64,000 nucleotides of DNA, from NCBI GenBank assembly GCA_963575745.1, contig CAUYUJ010000001.1, positions 2,914,001 to 2,978,000 on the forward strand, read 5' to 3'. Below are positions 1 to 64,000 of the stretch, piece by piece; positions within the stretch are counted from its first letter, which is position 1, and each line of letters begins with the position of its first letter. Position numbers and translations under genes: made by a program. Under the pieces are notes generated by a model that had not been told where the DNA came from, did no database searches, and saw nothing but the letters and a program-made list of their open reading frames with translations. Origin of the DNA: Prorocentrum cordatum. Lineage: Eukaryota.

Positions 1-100
1 TATGTATGTATGTATGTATGTATGTATGTATGTATGTATGTATGTATGTATGTATGTATGTATGTATATATGTATGTATGCATATATACATACATACATA
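1..100. repeat. (TATG)n microsatellite
   Basis: Direct tetranucleotide run, switching to (TACA) at its end. Confidence 0.97.
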
Positions 101-239
101 CTAGTGTGGCGCGTGGATTAAATCCACGGAGTTGAAGGGATACGTGTGTGGCAGTGTGTTCTGGGGTGTGCGACGCAGTGAGCGACCACCGTAGATCTCG
201 CGATATTGTTCGAATGGCGTTTCCTTGCCGCGGGCGACT

Positions 240-870
240 TCGTAGGAAACCCTTTTGAAACTCCTGGGGGAGCTCCAAAGGCCCTCTGGGGCCTTGTAGG
301 ACGCTTGTCGGGCCGTTTTGGCGCCGTCGTGGGCCATTTTGGACGCCTCTTGGGCTGTCTTGGGTCCATATTGGGCCGTATTGGGCCCCACCGCGGCCCC
401 TCCTAGGGTCCTCTTGGGCCGTCTTGGGAGCCTAGCCTCGTGGACCGTCCTGGGGTCGTCATGAGCCATCAGCGGGCCTTCTTGGGAGGTTTTTGGATGG
501 TCGTGGGACGATTTTGGAAGCCTCCGGGGCTGTCGCGGGACGACCCAAAAGGCAAATGTTGCTGACATCGTCAGTTTTCCGCATGGAATGTGGTGTTTTT
601 TGCTGGATGGGTCGCTCTCGGGGGTCTGCTGGGGCCTTCTCTGCGGTCCCATGGGGCCCTCTTGGAGCCGTGGTGGCCGTCAGAGGGGGCAGCCTGGGCC
701 GCCCGAGGGCCGCCTTGGATAGTCTGGGGGCCCCATGGGCCGCGTGGGGGCTCTTCGAGAAGAGTTCTGGCGCTCTTTGGGGGCTCGCGGGGGGCCTTCG
801 GGTGCCCTTTTTCGGGCCCCCTGGGGAGCTCGGGGAACTGGGGGTCCACGCAAACCCGCCAAGGTTCTAA
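240..870 (-). repeat. CCAAGA/GGCCCC-rich dispersed low-complexity repeat (reverse orientation)
   Basis: tcttgg/ggggcc motifs; same texture at ~8850-9010, 11560-11860, 12150-12700, 24060-24240 and 54300-54860. Confidence 0.7.
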
Positions 871-924
871 CCGATTTACTTGAATGACTCGATATCATGT
901 GTTTATAGATATGTGTGTGTCTAT

Positions 925-926
<2 letters not shown>

Positions 927-969
<43 letters not shown>
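927..969. repeat. (AT)n microsatellite
   Basis: Direct run. Confidence 0.97.
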
Positions 970-973
<4 letters not shown>

Positions 974-1300
974 CGGGTGAAACACACACTGCCCTCAGCG
1001 GAGCGGCAGCACACCAGCGCAAAAACGTCCCGAGCACGTCGAATACATGTGCGGAGCGTCGCTTCTCATAGGCGAATCACGGCGGCACGTGCGGCACGAG
1101 GCGTGCCAGAAAGCCGATGAGTAGGAAGAGATGGAGGGGATATAAGAAGCCAAGAAGCTCAGGAGGAGGGGGAGCTGGAGGGGAAAACTGATCGACCAAC
1201 CACCACACACCCCTGCCTCACAGCATGTTGTCAATCTCGACACGCTAGCCGAGAGCTTGACGGTACATCGTCACGTTGATGAGGGCATTGGCTCAGCCGC

Positions 1301-2041
1301 CTAATTCGATGGCCCAATCCTCGGATTCCGCAACATCTGAAGACTGACCGGGGCGCATCTGATCGGGGACCCAATGGACGGCCGACGCTTGCTGGGGAAG
1401 CTTTGGCTGCTGGCCGCTGCGGTTGTCTCGGTGGCGGTGGATCTGACAGATGCCGCATCGTCAGCGGGACTGCGCACTGCCTCGATAAGAATGTCCGAGC
1501 TCTCGCGCAGGTGCCAGAGCTCATTGGACAAGACCCCCTCCAGGGTGAAGACCTTCAGCGCGTCGATGCAGACGGTCACCGTGCTCCCCACCGTCTGCTG
1601 CGTGACGCCCATCGGGCAGAGCCTCTGGACTGCCTGGCGCACCACTGCCAAGACGAGCGGCGCCTCCATGGCCCGGCGCGCAGCCCCGCCCTTCACAGCA
1701 GGGCGGGGGCGTAGCAGACCAGGAGGGCCGGCCCCGCGGGGCTTCTCCCTGACCCAGGCGGGCGCGCCCTCGAACTGCTGGCGGAGCCCTGTCAGCGCCG
1801 GCCCCCCCGCGGGGATGTCGCGCTCCTCGGGGTCCGTGGCCTGCAGCGCGGACAGGCAGTCGGCCTCGAGGCACTGGGTCATGAGGGCCAGGCGCAACGC
1901 CGCCAGGTCGCACCCTGTCGCGACGCTGTGCGTCTGGAGGCCAGACGCCGACCAGCGGTTCTGCAAGTATTCCTCAACGACTTTCGCCTCGGACTTTGCG
2001 GCCAGGAGCTCCACGAAGTCGACGGGGCTCAGGAAGGCCAA
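1301..2041 (-). CDS. Hypothetical coding segment of unknown origin (246 aa, non-ATG start)
   Basis: Protein-like composition and GC3-rich codons; no motif recognised; could be an exon or retroelement debris. Confidence 0.3.
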   Translation of the reverse strand: MAFLSPVDFVELLAAKSEAKVVEEYLQNRWSASGLQTHSVATGCDLAALRLALMTQCLEADCLSALQATDPEERDIPAGGPALTGLRQQFEGAPAWVREKPRGAGPPGLLRPRPAVKGGAARRAMEAPLVLAVVRQAVQRLCPMGVTQQTVGSTVTVCIDALKVFTLEGVLSNELWHLRESSDILIEAVRSPADDAASVRSTATETTAAASSQSFPSKRRPSIGSPIRCAPVSLQMLRNPRIGPSN

Positions 2042-2134
2042 GGGGGCCCGTGAGGGACTGTTTTACAGCGCGCCGCTGCCGACCAAACTCCAGAGCGCAA
2101 GCAATGCAGGGGGCGCCTGGCAGGGATTAAAAGA

Positions 2135-5100
2135 TTAAGGCAACCAGCGCCTGGAGGTCTCAGAGGACAAGGGGCCTCTACAAACCCGGTGCAGGACCTC
2201 GCGCTGGCGCCTGGTGAACTCATGCGGCCCCAGCGCGGCCGCGGGGCGAGGCCCCCGCAGAGAGACTGGGCGAGCTATTGCCCAGGAGCCACATTCACCG
2301 CACAAGGTGCAAGCACCTGTCTGCCACAGAACGCGAGAGGGATGGGCTGCTTTCCCATTGACCCGAGGCGAGACTCGCTCAGGGAGCGGGTCGGGCCGAA
2401 GAGAACGCCAGAGGGGGTCGTCCCTCGCGAGATGGGGCCGCCCAGGCCTCACCCACTTCTTGGCCGTGACCTCCTCCGCCTCCACTGACGAGCCCCTAGC
2501 CCCACCTCCTCCAGCAGAAGGACAGGCAGAGCCGAGCCTCGCTCGGAGTGAGGGGGGCGGCGTCGGATATCGAAGCCCTGCGCGCCCCGCGCGTCCAAAC
2601 CCGAACCGAAGCCCCAGACGTGAGACGAGCCCCTTCGCATCAGCTTCGATCCACCGACGCCTGCGGGGCACCAGATCACGCGGCTGCTCGCGCAGCCGAC
2701 GGTCTGGCTCGGCCTTCGGGGCCGCGCGCTCGAGGATAGTGGAAGCATTGCGTTGAGGCTGAGGCAAGCAACGGAAACGGGCGCATTGCAAATCCGGGAG
2801 GACCCGCAGGAACAAAATTCAATGCACACTTGTCAGACCCAGACCAAAACGACTGATAGCATGGTTCTGCGCCAGCGACGTCGGCAAGCCAGCGCGCAAA
2901 TTCGAAGCGAACATCTGACTCGGAGGCCCCTGCCTGAACGACGATCTGCTTGAACAAAAAGAACAGGGGACCCTGCGGTGCCTCTCCTTGCGCGAGCCAG
3001 CCACTGTTGGAGCCCATCGTGCTCTGGGAGAATAGAACGGGAGCAAGATGACTCGGCGTGGGCCCCTGGAGACTCGGCAACGAGCTCGGGGAATTCTCCA
3101 TGATGCACGCGAGAGCCACGTCGTTCCAAAAATACGCTTACCTGCCGCTGCGCACTAGAACCGCGAGTGCTTGATGTGCGCGGTGGGCAGCAACCAATTG
3201 TTCTTCATCGCGTCGTGAATTGGGGGGGGGGGCGATGATGTGCTGCACCCCAACAGTGGACGCACTTGTAGTAGGTTAAGCTCTGGCAGGACGGCAGCCC
3301 TCGCGATCAGGTCGCATGGGCCCAGCACCCACCAGTCGGTCTTCCGGATTTTGGCATGCGATACGCACTCCCATCGCGCATAAAACCAACGACGCACGTG
3401 CACACGCGAACGCGCAGTCGGAGGCGGCGTAAGTAATCCAACCTTGCTTGGACGAGCACCGAAGGGGCATTGTCCAGAAACCGCCGGGCAGGCTGTAATG
3501 AGCATTCAGGTGCGTGCGAAACCGCGCGTAGCCTGTGCACTCCGTGACCACATGTCTCACCATTGGCCACAGTGCTCCGCGGAATCGGCAGTTCTTGCCT
3601 GTCTGTCGCCCTGTCTCCGTCGTCGCTGCACCCGACCGGAAGATAGACAATGCCAGACGCTGTTGAGACTATAAGGCTCGGCTCCAACGAACAAAGCATG
3701 CGGGGGGGCACGCATCAATGTCGACCTCCCCTATGTCTTCTCAATCTTGACGGCGAAAGGGCACCGTCTGCAAGCGCGTGATACGGGCCAGCAACCGAAG
3801 GGCATGCTGAACGCTCTAGTTGCACGCTGGGGTACCTCGAGTCCAAAACAACCAGAGGTCATCCACCATAGGTTCCACGGCAGCCCGCACTCGATGTCCG
3901 GGCATTGGGGCCGCCTCTACCTGGCAACCACGATTCGCTGAGAATCGGATAAAACGAAGTCCAAGGACCTCGGCGCGCGCGGTCATCGACGCGTCTAGGA
4001 ACGAGCTCCAGGCAAACATTTCGTCGGCGACGGTTTCGATTGCGATCGCGGCAGCGCCGCATGTAGGACGAAGCAAGATGTACTGGCAACACCATCTACC
4101 CAGGCACCATCAATCGCTGTTGCTTCGCCAGATGGCTCTGGCCAGCTTCCTGGCTGGATCCAGCGGCGGCGGGGCCACCGCGGGGCTTGCCCATATCCAA
4201 AGAGGTTCGATGTAAACGCAGGCCAGCCTTGCTCGAGCAAAGGCCGACCCTGGAGTTGTTGCCAGGATGTCGATACCCCATTGCACCTTCTCCCAACGCT
4301 TTCTGGGAACAATCTCGATGCGCGGGTCTGTCGGCGCAGCCGACGCGCCCAAGTGTGTCCACCGCAGTAAGTACTAGAGAATCTGCGGACCGCAACTGTC
4401 GTTTGCCTTTGTTCTCCGCGAAGCCAACGCTGCCGTCGGACTCAGCGGCGAGCCCCAGGTCGCCTCGGAGGGACTGGTCGCTGTCCGCGTCGAGGGACCT
4501 GTCGCCCATGTAACGTGATGATGATCCATGGGATGCCGCAGGGCCAAGCATGCGAGCACGGCTGCTGGGGCTGCGCTGTCTCCCCGGGCCAACAATCGCC
4601 GCGGCGAGTGCCGGGGGCCAACTCCCCAGCGATAGAACAGTTGCGTGGACCTGCCCACGCTGCTGCGCGCGTGCGCATCATGGCGGGGGGCATCTAGTCC
4701 AGAACTGTCAGTGCAATGTCGTGGGGAATGTTGTCGCGCGCACGGCTGAGGTCCAGCTCGGCTCCATCCGAAGCCTCGCTGCACCAGCCAGGAGGTGATG
4801 GCGCGGGTGGCGCTCGCGCTCGATCGGTTGGCCCACTGGTTGGCGGGGGGTGCCGGCGCTGACTTGGCCAGCGCCTGCAGCCGCGGCCCCGGCAGCACGG
4901 GGCCCGCTAAGATTGGGCGCGTGTCATTCTCACCCTTGGGCAAGCCGGCCGCGCGCCACCCGTGCGCGAGGGCGAGCAGCTCTATGCCCAACTTCCCCTT
5001 GCAGGCAATGCAAGTCATGGCGCATCTATCCAGAGGTGGTATAATTCATCTAGACCCTCAGGAAATACTTCACAAAATAGCCTCAGCTCTCCGAAGCTCC

Positions 5101-7100
5101 ATCCGTCTAGTCCCGCACTGCCCCTAGACTTCAGAACCCCGGCGTCGCACTCTTCCTCGCTAACGAACCAGTCTTTCGGCTTGGAGGCCCCGAGGAAAGA
5201 CGCCCCCGCAGCGCGCCGCGTCCAGTTGTCTGGTCGAACTTCTGGGCTGCGCTTGGCAGGGCGCCGCTGGCCCCCCCGCTGCTCGGGCATTTCTGACGCA
5301 AGCATGGCGGCCGAAGCCCCCGCGGACCATATGTGGGGTAGCAATCCCGCGAACTGCCCATGCTATTGTTGGCGCGCAGACTTTCTTGCTTGTTGTTCCT
5401 CAGCAGTGGCGCTGGTCGAAATCCAAGCGAGGGCGTCCGCGCACGAGGCCTCTCCATTGGAAGCCGTTCTGATGATCCCGTCCACCGTTGCGTTGGCCAA
5501 GTCGCCACGGCGCTTTGGTAGTTGGGCGTCAGCGTCGCCCCAGTGCGCAAGTATTCTGAGAACCGACGGCGCAGGCGTGATAGAAGGCGGCGCGCCATCG
5601 ACAGATCCACACTATGAGGAGGAAAAGGGTGGCGCAAATCTCTGCGACGGGCACGAACCTTTCGGTCGCTCCACAGGGCGGTCGTGTTCTACAATCCCGC
5701 GGGCGGCCGCTACCATGAGTGCATGTTCGGCTCTGTGGTGCCAATATTTCCAGCGCTCGATCAGCGAGGGGTCGATGTCGCCCTCGAGGTCGAGGTCAAT
5801 CCCCCCCGCCGCGCGTGGCGCTGCAGCTTCCTGATCCAGGAATTTTCGGAGCATGGCTTTCTCGGCGTCACTGCTGCCCCTCAACTTCGCGGATGAGGCC
5901 GTGCGTTTGAGGCGCGTGCGGGCCAGATCTTGACAAACGGTATGTTCAGAACATCTGATGCACGGCAGCGGCGTGGTTCACCTGGTAGAGCGGCGACGCC
6001 CGCGCAAAGAGGGGCCTTCCCAACAGGTGGCCGCCAGAAGAACGCCCTCGTGGGTGCCGCGCCCGACAAGGTGGTGACAGGTGCGGCCCCGTCCGCTGTA
6101 GTGTCATGCTGCCGGCCCAGCGGTAGGATGGCCCAGTAGCATGGTTTCCAGCTGAGGTCTCCCACGACATGCAGTGGATGTCCCTGGTGGCCATGCGCGC
6201 TAAAGATCTCCGTGAATGCATGAACTTCATGAGCCATTCAGGGTCTTTCAAATGTGGTCCGTAGACCGACAGGCATGTAGACAGCTTCGTTCGCACCTCA
6301 ACCACTTTGCGGGCACAGAAAGTGTCGCGGATCACGTGAAAACGTCCAAGAGTACGGCGCCACAGCACGGCCACCATACGGTCGTAGTTAATGGCATTGC
6401 GGCCGTCCCTGTTGGTCGGCAAATTTGCCCAGACCAGCAGATGTTGAACCTTGTCTCACCGCATCTGCACGTAAAACAAATATATTTTCTCGTCTGCCTT
6501 GCAGGTGGCGGATGTGCGACTTTGCCAAATTCTCGCCCACACCATCGCAGAATATGTCCTTGCAGTCGATGTCCAGCCGGCTCACGCAGTATATCGAGTA
6601 GTTACATAGCCCATGGCCCCCATGGTCCGCAGGAACTCAACTGTACCCGAGAGGCCAGAAAAGTACACACCTGACACCTCGTGAACAGGTCTGGGATCCT
6701 GGATCGGGCTTACGCTGTAGAGCGCCCGCTCGGGGAAGGTTTCCACCACGTCCTCATGAGAGTCACGAAGAGAATAGCTCGGGCCTCGGAGTCTGCGAGA
6801 AGCCGAGATGGCGCGGTCCCACTTGGTTGGTTTACCCTGCACCGGTTCGGCGAGCATCTCGTCCACGACCTCTACATCGTTGTCTCAAATGATAAGGGAC
6901 TTCGGCACGACAGGACGATAGCTTCGCAGATTGGCGTTGCGACAGCGGCTTGTTAGCGATAGACTCGGCCCCATCGCTCGACAAGAGCACCTCCACTGAA
7001 TTCGAAGCGGAATGAACAAGTTGTTTAGCAACGCGGGGGGCAATTTTTATTGACTCTTCGTGGCGCCGTGCGTCCTGCCGCGCGCCCGCACTGTAAGACC
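2135..7100 (-). mobile_element. Decayed non-LTR retrotransposon ORF2 (APE endonuclease, RT, C-terminal Cys motifs)
   Basis: Motifs in LINE order across shifted frames: VYGPH and HVVGDLSW (endonuclease, ~6150-6270); KSRGSAGLDGWS (~5100); WRAAGLPKGENDTRPI (RT, ~4900-4960); GGFWT...RWEC (~3360-3490); TLCGECGSWA (~2280-2310). Ends approximate. Confidence 0.75.
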
Positions 7101-7757
7101 TGAGCATCCTGAAAATCACGAGTTATCGGCAGTGTACTGCACATGGACTGGGCCAGAGCTGTGGGTTTGGTTCCATATGGAAAAAACTGAATCCATAGAT
7201 AACGCCCAACACAGCATTATCATCGATAACCTATACAGCGTGGTTTTGTCGTGTTCCGACCACATAACTAACAACACGTCCAGCAGACATACAAAACTCA
7301 AGTGGTACGCTGGCGGAAACCGAATCCAAGTGGTACCTTGACGCAAACCTTGCATGGAATCCGGGGGCATCGATGACATATAATCCATTAACCATGAGTC
7401 CCACATTCAGCGTTGATGTCAAGCTGAAAACGACAAATAGAAAACACGCGTGACCTTGTACCAAAAAAACTATATCCAGCGATGCTGTCAACCACGACCC
7501 GCAATGTGTCTCTACCCTCGTTCGACACCATGAGCGCATATATGATTAATATGGCAGCGGATCAACAAGACAAATGACACACATACGCATTTCGAAGAAG
7601 GTCTGGCCGACTCGCTCAGGTTCGCCAGAGGCTTCGATGAAGTGTTTGATCCAGCGCCCGTCTGGCCACGGCATTATCAGTGGGTGTGAACGTGTCTTTG
7701 ACCATCGAGACGCCTCATCATCTGCGGAAGAATTTACAATTCTTCCGCAGAAAGTAT

Positions 7758-7846
7758 TTGGTCAGAGCAAGGTATGCTCTGACAAAGGTATGCTTGGTCA
7801 GAGCATACCTTAGTCAGAGCAAAATTTGCTCTGACCAAGGTATGCT
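7758..7846. repeat. Nested inverted-repeat cluster (GTCAGAGCA / AAGGTATGC units)
   Basis: aaggtatgctctgac...gtcagagcatacctt 15-bp stem; gtcagagcaaa-a-tttgctctgac 11-bp stem; gtcagagca-aggta-tgctctgac 9-bp stem. Confidence 0.9.
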
Positions 7847-8083
7847 TTCATAGTGCATCTCTCCAAGGGGTCTAGATGTACCCAACGGTTTCAAGCGGGT
7901 CTCCAGTGGCAGACCCAGCTTTTGCCAACATGGCAACGGAATTCAACATCACGCATCCATTTATATAAGTGTACATCTATATACAGGATGCGGCATTGTT
8001 GCTTCATGGTTCGGGAAACTACGCACGGATCACAAGCGTTCGCTCATTCACTAAACAGTCATTCCGGAATTTAATTTACATTG

Positions 8084-8290
8084 TCATTCATTCGTTCACT
8101 CATCAATTCATTCATCCACGCATTTATTCATTCATTCATTCATTCATGATCCTCCTCCCTCCTCCCCCTCTTCCTCCTCCTCCTCCTCCTCCTCCTCCTC
8201 CTCCTCTCCTCCTTCCTCCCCATCCTCCCTCCCTCCTCCCGCCCCTCATGTTTCTCCTCCTTCCTCCTCCCTTCTCCTCCCTCCTGTCTC
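8084..8290. repeat. (TTCA)n followed by (TCC)n microsatellites
   Basis: Direct runs. Confidence 0.9.
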
Positions 8291-9718
8291 CCCCGCGCAC
8301 ACCCAAACTTGTTTTCTGGGCGGCACAAGCGCTTCGCCCGAGATGGTATAACACGTTTTAAATCCCTACACTCCTCTGGGCGTTGGAGAACAGACGATCG
8401 CCGCCTTTATGAATTTGTGCACCCACCACCACCAGTCCAGGAGCAAACTTTGAACCATGACAGCACGCCCCCGCCATCTCTGTCAAAAAGCAACACGAAG
8501 TACACTCTGCGGCAAGATCCAGACCACGCGCGGGCTTCGCGGAGGCCCATCATCAAAATCATAAGAAACCATACGAACTATACAGTGGGGGCCATTCCGC
8601 AAAAAACCTTGCACAAGAAACCCAATTCTTAGACCCCAGGACGTCCCTTGATTGTTGGTGTGGGAACGTCGCGTTCTCCATCGCAACACCATCGAAACCC
8701 AAGCAACCCACGGCACCATGGAGTCAAGCAGGGTGTTTCTTGGCATGGGCCTCCACTGTGCGAGTTATACGCTGCGGCGAAATCTTGCCCACTTTGCACT
8801 GTCATCGGGCACGGGTGGGGTGCGCTGGGCGTCAGAACGTCCAAGATAGCCCTACGAAGATGATTTCCAAGATGGGCCCGCGTTGGCCCAAGATGGCCTC
8901 CCATGTGGTGTCAGACGGCACACATTGGCTCGGGATGGCCTGCAGCATGTCTCCCAGAAACCCCAGGACCACCAGAGACGGCCAGAGGTGGCCACGGAGC
9001 CCCCAGGATGCCCCCCATAGGTACGATCTCCCCGAACGGTGCTCGCACGGGTGGATCTCACATCTGTTACCGAATCATTCGCCTGGGTCGCTGGCTTTCA
9101 CTCAACGGGCGCCTGTGCCTGCCTCGTGCACGCCCCAAGCGCTGGCCGGTTCAGAAGCCAGGCGAAGGCCGGCAAGCCCGTGGCTGCAAAAACGGAGCTC
9201 CAGAACATTGTTTTCCCTTCCAGGAAGCAGCCCGTTTACAATTTAGTGCGCTGAGTATTTCTGTGGAAACTTATTTTCCCCCATATCCTAAGATAAGGTT
9301 CTTGTCATTACTTAGACCGCGCGGAACACAGGAACACAGGAAGGAAGGAAGGAAAGAAGGAAGGAAGGAACACACCTCCCACCCTCAGGTCATCATTCTT
9401 CCCCATATCCTGAGGATGGGGCTCTTGCTATTACTTTGACCGCGCGGAGAACGAGAACACACCTCCCACCCTCAGGTCATCATTCTCTGACTCACTCGCG
9501 TGTAGACTCACTCATTTTCAGACTCACTCATACTCAGATGCACTCGCCCTGATACTAATGATACTTAGGTTTCTCATGCTCGGGGTCACTCATATACAGA
9601 CTCACTCGCACTTCACATCGCTTTTTTAGGCTCAAGGTTAATAATACTCAGGTCATTCGCCGTCGTAGTGTCCGTAGGTTCGTCGCGGGTGGCCTTTCCC
9701 TCCCGGCCCCTGGCCCGG

Positions 9719-9790
9719 CCCTGCTGCTGCTGTTGCTGCGGCTGCTGCTGCTGCTGCTGCTCCTCCTCCTCCTCCTCCTCCTCTTCCTCC
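9719..9790. repeat. (CTG)n(CTC)n microsatellite
   Basis: Direct runs. Confidence 0.92.
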
Positions 9791-10158
9791 CCCCTGCTTT
9801 CCCTCCGCTTCTGCTCGTTGCTTCCCTCCCTTTCCTTTCCTCCAGCTCCCTGCCTGCTGTTTCCGCCTGGTCCGTTTTCTGCCTGCCCGCCCGCCCCGCC
9901 GGCCCTGGCCTCCCGCCTGGGCGTTCGTCGTCGTCTGCCTGCTTCTCCCATCCTCGTCCCCTTCCGCCGGGCCGCGTTGCCTGCCCGGAGCCAGCGTGGC
10001 GGCATGTAGGGTTTCTTCTCCGACTCTGCTCTGAACTTAGCGGCAGTGTTTGAGTCGAGCTTTTGTTCCCAGATCTCCCTCAGGTCACTCACACACACTC
10101 ACACTCACACTCACTCAGACTCATACTCAGACTCACTCACACCCAGACTCACTCACAC

Positions 10159-10922
10159 GATGTCTCAGGCGAGGCGCTGGTTTCAGCACTCCCAGAGGGG
10201 GGCCGCCAGGGGGTATTTCACGGGCCCGTTCTTCGCGCCCAGATCGGGAGGATGTCTCAGGCGGTTTGCCTGATTCGGTGCTCAACATCCTCCTCTTTCG
10301 GAGCAGTCTCCGAGGATGTCTCAGGCGAGGCGCTGGTTCCAGCACTCCCAAAGGGGGGCCGCCAGGGGGCATCTCATCGGCCCGTTCGCGCCCAGATTGG
10401 GGGGATGTCTCAGGCGGTTTGACTGTTTGGGTGCTCAACAGCCTTCTCTTTCGGAGCAGTTTCCGAGGATGTCTCAGGCGAGGGTGCTGGTTGCAGCAAT
10501 CCCAAGGGGGGGCGCCAGGGGGTATCTCACGGGCCCGTTCGCGCCCAGATTGGGGGGATGTCTCAGGCGGGTTGCCTGGTTGGGTGCTCAACATCCTTCC
10601 CATTCGGAGCAGTTTCCGAGGATGTCTCAGGCGAGGTGCTGGTTTCAGCACTCTCAAGGGGAGCCGCCAGGGGGTATCTCATTGGCCCGCTCGCGCACAG
10701 ATTGGGGGGATGTCTCAGGCGGGTTGCCTGGTTGGGTGCTCAACGTCGTCCTTCTCTTTCGAAGCAGTTTCCGAGGATGTCTCAAGCGAGGTGCTGGTTG
10801 CAGCACTCCCAAAGGGGGGGCGGCAGGGGGTATCTCACAGGCCCGTTCGCGCCCAGAGTGGGGGGATGTCTCAGGCGGTTTGCCTGCTTGGGTGCTCAAC
10901 ATCCTTCTCTTTCGGAGCAGTT
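10159..10922. repeat. ~154-bp tandem repeat, 5 units
   Basis: Units start gatgtctca(g/a)gcgag at ~10159, 10315, 10468, 10621 and 10776; GATGTCTCAGGCG recurs once inside each unit. Confidence 0.95.
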
Positions 10923-12049
10923 TTCTTTCGGCGCCCTCATAGGTGTTCAGAGGAAAAGACAGAGAAAGAGGAGGACACTGAGGAGGAGAAGGAGGAGGAG
11001 GAGGAGGAAGAAAGAAGGAGGAAGCAACTAGCTAAAGTCGTCGTAGTCGTCGGCGTCTCTCCCGGCTTCGTCTTCCAAACGAGTTCGCTGACACTCAGAT
11101 ATTGAATAGGACAATGCCTTCTACCGAAACATGCCATCACTATGCTATGCGCATATGAGGATCTCCGCGTCGAGTAATTCTCTTCCGGGAACACCGCTTT
11201 AGCAGCCACGGATTTGCCAGCCCTCGCCCAGCTTCTGACTGGTGGTTCTGGACTTTCCAGTGGGCGCCTGTGCCCACCTCGTGCCCGCCCTGTTGGCTGT
11301 CTGGCGGTTCTGGACTTGTGCCGCATAGTTTGCACCGCTTTTCCCCCTCTTCTAAAGGTTAATCGACTTCCCCCCCCCCTGCCGAGGCCAGACCCGACCA
11401 ACCCCCTCCGCGCACTGGCTTGTCATGCACAAAACGGCGCCATGCCGCCGAAGGGCACATGTGCGGCTTCCGACTTCGTATGAGTAGCGTGCCGCTTCTC
11501 GCGGTGATCCCTGCGTGTGGTTGTTGCTGATTCTTCCTCCTCTTCCTCCGCTTCTGCAGCAGGGCTTCTTGGGGGCCTCTTGAAGACCTCGTTGGCGGCC
11601 TCTGGAAGCCGTTCTGGAAGCTCCCAGGGGCTTCGGGAGAACCCTCTGGGCCTTCTTGGGGGCCTCTTGGGGCCTTCGCGGGGGTCTCGGGGACCATCCC
11701 GCGGGGGAGGGCTTCAGGAGCCCCTGCGAGTGGCCCTCTCTCTCTCTCTCGGGCTGCTCTTGGGGCCCCCTTCGCGGCCTTCTTGGCCGTCTCCTGCGAG
11801 CCCCACGGGGTCCTTCCGGGGCGCCTCTCGGGCCGCCTCCGGGCCTCCCGGGGATGCGCGGCAGATTCTTGTTGCGCGGCTGGATGCGCGGCAGATGCTT
11901 GAGGCCACCCCCCCGTCGCGGGTGCGGGGTGGTCCTTCCTAATCGCCAAAAGTCTGCCGCCACCGTGCCTCTGGGCACGGAGTGGGCGTGTCCTCAGGTC
12001 CTTTGCCTAAATCCTCTGAGCCTCAGTCCTCCATCCTGAGGAGTCTAAG

Positions 12050-12700
12050 GCCCTGGACCCCAATTTCCAAAATCTCTTACGGCTTCCCGCGTGCCCCCTG
12101 GGGTCTGGCGCATCTTGTCGCACGAATTGTTCGGGCCCGTGCGGGCCCGAAGACGGGCCAAAAGGGCCCCACGCGGCCTCCAAGACGCCCAGCGAGGGCC
12201 CCCAGACACCCAAAGATCGTTCCAAAATGCCCAAGATGGCATCAAGATGGCCCAAGAGGCCTCCAAGATGCCCCAAGAGGCCTCAAAAGAGGCGTCCCAA
12301 GAGGGCCCCAAGAAGCAAACATCATACATGTTCGACTGTTTTTCGAAAGACTTTGGCGTTCGCGCCTTTCCGGGATTCCGATCGCTCCAAGACGGCCCAA
12401 GAGACCCCCAAGACCACCCCGAAACGGCCAAATAGGCATTCAAGAGGGCTCCAAAACAGCCTAAAAGCATTCCCAAACGGCCCAATAGGTACCCAAGACA
12501 GCCCAAATGGGCCCCAAGACGGCCCCCAAAGGGGTCTAACAGAGGGAACGTCAACTGAAAATCCGAGCCTTCCGCCCCAAGATGCCTCAAGAGGCCCCAC
12601 AACGGCCCCCAAGAGGCCTCCAAACTGCCTCCAAGAGGCCCCCGAGAGGCCTCCCACGAGATCCCAACAAACATCCAATAGGCTTCAGATCCAAAACCCA
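12050..12700 (+). repeat. CCAAGA-rich dispersed repeat
   Basis: Dense ccaaga/ggcccc motifs, same family as 54300-54860. Confidence 0.75.
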
Positions 12701-12797
12701 GGCACGGCGGCGGGATGGTGCGAAGGCCAGTTGATAAGGGCTTGAGCGCCGAGTTTTCCTCAGGCCCCTCTTCTTCTGTACAAGACCACGAAGGTGA

Positions 12798-14357
12798 TCA
12801 AGCAAAGGACGCCATCGCAACGGAAGACGTGGAACGACTAGGATCAAATGGGTACGCAAGCTGATCAAGCTGTGTACGCGTCGCACATGCGTGGAGAGGT
12901 GTGCTCACGTCTTGGTGGTCGTCCTCCCCCAATAGACCTCCGACGGCAAACCCTGCCAACCGTAAATGCTTCACGTACACGTTCAAATACTCAAGGCCGG
13001 AGCCAGTATGGCCATGAACAACTTTCAGCTGAACAGGACCGAACACAACCCAGCGCGGATGTTCGATCGATTTCTGCAACACGCTGTACTGATAACCCCC
13101 AAATTGTTTGGCATCTGCCCATTTGCCCGTGACGTTCACTTCCTGGAAATACATCTCTGCACAATGTCCACCCGATCGGAACGCATCGGCTTGTACGCGA
13201 AGCATTGCTCCTTCAGACCCCACTCCACGTGGGATATTTATCAGGACATGCCTGCCTGGCAGCATCAAATCGAACCGCTCGCCATGAACGTTTTGAAGGT
13301 GGGGGTCCCCAGTGGCAGCCACGTCTCCGCCGGCTCCAGCCGCCGCAGTCGGGTGTGGCGTCGGCCAACCCAGAGGGTACGTCGGGCTGGGCGTCGGACT
13401 GGGCGTCGGATAGGCCGTTGGGAAGGGCGTCGGGAAAGCTGTCGGAAAGAACGTCGGGAAGAGCGTCGGGAAGGGCGTCGGAAAGGGTGTCGGGAAGGGC
13501 GTCGGACTCGGCGTTGGGTTCGACGTCGGGTACGGCGTCGGGCTAGGCGTCAACCCCGCGGCTGAATTTGGCGGACATGATGGCGTGCCGCTCCCTGTTA
13601 CAAGGGTCGCGCTTCCCGCTCTGTATGAATTTAAATCTGCCGCGGAATAATCAATCAAGGGCGACGCTGAGGTCGACATCCCGTTCATCGCATTGTTGAT
13701 GTCAGAAGCAGACAACCCAGATGACCACAACTGCACAGAATACACCTTGCCAGGTAAGTTTTCATCTTGGGTGGACTTGGCGAGAATCGTTATATCGTCG
13801 TTGAAGTTGGTGATCGCCTCGACATATAAGTGAATCCACGGGGCATATGTAGTCGAGGCAGAGCTGACAGCGGAAGCCAGGCCAGCAATGTCGGTGGCAA
13901 TCCCATTCACATAGAGTGTGTCCTTCCAGTAGCTGCCTTTGTGAAGGCCAGGAAAATTAAGGAACGACAGCCACCCCTTGGTGAGTCCATCGCGTGCGTC
14001 GAAGATGTACTCCCAGTCGTAGCCCCCATCTCTGTACGGTGCAAACCACATGGACAGTGCCCGAATATTGGTGACATATGGCAGTTGGATGTAGCCGCTC
14101 TGGTATGCAGAGACCTGCATGTATTGGCATGATGCCATCCCAGCGGTTTGGTTAATCGCATTGTGGGCAAACGGGCTCAGCAGCATGACGTCTTTGCCGC
14201 CAGACTTCGCGTCTTGACGCGGAGCTGGCACCAATGGCGTCGTTGACGCATCGAAGGCGATTGCGTCGCCTGTCGGTGAACTGAGGGCGTTATTCCCCCT
14301 GGGGGACCGGATCCCGATTACAGGCGGCACTAAAAGAAGTGCCAACCGCAAGACCAT
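12798..14357 (-). CDS. Intronless secreted protein: signal peptide, LamG/ConA-like domain, (PTPF)n stalk, C-terminal GDPH (VWD-like) domain; probable retrogene
   Basis: 519-aa ATG-to-TGA ORF; hydrophobic N-terminus [23 protein letters not shown] and [18 protein letters not shown] resemble LamG-like folds; Pro/Thr repeats; [17 protein letters not shown]. Confidence 0.88.
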
Positions 14358-14428
14358 TGAAAAGGTGAGGTATAAGAATCAAGTGTAGTCTTTCTTTCAG
14401 AGTAGACCTTTCAGAAGTATCAATGGAG

Positions 14429-14450
14429 CGCGAGCCAGAATGGCGACGGA
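14429..14450 (-). other. Relict dinoflagellate spliced leader upstream of the 519-aa ORF
   Basis: TCCGTCGCCATTCTGGCTCGCG vs DinoSL TCCGTAGCCATTTTGGCTCAAG: 18/22 ungapped, sense orientation, 71 nt before the ATG. Confidence 0.8.
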
Positions 14451-15000
14451 GCCCTTCTCGAGTTATCTTGGAAGGCATTTTCGGTATGCTCGAGGCGTCG
14501 GAGGGTGCATGTGGAGGCCACGGGGGCCCGGGCAATGCGTTCGCGCGTTCGCAACCATACCCCCTAACGGGATTTTGGACCCCTAGGGGGGGGGGGGAAT
14601 TTGGGGGGGACAACCGAACATCTCACACGCCTTCCAACCCCGGGCAAAAGTGGATCGGCGGAGTCACTCACCACGATCGAACAATTTCTCCGACCTAGCA
14701 AGAACTCTTAGACTTCCCCCACCTTTCCGAGGCCGGACTGATCGGCTCATCTCAACATGATTTGCTCTCGTCGCTATGATGTCACAGGGAGTCACAGTAT
14801 CGCCCGCCCCCTGCACTCCTGTCAAGTGGTACATTGCGTTGTACATGCGTTGAGCTAGGAAGCGTTTTTGCTAAGACCCCCTTGCGAAGTACGCATTGCG
14901 GGGCGCCGCGCCGCCGCGCGCGCATGCCCAAATCCTTCGAACGCAAGTTATGTAACAAGCTCAAGCACCGCTGATCACATGTATTACCTGAGGCGTACCC

Positions 15001-16905
15001 AACCTCTTCTCCACGCCAGGCGAATAGTTGTATGAACGCTCCGCACAACAAAACACATCGCCAGATATAAACGATCAGGGCTGCCATCATCTCCGCTGCG
15101 CCTCCCAGAAGCTCACGAAAATGGCGACAATTGCGCAGTTCGTAGCCTCCCATGGAGCTGCGAGGTCTCGGCTGGATCCACGTGGCCCCCGACTCCGCTG
15201 GACCTCTCAGGATCTCACGAAAGTGGCGACGGTTGCGCAGTTGGCAGCCACACAGAGAGCTGCGAGGTCTCGTCTGGGTGCGCGTGGCCCCCAACTCCAC
15301 TAGACCTCTCAGGAGCCTACGAAAGTGGCGACCCTTGCGCAGTTCGCAGCCACACAAGGGAGCTGCGAGGCCTTACATGATTGCACGTGGCCTTCGACTC
15401 AGCTGGACCTCCCAGGAGCCCACGAAAATGGCGACGGTTGCTCAGTTTGCAGCCACCCGGGGAGCAGCGAGGTCTTGTCCGGGCGCGCGTGGCCCCCGAC
15501 TCCGCTGAACCTCCCAGGAACACACGTGAGTGGCGACGGTTGCGCAGTTCGCAGCCACCCAGCGAGCAGCGACGAGCCTCTCAGGAGCACGCGAACATGG
15601 CGACAATTGCTCAATTCACACTCCCCCCGAGGGGCTGCAAGGTCCGCGGCTGGGTGCGCGTACTCCGCGACACCGCCGTGCCTCCCAAGAGCCCGCGAAC
15701 GTGGCGACAGCTGCGCAACCCACAACCACCCAAAGAACTGCGAGGTCTCGGCTGGGCGCGCGTACTCCGCGACTCCGCCGTACCCCCCAGGAGCTCACGA
15801 ACGTGCCGACAATTCCGCAGTTCGCAGGAACCCAGGGAGCTGTGAAATCTCAGCTGGATCAACGCAGCCCCCTACGTATTCCGCCGTGCCCCCAAGAGAC
15901 CGCGACACTAGCGACAATTGTGCTATTCGTAACCACCCACGGAACTGCCGAATCTCGGCTGGATCCGCGTATTTCGCTACTCCGCAATGCCTCCCCAGAG
16001 CACGCGAACGTGGCGATTGGCCATAGTTGATCAATTCCCAATCCCCGTGGGGAGCGGCGGGGCCTCGACTGGATCTACGCCCTCCGCTGTACTCCGTGCC
16101 CCTCCCCAATAGCCCACGACAATGGCAACCGTTGCGCAATTCGCAACCTCCGAAAGACCTGCGAAATCTCGACTGGAACCGCGGGCTCCCCTACTCAGCC
16201 GTGCCTCCCAGGAGCCTACGAAAGTTGCGACGGTGGCGCAGTTCGCCGCCTCCCAAGGAGCTGCGAAGTCTCGGCTGGATCCACATACTCCGCCACTTCG
16301 ACGTGCCCCCCCCCCAGGAGCCCACGAGAATGGCGCCAACTGCGCAATTCGTAATCCCCCAAATAGCTGCGAATCCGCGGCTGAATGCACGTGCTCCGCT
16401 ATTCCGCCGTGCATCCCAAGAGACAGCGAAAATGGCGACAGCTGCGCAATGCGCAACCTTCCACGGAACTGCGATGCCTCGGCTGGGCCATCGTACTCCC
16501 CTACCCCGCCGTGCCCCCCCCCCCCCCCCCCCCCCCCCAGGAGCCCACGCACGTGGCGACAAGTACGCAATTCGCAACCGCCCAAGGAGCTGCGAAATCT
16601 CGAGAGGGGATCCGCGCACTGCGCTGCTCCGCAGTGCATTCCAAGAGCCCCCGAACATGGCGACAAATGTGCAAGTCGGAACCCCGCAAGGAACTGCGAG
16701 GTCTCGGCTGGACCCGCGTACTCCGCTACTCCGTCGCGCATCCTAATGGTGACGCTTGCGCAGTCCACAATCCCCCAGGGAACTGCGAGTCCGCGGCTGG
16801 GTGCGCATACTCCGCGACCCCGCCGTACCTCCCAAGGGCCCGCGAAAGTGACGACCGTTGCGCAGCTCGCAGCCACGCAGGGAGCAGCGCAGGAGCAAGC
16901 ATGAT
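15001..16905 (+). repeat. Satellite-containing element, copy 1 (unique head + degenerate ~100-120-bp tandem array + tail)
   Basis: Unit resembles ccgccgtgcctcccaggagcccacgaaagtggcgacggttgcgcagttcgca...ctgcgaggtctcggctgggtgcgcgtactccgcgac; head and tail shared with copy 2. Confidence 0.85.
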
Positions 16906-17000
16906 GACGGAGAGGCGGGGGGATGAGCTGCGACTGCAGTGCCCGATCCAAAACGACAACCCAACACAAGAGGGCTGGGAATACAGTCATCGGCCTGACC

Positions 17001-17155
17001 TAAGGAACGATAAATAAGGAACGAAGCCCCTTTCTTCCAAGGAATAACTCATAGGGAACGATTAACAAATAATCCATACCGCATAGGGAACGATACATAA
17101 CGCATGCAAGCCTAAGGAACGACCGAGCCCCTTTTGAAAAGTAAGCGTTCCTTAT
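17001..17155. repeat. TA(A/G)GGAACG motif cluster: 5 direct copies and 1 inverted copy
   Basis: taaggaacga, taaggaacga, tagggaacga, tagggaacga, taaggaacga, then cgttcctta. Confidence 0.8.
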
Positions 17156-17190
17156 TCAAGCCGCTCACTGTAATTGCGCGAGGCGAACAC

Positions 17191-19300
17191 AACCCCTTCT
17201 CCACGTTAAGCGAATATTCGTAGGATCGCTCCATACAAAAGAACACCCCGCCACATATGCACGACCAGGGCTGCCCCTATCCCCTCTAGACTTCCCAGAG
17301 CCCACGACAATGACGACAATTTCGCAATTCGCAACCGCCCACGGAACAACGAAACCTCGGCTGGAACCGCACACTCCGCCGTGCCTCCCAATGACCCACT
17401 AACGCGGCGACAATGGCGCAATTCGCAACCACCCACGGAACTGCGAAGCCTCGGCTGGATCCGCGTGCCCCCCAGTGCCCCCCCACATGCGCCCACGAAC
17501 GTGGCGACACTTGCACAATCCACAGCCTCCCCAGAGGCCTGTGAGGTCTCGGCTGGGTGCGCGTGGTCCCCGACCCCGCTGGACTCCCCAGAGGCCACCG
17601 AGCGCGGCGACGGCTGCGCAATTCGCAACCTCCCCAGAGGCCTGCGAGGCCTCGGCCGGGCGCGCATGCTCCCCGACCCCGCCGCGCCTCCCAGGAGCAC
17701 GCCAGAGTGGCGGAGGACACTAGGAGGAGGGGGAGGAGGAGGAGGAGGAGGAGGAGGAGGAGGAGGAGGAGGAGGAGGAGGAGGAGGACGAGGGAGGGGA
17801 AGGGGCAGGAGGAGGAGGAGGAGGAGGCGGAGGAGGAGGAGAAGGAGGAGGAGGAGGAGGAGGACAAGGAGGAGGAGGAGGAGGACGAGAACGAGGAGGA
17901 GGAGGAGGACGAGGGAGGGAGGCGGACGAGGAGGAGAAGGATGACGAGGAGGAGGAGGAGGAGGAGGGCGAGTGTTAGGCCCCCCAAAGGAGCTGCGACA
18001 TACCGGATGGGCGCACGAACTCCGCGACTCCGCCGTGCCTCCCCAGCAGCCGCGAAAGAGGCGACAATTGCGCAATGCGCAACAACCTCGGACCCGTATA
18101 CTCCGCTACACCGCCGTGTATGCTAGGACCCCCCGAAAGTGGCGACGGCTGCTCAGTTCGTAGCCGCAGCCCCCCAAAGGAGCTGTGAAGTCTCGGCTGT
18201 GTGCGCGTACTCCGCGACTCCTCCGTGCCTCCCGGGAGCCTACGAAAATGGAGACGTTTGCGCGGTTCGCAGCCCCCCCAGAGAGCTGCGAAGTTCCGCC
18301 TGGGTGCGCGTACTCCACGACCGTGCCATGAACCCACGAACGTGGCGACCGTTGCGCCGTTCGCAACCACCCAAAGACTTGCGAGGTCTCGGCTGGGCGC
18401 GCGTACTCCGCGACTCCGCCGCTGTGTGCGCGGTCTCCGCGAAACGCCCACGAAAGTGGCGACAATTGCGCAGCCCGCACCCCCCTCCCCTCAAGGAGCT
18501 GCGAGATCTCGGCTGGAGATGCGCACTCCGCGACCCCGCCGTGCCTCCCAGGAGGCCCCGAAAGTGGTGACGGTTGCGCAGTTCGCAACCCACCAGGGAA
18601 CTGCCAAATCTCGGCTGGGTGCGCGTACTCCGCGACCCCGTCGTGCCTCCCAGGGCTCCCCGAAAGTGGCGACACTTGCGGCCTCCCAGGACCTCCCGAA
18701 AGAGGCGACGGTTGCGCAGTTCGCAACCTCCCCAAAGAACTGCAAGGTCTCGGCTAGGTGCGCGTACTCCGCGACTCCGCCGTGCCCCCAGGAGCCCACG
18801 AAAGTGGTGACAGATGCGCAAAACGCAACCCCCAAAGAGCTGCGAGGTCTCGGCTGGGTGCGCGTACTCCGCGACCCCGTCGCTGTGTGTGCGTCGTCCG
18901 CGACCCCGCCGTGCATCCCAGGAGCCAGCGAAAGTAGCGACCCTTGCGCACTTCGCAGCCTCCCAGCGAACTGCGGACCCTCGGCTGGATCAAGAAACTC
19001 CGCGATTCCGCCATGTCCCCCAAGAGCCAACGAACGTGGCGACGACTGCCCAGTTCTCAACTCTCAGAGAGCTGCGAGGTATCGGCTGGGTGCGCGTACT
19101 CTGCGACCCAGCCGTGCCTCTCAGGAGCCCACGACAATGGCGACGGTTGCGCAATTCGCAGCCCCCCCCCCCAACAAAGGGGCGACGAAATCTCGGTCGG
19201 GTGCGCGTATTCCGCTGCTCCGCCGTGCCTCCCAGGAGCCTTGCGAGAGTGGCGACAGCTGCGCAGTTTGCAACCACCCAGGGAGCAGCGCAGGAGGAGG
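17191..19300 (+). repeat. Satellite-containing element, copy 2, interrupted by (GGA)n at ~17722-17965
   Basis: Head aaccccttctccacg...gcgaata...cagggctgcc matches 15001-15085; tail cagggagcagcgcaggag matches ~16878-16895. Confidence 0.85.
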
Positions 19301-19767
19301 CAGGAAGAGGGGGGAGGCGAGGAAGGTGTGCGACCGCGGCGCTAGGTGTTTTTCGTGTTCGTGCTGGTGTCGTGTTCCCTCGTCCTGTCGCCAATCCGCC
19401 TTTGCCGCAACACGACATCGAAACGAAAACTGCCCACGAACTCGCCAAACCACCGTTTGGGTCGAGCCATGTCTGTCACATCCCACCATGCGGGCCAAGT
19501 GCGCCTGCACGTCGGAGACGCTCAACCACCATCGCTCGCCCACCAACGCCGTCAAACCATGGTATGCGGGCCACACGTGCGCGCGAGTTCACCGCGAGCA
19601 TGTCGAAGCGGCCTCAAAACCACCGGTTGTCCAACCATTTCGGCATAGAAAGGTTCGGCAACATGGGGCACCACACTGGTTTTCAAGAACGCACGTCGAG
19701 ATGAAGCAATTATTCAGCCATATGCGGGAGCGCCTTTCTTATCACCCTCAGCAGCGCAAGCGTTCTT

Positions 19768-20330
19768 ACCATCGCCATCGTCACGATTACCATCGTCTGC
19801 ATCATCATCAGCATTATAAGCAACATCATCACCAACATCATCATCAACAACATCATCGTAACCATCATCAAAGTCACGATCACCATCACCGTCATCATCA
19901 TAAGCATCGTCATCCTCAGCATCAACATCATCAATACCATCAGCATCACCATCACTATCACCGTCACTATCATCATCACCATCACCATTACCACCATACT
20001 CATCATCACCACCATCATCATACTCACCACCATCACCATCGTCGGGACCATCACCACCGCCGTCAACATCGTCATCACCGATGTCATCGCCTTCATCAAC
20101 TTCTGCGAGCGGGCGTTTCGTCATCATCATAAGCAACACCATGGTCATCATCGCCAACATCCTCCATATCCCGACATGATTGTCACCACCACCGTCACCA
20201 CTATCACCGTCGTCATCGTCGACGACATCGTATCGTCCCCATTCCCACTGCTATCGCCATCCGCATCACCGTCATCACCACTGTCATCGCCATCGTCGCA
20301 GGCGTCGCGGTCGTTACCATCGCCACAACC
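19768..20330. repeat. Degenerate (CAT/CAC)n microsatellite
   Basis: Trinucleotide run that generates spurious poly-His/poly-Met ORFs. Confidence 0.93.
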
Positions 20331-20759
20331 ATTTCGCGGCATTGAGGACGGACTTGTCTACGCGGTTGAGTTCCACGCGCCCATGCGCTCGTTGAGATCA
20401 TGGCCATATGAGCTGTCACGACAAATTGCGGGTGAGTGGGCGGGATGTTTGCACCAGCATGGGAGCTTGTCACGTGCGGACGTTGCACGGTGGGTGCTTG
20501 TAAATATAGACTAATACCATCCCCGGCCAACCCGCATCGAAACCCCCGCCATCGCCGTCACAAAACATTCCATGCAATTCACACGCGGTGTTGATTCAAC
20601 AATCACGTGATGTAATATTCACCACGAATCTGGAACGACATAGCTTGCACTGTATCAGAATGATGGAACTACCCGTCTTACACTGGACTGTCTCAGGGTG
20701 CGTGGCTGAAATGCCGTTACCCGGTGCAAACTCACCCTCTTCTTGTTCCAAATCACGCT

Positions 20760-20945
20760 CCTCGACCCACCCGCGACCCGCCGCACGACCCGCCCCGCGA
20801 CACACCCGCGACACACCCGCGACCAACCCCGCGACTCACCCGCGACCCACCCGCGACACACCCTCGACTCGCCCCGCGACCCACCCTCGATCCACCTAAG
20901 ACCCACCGCGAACCGCCACACGGTTCGCCCGCCGACCCGCCGAAG
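20760..20945. repeat. ~11-bp minisatellite (ACCCGCGAC core)
   Basis: Repeated acccgcgac/cacccgcgac motifs. Confidence 0.8.
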
Positions 20946-22021
20946 ATCCATCCTGGACTTGGGACGCAAGGGTAGACTACCGAATCAATGGTGAGTTCAG
21001 GCTTTGCTCTCGTGACCCCTTCTCAAGCTCCACCTTCCGCCTCATCCACCCCGCCTCATCCGCTTCCGTCTCGTCCTTTTTTCTCTGCGCTCCCACTTCT
21101 CTCGTTATCCTTAACTGATGCAGATCATATGGTTCAGATCTACATCGGCACTGGACCTCCGCAGGGTATCCTGCTTTCTGGAAGCATGTGTAAGTCAAGA
21201 CTCCTTGTTTGAAGCAGGCTATTGAGCACCGACGGGGAAAGCAAATACCGAAAGGAGCTGGTCTACAGCTGGCCTTCCGAGCCAAGCCTTTGCGCTGCAA
21301 AAGTCCGAAGCTTCTGATATGAAGCCTGCTATTCACAGTGCTGCAAAATGGCAGGGGAGGCCGTGGTGAGGGCGTGGACTCTATCACCCTGATCTCGTGT
21401 CCCGCCGATGCGGAGTGAGAAGGGAAAAAGGATGGAGCAGGTAGGATGGCCATACTGAGTGGGAACAGGCCGCCAGTCTTCCTGTGCCCATATGAAATTC
21501 CTCCGAGCCAGCAGGATTTCGTATACAAAAGCGCAGCGCTGATGGGACACCACACCGACGGCCTAAACCAGTACAACATTAGACAGAAAGGTCCTGATGC
21601 TCTTTAGAGCACGCTGTACGGCCTTCTAGAGGTGCTGCTTGGGGGATGCCTCGAAGCAGGCAGGCGGGGGGGGGGGGCGCCTCGTCACTGCTCGAATGGG
21701 GGGAGGAGGAGAGAAGACGAGGATGAGTGAGGAGGAACAGGAGGAGAAGGGGGAGAGGGAAGACGAGGGGGAGGAGGGTTATTCCCTCCACCCTCCTCCT
21801 CCTCCTCCTCCTCCTCCAAATCACGGCCATGACAATAATGACGACGACGACGTTGACGATGACATTGACGAAGACGACGACGACAACGACGACGACCACG
21901 ACCCCCGGCGCCACCTCTGGCGAGGGGGCCCAGGGGCCAAGCAGCCCGTCCACGCCGCGGGCGCCGACGCGGCGGGCGGCCGACCTGGAGGCGCCGCGCG
22001 GACCGGGGAGGGGTGCGGGGG

Positions 22022-22562
22022 GGGGGGATGGCAGTGGCGGCGGGAGGACGAGCAGGAGGGAAGGGCCCGCCTCTCTTCCCCCGCGCCATTGGAGGCGTCT
22101 CTCTCTCCTCGGGCGGGGACCCTTTGGCCTCTTAGGGCGCTTCGGGGGGGATGGCAGTGGCGGCGGGAGGACGAGCAGGAGGGAAGGGCCCGCCTCTCTT
22201 CCCCCGCGCCATTGGAGGCGTCTCTCTCCCCTCGGGCGGGGACCCTCTGGCCTCTCAGGGGGCGCTGCGGGCGCGTCGGCCGCCGCGGCGGCGCGGCGCG
22301 GTGCGGTGGAGGAGCGCCGTGGACTCCGCGGGCCTGCGAGTCCCCTCGGGAGTGCAGTGAGTAAGGAGAGGAGGGAGAGGAGGAGGATGGCTGGAGGAGG
22401 GGGGGGCGCAGAGGAGCACCAGGTGCCGACGCTGCAACAGTTCCCTCGTGCTCGCCGTCGTGGGCCTCTGCAGGAGAGGAGGGAGAGGAGGAGGATGGAT
22501 GGAGGAGGGGGGGGCTCAGAGGAGCACAGGGCGCCGACACTGCAGCATTTCCCTCGTGTGCG
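22022..22562. repeat. Two local tandem duplications (~122-bp and ~108-bp periods)
   Basis: gatggcagtggcggcgggaggacgagcagg... at ~22027 and ~22150; ggagaggagggagaggaggaggatgg... at ~22364 and ~22472. Confidence 0.88.
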
Positions 22563-23224
22563 ACTCTGGGGAGGCACTCGTCGCCACGGCTGGATCCGTC
22601 TAGAATCTTTAATCAGAACGCACCCCGGTAGTGGTCCAAGGAGCAATGGTCCCTTTTGGTTTCCCCTGGAGGCAGGTCCCGAGGGAAAAGGGCGTGCAAC
22701 GCCGAGGGAGAGGGCGCGCATGTTGCGCCATCACGTCACCAGCGGCTGCAGCAAAGGGACAGCACGCGTAAACATGCTGCAAAGGGTAGGATCCGCAACA
22801 CATGCCAACATACCTGAGCCCCACCAATAAAGTCATTGTAGCCTCCTATCTGCATTAGTTGCTCTGCTTGCAATACACCGCCGCGCCACCAATAAACAAC
22901 GCATGGGTCTGGCAAGAACGGCAGAATGAAGGAGGGCGAGAGAATGGGGAGGTACGCATGCGAGTCGGGTATGTCCGTGACCACCGACTGGGGGATCGAT
23001 CTTCGGGATCTTCGGCAGGCGATGGATATGGACGTATTTCCCCTACCCCCAGGTCCGAAAATATTCGGAGCCACCGTCTGCCGAGGTGCCGAAGATCGAT
23101 AACCCGGCGGTGGTTATGGTTGAATCCCCGCCTCGGCAAGCAAAGAGCTCAAAGAAAGCGCCCGTGCCCCGCTTTTTTTACCGGCGGGGCAGAGGGTCCT
23201 CAAGCGCGAACAGCAGATGGAAGT

Positions 23225-23960
23225 GCTAATCCTACCAGCTCTCTGGGCATAGGTGGTCTAGGGCGTTTCCTCTTCCAACCCCCTTTTTTCCCTTCGGGGA
23301 AGGGTTTATCACCGTTCCCAATTAATGTACCCCCCCCCCAACCGGCCGGCGGTCAACCCAGAACCATGCCAACCCAATGCGGGTCCCCCCCCACCATCCC
23401 TGTCAAGACACACAGCAAAACGCACTCTGCCTCCACATTTGGATCATGCTTGGCCAACCCGGTGCGCCTCCCCAACCATCCCTGCCAGCAAAAATACAAA
23501 ATACACTTTGGGGCAAAGTCTTGTCTGGAGTCATGTTCGTGAGGCCCGCGACCACTTTGTATGGTTTTTAGCAGGGACGGCGGGGGTGTCAGCACGTTCC
23601 CTGCTTCGCGCAGGGCTATCATCTCTGACACAACAACAATACAAAATGCACCTCGCGGCTTAATCTGGATCGTGCGCGGCCACCCCGCGATCACTGTCAA
23701 GTTGTTTCTGTTGGCGGGGACGGCGGGGGTGGTGGCACGTGGCCTGCTGTGCGCAGGCCCACCAGACACAATGATGGGCATTCTTTTGCGACAAGGATGG
23801 AAGGGGGCCGACATATTTCCCGATGTGTGCCCCGAACGTGGCGCACCTGGCGCGGCTGGAGTGTGCAACACACCTGGCGCACCTGGAGCACGTGGCGCAT
23901 CTGGCGCACCAGGCGTGCCTGGCACGCTCGGGCCCCAAGGGTGGCGCGCGTGGCGTCCCC
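23225..23960 (+). repeat. ~730-bp dispersed repeat with internal inverted motifs (copy A)
   Basis: Colinear with 53370-54105; diverged partial copy at ~8370-8600. Confidence 0.9.
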
Positions 23961-24259
23961 GGCACGAGGAAGCCGACATCACTCATTTTACCAACATTTT
24001 GGCTCCATTTTGGCCTCCTGTTGGGGGGGACCGTAATTAAGGACCCCCCCTTCGTTGACCGATATCATCCAAGATGGCCCCAAGAAGCGCCCAGGAAGCC
24101 CCAAAAGGCCCCAAGATGGCCGCAACAGGCCCCCAAGAGGCCCCCAGGAGGCCCCCAAGAGGACCCCGAGCGGCCCAAAGAGGCCCCCCCGAGGCACCCA
24201 AGACGCCGAAAAGCCCCTCAGGACGGCCCTCTACTCGCCTGGGCGTCGTTTCTGGATGG

Positions 24260-24590
24260 GTTGGTGGGGATACTTTTTTAGTCAGCGGCCGCGGGCGAGC
24301 GCGCCGGCGGCGAGTCCAGTCAAAGCGGGGCACGCAACGACGAATTAACCTAAGGCGACGGAGGGTGGCCACACCTACAGCGGCAAGCCGAGCCCTCACG
24401 CAGCAGCCCAGCGGCGGACCGGGCTGGTGGGGATACTTTTTTTTGGTCGCGGCCGCGGGCGAGAGCGCACACGGCGAGTCGTAAGTCCCGCCTGGTGGGG
24501 ATACTTTTTTTTTAACAGCCGCAGGCGGAAGCGCCGGCGGCGAGCGGTCACGGTCGGGCTGCGGCCGTGACGAATTACCCCGGCGCGCGC
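24260..24590 (+). repeat. Triplicated GGTGGGGATAC(T)n unit
   Basis: Copies at ~24262, 24425 and 24493, each followed by GC-rich cggcgag-containing sequence. Confidence 0.85.
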
Positions 24591-25499
24591 GGGGGCCGCG
24601 GATCAGGCGGCGGGGCAAGCAGCAACCCAGGGCGTCTGAGAGGCCAGGCGGTCGTGCAAGCTGCAACCCAGGGAGTCTGAAAGGTCAGTCACCCAGGAAG
24701 CAAAGCGGACGCGGCCAAAATGGCGCGCCGTACATTCCCAGTCATGGGTCGTGACAACCGACAACCGCATGGTGGTGGGAACCAAACCCCGTGCGAGAAA
24801 GTCAGCCCAGGGAGTCTGTCGGGTATGAGCAGACCGAAAGCGTAGCTGACGTCGTCCAGCAAGGAGAAGAATTCTGACAGCGCCAGCGAACCGTCGCAGC
24901 TTCAGAATACGCATCCACGGCTGACAGAGTGAGCCTGAGGTCGAAGACAACTGAGGCAACCTCAAAACAACTGCTGAGAGATGCGCCTGCACGCAGGAGA
25001 CCAGGGATATGGTGTGCCGCAGTGCAGAAGTACACGAGTACCCAACTGGCGAGAGACACACGGTCAATCGGAAGTAAGCGTGCACCAAACGACTAAGTGA
25101 CAGCCAGCGCCTCGCAACCCACGCAACGCCAGGTCGAGGAAAGCGCTCGAAAAGGAAGAAGCTGCCGTATACCCACGTCAGCAAGCCCTTCACGGTCACA
25201 GAGTCCCAGGGAGTGGTCGCACAACGAGGTTGCGCGTGGGAGCGACGATATGGAGACCGAGTGCCCGTCACACGCCGAGACCGTGCATCGCTGTCCACAG
25301 GGTGGCATAGCACAGCCAACAGTGGGAGGCAACAGTGAACGGGGTCACGTCAGCGAGCCAGTCAGAGCACGGTGCAAGCGGACCAGGTGGGCATTCCGCC
25401 ACCACGGCGGGGCGACCCACGACAAAGGACTGCCTGTACACCACGTGACCCAAGCGAGGATCCGATCCCAGTGTCGCTCCCAGGAAAGGTAGAGATGCG

Positions 25500-26090
25500 C
25501 GGCTGAAGGCCGCAGTAACTTAGGAAGCCCAGGGAGTAGAGGCGCAGATCTGGGAATGACGGGGCGAAAACCACCAGGTCATCGGTCTCAGAGCTGCGTG
25601 CCAGGCAAAGCCTGGCAAGGTGAAACCAGCTACAGCGGGGCCAGGGGCCACTATGGCCACACGCAACGCGAGATTGCGATGCGGACGGTATTGCTGGTAC
25701 ACACACGTGGATCCAAAGGCAGGAAGTGCACGTACCAGGAGGGGCGGCAGGATGCCGCCAGGCGGGCCTGTCGTCCAAGGAGCAGCTGAAGGCCGCTGTT
25801 TGATAAAGAAAGCCCAGGGATTATAAGCGCGTCTCGGGAGTGGTCATGGTCGGTCCCGAAGCAGCATAGCCGAGCACGGGGCCACTCGGTCCACAGGTGA
25901 GAACCACTACAGCGGGGCCAGGGGCCAACTAGGGTCTGCGCGCTGCGCCCCCCCGCGCAGCGAAGCAGATGGCATTGCTGGTCGACGCACTTGGGTCCAA
26001 AGGCAGGAAGTGTGTGAACCAGGGAAGGAGGCAGCGAGGCTGCCACACGGTTGAGAGGGAACGGGAGGCAGCTGAAGGCCGCTCACAATG
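25500..26090. repeat. ~285-bp imperfect tandem duplication
   Basis: ctacagcggggccaggggcca, tccaaaggcaggaagtg and gcagctgaaggccgct each occur twice ~280-290 bp apart. Confidence 0.85.
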
Positions 26091-26145
26091 TGCAATAAGG
26101 TTGACGTCTCTGTCCACCTAGGTGCGGGATGGGTGGCGAGGGAGC

Positions 26146-29100
26146 TCAGTCTCCCCATCGATGCCTCTTTTCGCCGCGCTCGTCAGGTCTGCCTCCACCA
26201 CGCTTGCCTCCCGTCTGCCAACGGTCGTCGTGCCAGCCGTCGCTCCAGTCGCTCTGCCAGGTGCCCCAGGTGTCCCAGGAGCTCGACGCTCGGTCGCGCC
26301 AGCTGTTCTGCTGGTGGTTGCCTTTGCCCTTGCCATCTGGCCGGGTGCGACGCAGGTACTCGGCCCGCACTTTGGCCCAGTCGATGCGGTAGTCGAACCT
26401 CGTGTCCATCAAGTAGGCGTTGTATCCGCAGCCCTTCCAGTCGTCCAAAAACTTGTTGATGGTCGCGTCCGTGTGCAGCCTCGGGTCTGATTTGGGCTCC
26501 CTGGATCCAGGGAGCCGAATGCCTTGTGTGTAGGCGGTCCACAAAGCGCAGAATACTGCACCCAACTCCGTTTGGTGCCTGGTGAGGCGTTTGGCGGGTA
26601 GCTCTCCGCGGCGCTCCAAGTCCACTGTGCCCGGCCAGACCTTGTACATGGGGCCCCCATGTGAGTCGGTCAACAGGTTGAGTGTATGACGATCCGTTGA
26701 ACGAGGGTAGGTAGGCCTATGTCCAGGGACCTGCGGGTTGCGTAGTGGGGGACGACGGCTCCGCACGTCGCCCCTGTCGCGGGCGATCTCATCATAATCT
26801 GATCCCCTGGCTTCACTGGCATTCTGGTCGGTGCTAACCGGGCCACCCCAGGCAGCAGTTGGGTCGCGGTCAGAGCTGGGTTCCGAGCTGTCTGCCGTTG
26901 GGCTCCGCTGAGGCGCCTTGTCGCCTGGGCCGTCGTCGTCGACCTCCGTGGCAGAGCCCGAACAGGATACAGGGGGAGGGGACTCGTGGGGGTTTACGAA
27001 GTCGGGTGACTCCACCTTTTCCGTAAGAGGGATCGCGTCTTCACCGCTCTCGTCCTTGACAGTGTGGTCGGGCGGGTCCGGGAAACCCAGACGCGAGTCG
27101 TCGTCTCTCGTACCCGGGGATTTGTCTGCGTCGGCCGCCGTAGGGGTGCCAGGTCTGTCCTCACTCATGGTCTGCACGTGCGACTCGGCCAGGGAAGCGA
27201 TGGTCGTCGAGGCCAGGGCGTCGGCGCTGAGGCTGAATAGGAAACTCGTCAGTGTGCCCATTTCATGTCTGAACGGGCTGAGGCCACTCGCCGGGGCGAG
27301 GATCGAGGCGTGCCTCTTTCAGGACTCCTTATGCTTCTCGCCGTTGGTGAGGTGGGTGACGACCCGCGCCGCGGCCTGTCGTTTGCCCTCCCAGGTCTGG
27401 TTGGGCGGGGCACAATCCTCAGGGATGCATTCGCCGCACGCCGTCCCGAGGAACTCCGTCAGACGACCACCCAGCCAGGAGGCTTCGTCGCTCCTAGGCT
27501 CTGGGATGCTGCTGTCGCGGTTAGTGAGACAGAACTGTGGCCAGGTGTAGTCCAGCCCAGGGTGGAAGTCCTGGAGGTAGGTCACCAGGAGTCGCTGTAC
27601 GGACACGTCTCCGCTGCCCGGTCCGCTCCTGGGGTCGTCTGGGCTCAGCGTGGGGTCGTTGACGTCCCTGCTGTCCAGGAGCGGGTCCTGCGGGACTGGC
27701 AGCTCTGGCAGGAGCTCCATGAGCTGTGCTAGAGACCAGGGGGCTCGCTCGGCAGCGGAGGCAGCACCACCCGCGGCGCTAGACCCAGGGAGGTTTGTCG
27801 CTCCGGCCTCGGCGAAGCGATCTTGGGCCTTGGCGTCCGCGCCTAGCCATGGGAGAGAGCTGAATATGTCCACTGGTACCTCAGCTCCTATCTGGCTGTT
27901 GAGCGTCGGGAGGACAGGGGCCTCGGCTGGGCACAGCGCTCTGAAGTCCCTATCAAAGGATGTGGTCCAGGGTAGCAGGACTGACATTCCACACGGGGAC
28001 CAGGCAGCGTCGGCAGCACCGCGTGGCGTTCCAGTTGCGCTCCCACCAGGCTATGGCTCGCCTATCAATGGGAGGCAGCCCGGCCTGCTCGGGAACCCCA
28101 TACCCCCTCCGCTGGCTTCCATATGAAGCAGCCCAGGGGAGGGGCTCCTGTGTTCCAGACGAGGAGCGGAGCCCCTGGGGGGCATGTGTCGCACCGAGCG
28201 GAGTAGATTTGGCTCTGCGCAGCTTTGAGGCCGAACCGTTCGTCTCGGATCCGTAGGATGGGAATGGTGGTGTTGGCGCGCTCAGGGATCTGCATGCCGG
28301 TCGGCGTCATGATGAGGTCCGATAGCGACCTCGTGTCCGCCTGGGGGCTGCATCCAAAGCCAAGTGGGAGGTGACCCAGGGAGGGGAGAGCGCCCGCCTT
28401 TTCGTTGCTTGCGGCACCCGTCCTCTGCTGTTCGTGCTCCTTGACCTTGTCGGCGATTGTTGCGCCGGTTGGTGCTGGAATGCCCTGTTCCTCCAGGTAT
28501 CGGATCCAGCAGGTCTCGCAGTGCCATCCCATGTTCGCACCGTTGAGGTAGGCCTGGGGCCTGTTCTGTGCTGCCATCAGGCGCGTGCCGTCGGAGATCC
28601 ACGTGCCATCGGTGGAGCGTAGCTGGTCCTTACCGCAGCTGTCGCACTTGAACCTGCCGTTTTTCTGCTCGGGTGTCAGCCTGTCGTCGGGAATGCGCGG
28701 GGGGTCCTGCCTGGTGCCTGGGGCGGGGGTGGACGGCAAGGGGGCGTTGAGGTCGGTGTTGGATAATGCGAATCCGCCACCGATGTAGGCGAGCCCGGCA
28801 AGCCGGTCGTCGTCACCCAAGGAGGCGTCGGAACCCGCCAGCGCGACGTGTAGCGCGCACACCGAGCAGCGGTGCGTACCCAGGGTAGTCAGAGAGGCGG
28901 CTGGGACGATCTTCTCGAGGACGAGCATCGGCGCCTTCAACTGAAAGTCCTGCCTGTCCATTTCCATTTCACTCCAGGTATGCGGGCAGCCGGCTGCCCG
29001 CGCATCCGGGTGGTGGTGCGCCACCGATGCGAGCTTGGAGATGTGGGGCAAGATTGCCTCGATGGTTGGGATACGCGAAGCGTCTACAATACGGCGTCAC

Positions 29101-29422
29101 CGGCGGGGTAGTCGGTCTCGAAATCCTTCACGGAAGCGTCTATGGCATTTGCCCAGTTGAAAAATTTGTTGGAAGACGTTGGGCAATTCGCTTGGCTTGT
29201 AATATGTTGTTCAGAAAACTTCGATCTTAGACGCGCTCGCCATTTCAATATCAGCTCGGTCGGCGCATTTGTTGAAGGGGATTGTATCAATGAAGCGCTT
29301 CGTCCTGGGACAATGTTTGTTGCGCTTTCGTTGGCGGACTTGACCTCGAGTTCTAGAGCACTTACAGAGCTCTCGATGGCACCAGTGGATTTAGCTGCCT
29401 CGGAATCTTCAGCCGAAAGCAT
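26146..29422 (-). pseudogene. Fragmented long Cys-motif-containing ORF, probably the gag/ORF1-like gene of an unclassified mobile element
   Basis: Four consecutive same-strand ORFs (29084-29422, 28065-29051, 27319-27987, 26146-27261; the last two in frame across one stop); CxxC motifs CSVC, CDSC, CETC, CDTC, CGEC; GKGKG and Trp-rich tail. Confidence 0.55.
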
Positions 29423-30713
29423 CGAGGGACCTGAGGTTGCGCTATCTTCGAAAAGCGCAAATCACTGTGCAGCCGCTTGTGCTCAATCAGATACCTTTTG
29501 GTCTAAGTCTCGAGAATCAGAATGATTTCAGGGCTCTGCCTGTTCGTTCACGCGGGTACGACCAGTAGCTTCATTCTCACACTCCCAGAGACCAGAGCTC
29601 GGTCTGGCTACTCGTGCTATCATCGAAAGCAACTATCACTCTGCCAACTGTTCTGCTGCTTTGCTTGGCCCTTCTGCTGAATTTCGAGCTTAGAGCGGCT
29701 ACAGAACCCTCGATTGCAGCCACCGTTTCAGCAGCGTCGAAAGCACCAGTCTACACTGGCGAGAGACCTGAGATCGGTTTACTACTCGAGCTATCTTCGA
29801 AAACTCATATCAGTTTGCAACCCTATCGAATAGCTTTTTTTTTATCTAAACCTCGCGACTCAAAGTGAGTTCAGGGTTCTGCCTGTTCGTGCACGCGCGG
29901 GTACGACTGGTCGTCGGCCTGTTTTATCCTGGTAGTCTTTCCAGCATCCTTCCAAATATCGAACATAACCAGTGGCACTTCTTGGCATCAGCACGGAGAG
30001 GAGGTGGACTCCTGGCCCACTGCACTTTCGATCTGGTGCTGCGATGGACAGGAGAATATCTCTGGACGTGGAGGCCCATCCAGCGATCTCAAGCGGCCTC
30101 CCGCAGCCGCCTCCCTGGATGCCCAGAAGATCGCCAAACACTTTTTTGGCCGGCGGCGCAACCATCGGGGGCGCTCGAGAGGGGGGCCGTCCAAGAGGAA
30201 CTCCGTAAATCATGGCCCGAGGCATGTGCGCAGCCCAGAGGGGGGGGGGGGGGCCAAGGGACGAATTGAAATAAGAGTCGCCATGACATCTGGGGAGGTA
30301 TCATGGCCCCGGCCATGGTAGCTCCTCCTGGCAACCACCCCCCTCCTAGCCACCACCCGCCACGACCATCAGCCCCCCCCCCCGGCCGCCCCCGAAACCG
30401 TCCGATCTGGCTGTCGGGGCCTCAGCCGGGATGCGGCGGAGCGAATCGGCGACCGCGAGAGGGCGGGGAGGGGCGTCCGCAGGCGGAGGGAGGCAGGGCG
30501 GGGAGGCGCCGACTGAACACGACTCGCCCGAGGCACTCTTCGCCGGCGGCCGCTCGGATCCAAGCAGCGGCAGGGCAACGGTGGGACGAAGCGAGGCAAA
30601 TTAGGGCGCGGACAGGGAGAGGGGAAGAACGACGGGACGAACTCGCCCGCGACACCCCGAGGCCTCGAGACCCTCCCCAGCGCCCCGAGGGCGCGGGGCC
30701 TGCTCGTGGCGCG

Positions 30714-30764
30714 CTCCGCTTCGCCGAAGTCGGCGAGGGTCTCGCCGGCCCGCCTCAGCCACGC
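30714..30764 (-). CDS. Putative downstream exon of the helical-repeat gene (AWLRRAGETLADFGEAE)
   Basis: AG|G acceptor; reads like the second half of an OPR-like repeat; donor and linking exon unresolved. Confidence 0.5.
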
Positions 30765-31429
30765 CTCCGCGGTGGCGCTGCTGCGGTCCGCCCCCTCCTC
30801 CCCTTCCTCCTGGCCCCTCTCCTCCTCTCCTGCTCCTCCCCCCTCTCCTTGCCACCTGTCCCTTCCCCCCCCCTCACTCCCGCATCTCCCTTCTCCTCCC
30901 CCTCCTCCTCATCCTCCTCCTCTTCCTCCTCCTCGTCGTCCTCATTCCCTCCTCCCGTCCGCCTTCCTCATCATTCCCCTTACCCCCTCCCGTCTCCCCT
31001 CCCCCTCGCTTGACCTCACCTGGGTCTCTCTCCTCCCAGACCTCCCTCCTCATTCTCATCTCGTTCGCTTTCCTCCTCACCTGCCCTCCACAATTACTCA
31101 ATATGAAAATACTCTCCCTCTTCCCCTGATGGCGTCCGGGTGATGGCCGCGCACCCTCCGCGTACTGTTTTTTTACACACAGGATTCCCGGGAAATCCCG
31201 GGAAACGACTCTCGCTGAGGCGCCGGCGTCATTTTTTCCCAAAATGCTGCTCTCGTTGAGGCGCCGGCCTCATTTCTGCTCCCGAATCGTTCCGAATCGT
31301 GCTCCCGCTGCAGCGTGGGCCTCATTTTCGGATCGGTGTTTGGCCTCCGTCGTTCAGGATGGCGTTCTCGCCCCAGCGCGGGCCTTTTTCTCGCGCGCCC
31401 ATCCGCCCGCCACCACCGCGCCGCACCGC

Positions 31430-31590
31430 ACCGCCACCACCACACCACCACACCACCACCACCACCACCACCACCACCACCACCACCACCACCACCAGCA
31501 CCACCACCCACCACCACCACCACCACCACCACCACCACCACCACCACCACCACGACAACCACGCACACACGCACGCACGCACGCACGTGC
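31430..31590. repeat. (CAC)n and (CACG)n microsatellites
   Basis: Direct runs. Confidence 0.95.
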
Positions 31591-32588
31591 ACCACCACCC
31601 ACTACGCACGCGCGCGCGGAGCCACAGGTCCGCTACGACACGCGTCCGCGGATAGAGAAAATCAGCGCCATGGTAAGGGATGGGAGGGAGGGGTAGGACG
31701 TCAGATATGACGCGAGCGCACCTAGCTTGTCCTCCTTCCCTCCCCCCCTTCCCTCCCCCCACTACCGCCGCAATTACCTACCTAATACGAGTAACACTCC
31801 CCCCCTCCCCGACAGTGTGCCTGCGTGCTGCCGCTCCCCTTCCCCCCTGACCAATGTGCCTGCGTGCTGCCGCGTCTCTTGCGCGTTGTCTTCTGACCCT
31901 CTGAAGATTTCAACCTCTGAATATCCAATGCCGTTTTCGACTGAAATGCTCTTGCTCCTTCAGAGTGGTGCTCCCGCTGCAGAATTCGCCACCTTCCAGG
32001 ACTGTTGCCCTGCTCCCGTCGTTCGGGATGGACCTCTCGCCCAGGCGCGGGCCACAATTCGGGATCCGATGCGGCCCTCGTCGTTGACGTCCCTTCGCGT
32101 TTCCCCTCCTCCGCCCTCTGCTAACCCTCCTGCTCCCAATGTTCCTGCTCTTGATCCTCCTCCTCCTCCTCCTGCTCCTTCTCTCTGTCATGGTTCCTCC
32201 TTAAACTCTCCCACCCTATCCTCCTTCCTCCTCCCTTCCTCCTTTCCGTCCCCTCCCTCTCTCTTCATTCCCCCTGCCTTCTTCCTCGTTATCCCATCTC
32301 CACCTCCTGCTCCTGCTCGCCACATGCCTTCTCCTCCCCTCCCCTCGCGTCGCATCCTCCTCACCCTCTCATCTCCCCATCCACCTCGCCCTCCGTTCCT
32401 GCCCCTCCTTTCCTCCTCTCCAAGACCCCCTCTCCTCATCCTCCGTATTTAGTTTCCTCCTCCTTCCCTCCCCTGCCGCCGCCTCCTCCTCCTAATCCTC
32501 CTCCTCCTCCTCCTCCTCCTCTCTTCCTCCTCCTCCTCCTCCTCCTCGTCCTCCTCCTCCTCCTCCTCCTCCTCCTCCTCCTCCTCCT

Positions 32589-34900
32589 CTCAAGCATCTG
32601 TCTCGAGCAACATTGTGGCGCCGAGTCGAGCCCTCGCCGCCATGAGGCGCCTGGGGGGCACCGAGGCAGCAGCTCTCACAGGACCGCCCTTCACGGTGGC
32701 TAAGAGAGGGCGCATCGCCATGGCTCCCGCCTCGGCCCCGACGGGCTCATGGAGCATATGAAAGGGCTGCGGACGCCACGAGTGGAACACCGTCTTGCCC
32801 AAGGCAAATCGCAAGTGCTTTGGTTGCGGGCGCCTCGTCAAGCTCTGCCCCAGCAAGAAGAGCAGCGGCAGCCAGCAGCCTGGTGACGGTGCGGATGCAG
32901 CCTCCAACCGGCTCGCCCTCGCTGCTGCATCCAGCTCCACCTCGTCGCCGTTGGCGGCCTTGGAGGGGGCGCCGGCAGCCACCGTAGGACGACGCGCATC
33001 ACGGGCCAAGATCGCCAGCTTCACGGCCGCCGCGCACGGGGCCCCTTCGACTCCCGAGGAGGCGCTCCGCAGGGCCGTCGGGGCGGTCAGGGACGCGGAG
33101 CCGGCGCTCCAGCGGTGCCGGAAGAACCTCGCGCGGGCGGAGGACCTCGAGGCGGAGACCGTGCTGGCGCTCGTCACGGCCCAGGAGGCTAAGAAGATGG
33201 CGGCCCAGACTCTCGCGGCCAAGTGCGAGGTCCTGCCAACCGTCGACGCCTAAGGGCGAGCAGGCGCTCTTCGGCAGTCAGTGGGACGAGACCTCATTCG
33301 TGCTGCTCGACCAGCTCGAGGCGGAGCTGACTGAGGTAGAAACGCCCAAGCGTCTGGAGCCCGATCTTAAGGCCGCCAAGCAGCACCTCTCTTCCGAGAG
33401 CTCGGAGGCCCAGGCGTGGCTTACCAGGGCCAAGGAGCTGTGGCAGCAGATCCAGACGCGCATGGCCAAGAAGCGTAGGTGTGAGGATGAGGGCGTTGGC
33501 GGCGCGGGTGAGCGGGCCAGTCCGCAGGCCTCCGCGGCCCCCGCAGGCGTTGGTGCGACTGCGCCGCCAGCCGCGGCAGCCGCGTAGGACGCGGCCGCCA
33601 AGGAGGCGCGCCCCACGGAGGCCGCGGCCAAGCTCGCCGCCGCCAACGGGGAGGCGCCCAGGACGCGGCCAACATGCCAGTTGCTTGATCGAGGCGAGAG
33701 GCTGGCGCGGAGTGTGCCGCCGATGCCGGCAACGCCACCGCGAGCGCTGGGGGCCTTGCACCTTCTGATTGGGGGCGCGCAGTCGTCGATGCAAGATGCA
33801 GGGGAGCGGCCCGCGCTCTCCAAGGGTGGAGCCGACGCTTTTATCACGGCGGCCAACATCGCAGCCAACGTGGGGGCAAATATGCCTGAAACGGCATCGC
33901 CGCCGCCAATTGCTCGACTCGCCATCGATCCGGTCGAGCCGAGTCGCGCGCCTCTGCCAGCAAGGGCGAGCTGCGCTGGCGCCGCGCGGCCACTCGGGCC
34001 AAACTCGAGATCATGGCTTCCTCGGCAGGGCAGGGGCAGACTGTGGCCGCAAGAAAGGCGGATGGCTGGTACAAGGGATTCTATTCACGGTCTCAGCGTT
34101 CCAATTCGTCCCCCTGGAAGTTGATTCGTGACTTGCTTCAGACTCAGGGTCGCGACGTGTCGCAAATCGTGGTGCTGCAGGTGCCATCCCACATCGAGGC
34201 TGACGCCCTTCACTATTGCGGGTACCCAGTGTTTGTTGCTATTGGTCATACCATTGCTGACCACTTTGCAGGATGTGCAGCAGACTCCGTCAGGCTGGAT
34301 CCTGGCATCAGGTATCGTGTGCTCAACACATAAGCGGACGCGTCCCTTGTCAGGAGGGGCCTGCTCCGATCCACCCTCAAGGCGATGGCTGCTCGTCCTT
34401 TAGAGGCAGGCTAGATGGGGTTCGAATAGATGGGTCGGAGGATCACGCCGCATCGGCGATGCATCGCGAATACATCGGCGACGTCGGCGGAGCTTCGGCG
34501 ACGCAAGCGCGGAGGCAATCTGGCTCTACATCGAGCCGCATCGGGGATGCATCAGCGATGAAGGGCGATCCTCCGACCCGACGGACCACATCTAGGAAGC
34601 CTAGATCCTTCCCCCTCGAGGAGTGTTCCAACCAGGCCGGCTCCCCCTCCCGCCCCGTCCGCCCTCGCCCTTTTCGTTTCCGCGCATGTGCCGAACGAGT
34701 GAGGCAGGCATTGTAGCAGGTGCCATGGTTGTGCCTCTTTGGACACTCCTACGGGGTGGATGAATTCGCATTGTTTCGATTTGGAGCCTGTGAACTCTTC
34801 ATGTTTTGCCCGACTGCCGATGGGGGTTTACGGTTCACCTGGGGGGCGGTTGGATCCACCCATCGCATTTGGCCCTCATTTCCTCCTCACAATGGTGGAT
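32589..34900 (+). mobile_element. Internally deleted, decayed LINE (Zn-finger/coiled-coil ORF1 plus RNase H remnant)
   Basis: Starts right after (TCC)n; ATG ~32720 gives WSI*KGCGRHEWN...KCFGCG then helical Ala/Glu/Lys-rich sequence; WKLIRDLL...VLQVPSH...GHTIADHFA at ~34110-34270 is an RNase H C-terminal half; no endonuclease or RT found between; 3' end approximate. Confidence 0.7.
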
Positions 34901-35867
34901 TTGCTCGTGTTGTGTTTTCTCAGGAGGTGAGCAACCCCAGAAGAATGTTGCCTCTGAGTGCCCTGGCATTCTCAATCGTATCAGACGGAAGTGCCTCGAC
35001 AAATTTGTCTCCAGGGGGGGCACCAAAATATCAGGCAGCCAGCCGAGCCAAGCCATCCACTGAGCTCGTTTCGAATGTGGATCTCGCAGCGCAAAAGGGT
35101 CAATTCCATGTCATTTCATTCCTCCTCCACATCCTCCTCCCCCCCGCTTCCCTCTACCCATATGCATCCCCCTCTCCCCTCCCTTGCTCTGTCTCCTCCT
35201 ATCCCTTCTTTCTTTTTCGTTCCCTCCTGTCTTGGTGGGCGTTACAGGCGGCAAGACAACCCCTACCCTTGACTGATCATCAATCCGTTCGACGAAAAAT
35301 ACTACCAAAACGTCGAGGCACAACGGCCACGGCCCACAACACGATAACAAAAACCGAATTTCACGAGACCGGAGGCGGACAACATCCAAGGGGAGAGAAA
35401 CAGAGCGGGAGAGAGAGACACAAACACACAATAACAGCTCGATCAGGGTGGCCCGCGCGGGGCAACATCTGCAATGGGGCATCACATGTCGAACTTGGCC
35501 TCCGCTGCCAAATTCACGAACTCGTCCCTGTGTCGTTGCCAAGCTTCCCTTGCTGCCATCGCTTTTCACGCGCCTGGATATTGCTCTGCACAGAATATTG
35601 GTGGAGCCAAAGGCCCCAAAGAAAAAAACCGGAAACAGTCCGAACACGCTTTGGAACTGGAAACGACAAGGAGCGACCAAGAGATATGAGACAGAGAAGT
35701 CACTGCAACCAGAAACAGCAACACTCAACATTTTGATGTAGCCGACACCAATTCAATACAAACGGTGGACGAACTGCGCGCTGAAACATGAAAACCACAT
35801 GCACAACCTGCCCTGTTGCTGCCAGGGCCCGCGAACCCTCTGAGGACCCCTGAGAACCCACGGGTCT

Positions 35868-35930
35868 CTCCTCCTCCTCCTCCTCCTCCTCCTCCTCCTC
35901 CTCCTCCTCCTCTTCCTCCTCCTCATCCTG
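35868..35930. repeat. (TCC)n microsatellite at the 3' flank of the RTE-like element
   Basis: Direct run. Confidence 0.95.
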
Positions 35931-35933
35931 CTC

Positions 35934-38900
35934 ATGTTGCGTTGTGCAAGCATTGGGTGGGACCTGTCGCGTCTGCAACCCCATGCGAATGCGGCAAGCT
36001 GGCAGTCCGATGGAATCAATGGTGGGCCCAGAACCGAACGCGACTGTGTTGACCTCGCGCATCGCTGTTGGAAGCCGACTCAAATGCACGAGGCCCTCTC
36101 CGTATTCGAAACAGTCACTGTCCAAACTGCCTTCGCACAATCCGGTTTCAAAGTGCTCGTTCGCAAACTTGCGCAGACAGTCGCCCCATCTCATCACGGG
36201 CCGTCCTCGTGATCGTTCAACCCCGGGACATGTTGCAGGCGGGTGCCGACGCGATACTTTTGCAGGCCAGCTGTCCGCCATCGCGCCTATTCGATGAGCC
36301 AATATGTACTGCCGTCGTAGCAACTGGACGCTCAAGTTTTGCAGAGAATGCGATGTTCGAACAACATGCACTATCAACCTCATCCTCCGCACTGCGTCGT
36401 CCCACGGCTCGTCTTCCATGCGGATCAAACCACAGACTTGTCGCATCCCCCTCCGTTGAAGCACATCCATTGTGCTCATATATGACCGTGTCATCGCGCA
36501 AGACGAGAGGCCAGACAACATCGTTGGAACGATAACTTCATTGAATAGCTTGACCCGGGAGTGCATGCTCAATTGCTTGCCCATCAACATGTCACGATGC
36601 TTATGAGACCCCATCCATACAATTTGAACACGGGGGGCCCATCTCAGAAGAAATCCTCGAACGCAGGTTGCCGCGCAGCTTCCGGCCCAAACGCATGCTG
36701 GCCACGTCGCCGCGCGGGGCGCCCACGGGCTCGCCTCCGATGTCCGGCAGAGACACCATGCTGTCGCATGCTGTCTAAGTGCCTCGGTCTTTCCGGCGCC
36801 CAGGCTGAAACCCACTTTCGCAAGTTCCTCTTTGAGCGCCGTGGCCACTATAATGAGACCCGCGCGCGATGCCGCGCAAATCACGACGTCGCCCGCGTGT
36901 CATATATTTGGCGCGGCGCCCCCATCATCAATCTGAACACCTCGCCCAAGCGCCCAGGTTTTCCATCTGCGAAATGCTGCTTCGACCCCGCACTGCAAAG
37001 CAGCGGGCTCATAATTCATAATGTTCCTCGTTTGACGCCTGTCTGCATCTCGGAACGACGAGGCCCGCGAACTTGCCCGCGTTAGTTTGCATGCGACGCG
37101 CTCGTCTCCCGCGCCTGGGCTCTGGAGAGACTCGAGCAGCGGCGGGAAGTCAATTCGCTCGAAGGCCTTACTCAGGTCCGGACTTAGACACCGCATAGGC
37201 ACATTCCATTCCAAGCACATTTCGCTCGAAGCGTCCAACTCAACGAAAGCATCGCCCACCGACCCCCGACCTCGGAATCCAACTTGGCCCTCTGACTGTC
37301 GGGCGCCCAACGCGCCGCGACGGCGGTGGTGAAATAATCGCGCGAAGAGCTTGTAATATATCAGTAACGCACATTGCGACGGGCCCCCAGTCCCGCGGAA
37401 GGCTCAGGCCACTAACCATCGGCAACATCGACAACGCGGTCTCTCGCCAGGCCGGGTCAATTACGCCATCATGCAATATCTGAATGAACAAGTCAACTAA
37501 AGCGCCCATGAACTTATCTGAATGCGCTGTGGAACATTCCGCTGGGATCCCAAACTCATCTATGCCCCTCCGAAGTTTCATGGATTTAAGTGCGCGTCGA
37601 AACGTCCGCGCAGTAAATGAGCGCATCCTCGCAGAAAGACCATCCACTACACATTGTAGATGGGCAGGTGCTGATCCAGAACAAAACGCCCATCAAATCT
37701 TGAACATCCTCTCCATGTAGTTGGCAAAGTCACCCGGCCCTGCCTGCGCGACAAGGCTCACTCCATGCGAACGCGCCGGCAATCCCCCTGCGTCGTTGAT
37801 CCGGCCGAGCTCGGTAAACTCGGCCAGGATAATTTGGAGACGTAGATTTTTCTGCTTTCTGGGCTCCCTGCGGATATGCTCTCGCATCTCTCGCATTGCG
37901 CGTGGGAGCTCTCTGCGCTGCTGGGGGTCGCGTGCGCTGCGCCCCTGTTGGGCGAGATCCTGAAAGTGCGGCGGGCCTCGCGGATGGTCGTTGAATCGTC
38001 GTCTGCTGCGCGCGCCCCCCCCCGTGAGCTGCCGCCGCGTCGAATAATGTCGCTCCTGTTTCGAGTGGCGATGACGGCGCGGTGCGTGAGCTCCTCGCCC
38101 AAGGCCTCCTGGAAAATGGCGACGTCTTCAAGGCAGGACCCCCCAGCACCGGCGGCCTCGGCCCCCTGGTTCGCCGGCGCGGGGCCCTCCCTGTGAGGGG
38201 CCCCGCGAATGCGGCGCGGCGATCTGACCTGGCCCCGCGCCTGCGCATTCCGACGCACCCCAAGTCGACGCGTGCAAATGCGAAAACGTGATACTGAAGC
38301 AAATCCTTCGTACTTGTCCCAAGTTGATCTTAAAAGTCCAGCTGTGCCCATCGCGGCCATTCCCACCTCCATCGACGACCTGCGCGTTGAAAGCGGCCGC
38401 CATCTCGGCCATCTTCCGACCGCGAACTTCGCATCCACATTCCGCGTGGAAATCGCCACGTACCGCGACAGCATTTCCGTCGCGAGTTGCTCGCGCCAAA
38501 ATCTGGTGCACTTGTTCGCGCACCTGGCCCAGCGCTTCAGCCGGATATCCCGCGCCCCGCACAGAGCGAAGCCCTCCGCTACGCCAGCCGCAAATCAACG
38601 CGAGGCTATGGATCAGGAACGAAATGCGTCGACCAGGCGCGGCCAACCAGCCGTGCACGTAGCAATGCGCCCGCGGCTGAAGCGGAGTAATCTTCGCGAT
38701 GCAAGTACAAGCGGCGCCCGCCCTCCAACTCCGCTGCTTGGCTTCCCGCGCGAGTTTCACCGGGCAAAATTCCGTCCCAATCTAAAGTCGGCAATTCAAG
38801 CGCCAGCTCTGCACGGCAAGTCTACGTTGGCCATTGGGCCGCGCATTCTTGCAAAACGCATGCAATTTCCCATCCCGTGCCGCCCCTATTCTGGGCCCTC

Positions 38901-40000
38901 GGCCAGTCCTGCGCCGCTCTTGCCCCCACCTTTGCCCCTGCCCTTCTTGGGCGAGGGGCCTATTTTCAATCTCTCCTGATGCGCGCTCGCCATCAGCTCG
39001 CAGCGAACGAAATCTCCCCAAACTTCCAAATTGCGCGATGAATTCCTTGCCGTCCACTCCCGCGATGATGACACTCCCCACCAACGTGCGAAGTTGTTCG
39101 GGATGCTAAGCCACGCGCACATACTATCGTAGTCCCACTTCACCAGTGAACGTTTGCGAGCAAACAGAAATGATCGTGGAATCCGTTCGCCTGAGGGCGC
39201 ATCTGGGAATATGTTGGCATTTGCCATCCCCGTTCTGCAATGCATTCTCCCAGACTGCCTCGATCGCTTGCCCCCTCATATCCTCCGCGCGGAACTTGAA
39301 GAGGGGAATGCCGGTGAGCCACCCTTGGGGCGCGCGTCAATGGGCGCGGGTGCCCCAACAAAAACCATAGTAAATTTAGGACCCACTTCTTCGCCTCCTT
39401 CTCCTGCGCGCCGGCGAGGCCGTTGGCCACTGCAGTGACGTTGCGCTCATCTGCGGGTGAAGTTCTCGGGGCGCTGTTCCAAGGTGGCGGTTCAGCGTCG
39501 ATCCCGACGGAATTCATGTTCACCTGGTCAACTTGCTCGCGCAAGCGATGGATCTTCTTATCCGCGCGTCTCCTGTGTCTTCCGGGAAATGTCCCGGGAA
39601 GGCTTTGCCTCCACTGTGGCCAGACTACCTCGGAAAGCACTGAGCTAATGTGTTTTGCGACTGCGCGCTTGTTCTGGAAGTGGGCCTTCAGGGCGCCCCT
39701 ATATTCAATGACCTGTTCGAGGGTGCTCTCGGCCCGCTGCGCGCCCATGGCCATGTCGACAACCTTTTGGACGAAGGGCTCCAGCTTCTGGCCCATCAGG
39801 CTGGCGATGGCTGCGAGCACGACGTCACCTATGGTTCCAGACGCTGCCCCCATGCGCCCCGCTCGCTCGCGGTTTTTCGAAATGCGACCTGCGCATGGTG
39901 TTGTCCTCCTCCCCCTTCCCCTTGACCTCCGCGCAATTTCCCTTCTCGTCCTTCTCGCCCTGCACCGCGCGGTCGTTGAGGCCATCTATCGCCTGGAACG
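35934..40000 (-). mobile_element. Decayed RTE-like non-LTR retrotransposon
   Basis: ORF1-like 39140-39985; endonuclease remnant AVRGDFHA; RT remnants GIPAE, WRETALSMLP..PRDWGPV, DLSKAFERI; RTE-type C-terminus RVKLFNEVIVPTML...QRRGMR...RSRGRPVMRWGD; many frameshifts. Confidence 0.85.
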
Positions 40001-40589
40001 AGCCTTGGAAACGGCGTGCCTGAGGCGCCAGAACTTGGGGCGCATCATCCGAGGAAGTATTGAAGAGCCTTCCATATGGTGCACCTGGGCGACGCGTTCT
40101 CCAGGCTGGGGTCTTGGGGGGCACACTCGTGCTTGAAGCTCCTGGACTATCCAATGAGTTCAAGACCGAGCCTGGGATTATCTTGCCCAGCTCGGCCTCA
40201 AGGTCAAGGTCGACTGAAGATGTGCTCGCACAATATTAAAAGTAAGAGCAACAGGCGCGGGGGGGGCAATTTCGCCCGCAGCCGCGTTGGCTCTCTGTGC
40301 ACACGTGGCGCACCTGAGAAAGCGAGTAACGTGTATTTCGAAGCGTCTCCCCCCGTCCTCCCTCGCCTCTTTCGCCCCCCCCCCCCCCCCCCCCCCCCCG
40401 CCCCCGCTCCCCCCCCCCCCCCCCCTGGCCCCTCATGCTCCTCTTCATCATCCTTTCAAGACCCTTTCAATATCGACCCTAAAACTAACTACCGACGTGG
40501 CCACGAGAGGGTACCTTCCTCCTATCTATCCTGCCACCCCGAGGTCCGCGAAGTTGGTTTAGGTGGAGGAGCCCGCCCGTCAAAAGAGC

Positions 40590-40631
40590 CCGACGAAGGA
40601 GTCGACGAACTCGTGGGCGTCGAACGGAGGC
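40590..40631 (-). CDS. Putative exon of the helical-repeat gene (PPFDAHEFVDSFV)
   Basis: cccag|G acceptor, GG|GC donor, phase 2 compatible with the 42096-42121 microexon. Confidence 0.55.
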
Positions 40632-41329
40632 CTGGGACCCTGTGATTTGCTGGCTGCCTCGCGCCGCGGCCTGCTGCGTCTCGCAGGGTGCCTCGCGCCG
40701 CCGCCGTACTCGTGTTGGTAGCCGTCGGAGTCCGCCTGGTAGGAGTGGTCCTGGGGCTGCTCGCGGCGTCTTCTTCGGTCTGGCTTTCGCCGTATGTGCA
40801 ATCGTGCTCGGACGCGTCGCCCTCGCCGGCCTCGTACCGGTTGACGCTGGCTCCGACGCCAGCGAGAATCGCCCTGGCGCGGGCTGGGATGGGGAAGTCG
40901 TCGGCGGCCATGGAGGCGAAGGCTGCCGCGCTGGGTGGGCAAATGCCCGCCGCTTGAAGCGCTGCAGTGGCCGCTGCTCGCCACTGCGCACCCGTTCTCG
41001 CCGCTGATCCAATGGCCATAGCTGCCGCTGCCGTCTTCTCTCGCACCCGGGTGCCCCCTCCCAGAGCAGCCGCGGCCGCGCGTGTAGCTGATGACGTCTG
41101 GGTGCCCGGCCGTTCGCCCGCTGCCACTGCCATCTCTTCTCGCATTCGTGTCACCCGAACTGCAGCTGAGGAGGTCTGCGTTTTCTGCCTGCCGCAGCTA
41201 CCTGTAGCCGCTTCTGTTCTCGCACACTGGGGCCCCAGGCAGTGGCTGATGACGTCTGGACGCCCGGACTCGCGGCACCTCCCGCTGCCGCTGCCGTCTC
41301 CTCTCGCACGCGAGTGTCCCCGCCTGCTG

Positions 41330-41910
41330 CCTTGTGCTTCGCCTCTCGCTTCTCGCAGGGTGGCTTCGCCGTGGCCTCTGCACTGTAGCTGACGTCGTTG
41401 GCCTCGTGTTTCGCTTCCCGCTTCTCGCACGGTGGCTTCGTCCTGACCTTTTGTGCCGTAGCTGACGTCATCGGGCTCGTGCTTTGCCTCCCGTTGTCTC
41501 GCAAGGCGACTTCTTCGCAGCCTCTGTACTGTAGCTGTCGGTGTCGGGCTCTTGCTTCGTCCCACGCGTCTCGCATGGTGGCTTTTCCGTGGCCTCTGCG
41601 TTGTAGCTGACGCCGTAGGGCTCTAGCTTCGCCTCCAGTTTCTCGCACGGTGTCTTCGCCGCGGCCTCTGCGCTGTAGCTGACGGTATTGGCCTCGTGCT
41701 TCGCCTCTCGCTTCTCGAAGGGTGGCTTCGCCGTGGCCTCTGCACTGTAGCTGACGTCAGTGGCCTCGTGTTTCGCCTCCCGCTTCTCGCAAGGTGGTTT
41801 CCCCGTGGCATCTTCGCCGTAGCTGGCGGCGTAGGGACGCGGGGTCGGGCTCAAACTTCGCCTCCAGCTTCTCACTCTGTGGTTTCGTCGTGGCCTCTGC
41901 CCTGTAGCTA
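41330..41910. repeat. 72-73-bp tandem repeat, ~8 units
   Basis: YGTAGCT at 41384, 41457, 41530, 41602, 41674, 41746, 41818 and 41903. Confidence 0.93.
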
Positions 41911-42095
41911 ACGGTTTCGGAGGCGTGAGGAGGTCGAAAACGGCATGTCTGAAGGCCACCAGCCGCTGCCTCCTCACTGGCCTGCGTTTAGCTTTGGTCT
42001 GCATGATTCCTTGCGTGGGGTGCCGATGGGGGTCCTTCAGAGCACACATCTCATCCGTCACCCAGCAGCCCTGCATTGGCGCGGCCACCGATTGC

Positions 42096-42121
42096 CGAGC
42101 GGCGCGCGTGAGGCCGGCCTC
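42096..42121 (-). CDS. Putative 26-nt microexon (EAGLTRAAR)
   Basis: cccag|GAG acceptor (tandem CAGGAG), CG|GC donor; restores frame and repeat length between neighbouring exons. Confidence 0.4.
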
Positions 42122-42614
42122 CTGGGCGGCCCGATCGCGGGCGATGGCGCGAGAGATCGATCGACCGACTCCGACGCGACCCAGATCGGGCCCCCGCCCA
42201 GCAGAGGCCAGATGGGCTTCTCTTCATCCTCCTCCTCCTCCTCTTCCTCCGCCTCCTCTTCCTCCTGTTCTTCTCCTTCTCCTTCGTCTTCTCCCCTCCT
42301 TCCGTTCCTTTCCCTTTCCATTTCCCTTCTCCTTCTCGTTCACCGTCCCCTCCTCATTCTGCACCTCCCCCATGTGTCTCCGCCTCCTCCTCCGCCTCTT
42401 TTCCTCCTCCTCCTCCTCCCCCTTCTCCTCTTCTAACCCCTGCTCCTCGAAACTCTAAGCCCCCCTGGACCCCTCGAAAAGACACGGATGCCCCTTCACC
42501 TTCTCTTCTTTGCAGTGCGAGTTCTCAGACTCCTCGTGAGGCCCTTACTCGCATGCCTCTATACTGAGTCGACGTTAGACGACCGCATGATCCCCGCCCT
42601 CCCCGCTCGTCAGC

Positions 42615-42695
42615 CTCCTGGAACTCCTGGCTGGGCACGTGGCCCAACTCCGAGAAGCCCCAGAGGTAGGTGGCCAGCTGCGCTGGCGTCGACTC
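42615..42695 (-). CDS. Exon of OPR/HPR-like protein (ESTPAQLATYLWGFSELGHVPSQEFQE)
   Basis: tcctcccag|G acceptor, GAG|GC donor, 81 nt, phase 0, clear repeat motif. Confidence 0.8.
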
Positions 42696-42864
42696 CTGGG
42701 AGGACGAGGGTGGGAGGGGGGTAGGAGCCCAGACGCCCAGCGCGGCGGGAAAAACACGGCGGGCATCTTCTCCAAGTTTCTGCTTCCAGATATGACGAGT
42801 GCAAGCCCCTATGGCCACTCGGTCGAGGGCGCCAGGCGCCCCCCCCTCTCTCCCCCCCCAAAAA

Positions 42865-43050
42865 AAACACACACACACAGGCACACACACACACGGACAC
42901 ACACACACACACGAATAGACACACAGACACACACACACACAACACACACACGGACACACGGGCAGACACACACACACACGAATAGACACACAGACACACA
43001 CACACAAAACACACACACAGACACACACACAACGACGCACCCACAGACAC
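42865..43050. repeat. Degenerate (CA)n microsatellite
   Basis: Direct run. Confidence 0.93.
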
Positions 43051-44811
43051 ACGAAGTCGGATGCAGGAAAAGAGCTGTCACATTTGATGTGGTTGTGTTG
43101 GACCTTCCAGGTGGGTGCGGGGCGGGCCTCGCCAACATGGATGGATTCGTCCCGAAGTCCTGGTCGAAAGGCGTTCCATGACAGGTCCAAGGGAGGAGGG
43201 GGAGGGAGAACGTGCTCCATCCGCCTTCTCCGCCTGCCTCGTCGGCTCCTCCTGTTCATTCGACTTGAAATGGAGGAGGGAGAACTGGGAAGGGAGGGAG
43301 GGGGGGAGCGGGGGAAAGGAAGGGAGTATACTTGGGGATGGGTAGTTGAGGCGAGGGGATTCGAGGAGGGAGGGGGGAGGGAAACAGAAGGAGGGAAGGG
43401 AAGGGAAGGCAGGGAAAGAAAGGAAGGCTCAGAGGAGAGGAAGGAGAAGTGAGCTGGGGAGGTGACGGAAGGAAGGCTCGGATGTAGAGAGGGAGGCAGG
43501 GGAGGGAGGGGTTGAGAGGGGAAGGAGGGAAAACAAAACAGAGGGAGAGGATGCAGGAGGAACGTGAGGGGCATCTGGGTCGCCCTGCCTCCAAAGAGGC
43601 CGAGCCGAACACGAACATATGCTGAAACGCACAGGGGCCGTGGCGCACCTGTGGGGCGCCGCCGTTGGTAGTGAATGCCGTCGCGGGCAACCAACTACTG
43701 TAATACGCATCAGGGGCGAGGGGCCCATCGAATTGAGGGCACGCTGCCGGGACACAGTCTGCCTAGACGCATCTCATGGACAGAGCTGCTTACCGAAGAG
43801 TTACTGTCGCGAATCCCCCAGCCCACCCCCGCCAACCTCTCAAAGCAACCTGAGGCGTGCCGGAAGCGAGAGGGGACGCTCGAACTGAGATGTGAACTCA
43901 ATGGGCTCCTCCGCACGATCTCCCACACCTTTGGTCCACTTATTCACGTTATGTTCAATCTTACCTTCACCCTCCTGGTTACAACAACACCAAATGGGAC
44001 CACATCCGAATTCAGCTTCGGAACACCCACCGTGATACGTCATACATTGTGGTTCCCACCATCGAATATCACTTCGAGGGCGAGGATGCCTTACGAAAAC
44101 AGGTGACTGTATTCACCAGTCTCGACACTGCTTGTGCTGATACATTGGCAAGTTTCAGCCCGTCTCTCCAGAATCCCTCTCCCATATTCGCGTCTGGGTG
44201 GTGAGAACGGACGCTTTGCTCGTCCGACGCCGCCTCCTCTAAGCCAGTCTGGAGGCCCTCAACCAGGCAGCCATCGATCCATCACCGAGTTCAACACAGG
44301 CGGGGCCGCCTCGTCTCCCCACCCCTCCCACTACCACCCCGTCCTCTGCTTATGTGTTCAGCTCTGCGCACACTCTAGGATAGAGTGGCACGTGTTGTTT
44401 GGTTTGCAGGACTTCCGCCACAGCTGCCACCCTTCTCGCGTGGCGGAGCCCACCCTGCTTCCAGCTCACTCCAGGGGATGCGCGTGTGACTCATGCGTCC
44501 AGTGTCCCAGGGGTCGGCACTTACACATGTGTGGGGGGTGGGTGCATGACTCCGACTTCATGGTTTAGCATGCCTCTCTCTGCTCATGGTTCTGCAGCAT
44601 TTACGGTTACTATAGAAGTGAGATGTTGAAGCGTTAATTGGAGGAGTCTTGTACATGGTCTTTGGATAAGTCAAGGTCTTTGGCTGAAGGCTCTGACTCG
44701 CCGCCAACAGGCAGCCACGGCGGCGAGGATAAGTTTCTTTGGGATCATGATGTGATAGCGTCCACTCCACTCCACTCATCCCTCCTCCCTGCTCCTCCCT
44801 CTCTGGACGGC

Positions 44812-44910
44812 CTCCATTCTGTTGAGGATCGCGGCGTCCAGGGCCCGCAGGTACCCCTCCCCTGGCAGGTGGTCCAGCTTCACGCAGGCCCACAGCAGGT
44901 TCGCGAGGTC
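44812..44910 (-). CDS. Exon of OPR/HPR-like protein (DLANLLWACVKLDHLPGEGYLRALDAAILNRME)
   Basis: ccccctttag|G acceptor, GAG|GC donor, 99 nt, phase 0; LANLLWA..KL motif. Confidence 0.85.
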
Positions 44911-45054
44911 CTAAAGGGGGAAGGCAGGGAAGGTGGACATGAGGGAGAAGGTTCGCGAGGTCCCGAGGGGGGGGGGTAGGAGAGAGGAAGGAGGAAGGAG
45001 GGAAGGAGGGAGGGGGGGGGAAAGGGATTCAGCACGGAGAGTGGGAGTGATGGG

Positions 45055-45110
45055 GGAGGAGAGGAGAGGAGAGGAGAGGAGAGGAGAGGAGAGGAGAGGA
45101 GAGGAGAGTA
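45055..45110. repeat. (GGAGA)n pentanucleotide repeat
   Basis: Direct run inside the predicted intron. Confidence 0.92.
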
Positions 45111-45240
45111 GAGCGGGCGGAGGAGGGGACGGGGACGAGGAGTGAGCGGAGGAAGAGGAGCAGGTCGAGGAGCAGAAAACACAGGAGGGGGGAGAGGACG
45201 AGCAAGTGGACGGGATGACCGAGCGGGGCAAGTCCGGGTC

Positions 45241-45309
45241 CTTGGCATCTATGTAGGAGAAGGCCGGCACAGTGCGGCCCATCCTGGCTATGGCCCGCTC
45301 GACAAAGTC
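45241..45309 (-). CDS. Exon of OPR/HPR-like protein (DFVERAIARMGRTVPAFSYI[DAK])
   Basis: ccgcag|G acceptor; GA donor after 45241 (AAG|GA) or after 45250 (ATA|GA); both phase 0. Confidence 0.75.
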
Positions 45310-47428
45310 CTGCGGCGCCGCGCGTGCCAGGCGAGGGTGGGCGGCGACGAGCGGAGAGGGCGACGGAGCAGAAGGAGGACGAGGAAGGCGAGCGGCGAAG
45401 ATGAGGACGGGAGAGGAAGTGGAGGGGAGAGGCCTTGACGTGGTCAGTGGGGGGAGGCAATGGCGAGCGGAGAGAGCGACGGAGTAGGAGGACGAAAAAG
45501 GCGAGTGGCGCGGAGGAAGACGAGGAGGACAGGAGAGGAAGAGGGGAGAGGACTCGAAGTGGTGGCTCTGGGGCGCCTTTAAACCACGTCAGTGGGCCCG
45601 GCTGCCTGGTGCCACCGCCCTGTGGAGCACAATGGTCTCAAGCGTCCGTCGTGGTTGACACCCAAGGTCGGGGCAATCACTGGGCGAGACGAAGCGTGCG
45701 CTGGGAGCTTCCAATACCGACGCTGATAGATCGCTCAAATGCGCCACGCGTAGCAAACCAAAGAGAATATGCAACCAGATGGAGCGACCCTTGTACACCA
45801 TCACGTTTCAAATACCAACGTGAAAGCTGGCTACCGCATCAATGGGTAATGTAGTATTGAGCGAGCTCTTGGGATGCTTGCCAGTATCATGCCCACTCAC
45901 TTTTCACGGTGGCCAACATCCTACGCTCACGATGGCGGGGGAACCTGTCATCAGAAGGCGAATCATGGTAAATAGGGCTCCAACAATCGGACGCGTTCAG
46001 TGGCCGAAAACGGCCGTCTGATCAGGGCGTGAGTGTCTGTGAGGCGGCTCTACACCCAACGGCCCAACCGCGGCCGACGATCGTCTCGAAACGGCTCGTG
46101 CCGTCATTTGGGCAGCACGAACCGTTTCGAGACGATCGTCGGGCGTGCTTTACGTGTGCGTGCCCTCAGGCGCAGCATACAATTTTTTGAAAGCACACAA
46201 CAAGCACGCTGCATGACAATTCGCTTAACAGGGTCAAACGTACCACCTGTGATAATTAGCAAAACGCACGAGGGACTTTCCACGGGGAGGCACATGCCCC
46301 ATGCCCGTGCATCTTGTCATTCGAATTGTGGGCACTACGTGAGATATTGCTACAAGGAGAAGGGAAGCAGGGGCATGGCCCAACCCGGGCGATGGACGGG
46401 GAAGAGAAACAAGAAACATAACAAGAGGCGGAGGAAATGAGGTGGACAACGGCTCCCACCCGCCGAGCAGCTCGCAGCCGCGACGCTCGCACCCATCCTG
46501 GGAGACACGTGCTGCTGAAAGAGAACCCTTTGCAACAAGAACGGCCGAACTAGACAGAACCATATTCCCCCTTCACCCTGGGACCTCAACACTGGCAGGT
46601 GTTGCATTCGGGATGTTGGGTTCAATGCGTTTCCAGCCCCGCTTCTCCCCGAACTCTTGTTCAACATAAAGGCCAGGGGTGGAGGTGGTTCCCCAAAGAT
46701 TGTTGACAAAAAACCCTTCAACATTAGCACCCAGGGTTTACGGAGTCTACGCAGTAAACAAATCCGCGCCTACCCACCTCCTCACCGCCGCCCACAGTCA
46801 CACGGTAGGCGCTGCACAGCTTGCAGGGCTGGAAGAGGAGGAAGGAGGGACGGGAGAGGAGCAGGAGGTGGGGGAGGGGACGGCACGGCTGCGGCTCTGT
46901 CCATGTTCGTGTTCCATACGTGCAACCCCTCATGGGGTCTCTCGCGTTGGCGTGGCCATCGCCATCATCACCCGGTGTCGCTCTATACTGGACGATGCCG
47001 CGCTGGTCTCTGCCTGCGCCTATGCTGCTATGGACCGTACCGAGCTCAGGGTTCAAACATCCAGCACTCAGCCCACACGCCTGAGGGGGGAGGGAAGAGG
47101 GAGCGAGGAGAGGGGACGGGAGAAGCAGCGGCAAGAGAGAGCCAGGAGGCTCTGTGGGCGTGCTGGTGCCCCCCGCCGAGGGGAAAGATGGGGGGACCAG
47201 CTCAGGGGGGGAATCATCGACCCGGAATCGGGGATACATCGCTGACAGATCGGCGATAGGCCCCCGATGACGAATCCACACGATCCTGGGCGGGGTGGGT
47301 TATCAGGCCTCTATCGGCGATCAGTGGGCGATTGGGTGTCGATGCATCCCCAAGTAAGCCTACCTCCCCCCCCCCATTGCTCCTGATCCCCCCCGCACCA
47401 AGGAACGCGCGCGGAGACCCGAAGCGTC

Positions 47429-47530
47429 CTCGCCCGGGTGGGCGCCAAGCTTGCCGTAGAGCCACAGCACGTACGCCAGACCCCGCGGCCCGAAGCTGGC
47501 CAGGTCCCGGGACGGCTTCGTGGGCAGCGC
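47429..47530 (-). CDS. Exon of OPR/HPR-like protein (ALPTKPSRDLASFGPRGLAYVLWLYGKLGAHPGE)
   Basis: cccgag|G acceptor, GAG|GA donor, 102 nt, phase 0; F.P..LA..LW...KLG..P motif. Confidence 0.8.
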
Positions 47531-47587
47531 CTCGGGCCGGAGGCGAGCGCGGTGCGGGGCGGGAGCGGGTGACGCCGAGAGAGGCGA

Positions 47588-47959
47588 CTCCTCCTCCTCC
47601 TCCTCCTCTTCGTCTTCTTCTTACATTAGTATTATGCTTCTTCTTCTCTTTCGTACTAAGACTGTTATTAGTATTATTCCTCTTCCTCTTCCTCCTCCTC
47701 TTCCCCCTCCTCCTCTTCCTCCTCTTCCTCCGCCTCCTTCTCCTCCTTCTCCTCCCCCTCGTTCTCTTCCTCCTCCGCCTCCTCCTCCTCATCATCCTCC
47801 TCTGGCTCCTCCTCTTCCTCTGTCTCCTCCTCCTCCTCCTCCACTGAATTGATATGAGTATTATTATTCTTATTATTATTATTAGTATTATTATTAGTAT
47901 TATTATTATTAGTTTTACTACTATAATAATAATTATTATTATCATCATCATCATCATCC

Positions 47960-47996
<37 letters not shown>

Positions 47997-48053
47997 TATT
48001 ATTATTATTATTATTTTTAGTATTTTTATTAGTATTATTATTATTAATAGTGA

Positions 48054-48103
<50 letters not shown>

Positions 48104-48560
48104 TCAGTATTATTATTATTATTCGTAACATTATTACTACGGTTAGTAGTATTGATATTATTATCTTTATTATTAGTACTATTATTTGGTAATTCCATGT
48201 ATAATCTGATTATCGGTTGTATTATTTGTAGTCGCTTTCGTGTGGGTATCCATATCCGTATTATTACGTTGTTTCATCTGATGCTGCTTATAGCTAGTCT
48301 GTTTCATGTTCCTCTTCCTCCTCTTCCTCCTCCGCCTCCTGCTCCACCTCCCCCTCTTTCTCCTCCTCCTCCACCTCCTCCTCTTCCTCCTCCTCTTCTG
48401 TCTCCTCTGACTCCACCTCCGCCTCGTCCTCCTCCTCCTCGTGCTCCTGCTCCTGCTCCTCCTCTTTCTCATCATTCCCTTCCTTCGTCCATTCTCCTCT
48501 CATCGTAGTTATCATTCTCCTCCTCCCTTGTCATTAGTTATCCTTCCTCCTTCTCCTTTC
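47588..48560. repeat. Compound microsatellite (TCC/ATT/CAT/AGT)n
   Basis: Successive trinucleotide runs. Confidence 0.95.
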
Positions 48561-49149
48561 GTCGTAGTTTTTTTCCTCGCATCGCCATCGCGAAAGGCGC
48601 GCCGCGGGCGGAAGGCGCGGCCTCCCCAGACCACCTGGGGACCTTGCTTCCTTAGAGGGAGGGAGGGGGGAGGCCACCCGTCCGTCTTGCATCCCGAAGG
48701 TCAATCAAGGTAGGGGGAAGGGAGGGGGGAGGGAGAGGCCCCGGTCATCGTCCCTGCAACGCGTTTGATGTAGACGTTGTACCCCTGTCCGTAACGCTGT
48801 GCCGGCCGTCTGCGGCTTCCGCCCGATTGTAGCTATGCCTACCGTGGACTCTCGGCCGTCCTCTCATCGGACCGTAGTCAGCAGGGTGTCGGTTTGCATG
48901 ACTGTGCAATCGACGCACTTTTGATGCCGAGCTTCGCCTCGACAGTATCACCTCTGGTAATAGGTTTCCTTGGTCTCCTCGGGCTGCCGACTGCGGCGGC
49001 GCCCTTCCGCCGCGTCGTTGCTTGCCAAGCTTCTCAACAGCCATGTCCCAGTGAGCTTCGCTGATGTTCTGGAGTGGGCCCCTGCTTATTCTACTTTTCA
49101 CGTTTTGCCACTGCTGCTCCACTAGGTGCTGGGGATATGCTTCCGCGTG

Positions 49150-51330
49150 CTCCGTCGGCAAAGCAAAAGAGACTCTCTGGGCCCCAGCCTGGGGCTTGCT
49201 CCCTGGCTGCCCCCTCGCCGCGTTCATCTTGGTAGTGCTCGTATGGCCGTGGAGGCAAGCCACTGGCCGGGCAAGTGACAAGCTCTGTCGGCGCATCTAT
49301 GTGGACGATTTCGCGCGGTGGTTCAGGACGCCTTCTGAGCTCGGAAGCGAAGCCGCCGAGAGCGCCCGCAATGCGCTGCGCCTCACAGGCGCACTCGAAG
49401 CGGCGATGGGGTGGCGCTCGAACCGGACAGGCGCCGGCAATATGCCGGCGGCCGAGCGGCGGTTCCGTGGCTCGCAGAGCAGACGCCCAGCATCCGAGCC
49501 CAGCCTGGCTTTCGCGATCTTGGGGCGGCGGCTGTAGCCGGTGGCAGCTAATTGCCGCTGCGATTCGGCCAACGCTGCCTCCTGGGCGCTGTCGCGGGCA
49601 CTGCGCCCGGGCCATGCGGCGCCGCCTGCGGGCTGCCTCCGGCTCGCGCTCGCCGCGATCCAGACCGCTGCGCGACAGGCGACGCGCGGGGGCAGATTCC
49701 GCGCGGCAGCGAAACTCGTCCTCGGCACGCTGGCGCCGGGATGACGGCTGGACGCCGCGGCTGTGGCAGGCGGGGCGAAGGCCTTCCGTCGCCAGCGGTT
49801 CGCCGCTGCCTTGTGCCGCGCGGCGGCCGGGGCGAGGGCTGTTGGGCGCGGCCCCGGGGCGGGCCCGCTACTTGCCGCGGTCCGCAGCATGGCGAAGCTC
49901 CTGCTTGGGGGCGACGTCGAGGTCTGGGCGGGAGTGCCCGCCGCGCAAGCAGGCTGGCGCCCAGAAGTGCGTCCGCTTCAGGGCACCCGCGCCGCCCTGC
50001 TGGAGGCCTGGGCGCGCTGGGAAGCCCGCGCCCCGGCGGCCCGCCCCGCGGACTTCGCGAGTGCGCAGGCGGGCGCGGACAGGCGGGCCACTCGGCGGCT
50101 ACTCGAGAGAAAGGGCGCCTTGGCACCAGACGCCGCCGGCGCCCTACGCGCGGCGTTTGCCAGCAGCGCGGTCAAGGCTTCTGCCGCGAAGCGGGGCGAG
50201 CCGGAACGCTGTCCGCGCTGCGGAGCCACGCGCGAAGACCGGCAGCGCCGGTTCTGGGACTGCCCGCGGCGGGCCGAACCGAGGCGCGCGGCGATCGTTG
50301 CCGGGCGCCTTTCGGCCGCTGCCCTGCAGGCCCGCCTGCCGCCAAGGGGCGTGAATTCCGGCGCGCTTCCGCTCGGCGCCCGCCTGGCCGCGCTCGCTGC
50401 TGCCGCAGCCGGCGCCAGCGCCCCCGCGGCGCCCCCCCCGCCGCTCCCTCCCGCGCAAAGCGCGGCGCGGTGCAAGGCCTGGGCCGACGGCTCACCCTGC
50501 CGACCCGCCGCTGGCCTGCGCCGGATTGGGCCCCCGCTGGGGGGATATACCGCGGGCGCGAAGACCGTCGACGGGGCGCCGACTGCGCGGCGCGCCGAGC
50601 TCACGGCCTCGGTGCCCAGCAGCCGTTCGAGGTCGTCACAGACTCGCAATGCGTCCAGAACGGTGTCTCCAGGCACCGGCAGGGCGTTTCCCACAGCAGG
50701 AGTGGACGCATTCTGATTTGTGGAAACTAATCGATCCCCCCTGCCGATGCGGGCCACCGAAGGCGAAGTGGGTCAATAGCCGCCTGCCTGGACGGAGGCG
50801 GCGCAGCCGCGCGCGGCGTGTCCAGCGAGGGGCAGCTGGGCAATGCAGCCGCGGACCACCTAGCAAATCCGACGGCCTCAGCGCGGCTGCCGCCGCCGGA
50901 TTTCCTGCAGGCTCGCGGGATCACGCCGCGCGCCCTCCGGACTCCGCAGGCGAGGCTGGCCGCCGAGGGCGAGCTGGCGGCGGTGCAGGCCCGCCGCGGC
51001 AGCTCCGGGCCAGCCGCGGCGCGCGCGGCGCTGCTGGGTCGCGCTGGGGCCTCGGCGCCGCGAGCCCAGCGCGAGGGGCGACGGCGGCCGCGGCCTGGTG
51101 AGCGCTGCTGGCAGCCCCGCACCCAAGCATCGCCGCGTCGGCCAGCGCACTCTTCGCCGGCGCCGCCTGCAGGGCGAGAGCGCGCCGCTTCGCAAGAGCC
51201 AGGGTGGGTGGCTTGCGCGCGACGCGGCTGTCGCTCGGGGATTTCTGGTCAGTCGCCGCTGCGCCGGGTGGGCGCCTGCCCTGCCGCCGCGGGCAGCGGG
51301 CCTTCTCCTGCTCCCGTGGCTCCGACTGTA
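49150..51330 (+). mobile_element. 5'-truncated, decayed LINE with RT, Cys knuckle and RNase H
   Basis: GLLPGCPLA and RRIYVDD (RT); CPRCG...RFWDCP; RNase H remnants AWADGS, TARRAELTA, VVTDSQCV, HSDLWKLI, KWVNS, GNAAADHLA in shifting frames. Confidence 0.85.
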
Positions 51331-51359
51331 GATGCAGTTGTGGGTTTACTCGATCACAG

Positions 51360-52350
51360 TAAGGGGTCCTCGACGCTCAGCTGAAGGTCCTCGTAGCTCT
51401 GCGCGGGGCCCCTGCAAGCCAGCTTGTGGTCCTCGTTGTTCAGCTGGAGGCCCCAGTAACTCTAATAGAGGTTCTCGTCGGCCAGCCTGTGGCCCCAGTA
51501 GTTCCGCTGGTGGCTCTCGTAGCACCAGCGGTGGCCCTGGTCACTCCGCCAGTGGATCTCGTGGCTCAGCCCGTGGCCCTCGTAGCTCCGCTGGGAGCTC
51601 TCGTAGCTTGGTTGGTGGCTGTCGTAGCTCTGCTTGCGGCCCTCGCAGCTCTGCAGGTGGCCCTCGTAGCTGTGAGATTAGCTCGCTCCCGTGGTCCGAA
51701 TCGGGAGCCGTCGGCTGTCAGGTCGTAGTGGTCATTTTGCCCATCGGCGCGCCTTGCGATGGCACGGCCTCCTCCCCTCCTCGGAACACAGCTGGTGCCC
51801 CTCGGAGCTCTGCAGGTGGCTCTCGGGCTTTGCCTGCGGCCCGCGTAGCACAGCTTGTGGCCTCGTAGCTCAGTTCGTGACTCTTGGGGTCCTGCTTGTG
51901 GCCTTCGTAACACTTCTGCTGGCTCTTGTAGCTTCGCAAGTGGCCATCGTGGCTCTTCGGGTTGCCCTTTAAGTTTTTCTTCGTGGCCCATCTAGCTCAA
52001 CTGGAGGCCCTCGCAGCTATACTGGTGCCTGTCGCAGTTCCGCAAGTGGCCATTGTGGTTCTGCGTCGCCCTCGTTGCTCTGCTTGTGGCTATCGTAGTT
52101 CAAGCGGTGGTTCTCGTGGCTCAGCCAATGGCCTTCGTAGCTCCTCCGGCGGTTCTTGGGCTCGGGAGGTGGCCATGGTTTCAAAGCTGATGGCTTCTCC
52201 AAGCTCTGTTCCTTGCCCTCGTAGCTCTGCTGATGCCATCGTTGCGTAGGAGGTTGCCCTGGTAGCTCTGCTGGTGGCCCTCGTCGCGTAGCAGAATGCC
52301 CTGGTAGCTCTGCGGGTGGTTCTCGTAGCCCTGCTTGTGGCCTTTTGTAA
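51360..52350. repeat. Degenerate ~21-bp minisatellite (GGTGGCCCTCGTAGCTCTGCT-like)
   Basis: tcgtagct/gtggc motifs recurring at ~21-bp multiples. Confidence 0.82.
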
Positions 52351-53369
52351 CACTGCTGCCACAATGATGAAGCCGCTTGTGGTGTATTCGTCGGGCCGTT
52401 GTACTCACCATCGCCGTTGTATGCGACAGAGCCGTGATTGTCGTAGGCGGCGTAGACGTGGTTCACCAGTATCTCCACGACGATCTCATTGCTGATTTCG
52501 TACTTGTTGCATCATCAAATTGGCGTCCACTTGGATGATGTAGTCGCCTGTCCGCGCAGCGTTCCCAGCCTACGCGCTGCAGCGAGTGCCGCTCTCGGCC
52601 TCCAACGGCCAGATCTGGTCTGCCCGCGGCTTACGTTCCGCCATCGCGCGGCGGCAGGCCGTGCGGGCTGAGGCCGGCCCCACGGCCCTGGGGCCTGGGG
52701 GATGGATCCCCCATACGTGCGGCCTTCATCCTGCTCATCCTCCTCCTCCTCTTCCTCCTCCTCCTCCTCATCCTCCTCCTCCCATCTTCGTCTCCCTTTA
52801 TCCCCCCAGTTATGATTTTCCTCCTCATGATTATCCTGCTCCTCCTCCTGCTCCTGCTCCTGCTCCTGTTCCTCCTCCTCTTCCTCTTCCTCCTCGTCCC
52901 ATTTTGTTTTCACTTTGTTTCTTCCCTGTTATCTTTTTCCTCCTCCTGCTCCTGTTCCTGCTCGTCTCGCCCTTCCTTCTCCCACTCCCTCCGCACTTCC
53001 CTGGCCCGCTCCCCCTCTCCTCCACCACCTCCTCCTCCCCTGGCGAGGAGGAGGCGGAGGAAGGGGGGGGATGGCGTGGAGGAAGGGGCGGAAGTGGAAT
53101 GGGGGGTGGACGAGAAGTTGGGCGAAGTTGGGGGCGGAGGAACCGGAGGCGGGGGGAGAAAGGTCAATGAGAAAAAGGGGAACCGTGGTTGCACTCATGA
53201 ACGCGCAATCAAGCTGCCCGACCGCGTTCCGAACTTGTTGAATACACGATCCGCGACTTGACCATCTGTACTCCCACCTGGAAGACTCCGACTCCCCTTA
53301 CAAGAATAAAACCGGCGCGACCCTAATCAGGGGAAATATTACAAAGAAAACAACTAAGCACCGAGTAGA

Positions 53370-54105
53370 TCCCACCAGCCCTCTGGGCGTAGGTGGTCTA
53401 GGAAGGCTCCTATTCCAACCCCCTCCTTCCTCTTCGGGGAAGGGTTGACCACTGTTCCTTATTGATATACACCCCCTCCACCACCTGGCCGGCGGCTAAC
53501 CCGGAACCATGCCGACTCCATGCGGACCCGCCCCCCACCATCCCTGCCCAAACAAATACAAACCGCATTCTGCCTCCACATTTGGAGCATGAGTGGCCAA
53601 CCCGATAAGCCCCATCCCCACCATCCTTGTCAAAAAACACTGCAAAGTACACTTTGGGGCGAAGTCTCGAATCATGCTCGTGAGGCCCGCGAGCACTTTG
53701 TATTGTTTTTGACAGGGACGGCGGGGGTGTTAGCATATTCCCTGCTGCGCGCAGGGCTACCACCCCTGACAAAAAACAATACAACATGCACCTCGCGGCC
53801 AAATTTGGACCATGTGCGGCCATCCCGCGATCTCTGTCAAGTGGTTATTGACAGGGACGGCGGGGATGGTGTCGCGTGGCCTGCTGTGCGCAGGCCCACC
53901 AGACACAATGATGGGCATTGGCTTTCGACAAGAACGGCGGGGGCCGACATGTTTCCCGATGTGTGGTGTCACGTGCGCAGGGGCACCTGACGCACTCTGC
54001 ACATATCCCGAGCGTGGCACATCTGGAGCGGCTGGAGTGTGCGGCACACCTGGCGCACTCGGAGCACGTGGCGCATCTGGCGCACCCGGCGTGCCTGACA
54101 CGCGT
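53370..54105 (+). repeat. ~730-bp dispersed repeat with internal inverted motifs (copy B)
   Basis: Colinear with 23225-23960, e.g. ggcctgctgtgcgcaggcccaccagacacaatgatgggcatt is identical. Confidence 0.9.
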
Positions 54106-54299
54106 TGCGCACCTCGCCAAAGTCTCGCGCCCCTGGGGTCGGCTGACCGCTGAACATGTGCAGGCTTGGGTGTTACTTATGTGTTGGGAGGGCGGGTGGG
54201 AGTGAGCTAGACGGCTTGCGGACGGGTGGGTAGCTTGGACATTCCCCCTACCCCCTCCCCTGGACCTGGACGCGGGGTTCCGCTGGTAGTTCGAGCGTT

Positions 54300-54860
54300 C
54301 AAGATGGCCCAAGACGGCTCCAAGAGCGCCTCGGAGAGCCCAAGATGAGCTCCAAGATGGCTCAAGATAGCCTAAGATGACTTAAGATGGCTCCCAAGAA
54401 GCTCGAAGACGGCTCCAAGAGGCTTCCGAGACCGTGGAGGCCTCCGATAAACCAACATCCTTCAAACACCTAAGGAACATCAATGAGTTGCGCATCGTCG
54501 ACCATTCGCTTTCGATAGCCTGCCGAGGCCTCGAGATGGCTTCAAGATGACCCAAGAGGGCCCCAAGAGAGGCCCAAGAGAGGCCCAAGAGAGCCCCAAG
54601 AGACCATGTGTTGGGCTCCCGAGGGGCAGGGCTAATTGGGAACCCCATCTTTTTTGATCGGTGCCCTCCAAGATGGCTCCAAGAGCGTTCCCAAGGCTCC
54701 CAGGGGCGCCCCAAGAGGGCCCCAAGAGGCACCTAGACGGCCCCAAGAAGCGCCCAAGAGGCCTCCGAGAGGCCCCCAAGAGGCTCCAAAGAGGCTTCAA
54801 GAGGATCCCCGCGGCACAAGAGATGCCCCCCAGACGCTCCAAAAGCCCCCCCCAAAAAAA
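54300..54860 (+). repeat. CCAAGA-rich dispersed repeat
   Basis: Dense ccaaga motifs. Confidence 0.8.
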
Positions 54861-56444
54861 AAACAAGAGGCATCCGAGGAGGCTCTTCTGATCGTTATGC
54901 CCCTCCTCATCATCCGTCTCCCCCTCCTCCTCCTCCTCCTCCTCCTCCTCCTCCTCCTCCTCCTCCTCATTATGCGCCTCCGGCTCTCCCTCTTCCATCC
55001 CCTCTCTCCGCCCACCTCCTCCTCCGCCGCCTCCTTCTGTTTCACTTTCCAAGGGAAACCACAGGGGACCCCAAGAGCCTTTCTAGAATCGTATGCATCT
55101 TCTGTCCACCCTCGTTATTCCTGCTCATTCTCCTCCTCGTCCTGTTCCTCCTTCTCGGCCTCCCCCTCCTCAGTCTCCCTCCTCTCTCCTCCCCCTCCCA
55201 CACTTCCTCCTCACCCTCCTGATCCTTCTACTCCTCATTCTCCTCCTCCGTATCAGCCTACTGCTCTTCCTCCCTCCTCCCATTCCCCCCCCTCCCCCAC
55301 CTCTCCCTTCTCCTTCCTCCCCCTCCTCCTCCATCCTTCCCCCTCGTCCTCCTCCGACGACGACCATGATTTCTCCTCGTTCCTTCCCCCTCCTGTGGGA
55401 CGACGGTTTCTCCAGCCTTTTGTTCCTCTGCATGCTCGCTCACTTCCCTGATCAGGGCAACCGCCTGGGCATCGTCTCTGGATAGGCTTCTTGCCTTTCC
55501 ATGTCCGATGGCATGTTACAGGACGCTCAAAGACAACCGAGACGCTAACTTCCTCGTCGTCGTCGTCGTCCCCCTCCTCCTCTTTTTTCTCCCCCCTCTA
55601 CATCGCACCCTCCTCCTCCTTCTTCTCCTCCCCCTCCCCCCTGCAATACCTTGCAATGCCCTGCAAACCAGACCACAAAAGCGCCCCCAGAGCGTCCGAA
55701 GAGCGTCCCAAGCCTTTGTTGTCGTCATCGGCGTCGTCTTCGTGGTCGTCGTCTTCGTCGTCGTCTTCGTCGTCGTCGTCGGGTGCGTCGTCATTGTCGT
55801 GGTCATCGCTGTCGTCGTCGTCGTCGCTCTCTTCCACTCTCATCCCACCGCCGTCTCTTCCTCATCCTTATCCGCCGTCCTCCTCCCACTCCTCCCACAC
55901 GGAGGGAGTAAAAGGAAGCAAGTAAGAATTAGGAGGAACAAGAGGAGATAAGCGAGGGCATGAGGAGATACGCGCGAAAACCATGACAGCCGGCATGCTT
56001 CGCAAAAGTTGCTGTTTTGGGATGGGCTGGTGGGGATACGCGAGATTGGCATTACTTTGCGTTGCTTGGCAATGCTTCGCGTTACTTGGCAGTGCTTGGC
56101 AATGCTTCACATTTCTCAGCATTGCTTGCCCCGGCAGCCCCGAGCAACCCAGGCAAGCAGGCAACGGAGCATCCAGGGCAAACGAGCAATTGGGCAACCT
56201 CGAGCAACCCCAGGGCACGCTGGGCAACTGGGCAACGAAGCAACCCAGGGAACGCCGAGGGCCGCCTCCCCTTAGAGGCCTGCGCACACACTGGTTTCTT
56301 TCACAAGCAAGATAGAGCCTATTCAGGCAAACCAAATTTGGAAATCGCTGTTAGAAAGTGGCGCCCGCCTGGGGGTGCTTGCCTTCTGGAAACATGACGC
56401 ATACATCCCCTGGCTTTCTTGCCCTTCCCCTCCTCCTTCTCGCA

Positions 56445-57384
56445 TTCTCCTCCTCCTCCTCCTCCTCGCACTCCTCCTCCTCCTCCTCCTCCTGCCGCAC
56501 CTCCTCCTCCTCCTCCTTCTCCTCCTCCTCCTGCTCCACCACCACCTAAAGCCGTCTCAGCATCATCATCATCGTCATCAGCATCAGCAGCAGCAGCATC
56601 ATCACCATCACAATCATCATCCTCATGCCTCCTCCTCCTCATCATCATCGTCATCATCAGCATCAGCATCATCACCCGCATCAGCTTCTTCATCACCATA
56701 ATCAGCAACAGCATCATCAACATCATCATCACCATCAACAGCATCATCAACATCATGGTAACCACTTCCACCTCCATCATCATAATCATCAGCATACCCA
56801 TCAGCACCATCAATATCAGCATCAACATCATCATAACAATTACCAGCAGTACCACCAGCACCATCACCACTACACACATCATCATGACCATCATCAGAAG
56901 CGTCACCATCATCATCACATTCATCAACCTCATCAGTATCGGCATCCTCACCATCAGTATCATCATCATACCCATCGTCATCATAACGACAATCATCGTC
57001 ATCATGAGCGTCATCATCATCATCGTAATCGTCATAATCATCATAATCACTATCATTTTGCTACTCATCATCAGCATCATCACCACGATCACCAGCATTA
57101 TCATCACCATCGTCATCACGGTCATCAGCATCACCGTTACCAGCATCACAATCCTCATTACCACCATCATCGTCATCATCGTCATACTTATCATCGTCAG
57201 CATCATCATCGTCATTATCACTACAATCGTCAGCATCAGCATCATTATCATCTACATCATCATCATCATCATCATCTGACTCGTCATCCTGAACATCATA
57301 AGCATCATCATCCTAATCAGCATCAGCATCAGCACCAGCATCGACATCATCATCACCACCATCATCCTGTGAATCATCATCATC

Positions 57385-57418
<34 letters not shown>

Positions 57419-57643
57419 TCAGCATCATCATCATGGCCTCCTTCTCGCCCTCCACATCGATCTCATCCTTCACCTCATGACGAGGACGAGCGGCAAACGA
57501 GGAGGAGCAGGAGGAGGAGGGGGAGCAGCAGGTGATGAGAACGGATGAGGAGCAGGGGGAGGAGGAGGAGGAGGAGGAGGAGGAGGAGGAGGAGGAGGAG
57601 GAGGAGGAGGAGGAGCAGGAGGAGGAGGAGGAGGAGGAGGAGG
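56445..57643. repeat. (TCC)n, long degenerate (CAT)n and (GGA)n microsatellites
   Basis: Direct runs; the (GGA)n abuts the LINE 3' end. Confidence 0.95.
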
Positions 57644-57768
57644 ATTTGTTTTGGTCACCTTGGACCTCACCTCCACCCCTCTCAGCCCTTCGCACGAGCC
57701 TCCTTGGCCGCTACACGGGCACGGAGGGCATCCAGGCCTGAAAGGGGCGACGCACACGCTGGCGTCTG

Positions 57769-60700
57769 CTAGGGTCGGGACGCTACGGCATGCGCTCGCG
57801 CCTCGACCCTCGTGAGCGGAGCCTCGAGCTCCGCGCAAGAAACGGGTACATCGCGCTTCGGGTGCAGGCCTCTCCTGAGCCTTCGAAGCGCAGTGGTGCC
57901 TGCACTGCTCCTGTCGCTGTCTCTTAGGGGCCTGAGACAACGTGACAAGAGCATGTGCAGGCGGTGCTGGGCGTAGTAGCCACAGCTCATGCAGAAAAAC
58001 AACGGACTTGGCTCGTCCCCGACTTGCGTGCTAGCCAGAACGTGGCCATGTTCTGGCGAGATGGTCAGTAGCTCTTCGACCATCCTAGGGAAGCCCTCGC
58101 AGCCCACCGTGGGTCTGTCTTCCATGGCTCCTGCATAAAACCTGAAGCAACTCGAACACCGATGGCCCCACAGCCAGGTGTCCCAAGTGTGCCAACCCTC
58201 GGCACGCTTAAACACTTTCTGCTTCTTGGCCCGTCGAGGAGGCCGAGCGTGGGTGACCCTGGGAAAAAGCGGCAGAACGTCCGCCAAAATCCGCGCCACC
58301 GTTTCGATTCTCTCGATCGAGCTCTTCACCTCGTCCCACTCGTTTTGGCTAGCTTGTGGGTGCAACAAAATCGCTTGCTTGGCTTCATGATCCGCACGCC
58401 TGTTGGCACGACCTATGGACCGCTGAGGCTCTTCTAGCATATCTATCGTGGCAGAGTCCCTGTGTGCTGGGGTCCAGACGGCTGGGGCATACGCATCTCG
58501 TTCCATGTGCTGCAGAGCTCCGCGCCTGAGTCCAGCATACTTGTGTTTATGACTCAACTGAGAAACCGTGCTGGCATTGTGAAGCTTGGCGGCATTCATA
58601 CAATCACTGTAGCAGGCTTGCCCATGCTTGGGCACGAACATCGGGAGCAAGGCCAGCTGAAGTTGCTCTGCTGCCTGGCTCGTCTGAGGAAGGCTCGGCC
58701 ATACGGGGCATTTTGCAGCTCTCCGTCCCTTCCCATGAACACCCATGAAAACGCTGCTCGTGATAGATCTCGAATCTGGTGCGGGAAACACGACCCGTCC
58801 CCCGCCACATTCAAATCAGTAGTGTCGAAGTCCGCCCAGTCCATTCGCCGACCCTCGGCGCTATACAAGTAAGGCTCGTGCTGGTCGGACAAAGGCGGCA
58901 TATCTTTGACAGGGTTGACAAACTTTAGACCAGCGGAGAAGTTGTGCCCCCCTTCCCTCGCCCTCTGAAAGAAGCTGTCCTTCACCCCCGTACTAGTCCT
59001 AGCCGCCGAAGCCTCGGGGCTGGCACAAAAGTAAATCCCATGGGCAACAGAACCTGGCTCCCCGCACAGCGGGCAGCAACCTGTCGAATGATAACCAGCC
59101 TGCTGCGCCCGATCCTCGGTCCAGAGTCCGTCGCAAAAGACCGTGTTGACCAAGTACTTGCCTTGGGCATTCAGTCCTATGCCTCGGAGTCTAGGCTGAG
59201 TGATACGTCGCAGCGGCCCGACGCAGACGCGATCTCCTACAGGCCACCCGAGCTTCTGTCCCAGGACCCGCTCGTGGTGTCGTTGCACCCCTTCTTTCAA
59301 GAGCGCGGAGATCATGGCAGGGGAGTTGTAAAGCAGACTCAACTCGACTCCCCTATCGTCGGCCCACATCAAAAACGAAGTCGATTTCCACCCGATGCGA
59401 AAAAGCGACAACACCATCCGACTGATAGGACCCCTCGTCTTCCCCCATTTCCACCCCTCAATTCCTTCCTGGGAGATGGAGTCCCACATGCTGCGAAGCT
59501 GGGGCAGCGTGAAACTGGCCGTGCACGGCGCCGTCGTGGTGCTCCACGCAACGGCTGCCCAAGCGAGCGCAGGAGCGACCATGCTCCTCCACATCGGATC
59601 GCCTAACAGAGCTGTCTTGGCAGTGGGTGAAACCCCTCCATGACACGGCGCCTGATAGGAAAGCATCACCCCTCGCGCACGCTTAAGTTCAGCGTCAGAC
59701 ATGCCAGTCACCGTATCTCCAAAACTGACCGCGGGCTTAACGCCAGCGGTGTAAATCTTACCGATTCTAGTTTTGTCCCTCGGCAGAGCTTTCCTATACC
59801 TCTGGAGCCTTCGGCGTCTGCGAATCATGCCCGCAACTCGGGCCTTGCGTTTGCCAAGAGCTTGTTTGGTGCTGCGTTTCACCCCGGGAGCTAAATCGAC
59901 CCCGAGCGAGACCACGTGGGCCCCGACCGTCCCAGCCAGCGTTCCGAGCCTGCGTCCAACTCGCAGCGACAAGTCGGGGGTGGAGCCAAAGGTCATGAGT
60001 TTATCGGGGGCCAAACCAACACCTAACTCTTCCTTAAAGACACGTTCCAGGTCCTCAGCTGCCTGGCCGAGAACTTGGACCACATGGTCCGCCGCGCCGT
60101 ACGCGCTGACGGTGTCGTCGTCGACGTGCGAAGCAAGGTCAACAGCAGGATTCCTGGCCACGAAGCCGTCGAACGGGACCATAGCATAAACTTTAACGTT
60201 GGTATCATTCAGGCAGGATCCTGCTGGCAACCCACACTTCGCGTACATCGGAGAAAGGCTGTGGTCCGAGCCAAGCCGCAAAACCCGAGGCCCGCGCCAA
60301 AAATTGTAGGTCACCTTGACCACGATAGGGTTAAGGCCCGCCTGCAGGGAGCGATCCCTAAGCGTAGTGAGCCTGAACGATTCATAATACTTGGTGCCAT
60401 CCCAAGAAAAACCTCCCGTGACACCCCCTTCGGCCACTTGGGCCTCCGCTTTGACCGCCTGCCTCCACATTTCAGCCTCCGCCGGCTTCCCCGCCCCAAA
60501 AGCCCAATACTTGCGCGGGTGCGCGTCGCAATACGGGAGCAACTGCGGTCGCCTGAGCTTTTCCCACAGGCGAACAGGAGAGGCACAGAGCAGGACAGGA
60601 CGCAAACCCCCTTTTGGCTTCTCGAGGAGGGGGAAAAACATCCAATACAGGGCCTTCGGGTAGACCCCGATCTTTTCAACAGTTTGAAACAGGCAACTGA

Positions 60701-62426
60701 GCACTTCGAGCCCCGCGTCGGGGAGCAAGCTGAAGTGCCGCACATGTATGCCGTCAAGTGACTGCGCAGTGTGTGGTGAGAACCCTCTACTGGCAGCTCG
60801 AATGTCATCAGGCTTGAGCCTGTCGAAACAATTTCTGTCCAAAGCCTCCAGAGGTTCTGGCATGGACGTCGCTTCCCAGAATTTACCTAACACGTTGGCT
60901 TCATTCGCGAGCAGCTTGCGCGGGTCGGCCGAATAAATCCCAGGAGCCGTTTCAATCACGGTCGGCATCCAAGCGCTTTTGTTCCGAGTCAGTTTATGTA
61001 TCTTGCGAGCTGATCCCGAGAGGGCTTCCGTCTGCCACTGGTCCCAGCTCACCTTAGCTTTATTGTCGAGGCCAGCGCGAGCTTCGGCAAAATCCTCCTC
61101 CCAATCATCAAGCGCTTCGGTGCATCGATCTATCCACCCAGACAGATTTGCCGCTCGCTGAGGCCAAGACTCCGCCAGACGGCGCGCCGCTTGCACAGTG
61201 GTGTCGAGTCGCACAGCTCGGCCTTCAGCTTCAAAAGGCTGCTGAACTATATGTACTAAGTTCCTGCAGGCCTCGAGCTCGGCGTGGTCGACGAGGCCGG
61301 CCTCATAAATACGAATGCTGGTCTGTTGAAGGTCTCGCATGGTCTGCTGGAGCCAAATCCACCCTTCCCAGACTAAAACCTCCTCCTCGACCTTCCCCTT
61401 CGGGGGGAAGACAATCGAAACCCACTTAGCACGCAAAGGCTTGCCCCTGCCCCCTCTGGACTTTAAAGTCACCCCCGCCAGATTTTCGAGCTCAACTTCC
61501 ATGACATCCGAAAATCGTTTCCAAGCCTCATTCAGCAGAGTCCAAGCAAGAGTGACAGAAGCACTGCTGGCGCACATGTTGGCCTCCTCGGCCAACGTCC
61601 TGGCTAATCTCCAATCCTGGGGCTTTGGTGACGGACCAAAAGGGACCTCACAGGGAATACGTTGGTGGGTCTGATAAACAAGCTGTTTGAGTTTTATCGC
61701 ACCTTGCTTAAAGATAAGCTGCACTGGCCGATGAGGTCGCTTGGGCCAGTTCTTCACAACATCGGTCTTGTCGACCATCTTGGCTACCGCTGGGGACACA
61801 ACGAAGAAATCGATCCGCGAGTGGGCCTTCGCCGTCACACAGGTTTCGATCTTCGGCTGGAGGATCAACATATCGGCTTTCCTCAGTAACCCCGTAAACT
61901 CGATAATCGTCGGCCCCAGGTTCCAATCAGCCCCGAAGATGGCCATGTGGGTCCCCTGGAGCGTTTCCCCGATCAGTTTGAGCAGCTCGAGGTTTCGCTT
62001 CGACAGCCCCTCGGTGGTGTACAAATAAGCACAGCCAGCCAAAATCGGCGGCCACCCTGGTATGTCTAACATCGCAAAAAGTAGACGGTGTTCGACGAGT
62101 ACCCCTCGCGGTAGGTGTGGAGGCCAACGAAGTCCGATACTCGTCCTGGCAAAAATCGCTACTCCAGCCGACGTCTGCCCCGCATCGCAGGGTACCGAAG
62201 GTGTGTAGAGCATATGCCATCCCATACCAAGAGCTGTTGCAATCTTGTCACCCACATCTTCGGCCGTGATCCCGATCTCCTGGGCGAGCAGAACCAAGGC
62301 TGAGCTCCGCGCAAGACGTTCCGAGAGCGTGCCCCAGCTGTTACCGTCATAGGACTCGCACACAAACAGGAAATTGTCTGCCGTGGGGTCGTCGGCAATC
62401 GGAGTTGGCGGACAGCCTGACCCCAT
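57769..62426 (-). pseudogene. LINE ORF2 (APE endonuclease, RT, Cys/His knuckle, RNase H) with one frameshift near 58710
   Basis: LLAQE, GADWN, SRIDFF, HRPV (APE); AQSLDG, EKPKGGLRPV, DGTKYYE, GLPAGS, SHVDD (RT); CPLCG..HGIYFC; AGDGS in the long frame then AAEQL, YSDC, WTPAH, NRRAD in frame 57769-58791 (RNase H). Start codon uncertain. Confidence 0.88.
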
Positions 62427-62685
62427 GGCCGAAATCTTGAAACCAGTGCACAGCGGCTGGCCTGCGAACGGGGCCAGACTAGAATGCTTAACGTGATCTC
62501 GGTCCCTCCCATGATACGAGCATCTGAGTTCGTCACTCGAGACGCCCGAAGGGAGGATCCGCTCCTGGTGTGAAAAGGTGCCGTGGGAAAGCTCCGCTCG
62601 CCGAAGGCTGCTGCTGTCGTGCCGCTGCACTCCCGAAGAAGTGCTCAGAACACGACGTCCATGTAGTGCATCATGATGTGCGCCG

Positions 62686-63732
62686 TCAAAGATGCCCTGG
62701 AGCTGGTGGCGCCGCCGTCGGTACTGTTCCCGTTGAAGGCGCAGCTCCTGGCGAGAGCACCCGAACCTTCTTGAACTTGGCGGCCACCAGCGTTTGCACG
62801 ATAACCCGTTTATCGCTTCGGTGCTGCTCCCAGAAACTTTCAGCCTCTGCGGTGGACACGAAAGCATCATCCATTTGAGCATCACCAGAACCATCATCCG
62901 CAGCTTCAGTACGCGGCTCCTGCTTCGTCCTGGACTGGGAGTAGAGCTGCGTGAACTGCTTGAACGCGTCCGTCTGGATGAGCGTTTTGACTTCGTCTTC
63001 GCCTTCCAGCAGATGGTCAGGAATAGTGAAATCAAAATCGCCACCACCAGCGACCAGAGGAGACTGCTTGAGCTGGCCCCTGATATCGTCGATCTCGGCC
63101 TTGAGCACGATCTGCTTCGCCTGAAGCTCGTCCCTCTTGGCCGTAGCATCCTTGATCGCCTTCTCTTGCTCCTCGGCTTCCTCGACTGCCTTTCTGAGTT
63201 GACTCTCCTTGCGCGCCAGCTTGTGACCCAAGTTGATGTGCTGCGTAACGTCACTCTTCTGGCCTTCGATCTGCTTGCGCCCATCACGGAGTTGGGCCTC
63301 AAGAGACTTGCGGGCTTCATCCATGTACTCACTCTTGCATGCTTTGATCGCCGTTTCCAACTCGTTGGCCTTGGCGACCAAGGCATCAGGTTTCTCATCT
63401 TTATCATCAGCGCCACTTCCCCTCCCACCACCGTGACCGTTGGACGGGACGTCCTTGGTGGGCGGGGTTTGCTTGGTGAGCTGATCCAACTGCTTCTGCA
63501 TGGCGGCAAGCGCCTTGGCGAGTCCGACATCCTTGGGCTGCCCACGCGGAGCACCACCGCCACCACGAGCAGGAGGGTTGCCACCACCAAACGACTTGGC
63601 GCGCTGAAGGACGTGTGCTGGTGCCGCTTCGCCGCAGCGGCACTTGAGGCGACACGCCCAGTTACTCGTTCTTCCACAGGACTGACATCCCCAGAGAGGA
63701 AGTTTCGGTCCTTTGACCATGTCATTGTTCAT
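62686..63732 (-). CDS. LINE ORF1 protein: N-terminal RanBP2-like Zn finger and coiled coil
   Basis: 348 aa; WGCQSCGRTSNWACRLKCRCG followed by Lys/Glu/Gln/Ala-rich helical region. Confidence 0.85.
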   Translation of the reverse strand: MNNDMVKGPKLPLWGCQSCGRTSNWACRLKCRCGEAAPAHVLQRAKSFGGGNPPARGGGGAPRGQPKDVGLAKALAAMQKQLDQLTKQTPPTKDVPSNGHGGGRGSGADDKDEKPDALVAKANELETAIKACKSEYMDEARKSLEAQLRDGRKQIEGQKSDVTQHINLGHKLARKESQLRKAVEEAEEQEKAIKDATAKRDELQAKQIVLKAEIDDIRGQLKQSPLVAGGGDFDFTIPDHLLEGEDEVKTLIQTDAFKQFTQLYSQSRTKQEPRTEAADDGSGDAQMDDAFVSTAEAESFWEQHRSDKRVIVQTLVAAKFKKVRVLSPGAAPSTGTVPTAAPPAPGHL

Positions 63733-63838
63733 CGGTGCTCCTCCAGGAGCTCACTGGAAGAGAATCACTGTCGTACCGAGCCAAAAAGACTCGCACCAGC
63801 TGCTGCCGCTCTGAAGAAAGCTGGTGCAAGCCCAAAAA

Positions 63839-63860
63839 CTTGGGCCAGAACGGCTGAGGA
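63839..63860 (-). other. DinoSL-like 22-mer at the 5' terminus of the LINE
   Basis: TCCTCAGCCGTTCTGGCCCAAG vs TCCGTAGCCATTTTGGCTCAAG: 17/22 ungapped, exactly at the junction with (TCC)n. Confidence 0.65.
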
Positions 63861-64000
63861 GGAGGAGGAGGAGGAGGAGGAGGAGGAGGAGAGAGGAGCA
63901 CCCCATCGTTCCCAATCACACTCCCTTGTCCTCCACACCCTCTCTCCTCGACCCCGTCCGCTCGCGGCGGGATGACCGGCGGCGCCTGCAGCAGCGGGTC

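Follow-up and report, generated by a model that had tools for sequence, protein, structure and literature searches.

What places a sequence resembling the dinoflagellate spliced leader (DinoSL) exactly at the boundary between a (TCC)n microsatellite and a LINE is the question raised by one end of a 64,000-nt stretch of the Prorocentrum cordatum genome (contig CAUYUJ010000001.1; hereafter the window). The letters and the ORF translations define a two-ORF non-LTR retrotransposon running from 63860 to 57645 on the minus strand (Table 1), with a 5' limit that is ambiguous by 5 nt, and self-BLAST of the element against the window revealed no terminal repeats. The original prediction described a near-intact LINE headed by a 17/22 match to DinoSL about 105 nt upstream of ORF1, bounded directly by (TCC)n on both sides and ending in AAAACAAA instead of a poly(A) tail. 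All of these features are present, with 106 nt separating the 22-mer from the ORF1 ATG at 63732, as are two lesions, a 10-nt deletion and a premature TAG. The 3' end of the element reads ..GGTGACCAAAACAAA, and TCC repeats follow immediately.

Table 1. Features of the LINE and its flanks, in window coordinates and in the order in which the element is read
Feature	Position	Strand	Remarks
5' flanking (TCC)n	63856..63898	minus	TRF: GAG period 3, 14 copies, 95% matches; perfect run 63856-63891
DinoSL-like 22-mer, TCCTCAGCCGTTCTGGCCCAAG	63839..63860	minus	first element bases; 17/22 to DinoSL
Rest of 85-nt leader	63776..63838	minus	two TTTTTGG (63838..63832, 63787..63781) resembling SL core; hairpin
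Remaining 5' UTR to ORF1 start codon	63733..63775	minus	from sequence
ORF1	62686..63732	minus	348 aa + TGA; N-terminal CCCC RanBP2-type zinc finger, coiled coil, C-terminal domain
ORF2 first frame	58718..62685	minus	translation; start codon uncertain
APE domain (approximate)	61782-62327	minus	within ORF2 first frame
RT core (approximate)	59910-60722	minus	within ORF2 first frame
zf-RVT-like CxxC..H..C (approximate)	59025-59075	minus	within ORF2 first frame
RNase H start	about 58800	minus	within ORF2 first frame
10-nt deletion site	58717..58718	minus	run X1 contig (depth 19.6 of 19.6) has 10 more bases behind 58717
ORF2 second frame	57772..58717	minus	RNase H core + Cys/His-rich C-terminal region
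Premature in-frame TAG	57769..57771	minus	Q in P0004; 29 codons upstream of ancestral TGA
Former last 28 ORF2 codons + ancestral TGA (57684..57682)	57682..57768	minus	by comparison with P0004 C-terminus
37-nt 3' UTR	57645..57681	minus	ends in AAAACAAA (57652..57645); without long poly(A)
3' flanking (TCC)n (GGA on plus strand)	57499..57644	minus	TRF; about 48 units; perfect runs 57558-57615, 57617-57644

The ORF2 frame is open from 63728, with candidate ATGs at 62897-62867 and 62426, and its product shares 60% identity with P0004 and 42% with P0005. The 10-nt deletion moves ORF2 into the P0003 frame inside the RNase H domain; P0003 aligns with P0004 at 56% identity across 335 aa (E 2e-123). 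Searched alone against Pfam, the window copy yields only Exo_endo_phos, at 21.7-22.4 bits and under the cutoff, and no match for its ORF1. The APE-RT-RNase H order that had been predicted was borne out at the level of the family profile, with RVT_1 found in 16, Exo_endo_phos in 12, zf-RVT in 7 and RNase_H in 5 of 25 aligned family members, and with profile matches in the PDB to human L1 ORF2p (8uw3 and 8sxt, E 2.4e-13), R2 (2.5e-9), an L1-type endonuclease (2.7e-8) and RNase H (2.8e-6). ORF1 shares 40% identity with the ORF1 of the relative L001 (E 4e-77), and its zinc finger lines up with a Zn_ribbon_RanBP domain that Pfam detects significantly in the ORF1 of a second relative, L222. Among run X1 contigs, 71 of 353 are at least 99% alike, and 4007 representative proteins match at E ≤ 1e-3 (392 at E ≤ 1e-30). 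As part of an explanation that we find probable overall, the element is an autonomous non-LTR retrotransposon of the APE type with two ORFs, present here as a lightly damaged copy and belonging to a large LINE superfamily, very divergent, that is found in dinoflagellate-type genomes.

Compared with the DinoSL motif, the 22-mer carries the changes G4T, T5C, A10G, T13C and T18C, and the three in its last 17 nt are transitions only, as originally described. The 5' (TCC)n shares its last 5 nt with the start of the 22-mer, and because these first 5 nt (TCCTC) run on from the flanking repeat, the independent SL match is only 14/17 to 14/19. The leader that begins with the 22-mer contains a hairpin with 9-bp arms (63827..63819 and 63801..63793) that folds modestly better than shuffled sequences (z = -2.15), and harbors two of the 11 TTTTTGG motifs found on both strands of the window, versus 0.007 expected in 85 nt. 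It is common to contigs of runs X1, X3 and X4, which diverge below 63776, and TGGCCCAAG-TTTTGGGCTTGC, with the C18 variant, is retained by a diverged copy from run X4. Because the ORFs are almost intact and so many X1 contigs are nearly identical, the five changes in 22 nt are not post-insertion decay; the diverged copy has the same TGGCCCAAG variant, and the relic was therefore already present in the template RNA. From these comparisons we infer that the SL of the window copy would be a degenerate relic, inherited within a conserved 85-nt leader, rather than a fresh copy of the cap.

Only three 5' ends of superfamily members were read. L001, found through protein homology and independently of the SL, has 21/22 DinoSL at 335-356, 150 nt upstream of the homologous ORF1, and the 5' UTRs of the window copy and L001 align over the 22-mer only, at 18/22. 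L222, 9 kb long and uninterrupted, belongs to the same superfamily (E 1.2e-122 against the family HMM); it starts with 21/21 DinoSL and has the layout (AG)n, CCGTAGCCATTTTGGCTCAAG, ORF1 bearing a RanBP zinc finger, an uninterrupted 2536-aa ORF2, ..GGGTAAAAAA, (AG)n. Its 3' end is, as in the window copy, a short A-run, here before (AG)n. Its ORF2 gives Exo_endo_phos, RVT_1 and RNase_H matches of 36.7, 43 and 25.9 bits, none of them below its curated cutoff. As the SL itself was the query that led to L222, the SL of this locus is present by construction, and the independent results from this locus are only the LINE behind the SL and the microsatellite flanks. A tblastn search with the family proteins against 140 loci carrying an exact SL 21-mer returned no further member, and missed L016/L222, where the locus ends before the conserved domains. 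With the SL at the same place in L001 and L222, the comparison supports the SL origin of the 5' end that had been proposed, the window 22-mer deriving from the spliced leader as a trait of the LINE lineage.

Taken as a whole, these features are probably best explained by an SL-headed LINE superfamily in which the SL has been inherited as a relic in the window copy and in which elements land in microsatellites. Judged from structure, the members would begin with the host SL and their RNA would be handled like a host mRNA, receiving DinoSL by trans-splicing and acquiring a short A tail, such that target-primed reverse transcription reaching the very 5' end would write the SL into DNA. In active lineages (L222 and L001), the perfect SL would presumably be renewed from SL RNA, most simply through a new round of splicing at the relic's terminal AG. 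In the window subfamily the SL copy would no longer be renewed, and the relic would head the 85-nt leader with its two TTTTTGG motifs and hairpin; this leader is probably now the element's own 5' control region, by analogy with the proposal of DinoSL relics as TTTT-box promoters, a promoter role that we offer as conjecture. A (TCC)n array already in place would have received the insertion, with cDNA synthesis primed at ..CCAAAACAAA by its nicked (GGA)n strand, and microsatellite landing would recur in the superfamily with a repeat unit that is not fixed.

Both complete copies (the window copy and L222) lie inside one repeat on both sides, and each of these repeats is a homopurine/homopyrimidine array, a class that covers 3.7% of the window; two independent insertions at that rate would have a probability of about 0.0014 if the backgrounds are alike. 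This count speaks against a purely passive association, a tentative and rather doubtful reading in which the LINE prefers no particular target, microsatellites simply offer abundant, tolerated places to land or accumulate, the copy and its flanks may be a DNA-level duplicate, and only the SL relic is meaningful. Microsatellites of all kinds cover 7.0% of the window, neither L001 nor L019 has a repeat as its 5' flank (LINE 5' flanks lie in repeats in two of four cases, two of three within the superfamily), and the window copy and L222 differ in repeat unit and in polarity, all of which favors this reading; the available portion of PMC3812793 gives a precedent, a passive build-up close to CA repeats that was suggested for Drosophila Waldo-A/B. 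Set against it, of 13 further SL-relic sites in genomic sequence, all from GC-rich contaminant contigs, three to four adjoin microsatellites, versus 1.1% of 30-nt windows at the same loci, a frequency that may be inflated in short contigs, as contigs break at repeats.

The original prediction went further, and in its full form we consider it unlikely: fresh SL-trans-spliced RNA would enter each cycle, an endonuclease would be specific for (GGA)n/(TCC)n, and the TCC of the SL would serve as microhomology for 5' joining. Trans-splicing of the element's RNA out of host transcripts, which might spare it a promoter of its own, was also part of that prediction. The SL-like head does stand directly against (TCC)n, with TCC on both sides, in a window of which perfect TCC/GGA runs make up only 1.4%, and near-perfect or perfect SLs head L001 and L222. 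A fresh SL copied to the cap does not, however, account for this copy, in which 5 of 22 positions are changed despite near-intact ORFs and many contigs at least 99% alike, and in which the C18 variant common to the diverged copy means that the template RNA was already degenerate. The microhomology is not transferable to L222, whose 5' junction joins (AG)n..GAC directly to CCGTAG without TCC, nor to the non-repeat 5' flank of L001, and (TCC)3+ is absent from the 25 nt upstream of all 155 public exact-SL sites. Furthermore, the sense-strand flank is pyrimidine-rich in the window copy and purine-rich in L222, an opposite polarity that argues against one simple endonuclease specificity; TCC-specific targeting would have its basis in the flanks of this one copy, L222 lying in (AG)n and L001 having no repeat on its 5' side.

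Accidental resemblance of the 22-mer to DinoSL, in an ordinary LINE with an unrelated 5' UTR, was already disfavored and is highly improbable: 5 of the 17 matches fall in bases possibly belonging to the TCC repeat and the window contains no canonical SL (21-mer with up to three mismatches), but a score of 17/22 or more (likewise 14/19 or more) occurs at only 3 of the 127,956 window positions on both strands, each of them on the minus strand, with no plus-strand position scoring above 15, and the match falls exactly on the repeat/unique boundary, recurs at the same place in two relatives with near-perfect SLs, and is accompanied by two additional TTTTTGG motifs in the leader. In trypanosomatids, SLACS, CZAR and CRE target SL RNA genes. 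That the SL here belongs to the insertion site, the LINE either having landed downstream of a host retrogene relic or targeting SL RNA genes, is extremely improbable: host retrogenes with SL relics share the window and GT directly follows the SL in L019, but the 3' flank is the same microsatellite as the 5' flank with no rest of an SL RNA gene, the endonuclease is APE-type and not restriction-like, six SL RNA genes among the public matches continue with GTAC, unlike any of the LINEs, and contigs from four runs cover the leader and the diverged copy keeps an SL-like end, which makes the SL a component of the repeated unit.

The SL-headed LINE can be compared with several known systems. DinoSL-relic retrocopies ("recycled cDNAs") were reportedly described by Slamovits and Keeling in 2008, a work that PMC7245778 and PMC5585692 cite. 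Host retrogenes with SL relics also occur in this window, e.g., a relic at 14450..14429 followed by a 526-aa ORF. The element shares with recycled cDNAs a genome-encoded DinoSL as the 5' border of a retroposed unit free of introns, about 100-150 nt upstream of the start codon; unlike them, the retroposed unit is a retrotransposon encoding its own APE-RT-RNase H, and the LINE heads show a single SL where recycled genes carry the SL and then CCATTTTGGCTCAAG in tandem. The available portion of Song et al. 2017 (PMC5585692) proposes the relic TTT(T/G) motif as a possible promoter, states that the RT source of retroposition is unknown, and only notes that the GO term "RNA-dependent DNA replication" is enriched in genes with SL relics; that of PMC6050394 favors Ty1/copia.

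Among solved structures, human LINE-1 ORF2p is the closest by sequence profile, with APE preceding RT in both; unlike human LINE-1, the window family has additional RNase H and zf-RVT-like modules, another type of ORF1 and very low identity, the window copy itself falling below Pfam thresholds. The L1Tc/ingi elements of trypanosomatids have APE-RT-RNase H coding capacity, as does the window element. They are likewise LINEs of an SL-trans-splicing host with a short leader common to related elements (77 nt vs 85 nt), and this leader, Pr77, is described in the available portions of PMC1874656 and PMC8190864 as an internal Pol II promoter whose transcripts stay unspliced and which does not derive from the SL; the leader here, in contrast, starts with an SL relic, and the relatives carry near-perfect or perfect SLs (L001 21/22, L222 21/21). 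The microsatellite-inserting APE-type LINEs Kibi (TC)n, Koshi (TTC)n, Waldo (ACAY)n, Mino (AC)n and Dong (TAA)n (PMC3812793, in part) similarly have one microsatellite on both sides and no long poly(A), and the (AG/TC)n around L222 is Kibi's target. These are animal elements, for which the available portion of that paper does not mention a spliced-leader head and among whose listed targets (TCC/GGA)n is absent; here, one copy per lineage is seen. SymbioLINE of Symbiodinium (de Mendoza et al. 2018, PMC5890265, in part) comprises dinoflagellate two-ORF LINEs of many divergent lineages, some of them active, as in the superfamily considered here; SymbioLINE-Dnmt has a DNMT in ORF1, where the window element has a RanBP2-type zinc finger and a coiled coil, and "spliced leader" has no occurrence in the main text of that paper as available.

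A literature search found no published description of SL-headed LINEs. DinoSL-relic retroposition and microsatellite-inserting LINEs are known already. That relatives elsewhere bear this leader in perfect form points to the apparatus by which dinoflagellate mRNAs return to the genome as DNA copies.

The element is encoded on the minus strand, with unique DNA lying 5' of its upstream (TCC)n array, and ORF1 precedes ORF2, as in LINEs. ORF1 carries a CCCC zinc finger at its N-terminus together with a coiled coil, and a Pfam scan of the window ORF1 returned no domains. ORF2 is open for 1710 codons and continues in a different frame; a word-indexed search found its homologues P0004 (60% identity; 1730 aa, with similarity spanning the whole of ORF2) and P0005 (42%), and an exhaustive search extended the set to 4007 representative proteins with E ≤ 1e-3, of which 392 have E ≤ 1e-30. 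Taken alone, the window copy scores 21.7 to 22.4 bits for the Pfam domain Exo_endo_phos, under the cutoff of 24.5, and gives no RVT_1 match at E ≤ 0.01. Among 25 aligned family members, Pfam identifies RVT_1 in 16, Exo_endo_phos in 12, zf-RVT in seven, and RNase_H in five. A search of the PDB with a three-sequence alignment (A1) gave no relevant match; the family profile finds human L1 ORF2p as its best match (2.4e-13), which is the sole pointer to a possible place in the L1 clade, R2 (2.5e-9), L1-type endonuclease and ExoIII (2.7e-8 to 1e-6), and RNase H domains (2.8e-6). These matches are arranged as APE, then RT, then RNase H. Because the Pfam matches across the family are joined by these ordered profile matches, the window element is an APE–RT–RNase H LINE, as the original prediction had it, and is a member of a large, very divergent LINE superfamily. 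Its reading frames bear two lesions: 10 bases are missing behind 58717 relative to a contig from public sequencing run X1, whose extra bases restore the P0004 frame and spacing, and a TAG at 57771..57769 stands in place of a Gln codon, 29 codons ahead of the old TGA. Self-search of the window (G+C 56–66%) revealed no second copy, and self-BLAST of the element against the window gave the self-match only and thus no long terminal repeats.

Features of the window element and of two relatives, L001 (found by protein search) and L222 (intact superfamily member)
Locus	Feature	Position	Strand	Remarks
Window	5' (TCC)n	63898..63856	-	tandem repeat found with TRF; coordinates checked
Window	SL-like 22-mer TCCTCAGCCGTTCTGGCCCAAG	63860..63839	-	element head
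Window	Leader remainder, 63 nt, then 43-nt 5' UTR	3' of 22-mer	-	
Window	ORF1	ATG 63732, TGA 62688..62686	-	348 aa
Window	ORF2	3' of ORF1	-	frame change within
Window	3' UTR, 37 nt, ending ..GGTGACCAAAACAAA	to 57645	-	
Window	3' (TCC)n	57644..57499	-	
Window, L001	C13 sites	window 63860, 14450, 13018; L001:335-356	window sites -	
L001	SL TCCGTAGCCATTCTGGCTCAAG	335-356		21/22 DinoSL; 150 nt ahead of ORF1 ATG
L222	Whole locus			9096 nt
L222	(AG)n-type repeat	1-116		
L222	SL CCGTAGCCATTTTGGCTCAAG	117-137		21/21 DinoSL
L222	ORF1			406 aa; significant Zn_ribbon_RanBP
L222	ORF2			2536 aa, uninterrupted; Exo_endo_phos, RVT_1, RNase_H at/above Pfam cutoffs
L222	3' end ..GGGTAAAAAA, then (AG)n, then unique DNA	(AG)n 9005-9074		

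Scored against the dinoflagellate spliced leader motif (DinoSL), the first 22 nt of the element match at 17 positions (mismatches G4T, T5C, A10G, T13C, and T18C), and the match is placed exactly at the end of the repeat, with its first five bases continuous with it. A score of at least 17/22 is reached at 3 of the 127,956 positions on both window strands, each of them on the minus strand (no plus-strand position scores above 15), and the 17/22 match originally noted at the element start is confirmed. The two other top scorers, 14450..14429 and 7940..7919 (both minus strand, 18/22), resemble ordinary relics, that is, genome-encoded SL copies. SL relics are thus present in this genome, as is the case in dinoflagellates. 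The relic at 14450..14429 (TCCGTCGCCATTCTGGCTCGCG) is followed, after about 50 nt, by a 526-aa ORF (14378..12798, minus strand) with a Pro/Thr-rich linker, and this unit is probably a host retrogene. At SL position 13, C replaces T (..CCATTCTGG..) in four of the six best SL-like sites (five from the window and one from L001) and in only 2 of 155 public sites matching the SL 21-mer exactly; this C13 could reflect either an SL variant particular to the lineage or an error that recurs in copying, and a literature text search with the 15-mer bearing it gave no match.

The first 85 nt of the element (63860..63776), which we term the leader, contain a hairpin and two of the 11 TTTTTGG motifs in the window (0.007 expected in the leader). 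For the leader, Rfam gave far sub-threshold matches only, and these on the repeat; a leader pattern search of viral contigs returned 0 matches. The degenerate 16-mer GCCRTTCTGGCYCAAG has 78 matches in viral contigs, which we judged to be due to chance, the upstream bases being random-looking and no LINE being present.

The SL is found at the start of all three superfamily members with a readable 5' end, which share 24–61% ORF2 identity and have unalignable UTRs. A metagenome scan with an ORF2 alignment returned one locus, L001, whose ORF1 is 40% identical to that of the window copy (E 4e-77) and whose ORF2 start is 61% identical, with frameshifts. The two 5' UTRs can be aligned solely over the 22-mer (18/22), and the upstream flank of L001 is an open frame running into the SL, with no repeat. 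As this locus was found via protein similarity, its SL is an independent confirmation. When public contigs were searched for exact matches to the SL 21-mer, with either T or C allowed at position 13, 155 distinct sites were obtained, spread over 21 loci in prokaryotic genome bins, where the SL-bearing contigs are evident contaminants, and 119 IMG/VR loci; 86 ORFs of at least 300 aa downstream of exact SL sites were subjected to a Pfam scan. L222 was found through its SL, which is thus present by construction, and its independent contributions are an intact LINE of the same superfamily, microsatellite embedding, and a short 3' A-run, the last two as in the window copy. Compared with the family HMM of the window element, its ORF2 gives an E value of 1.2e-122, and its zinc finger can be aligned with that of the window ORF1. 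On these grounds, the SL origin of the head of the window element is well supported.

In L222, ORF2 (1358-4900, plus strand) is extended at its N-terminus by about 1190 aa, a stretch without a Pfam match and with a 207-nt tandem duplication at 4371-4784; ORFs of >2300 aa also occur in other superfamily members (L238). A further locus, L019, has a perfect SL, an ORF1, an APE-bearing ORF2, and a non-repeat flank; it gives no match to the family HMM and is counted only as a fragment of a second kind of SL-headed LINE. L109, an AT-rich locus with an APE ORF 2.2 kb downstream of its SL, was left out of the LINE count. When the family proteins were compared by tblastn with a database of the 140 exact-SL loci and L001, L001 was the only match; the locus L016 (the same as L222) was missed, as it ended before the conserved domains. 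Protein scans of viral contigs with A1 and with the L222 RT returned no relative, a scan of genome contigs with A1 returned no match, and further contigs of the superfamily, from contaminated MAGs (G003:C67, G006:C78, and others), contain internal ORF pieces and no ends. Separately, the IMG/VR loci L023–L141, mostly labeled “GVMAG,” account for 134 of the 155 exact DinoSL sites and represent giant-virus-like bins in which the genome encodes spliced leaders many times over; most are AT-rich (rounded G+C 0.2–0.3), and the ORFs behind these SLs encode DUF4116 repeats, DEAD/UvrD helicases, YqaJ, Bro-N, DNA polymerase beta, and FtsJ. The base preceding the SL is A in 136 of the 155 public sites. 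One IMG/VR contig, L089 (minus strand), is an SL-headed, RNA-virus-like sequence that starts with DinoSL, followed by a 788-aa ORF with a viral RdRP_1 match (4.9e-7).

Pieces of the element were found in four public sequencing runs, designated X1 to X4; these read-derived contigs exclude the repeat flanks and so cover the element interior only. X1 contributes 353 contigs (71 at least 99% alike, 138 at 95–99%, 98 at 90–95%, and 46 lower), X4 contributes 333, most below 95%, and X2 and X3 contribute 29 and 26, respectively. The family is thus multi-copy and divided into subfamilies, and it occurs in more than one sample. A diverged X4 contig reads TGGCCCAAG-TTTTGGGCTTGC at its loose end, and C at SL position 18 is thus common to diverged copies. 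Contigs from X1, X3, and X4 match the leader above 63776 and continue into differing sequence below it (an X2 contig breaks at 63790), which suggests that the 85-nt leader behaves as a module; it seems to be common to units with different bodies.

The simplest reading of an SL at the start of these elements is that the LINE RNA would be trans-spliced like a nuclear mRNA and then reverse-transcribed to its end, a route accepted for host retrogenes in passages of PMC7245778 and PMC5585692. The perfect SL of the intact L222 would fit renewal from SL RNA in each cycle. The tandem of SL plus CCATTTTGG that is typical of recycled genes is absent from all LINE heads, so any renewal would need to proceed through the AG closing the relic. 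A re-splicing scheme in which (TCC)n and TCAG serve as polypyrimidine tract and acceptor was dropped as a general mechanism, since the sequence upstream of the L222 element is purine-rich (AG)n.

The window copy itself departs from the simplest reading. Its head has five changes in 22 nt and its ORFs just two lesions, and one of these head changes is common to a diverged copy; given so few ORF lesions, the many contigs at least 99% alike, and the shared change, the head was degenerate in the template RNA. From these sequence comparisons, the window head appears to be an inherited relic. The fresh SL copy envisaged originally is thus not borne out for this element, its degenerate head predating the insertion and its C18 being shared, and the proposed life cycle of cap-copying, TCC specificity, and independence of an own promoter is unproven and, for the window copy, in part contradicted. 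Song et al. (PMC5585692, in part) propose the TTT(T/G) core of DinoSL relics as a basal promoter, and trypanosomatid LINEs are described in a portion of PMC1874656 as having a common 77-nt promoter leader. By analogy, we conjecture that the relic may now be part of the subfamily's own 5' control region.

Both complete copies lie inside homopurine/homopyrimidine arrays with the same repeat on the two sides, (TCC)n for the window copy and (AG)n for L222; against a preference, the 5' flanks of L001 and L019 are ordinary, and each lineage is represented by one copy. TCC/GGA runs that are perfect over 12 nt or more make up 1.4% of the window, microsatellites of all kinds 7.0%, and homopurine/homopyrimidine ones 3.7%, and a single copy in (TCC)n alone is suggestive of a preference at most. 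From the 21 SL sites in genome bins, we set aside six SL RNA genes (SL followed by GTAC) and two sites with scant upstream sequence. This left 13 sites, three of which directly adjoin perfect repeats (L005, (TCA)n; L016/L222, (AG)n; L018, (AGAC)n), and a fourth (L002) lies beside an imperfect (TG/CG) tract. Such a repeat occurs in 1.1% of 30-nt windows in those loci, a comparison that contig breakage at repeats may bias. L005, L018, and L002 are non-LINE relics in contaminant contigs of bacterial MAGs, several of which continue CCATT.. and are second-generation relics. These juxtapositions make a microsatellite preference plausible, one that would be unspecific to TCC. The TCC setting originally described holds for this copy, with TCC on both sides; its specificity is not supported. 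L222 sits in (AG)n, L001 has a non-repeat 5' flank, and (TCC)3+ is absent upstream of the SL at all 155 public sites. Likewise, TCC microhomology at 5' joining is not transferable to L222, and the polarity of the flanking repeat differs between the two complete copies. The 3' terminus is AAAACAAA in the window copy and AAAAAA in L222, and a target-site duplication is indiscernible inside a microsatellite. Elsewhere in the window, compound microsatellites include (TAT)109 nested between two TCC arrays (47678-48464) and a set of adjoining arrays made up of CCT, of (TCA)n over 878 nt, and of the GGA of the element (56429-57644). Arrays with an 11-nt unit (about CCCAAGAGGCC; also read as 21–22-nt units) lie on the plus strand at 310-387, 12229-12660, 24069-24207, and 54300-54808, and long tandem repeats at 15091-18908 and 10159-10923 have units of about 102/205 nt and 153/308 nt.

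Retrocopies tagged with a DinoSL relic reportedly make up about a fifth of dinoflagellate genes. In these, the DNA itself carries the SL, placed at the 5' boundary of the unit, as it does in the window copy (17/22), L001 (21/22), and L222 (21/21). The SLACS/CZAR/CRE elements insert into the SL RNA gene, are followed 3' by the remainder of that gene, and encode a restriction-like endonuclease. Unlike these, the present element and L222 have microsatellites as 3' flanks and an APE-type endonuclease, and the GTAC with which SL RNA genes in the public sites continue does not follow the SL of the LINEs, so that they do not fit the pattern of an SL-RNA-gene-targeting LINE. Elements of the Kibi/Koshi/Waldo/Mino/Dong type have the same microsatellite on both sides, as do the window copy and L222; known APE-type LINEs that insert into microsatellites include Kibi, with (TC)n as its target, and Koshi, with (TTC)n (PMC3812793, in part). 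LINEs have been described in Symbiodinium (PMC5890265), where the main text has 0 occurrences of “spliced leader.” The parts are known separately; their combination, an autonomous LINE lineage with an SL head and recurrent microsatellite embedding, is absent from the literature searched (article texts), in which no description of an SL-headed LINE was found.

The RT behind dinoflagellate retrogenes is given as unknown in a part of PMC5585692, and Ty1/copia is favored in a part of PMC6050394. In the former, Song et al. list “RNA-dependent DNA replication” among the terms enriched in relic-bearing genes; SL-bearing elements were therefore probably seen there in bulk and left undescribed. A comprehensive scheme, which we offer tentatively and consider rather less probable than its failure, is that of a dinoflagellate-wide LINE superfamily whose RNA would be defined and capped by host SL trans-splicing, whose perfect SL would be renewed in each cycle via the relic-ending AG, and whose integration would prefer microsatellites; it would be the engine that writes SL-tagged mRNAs into the genome, including host retrogenes, often beside microsatellites, and in the window subfamily the relic would have turned into an 85-nt internal control leader, independent of renewal.

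With the SL as its first bases, the RNA of such a LINE would enter trans-splicing, and the RT would copy the SL-capped RNA to its end, leaving a retrogene-like signature. This would be a case of a transposon whose 5' end comes from host RNA processing rather than from a promoter of its own, and the window subfamily would represent the next step, with a relic SL fossilized in the leader of the element. If landing in microsatellites is real, it would tie the richness in repeats of these huge genomes to their rampant retroposition, both of them hallmarks. Finally, this LINE lineage makes the RT source of dinoflagellate retrogenes a testable question.
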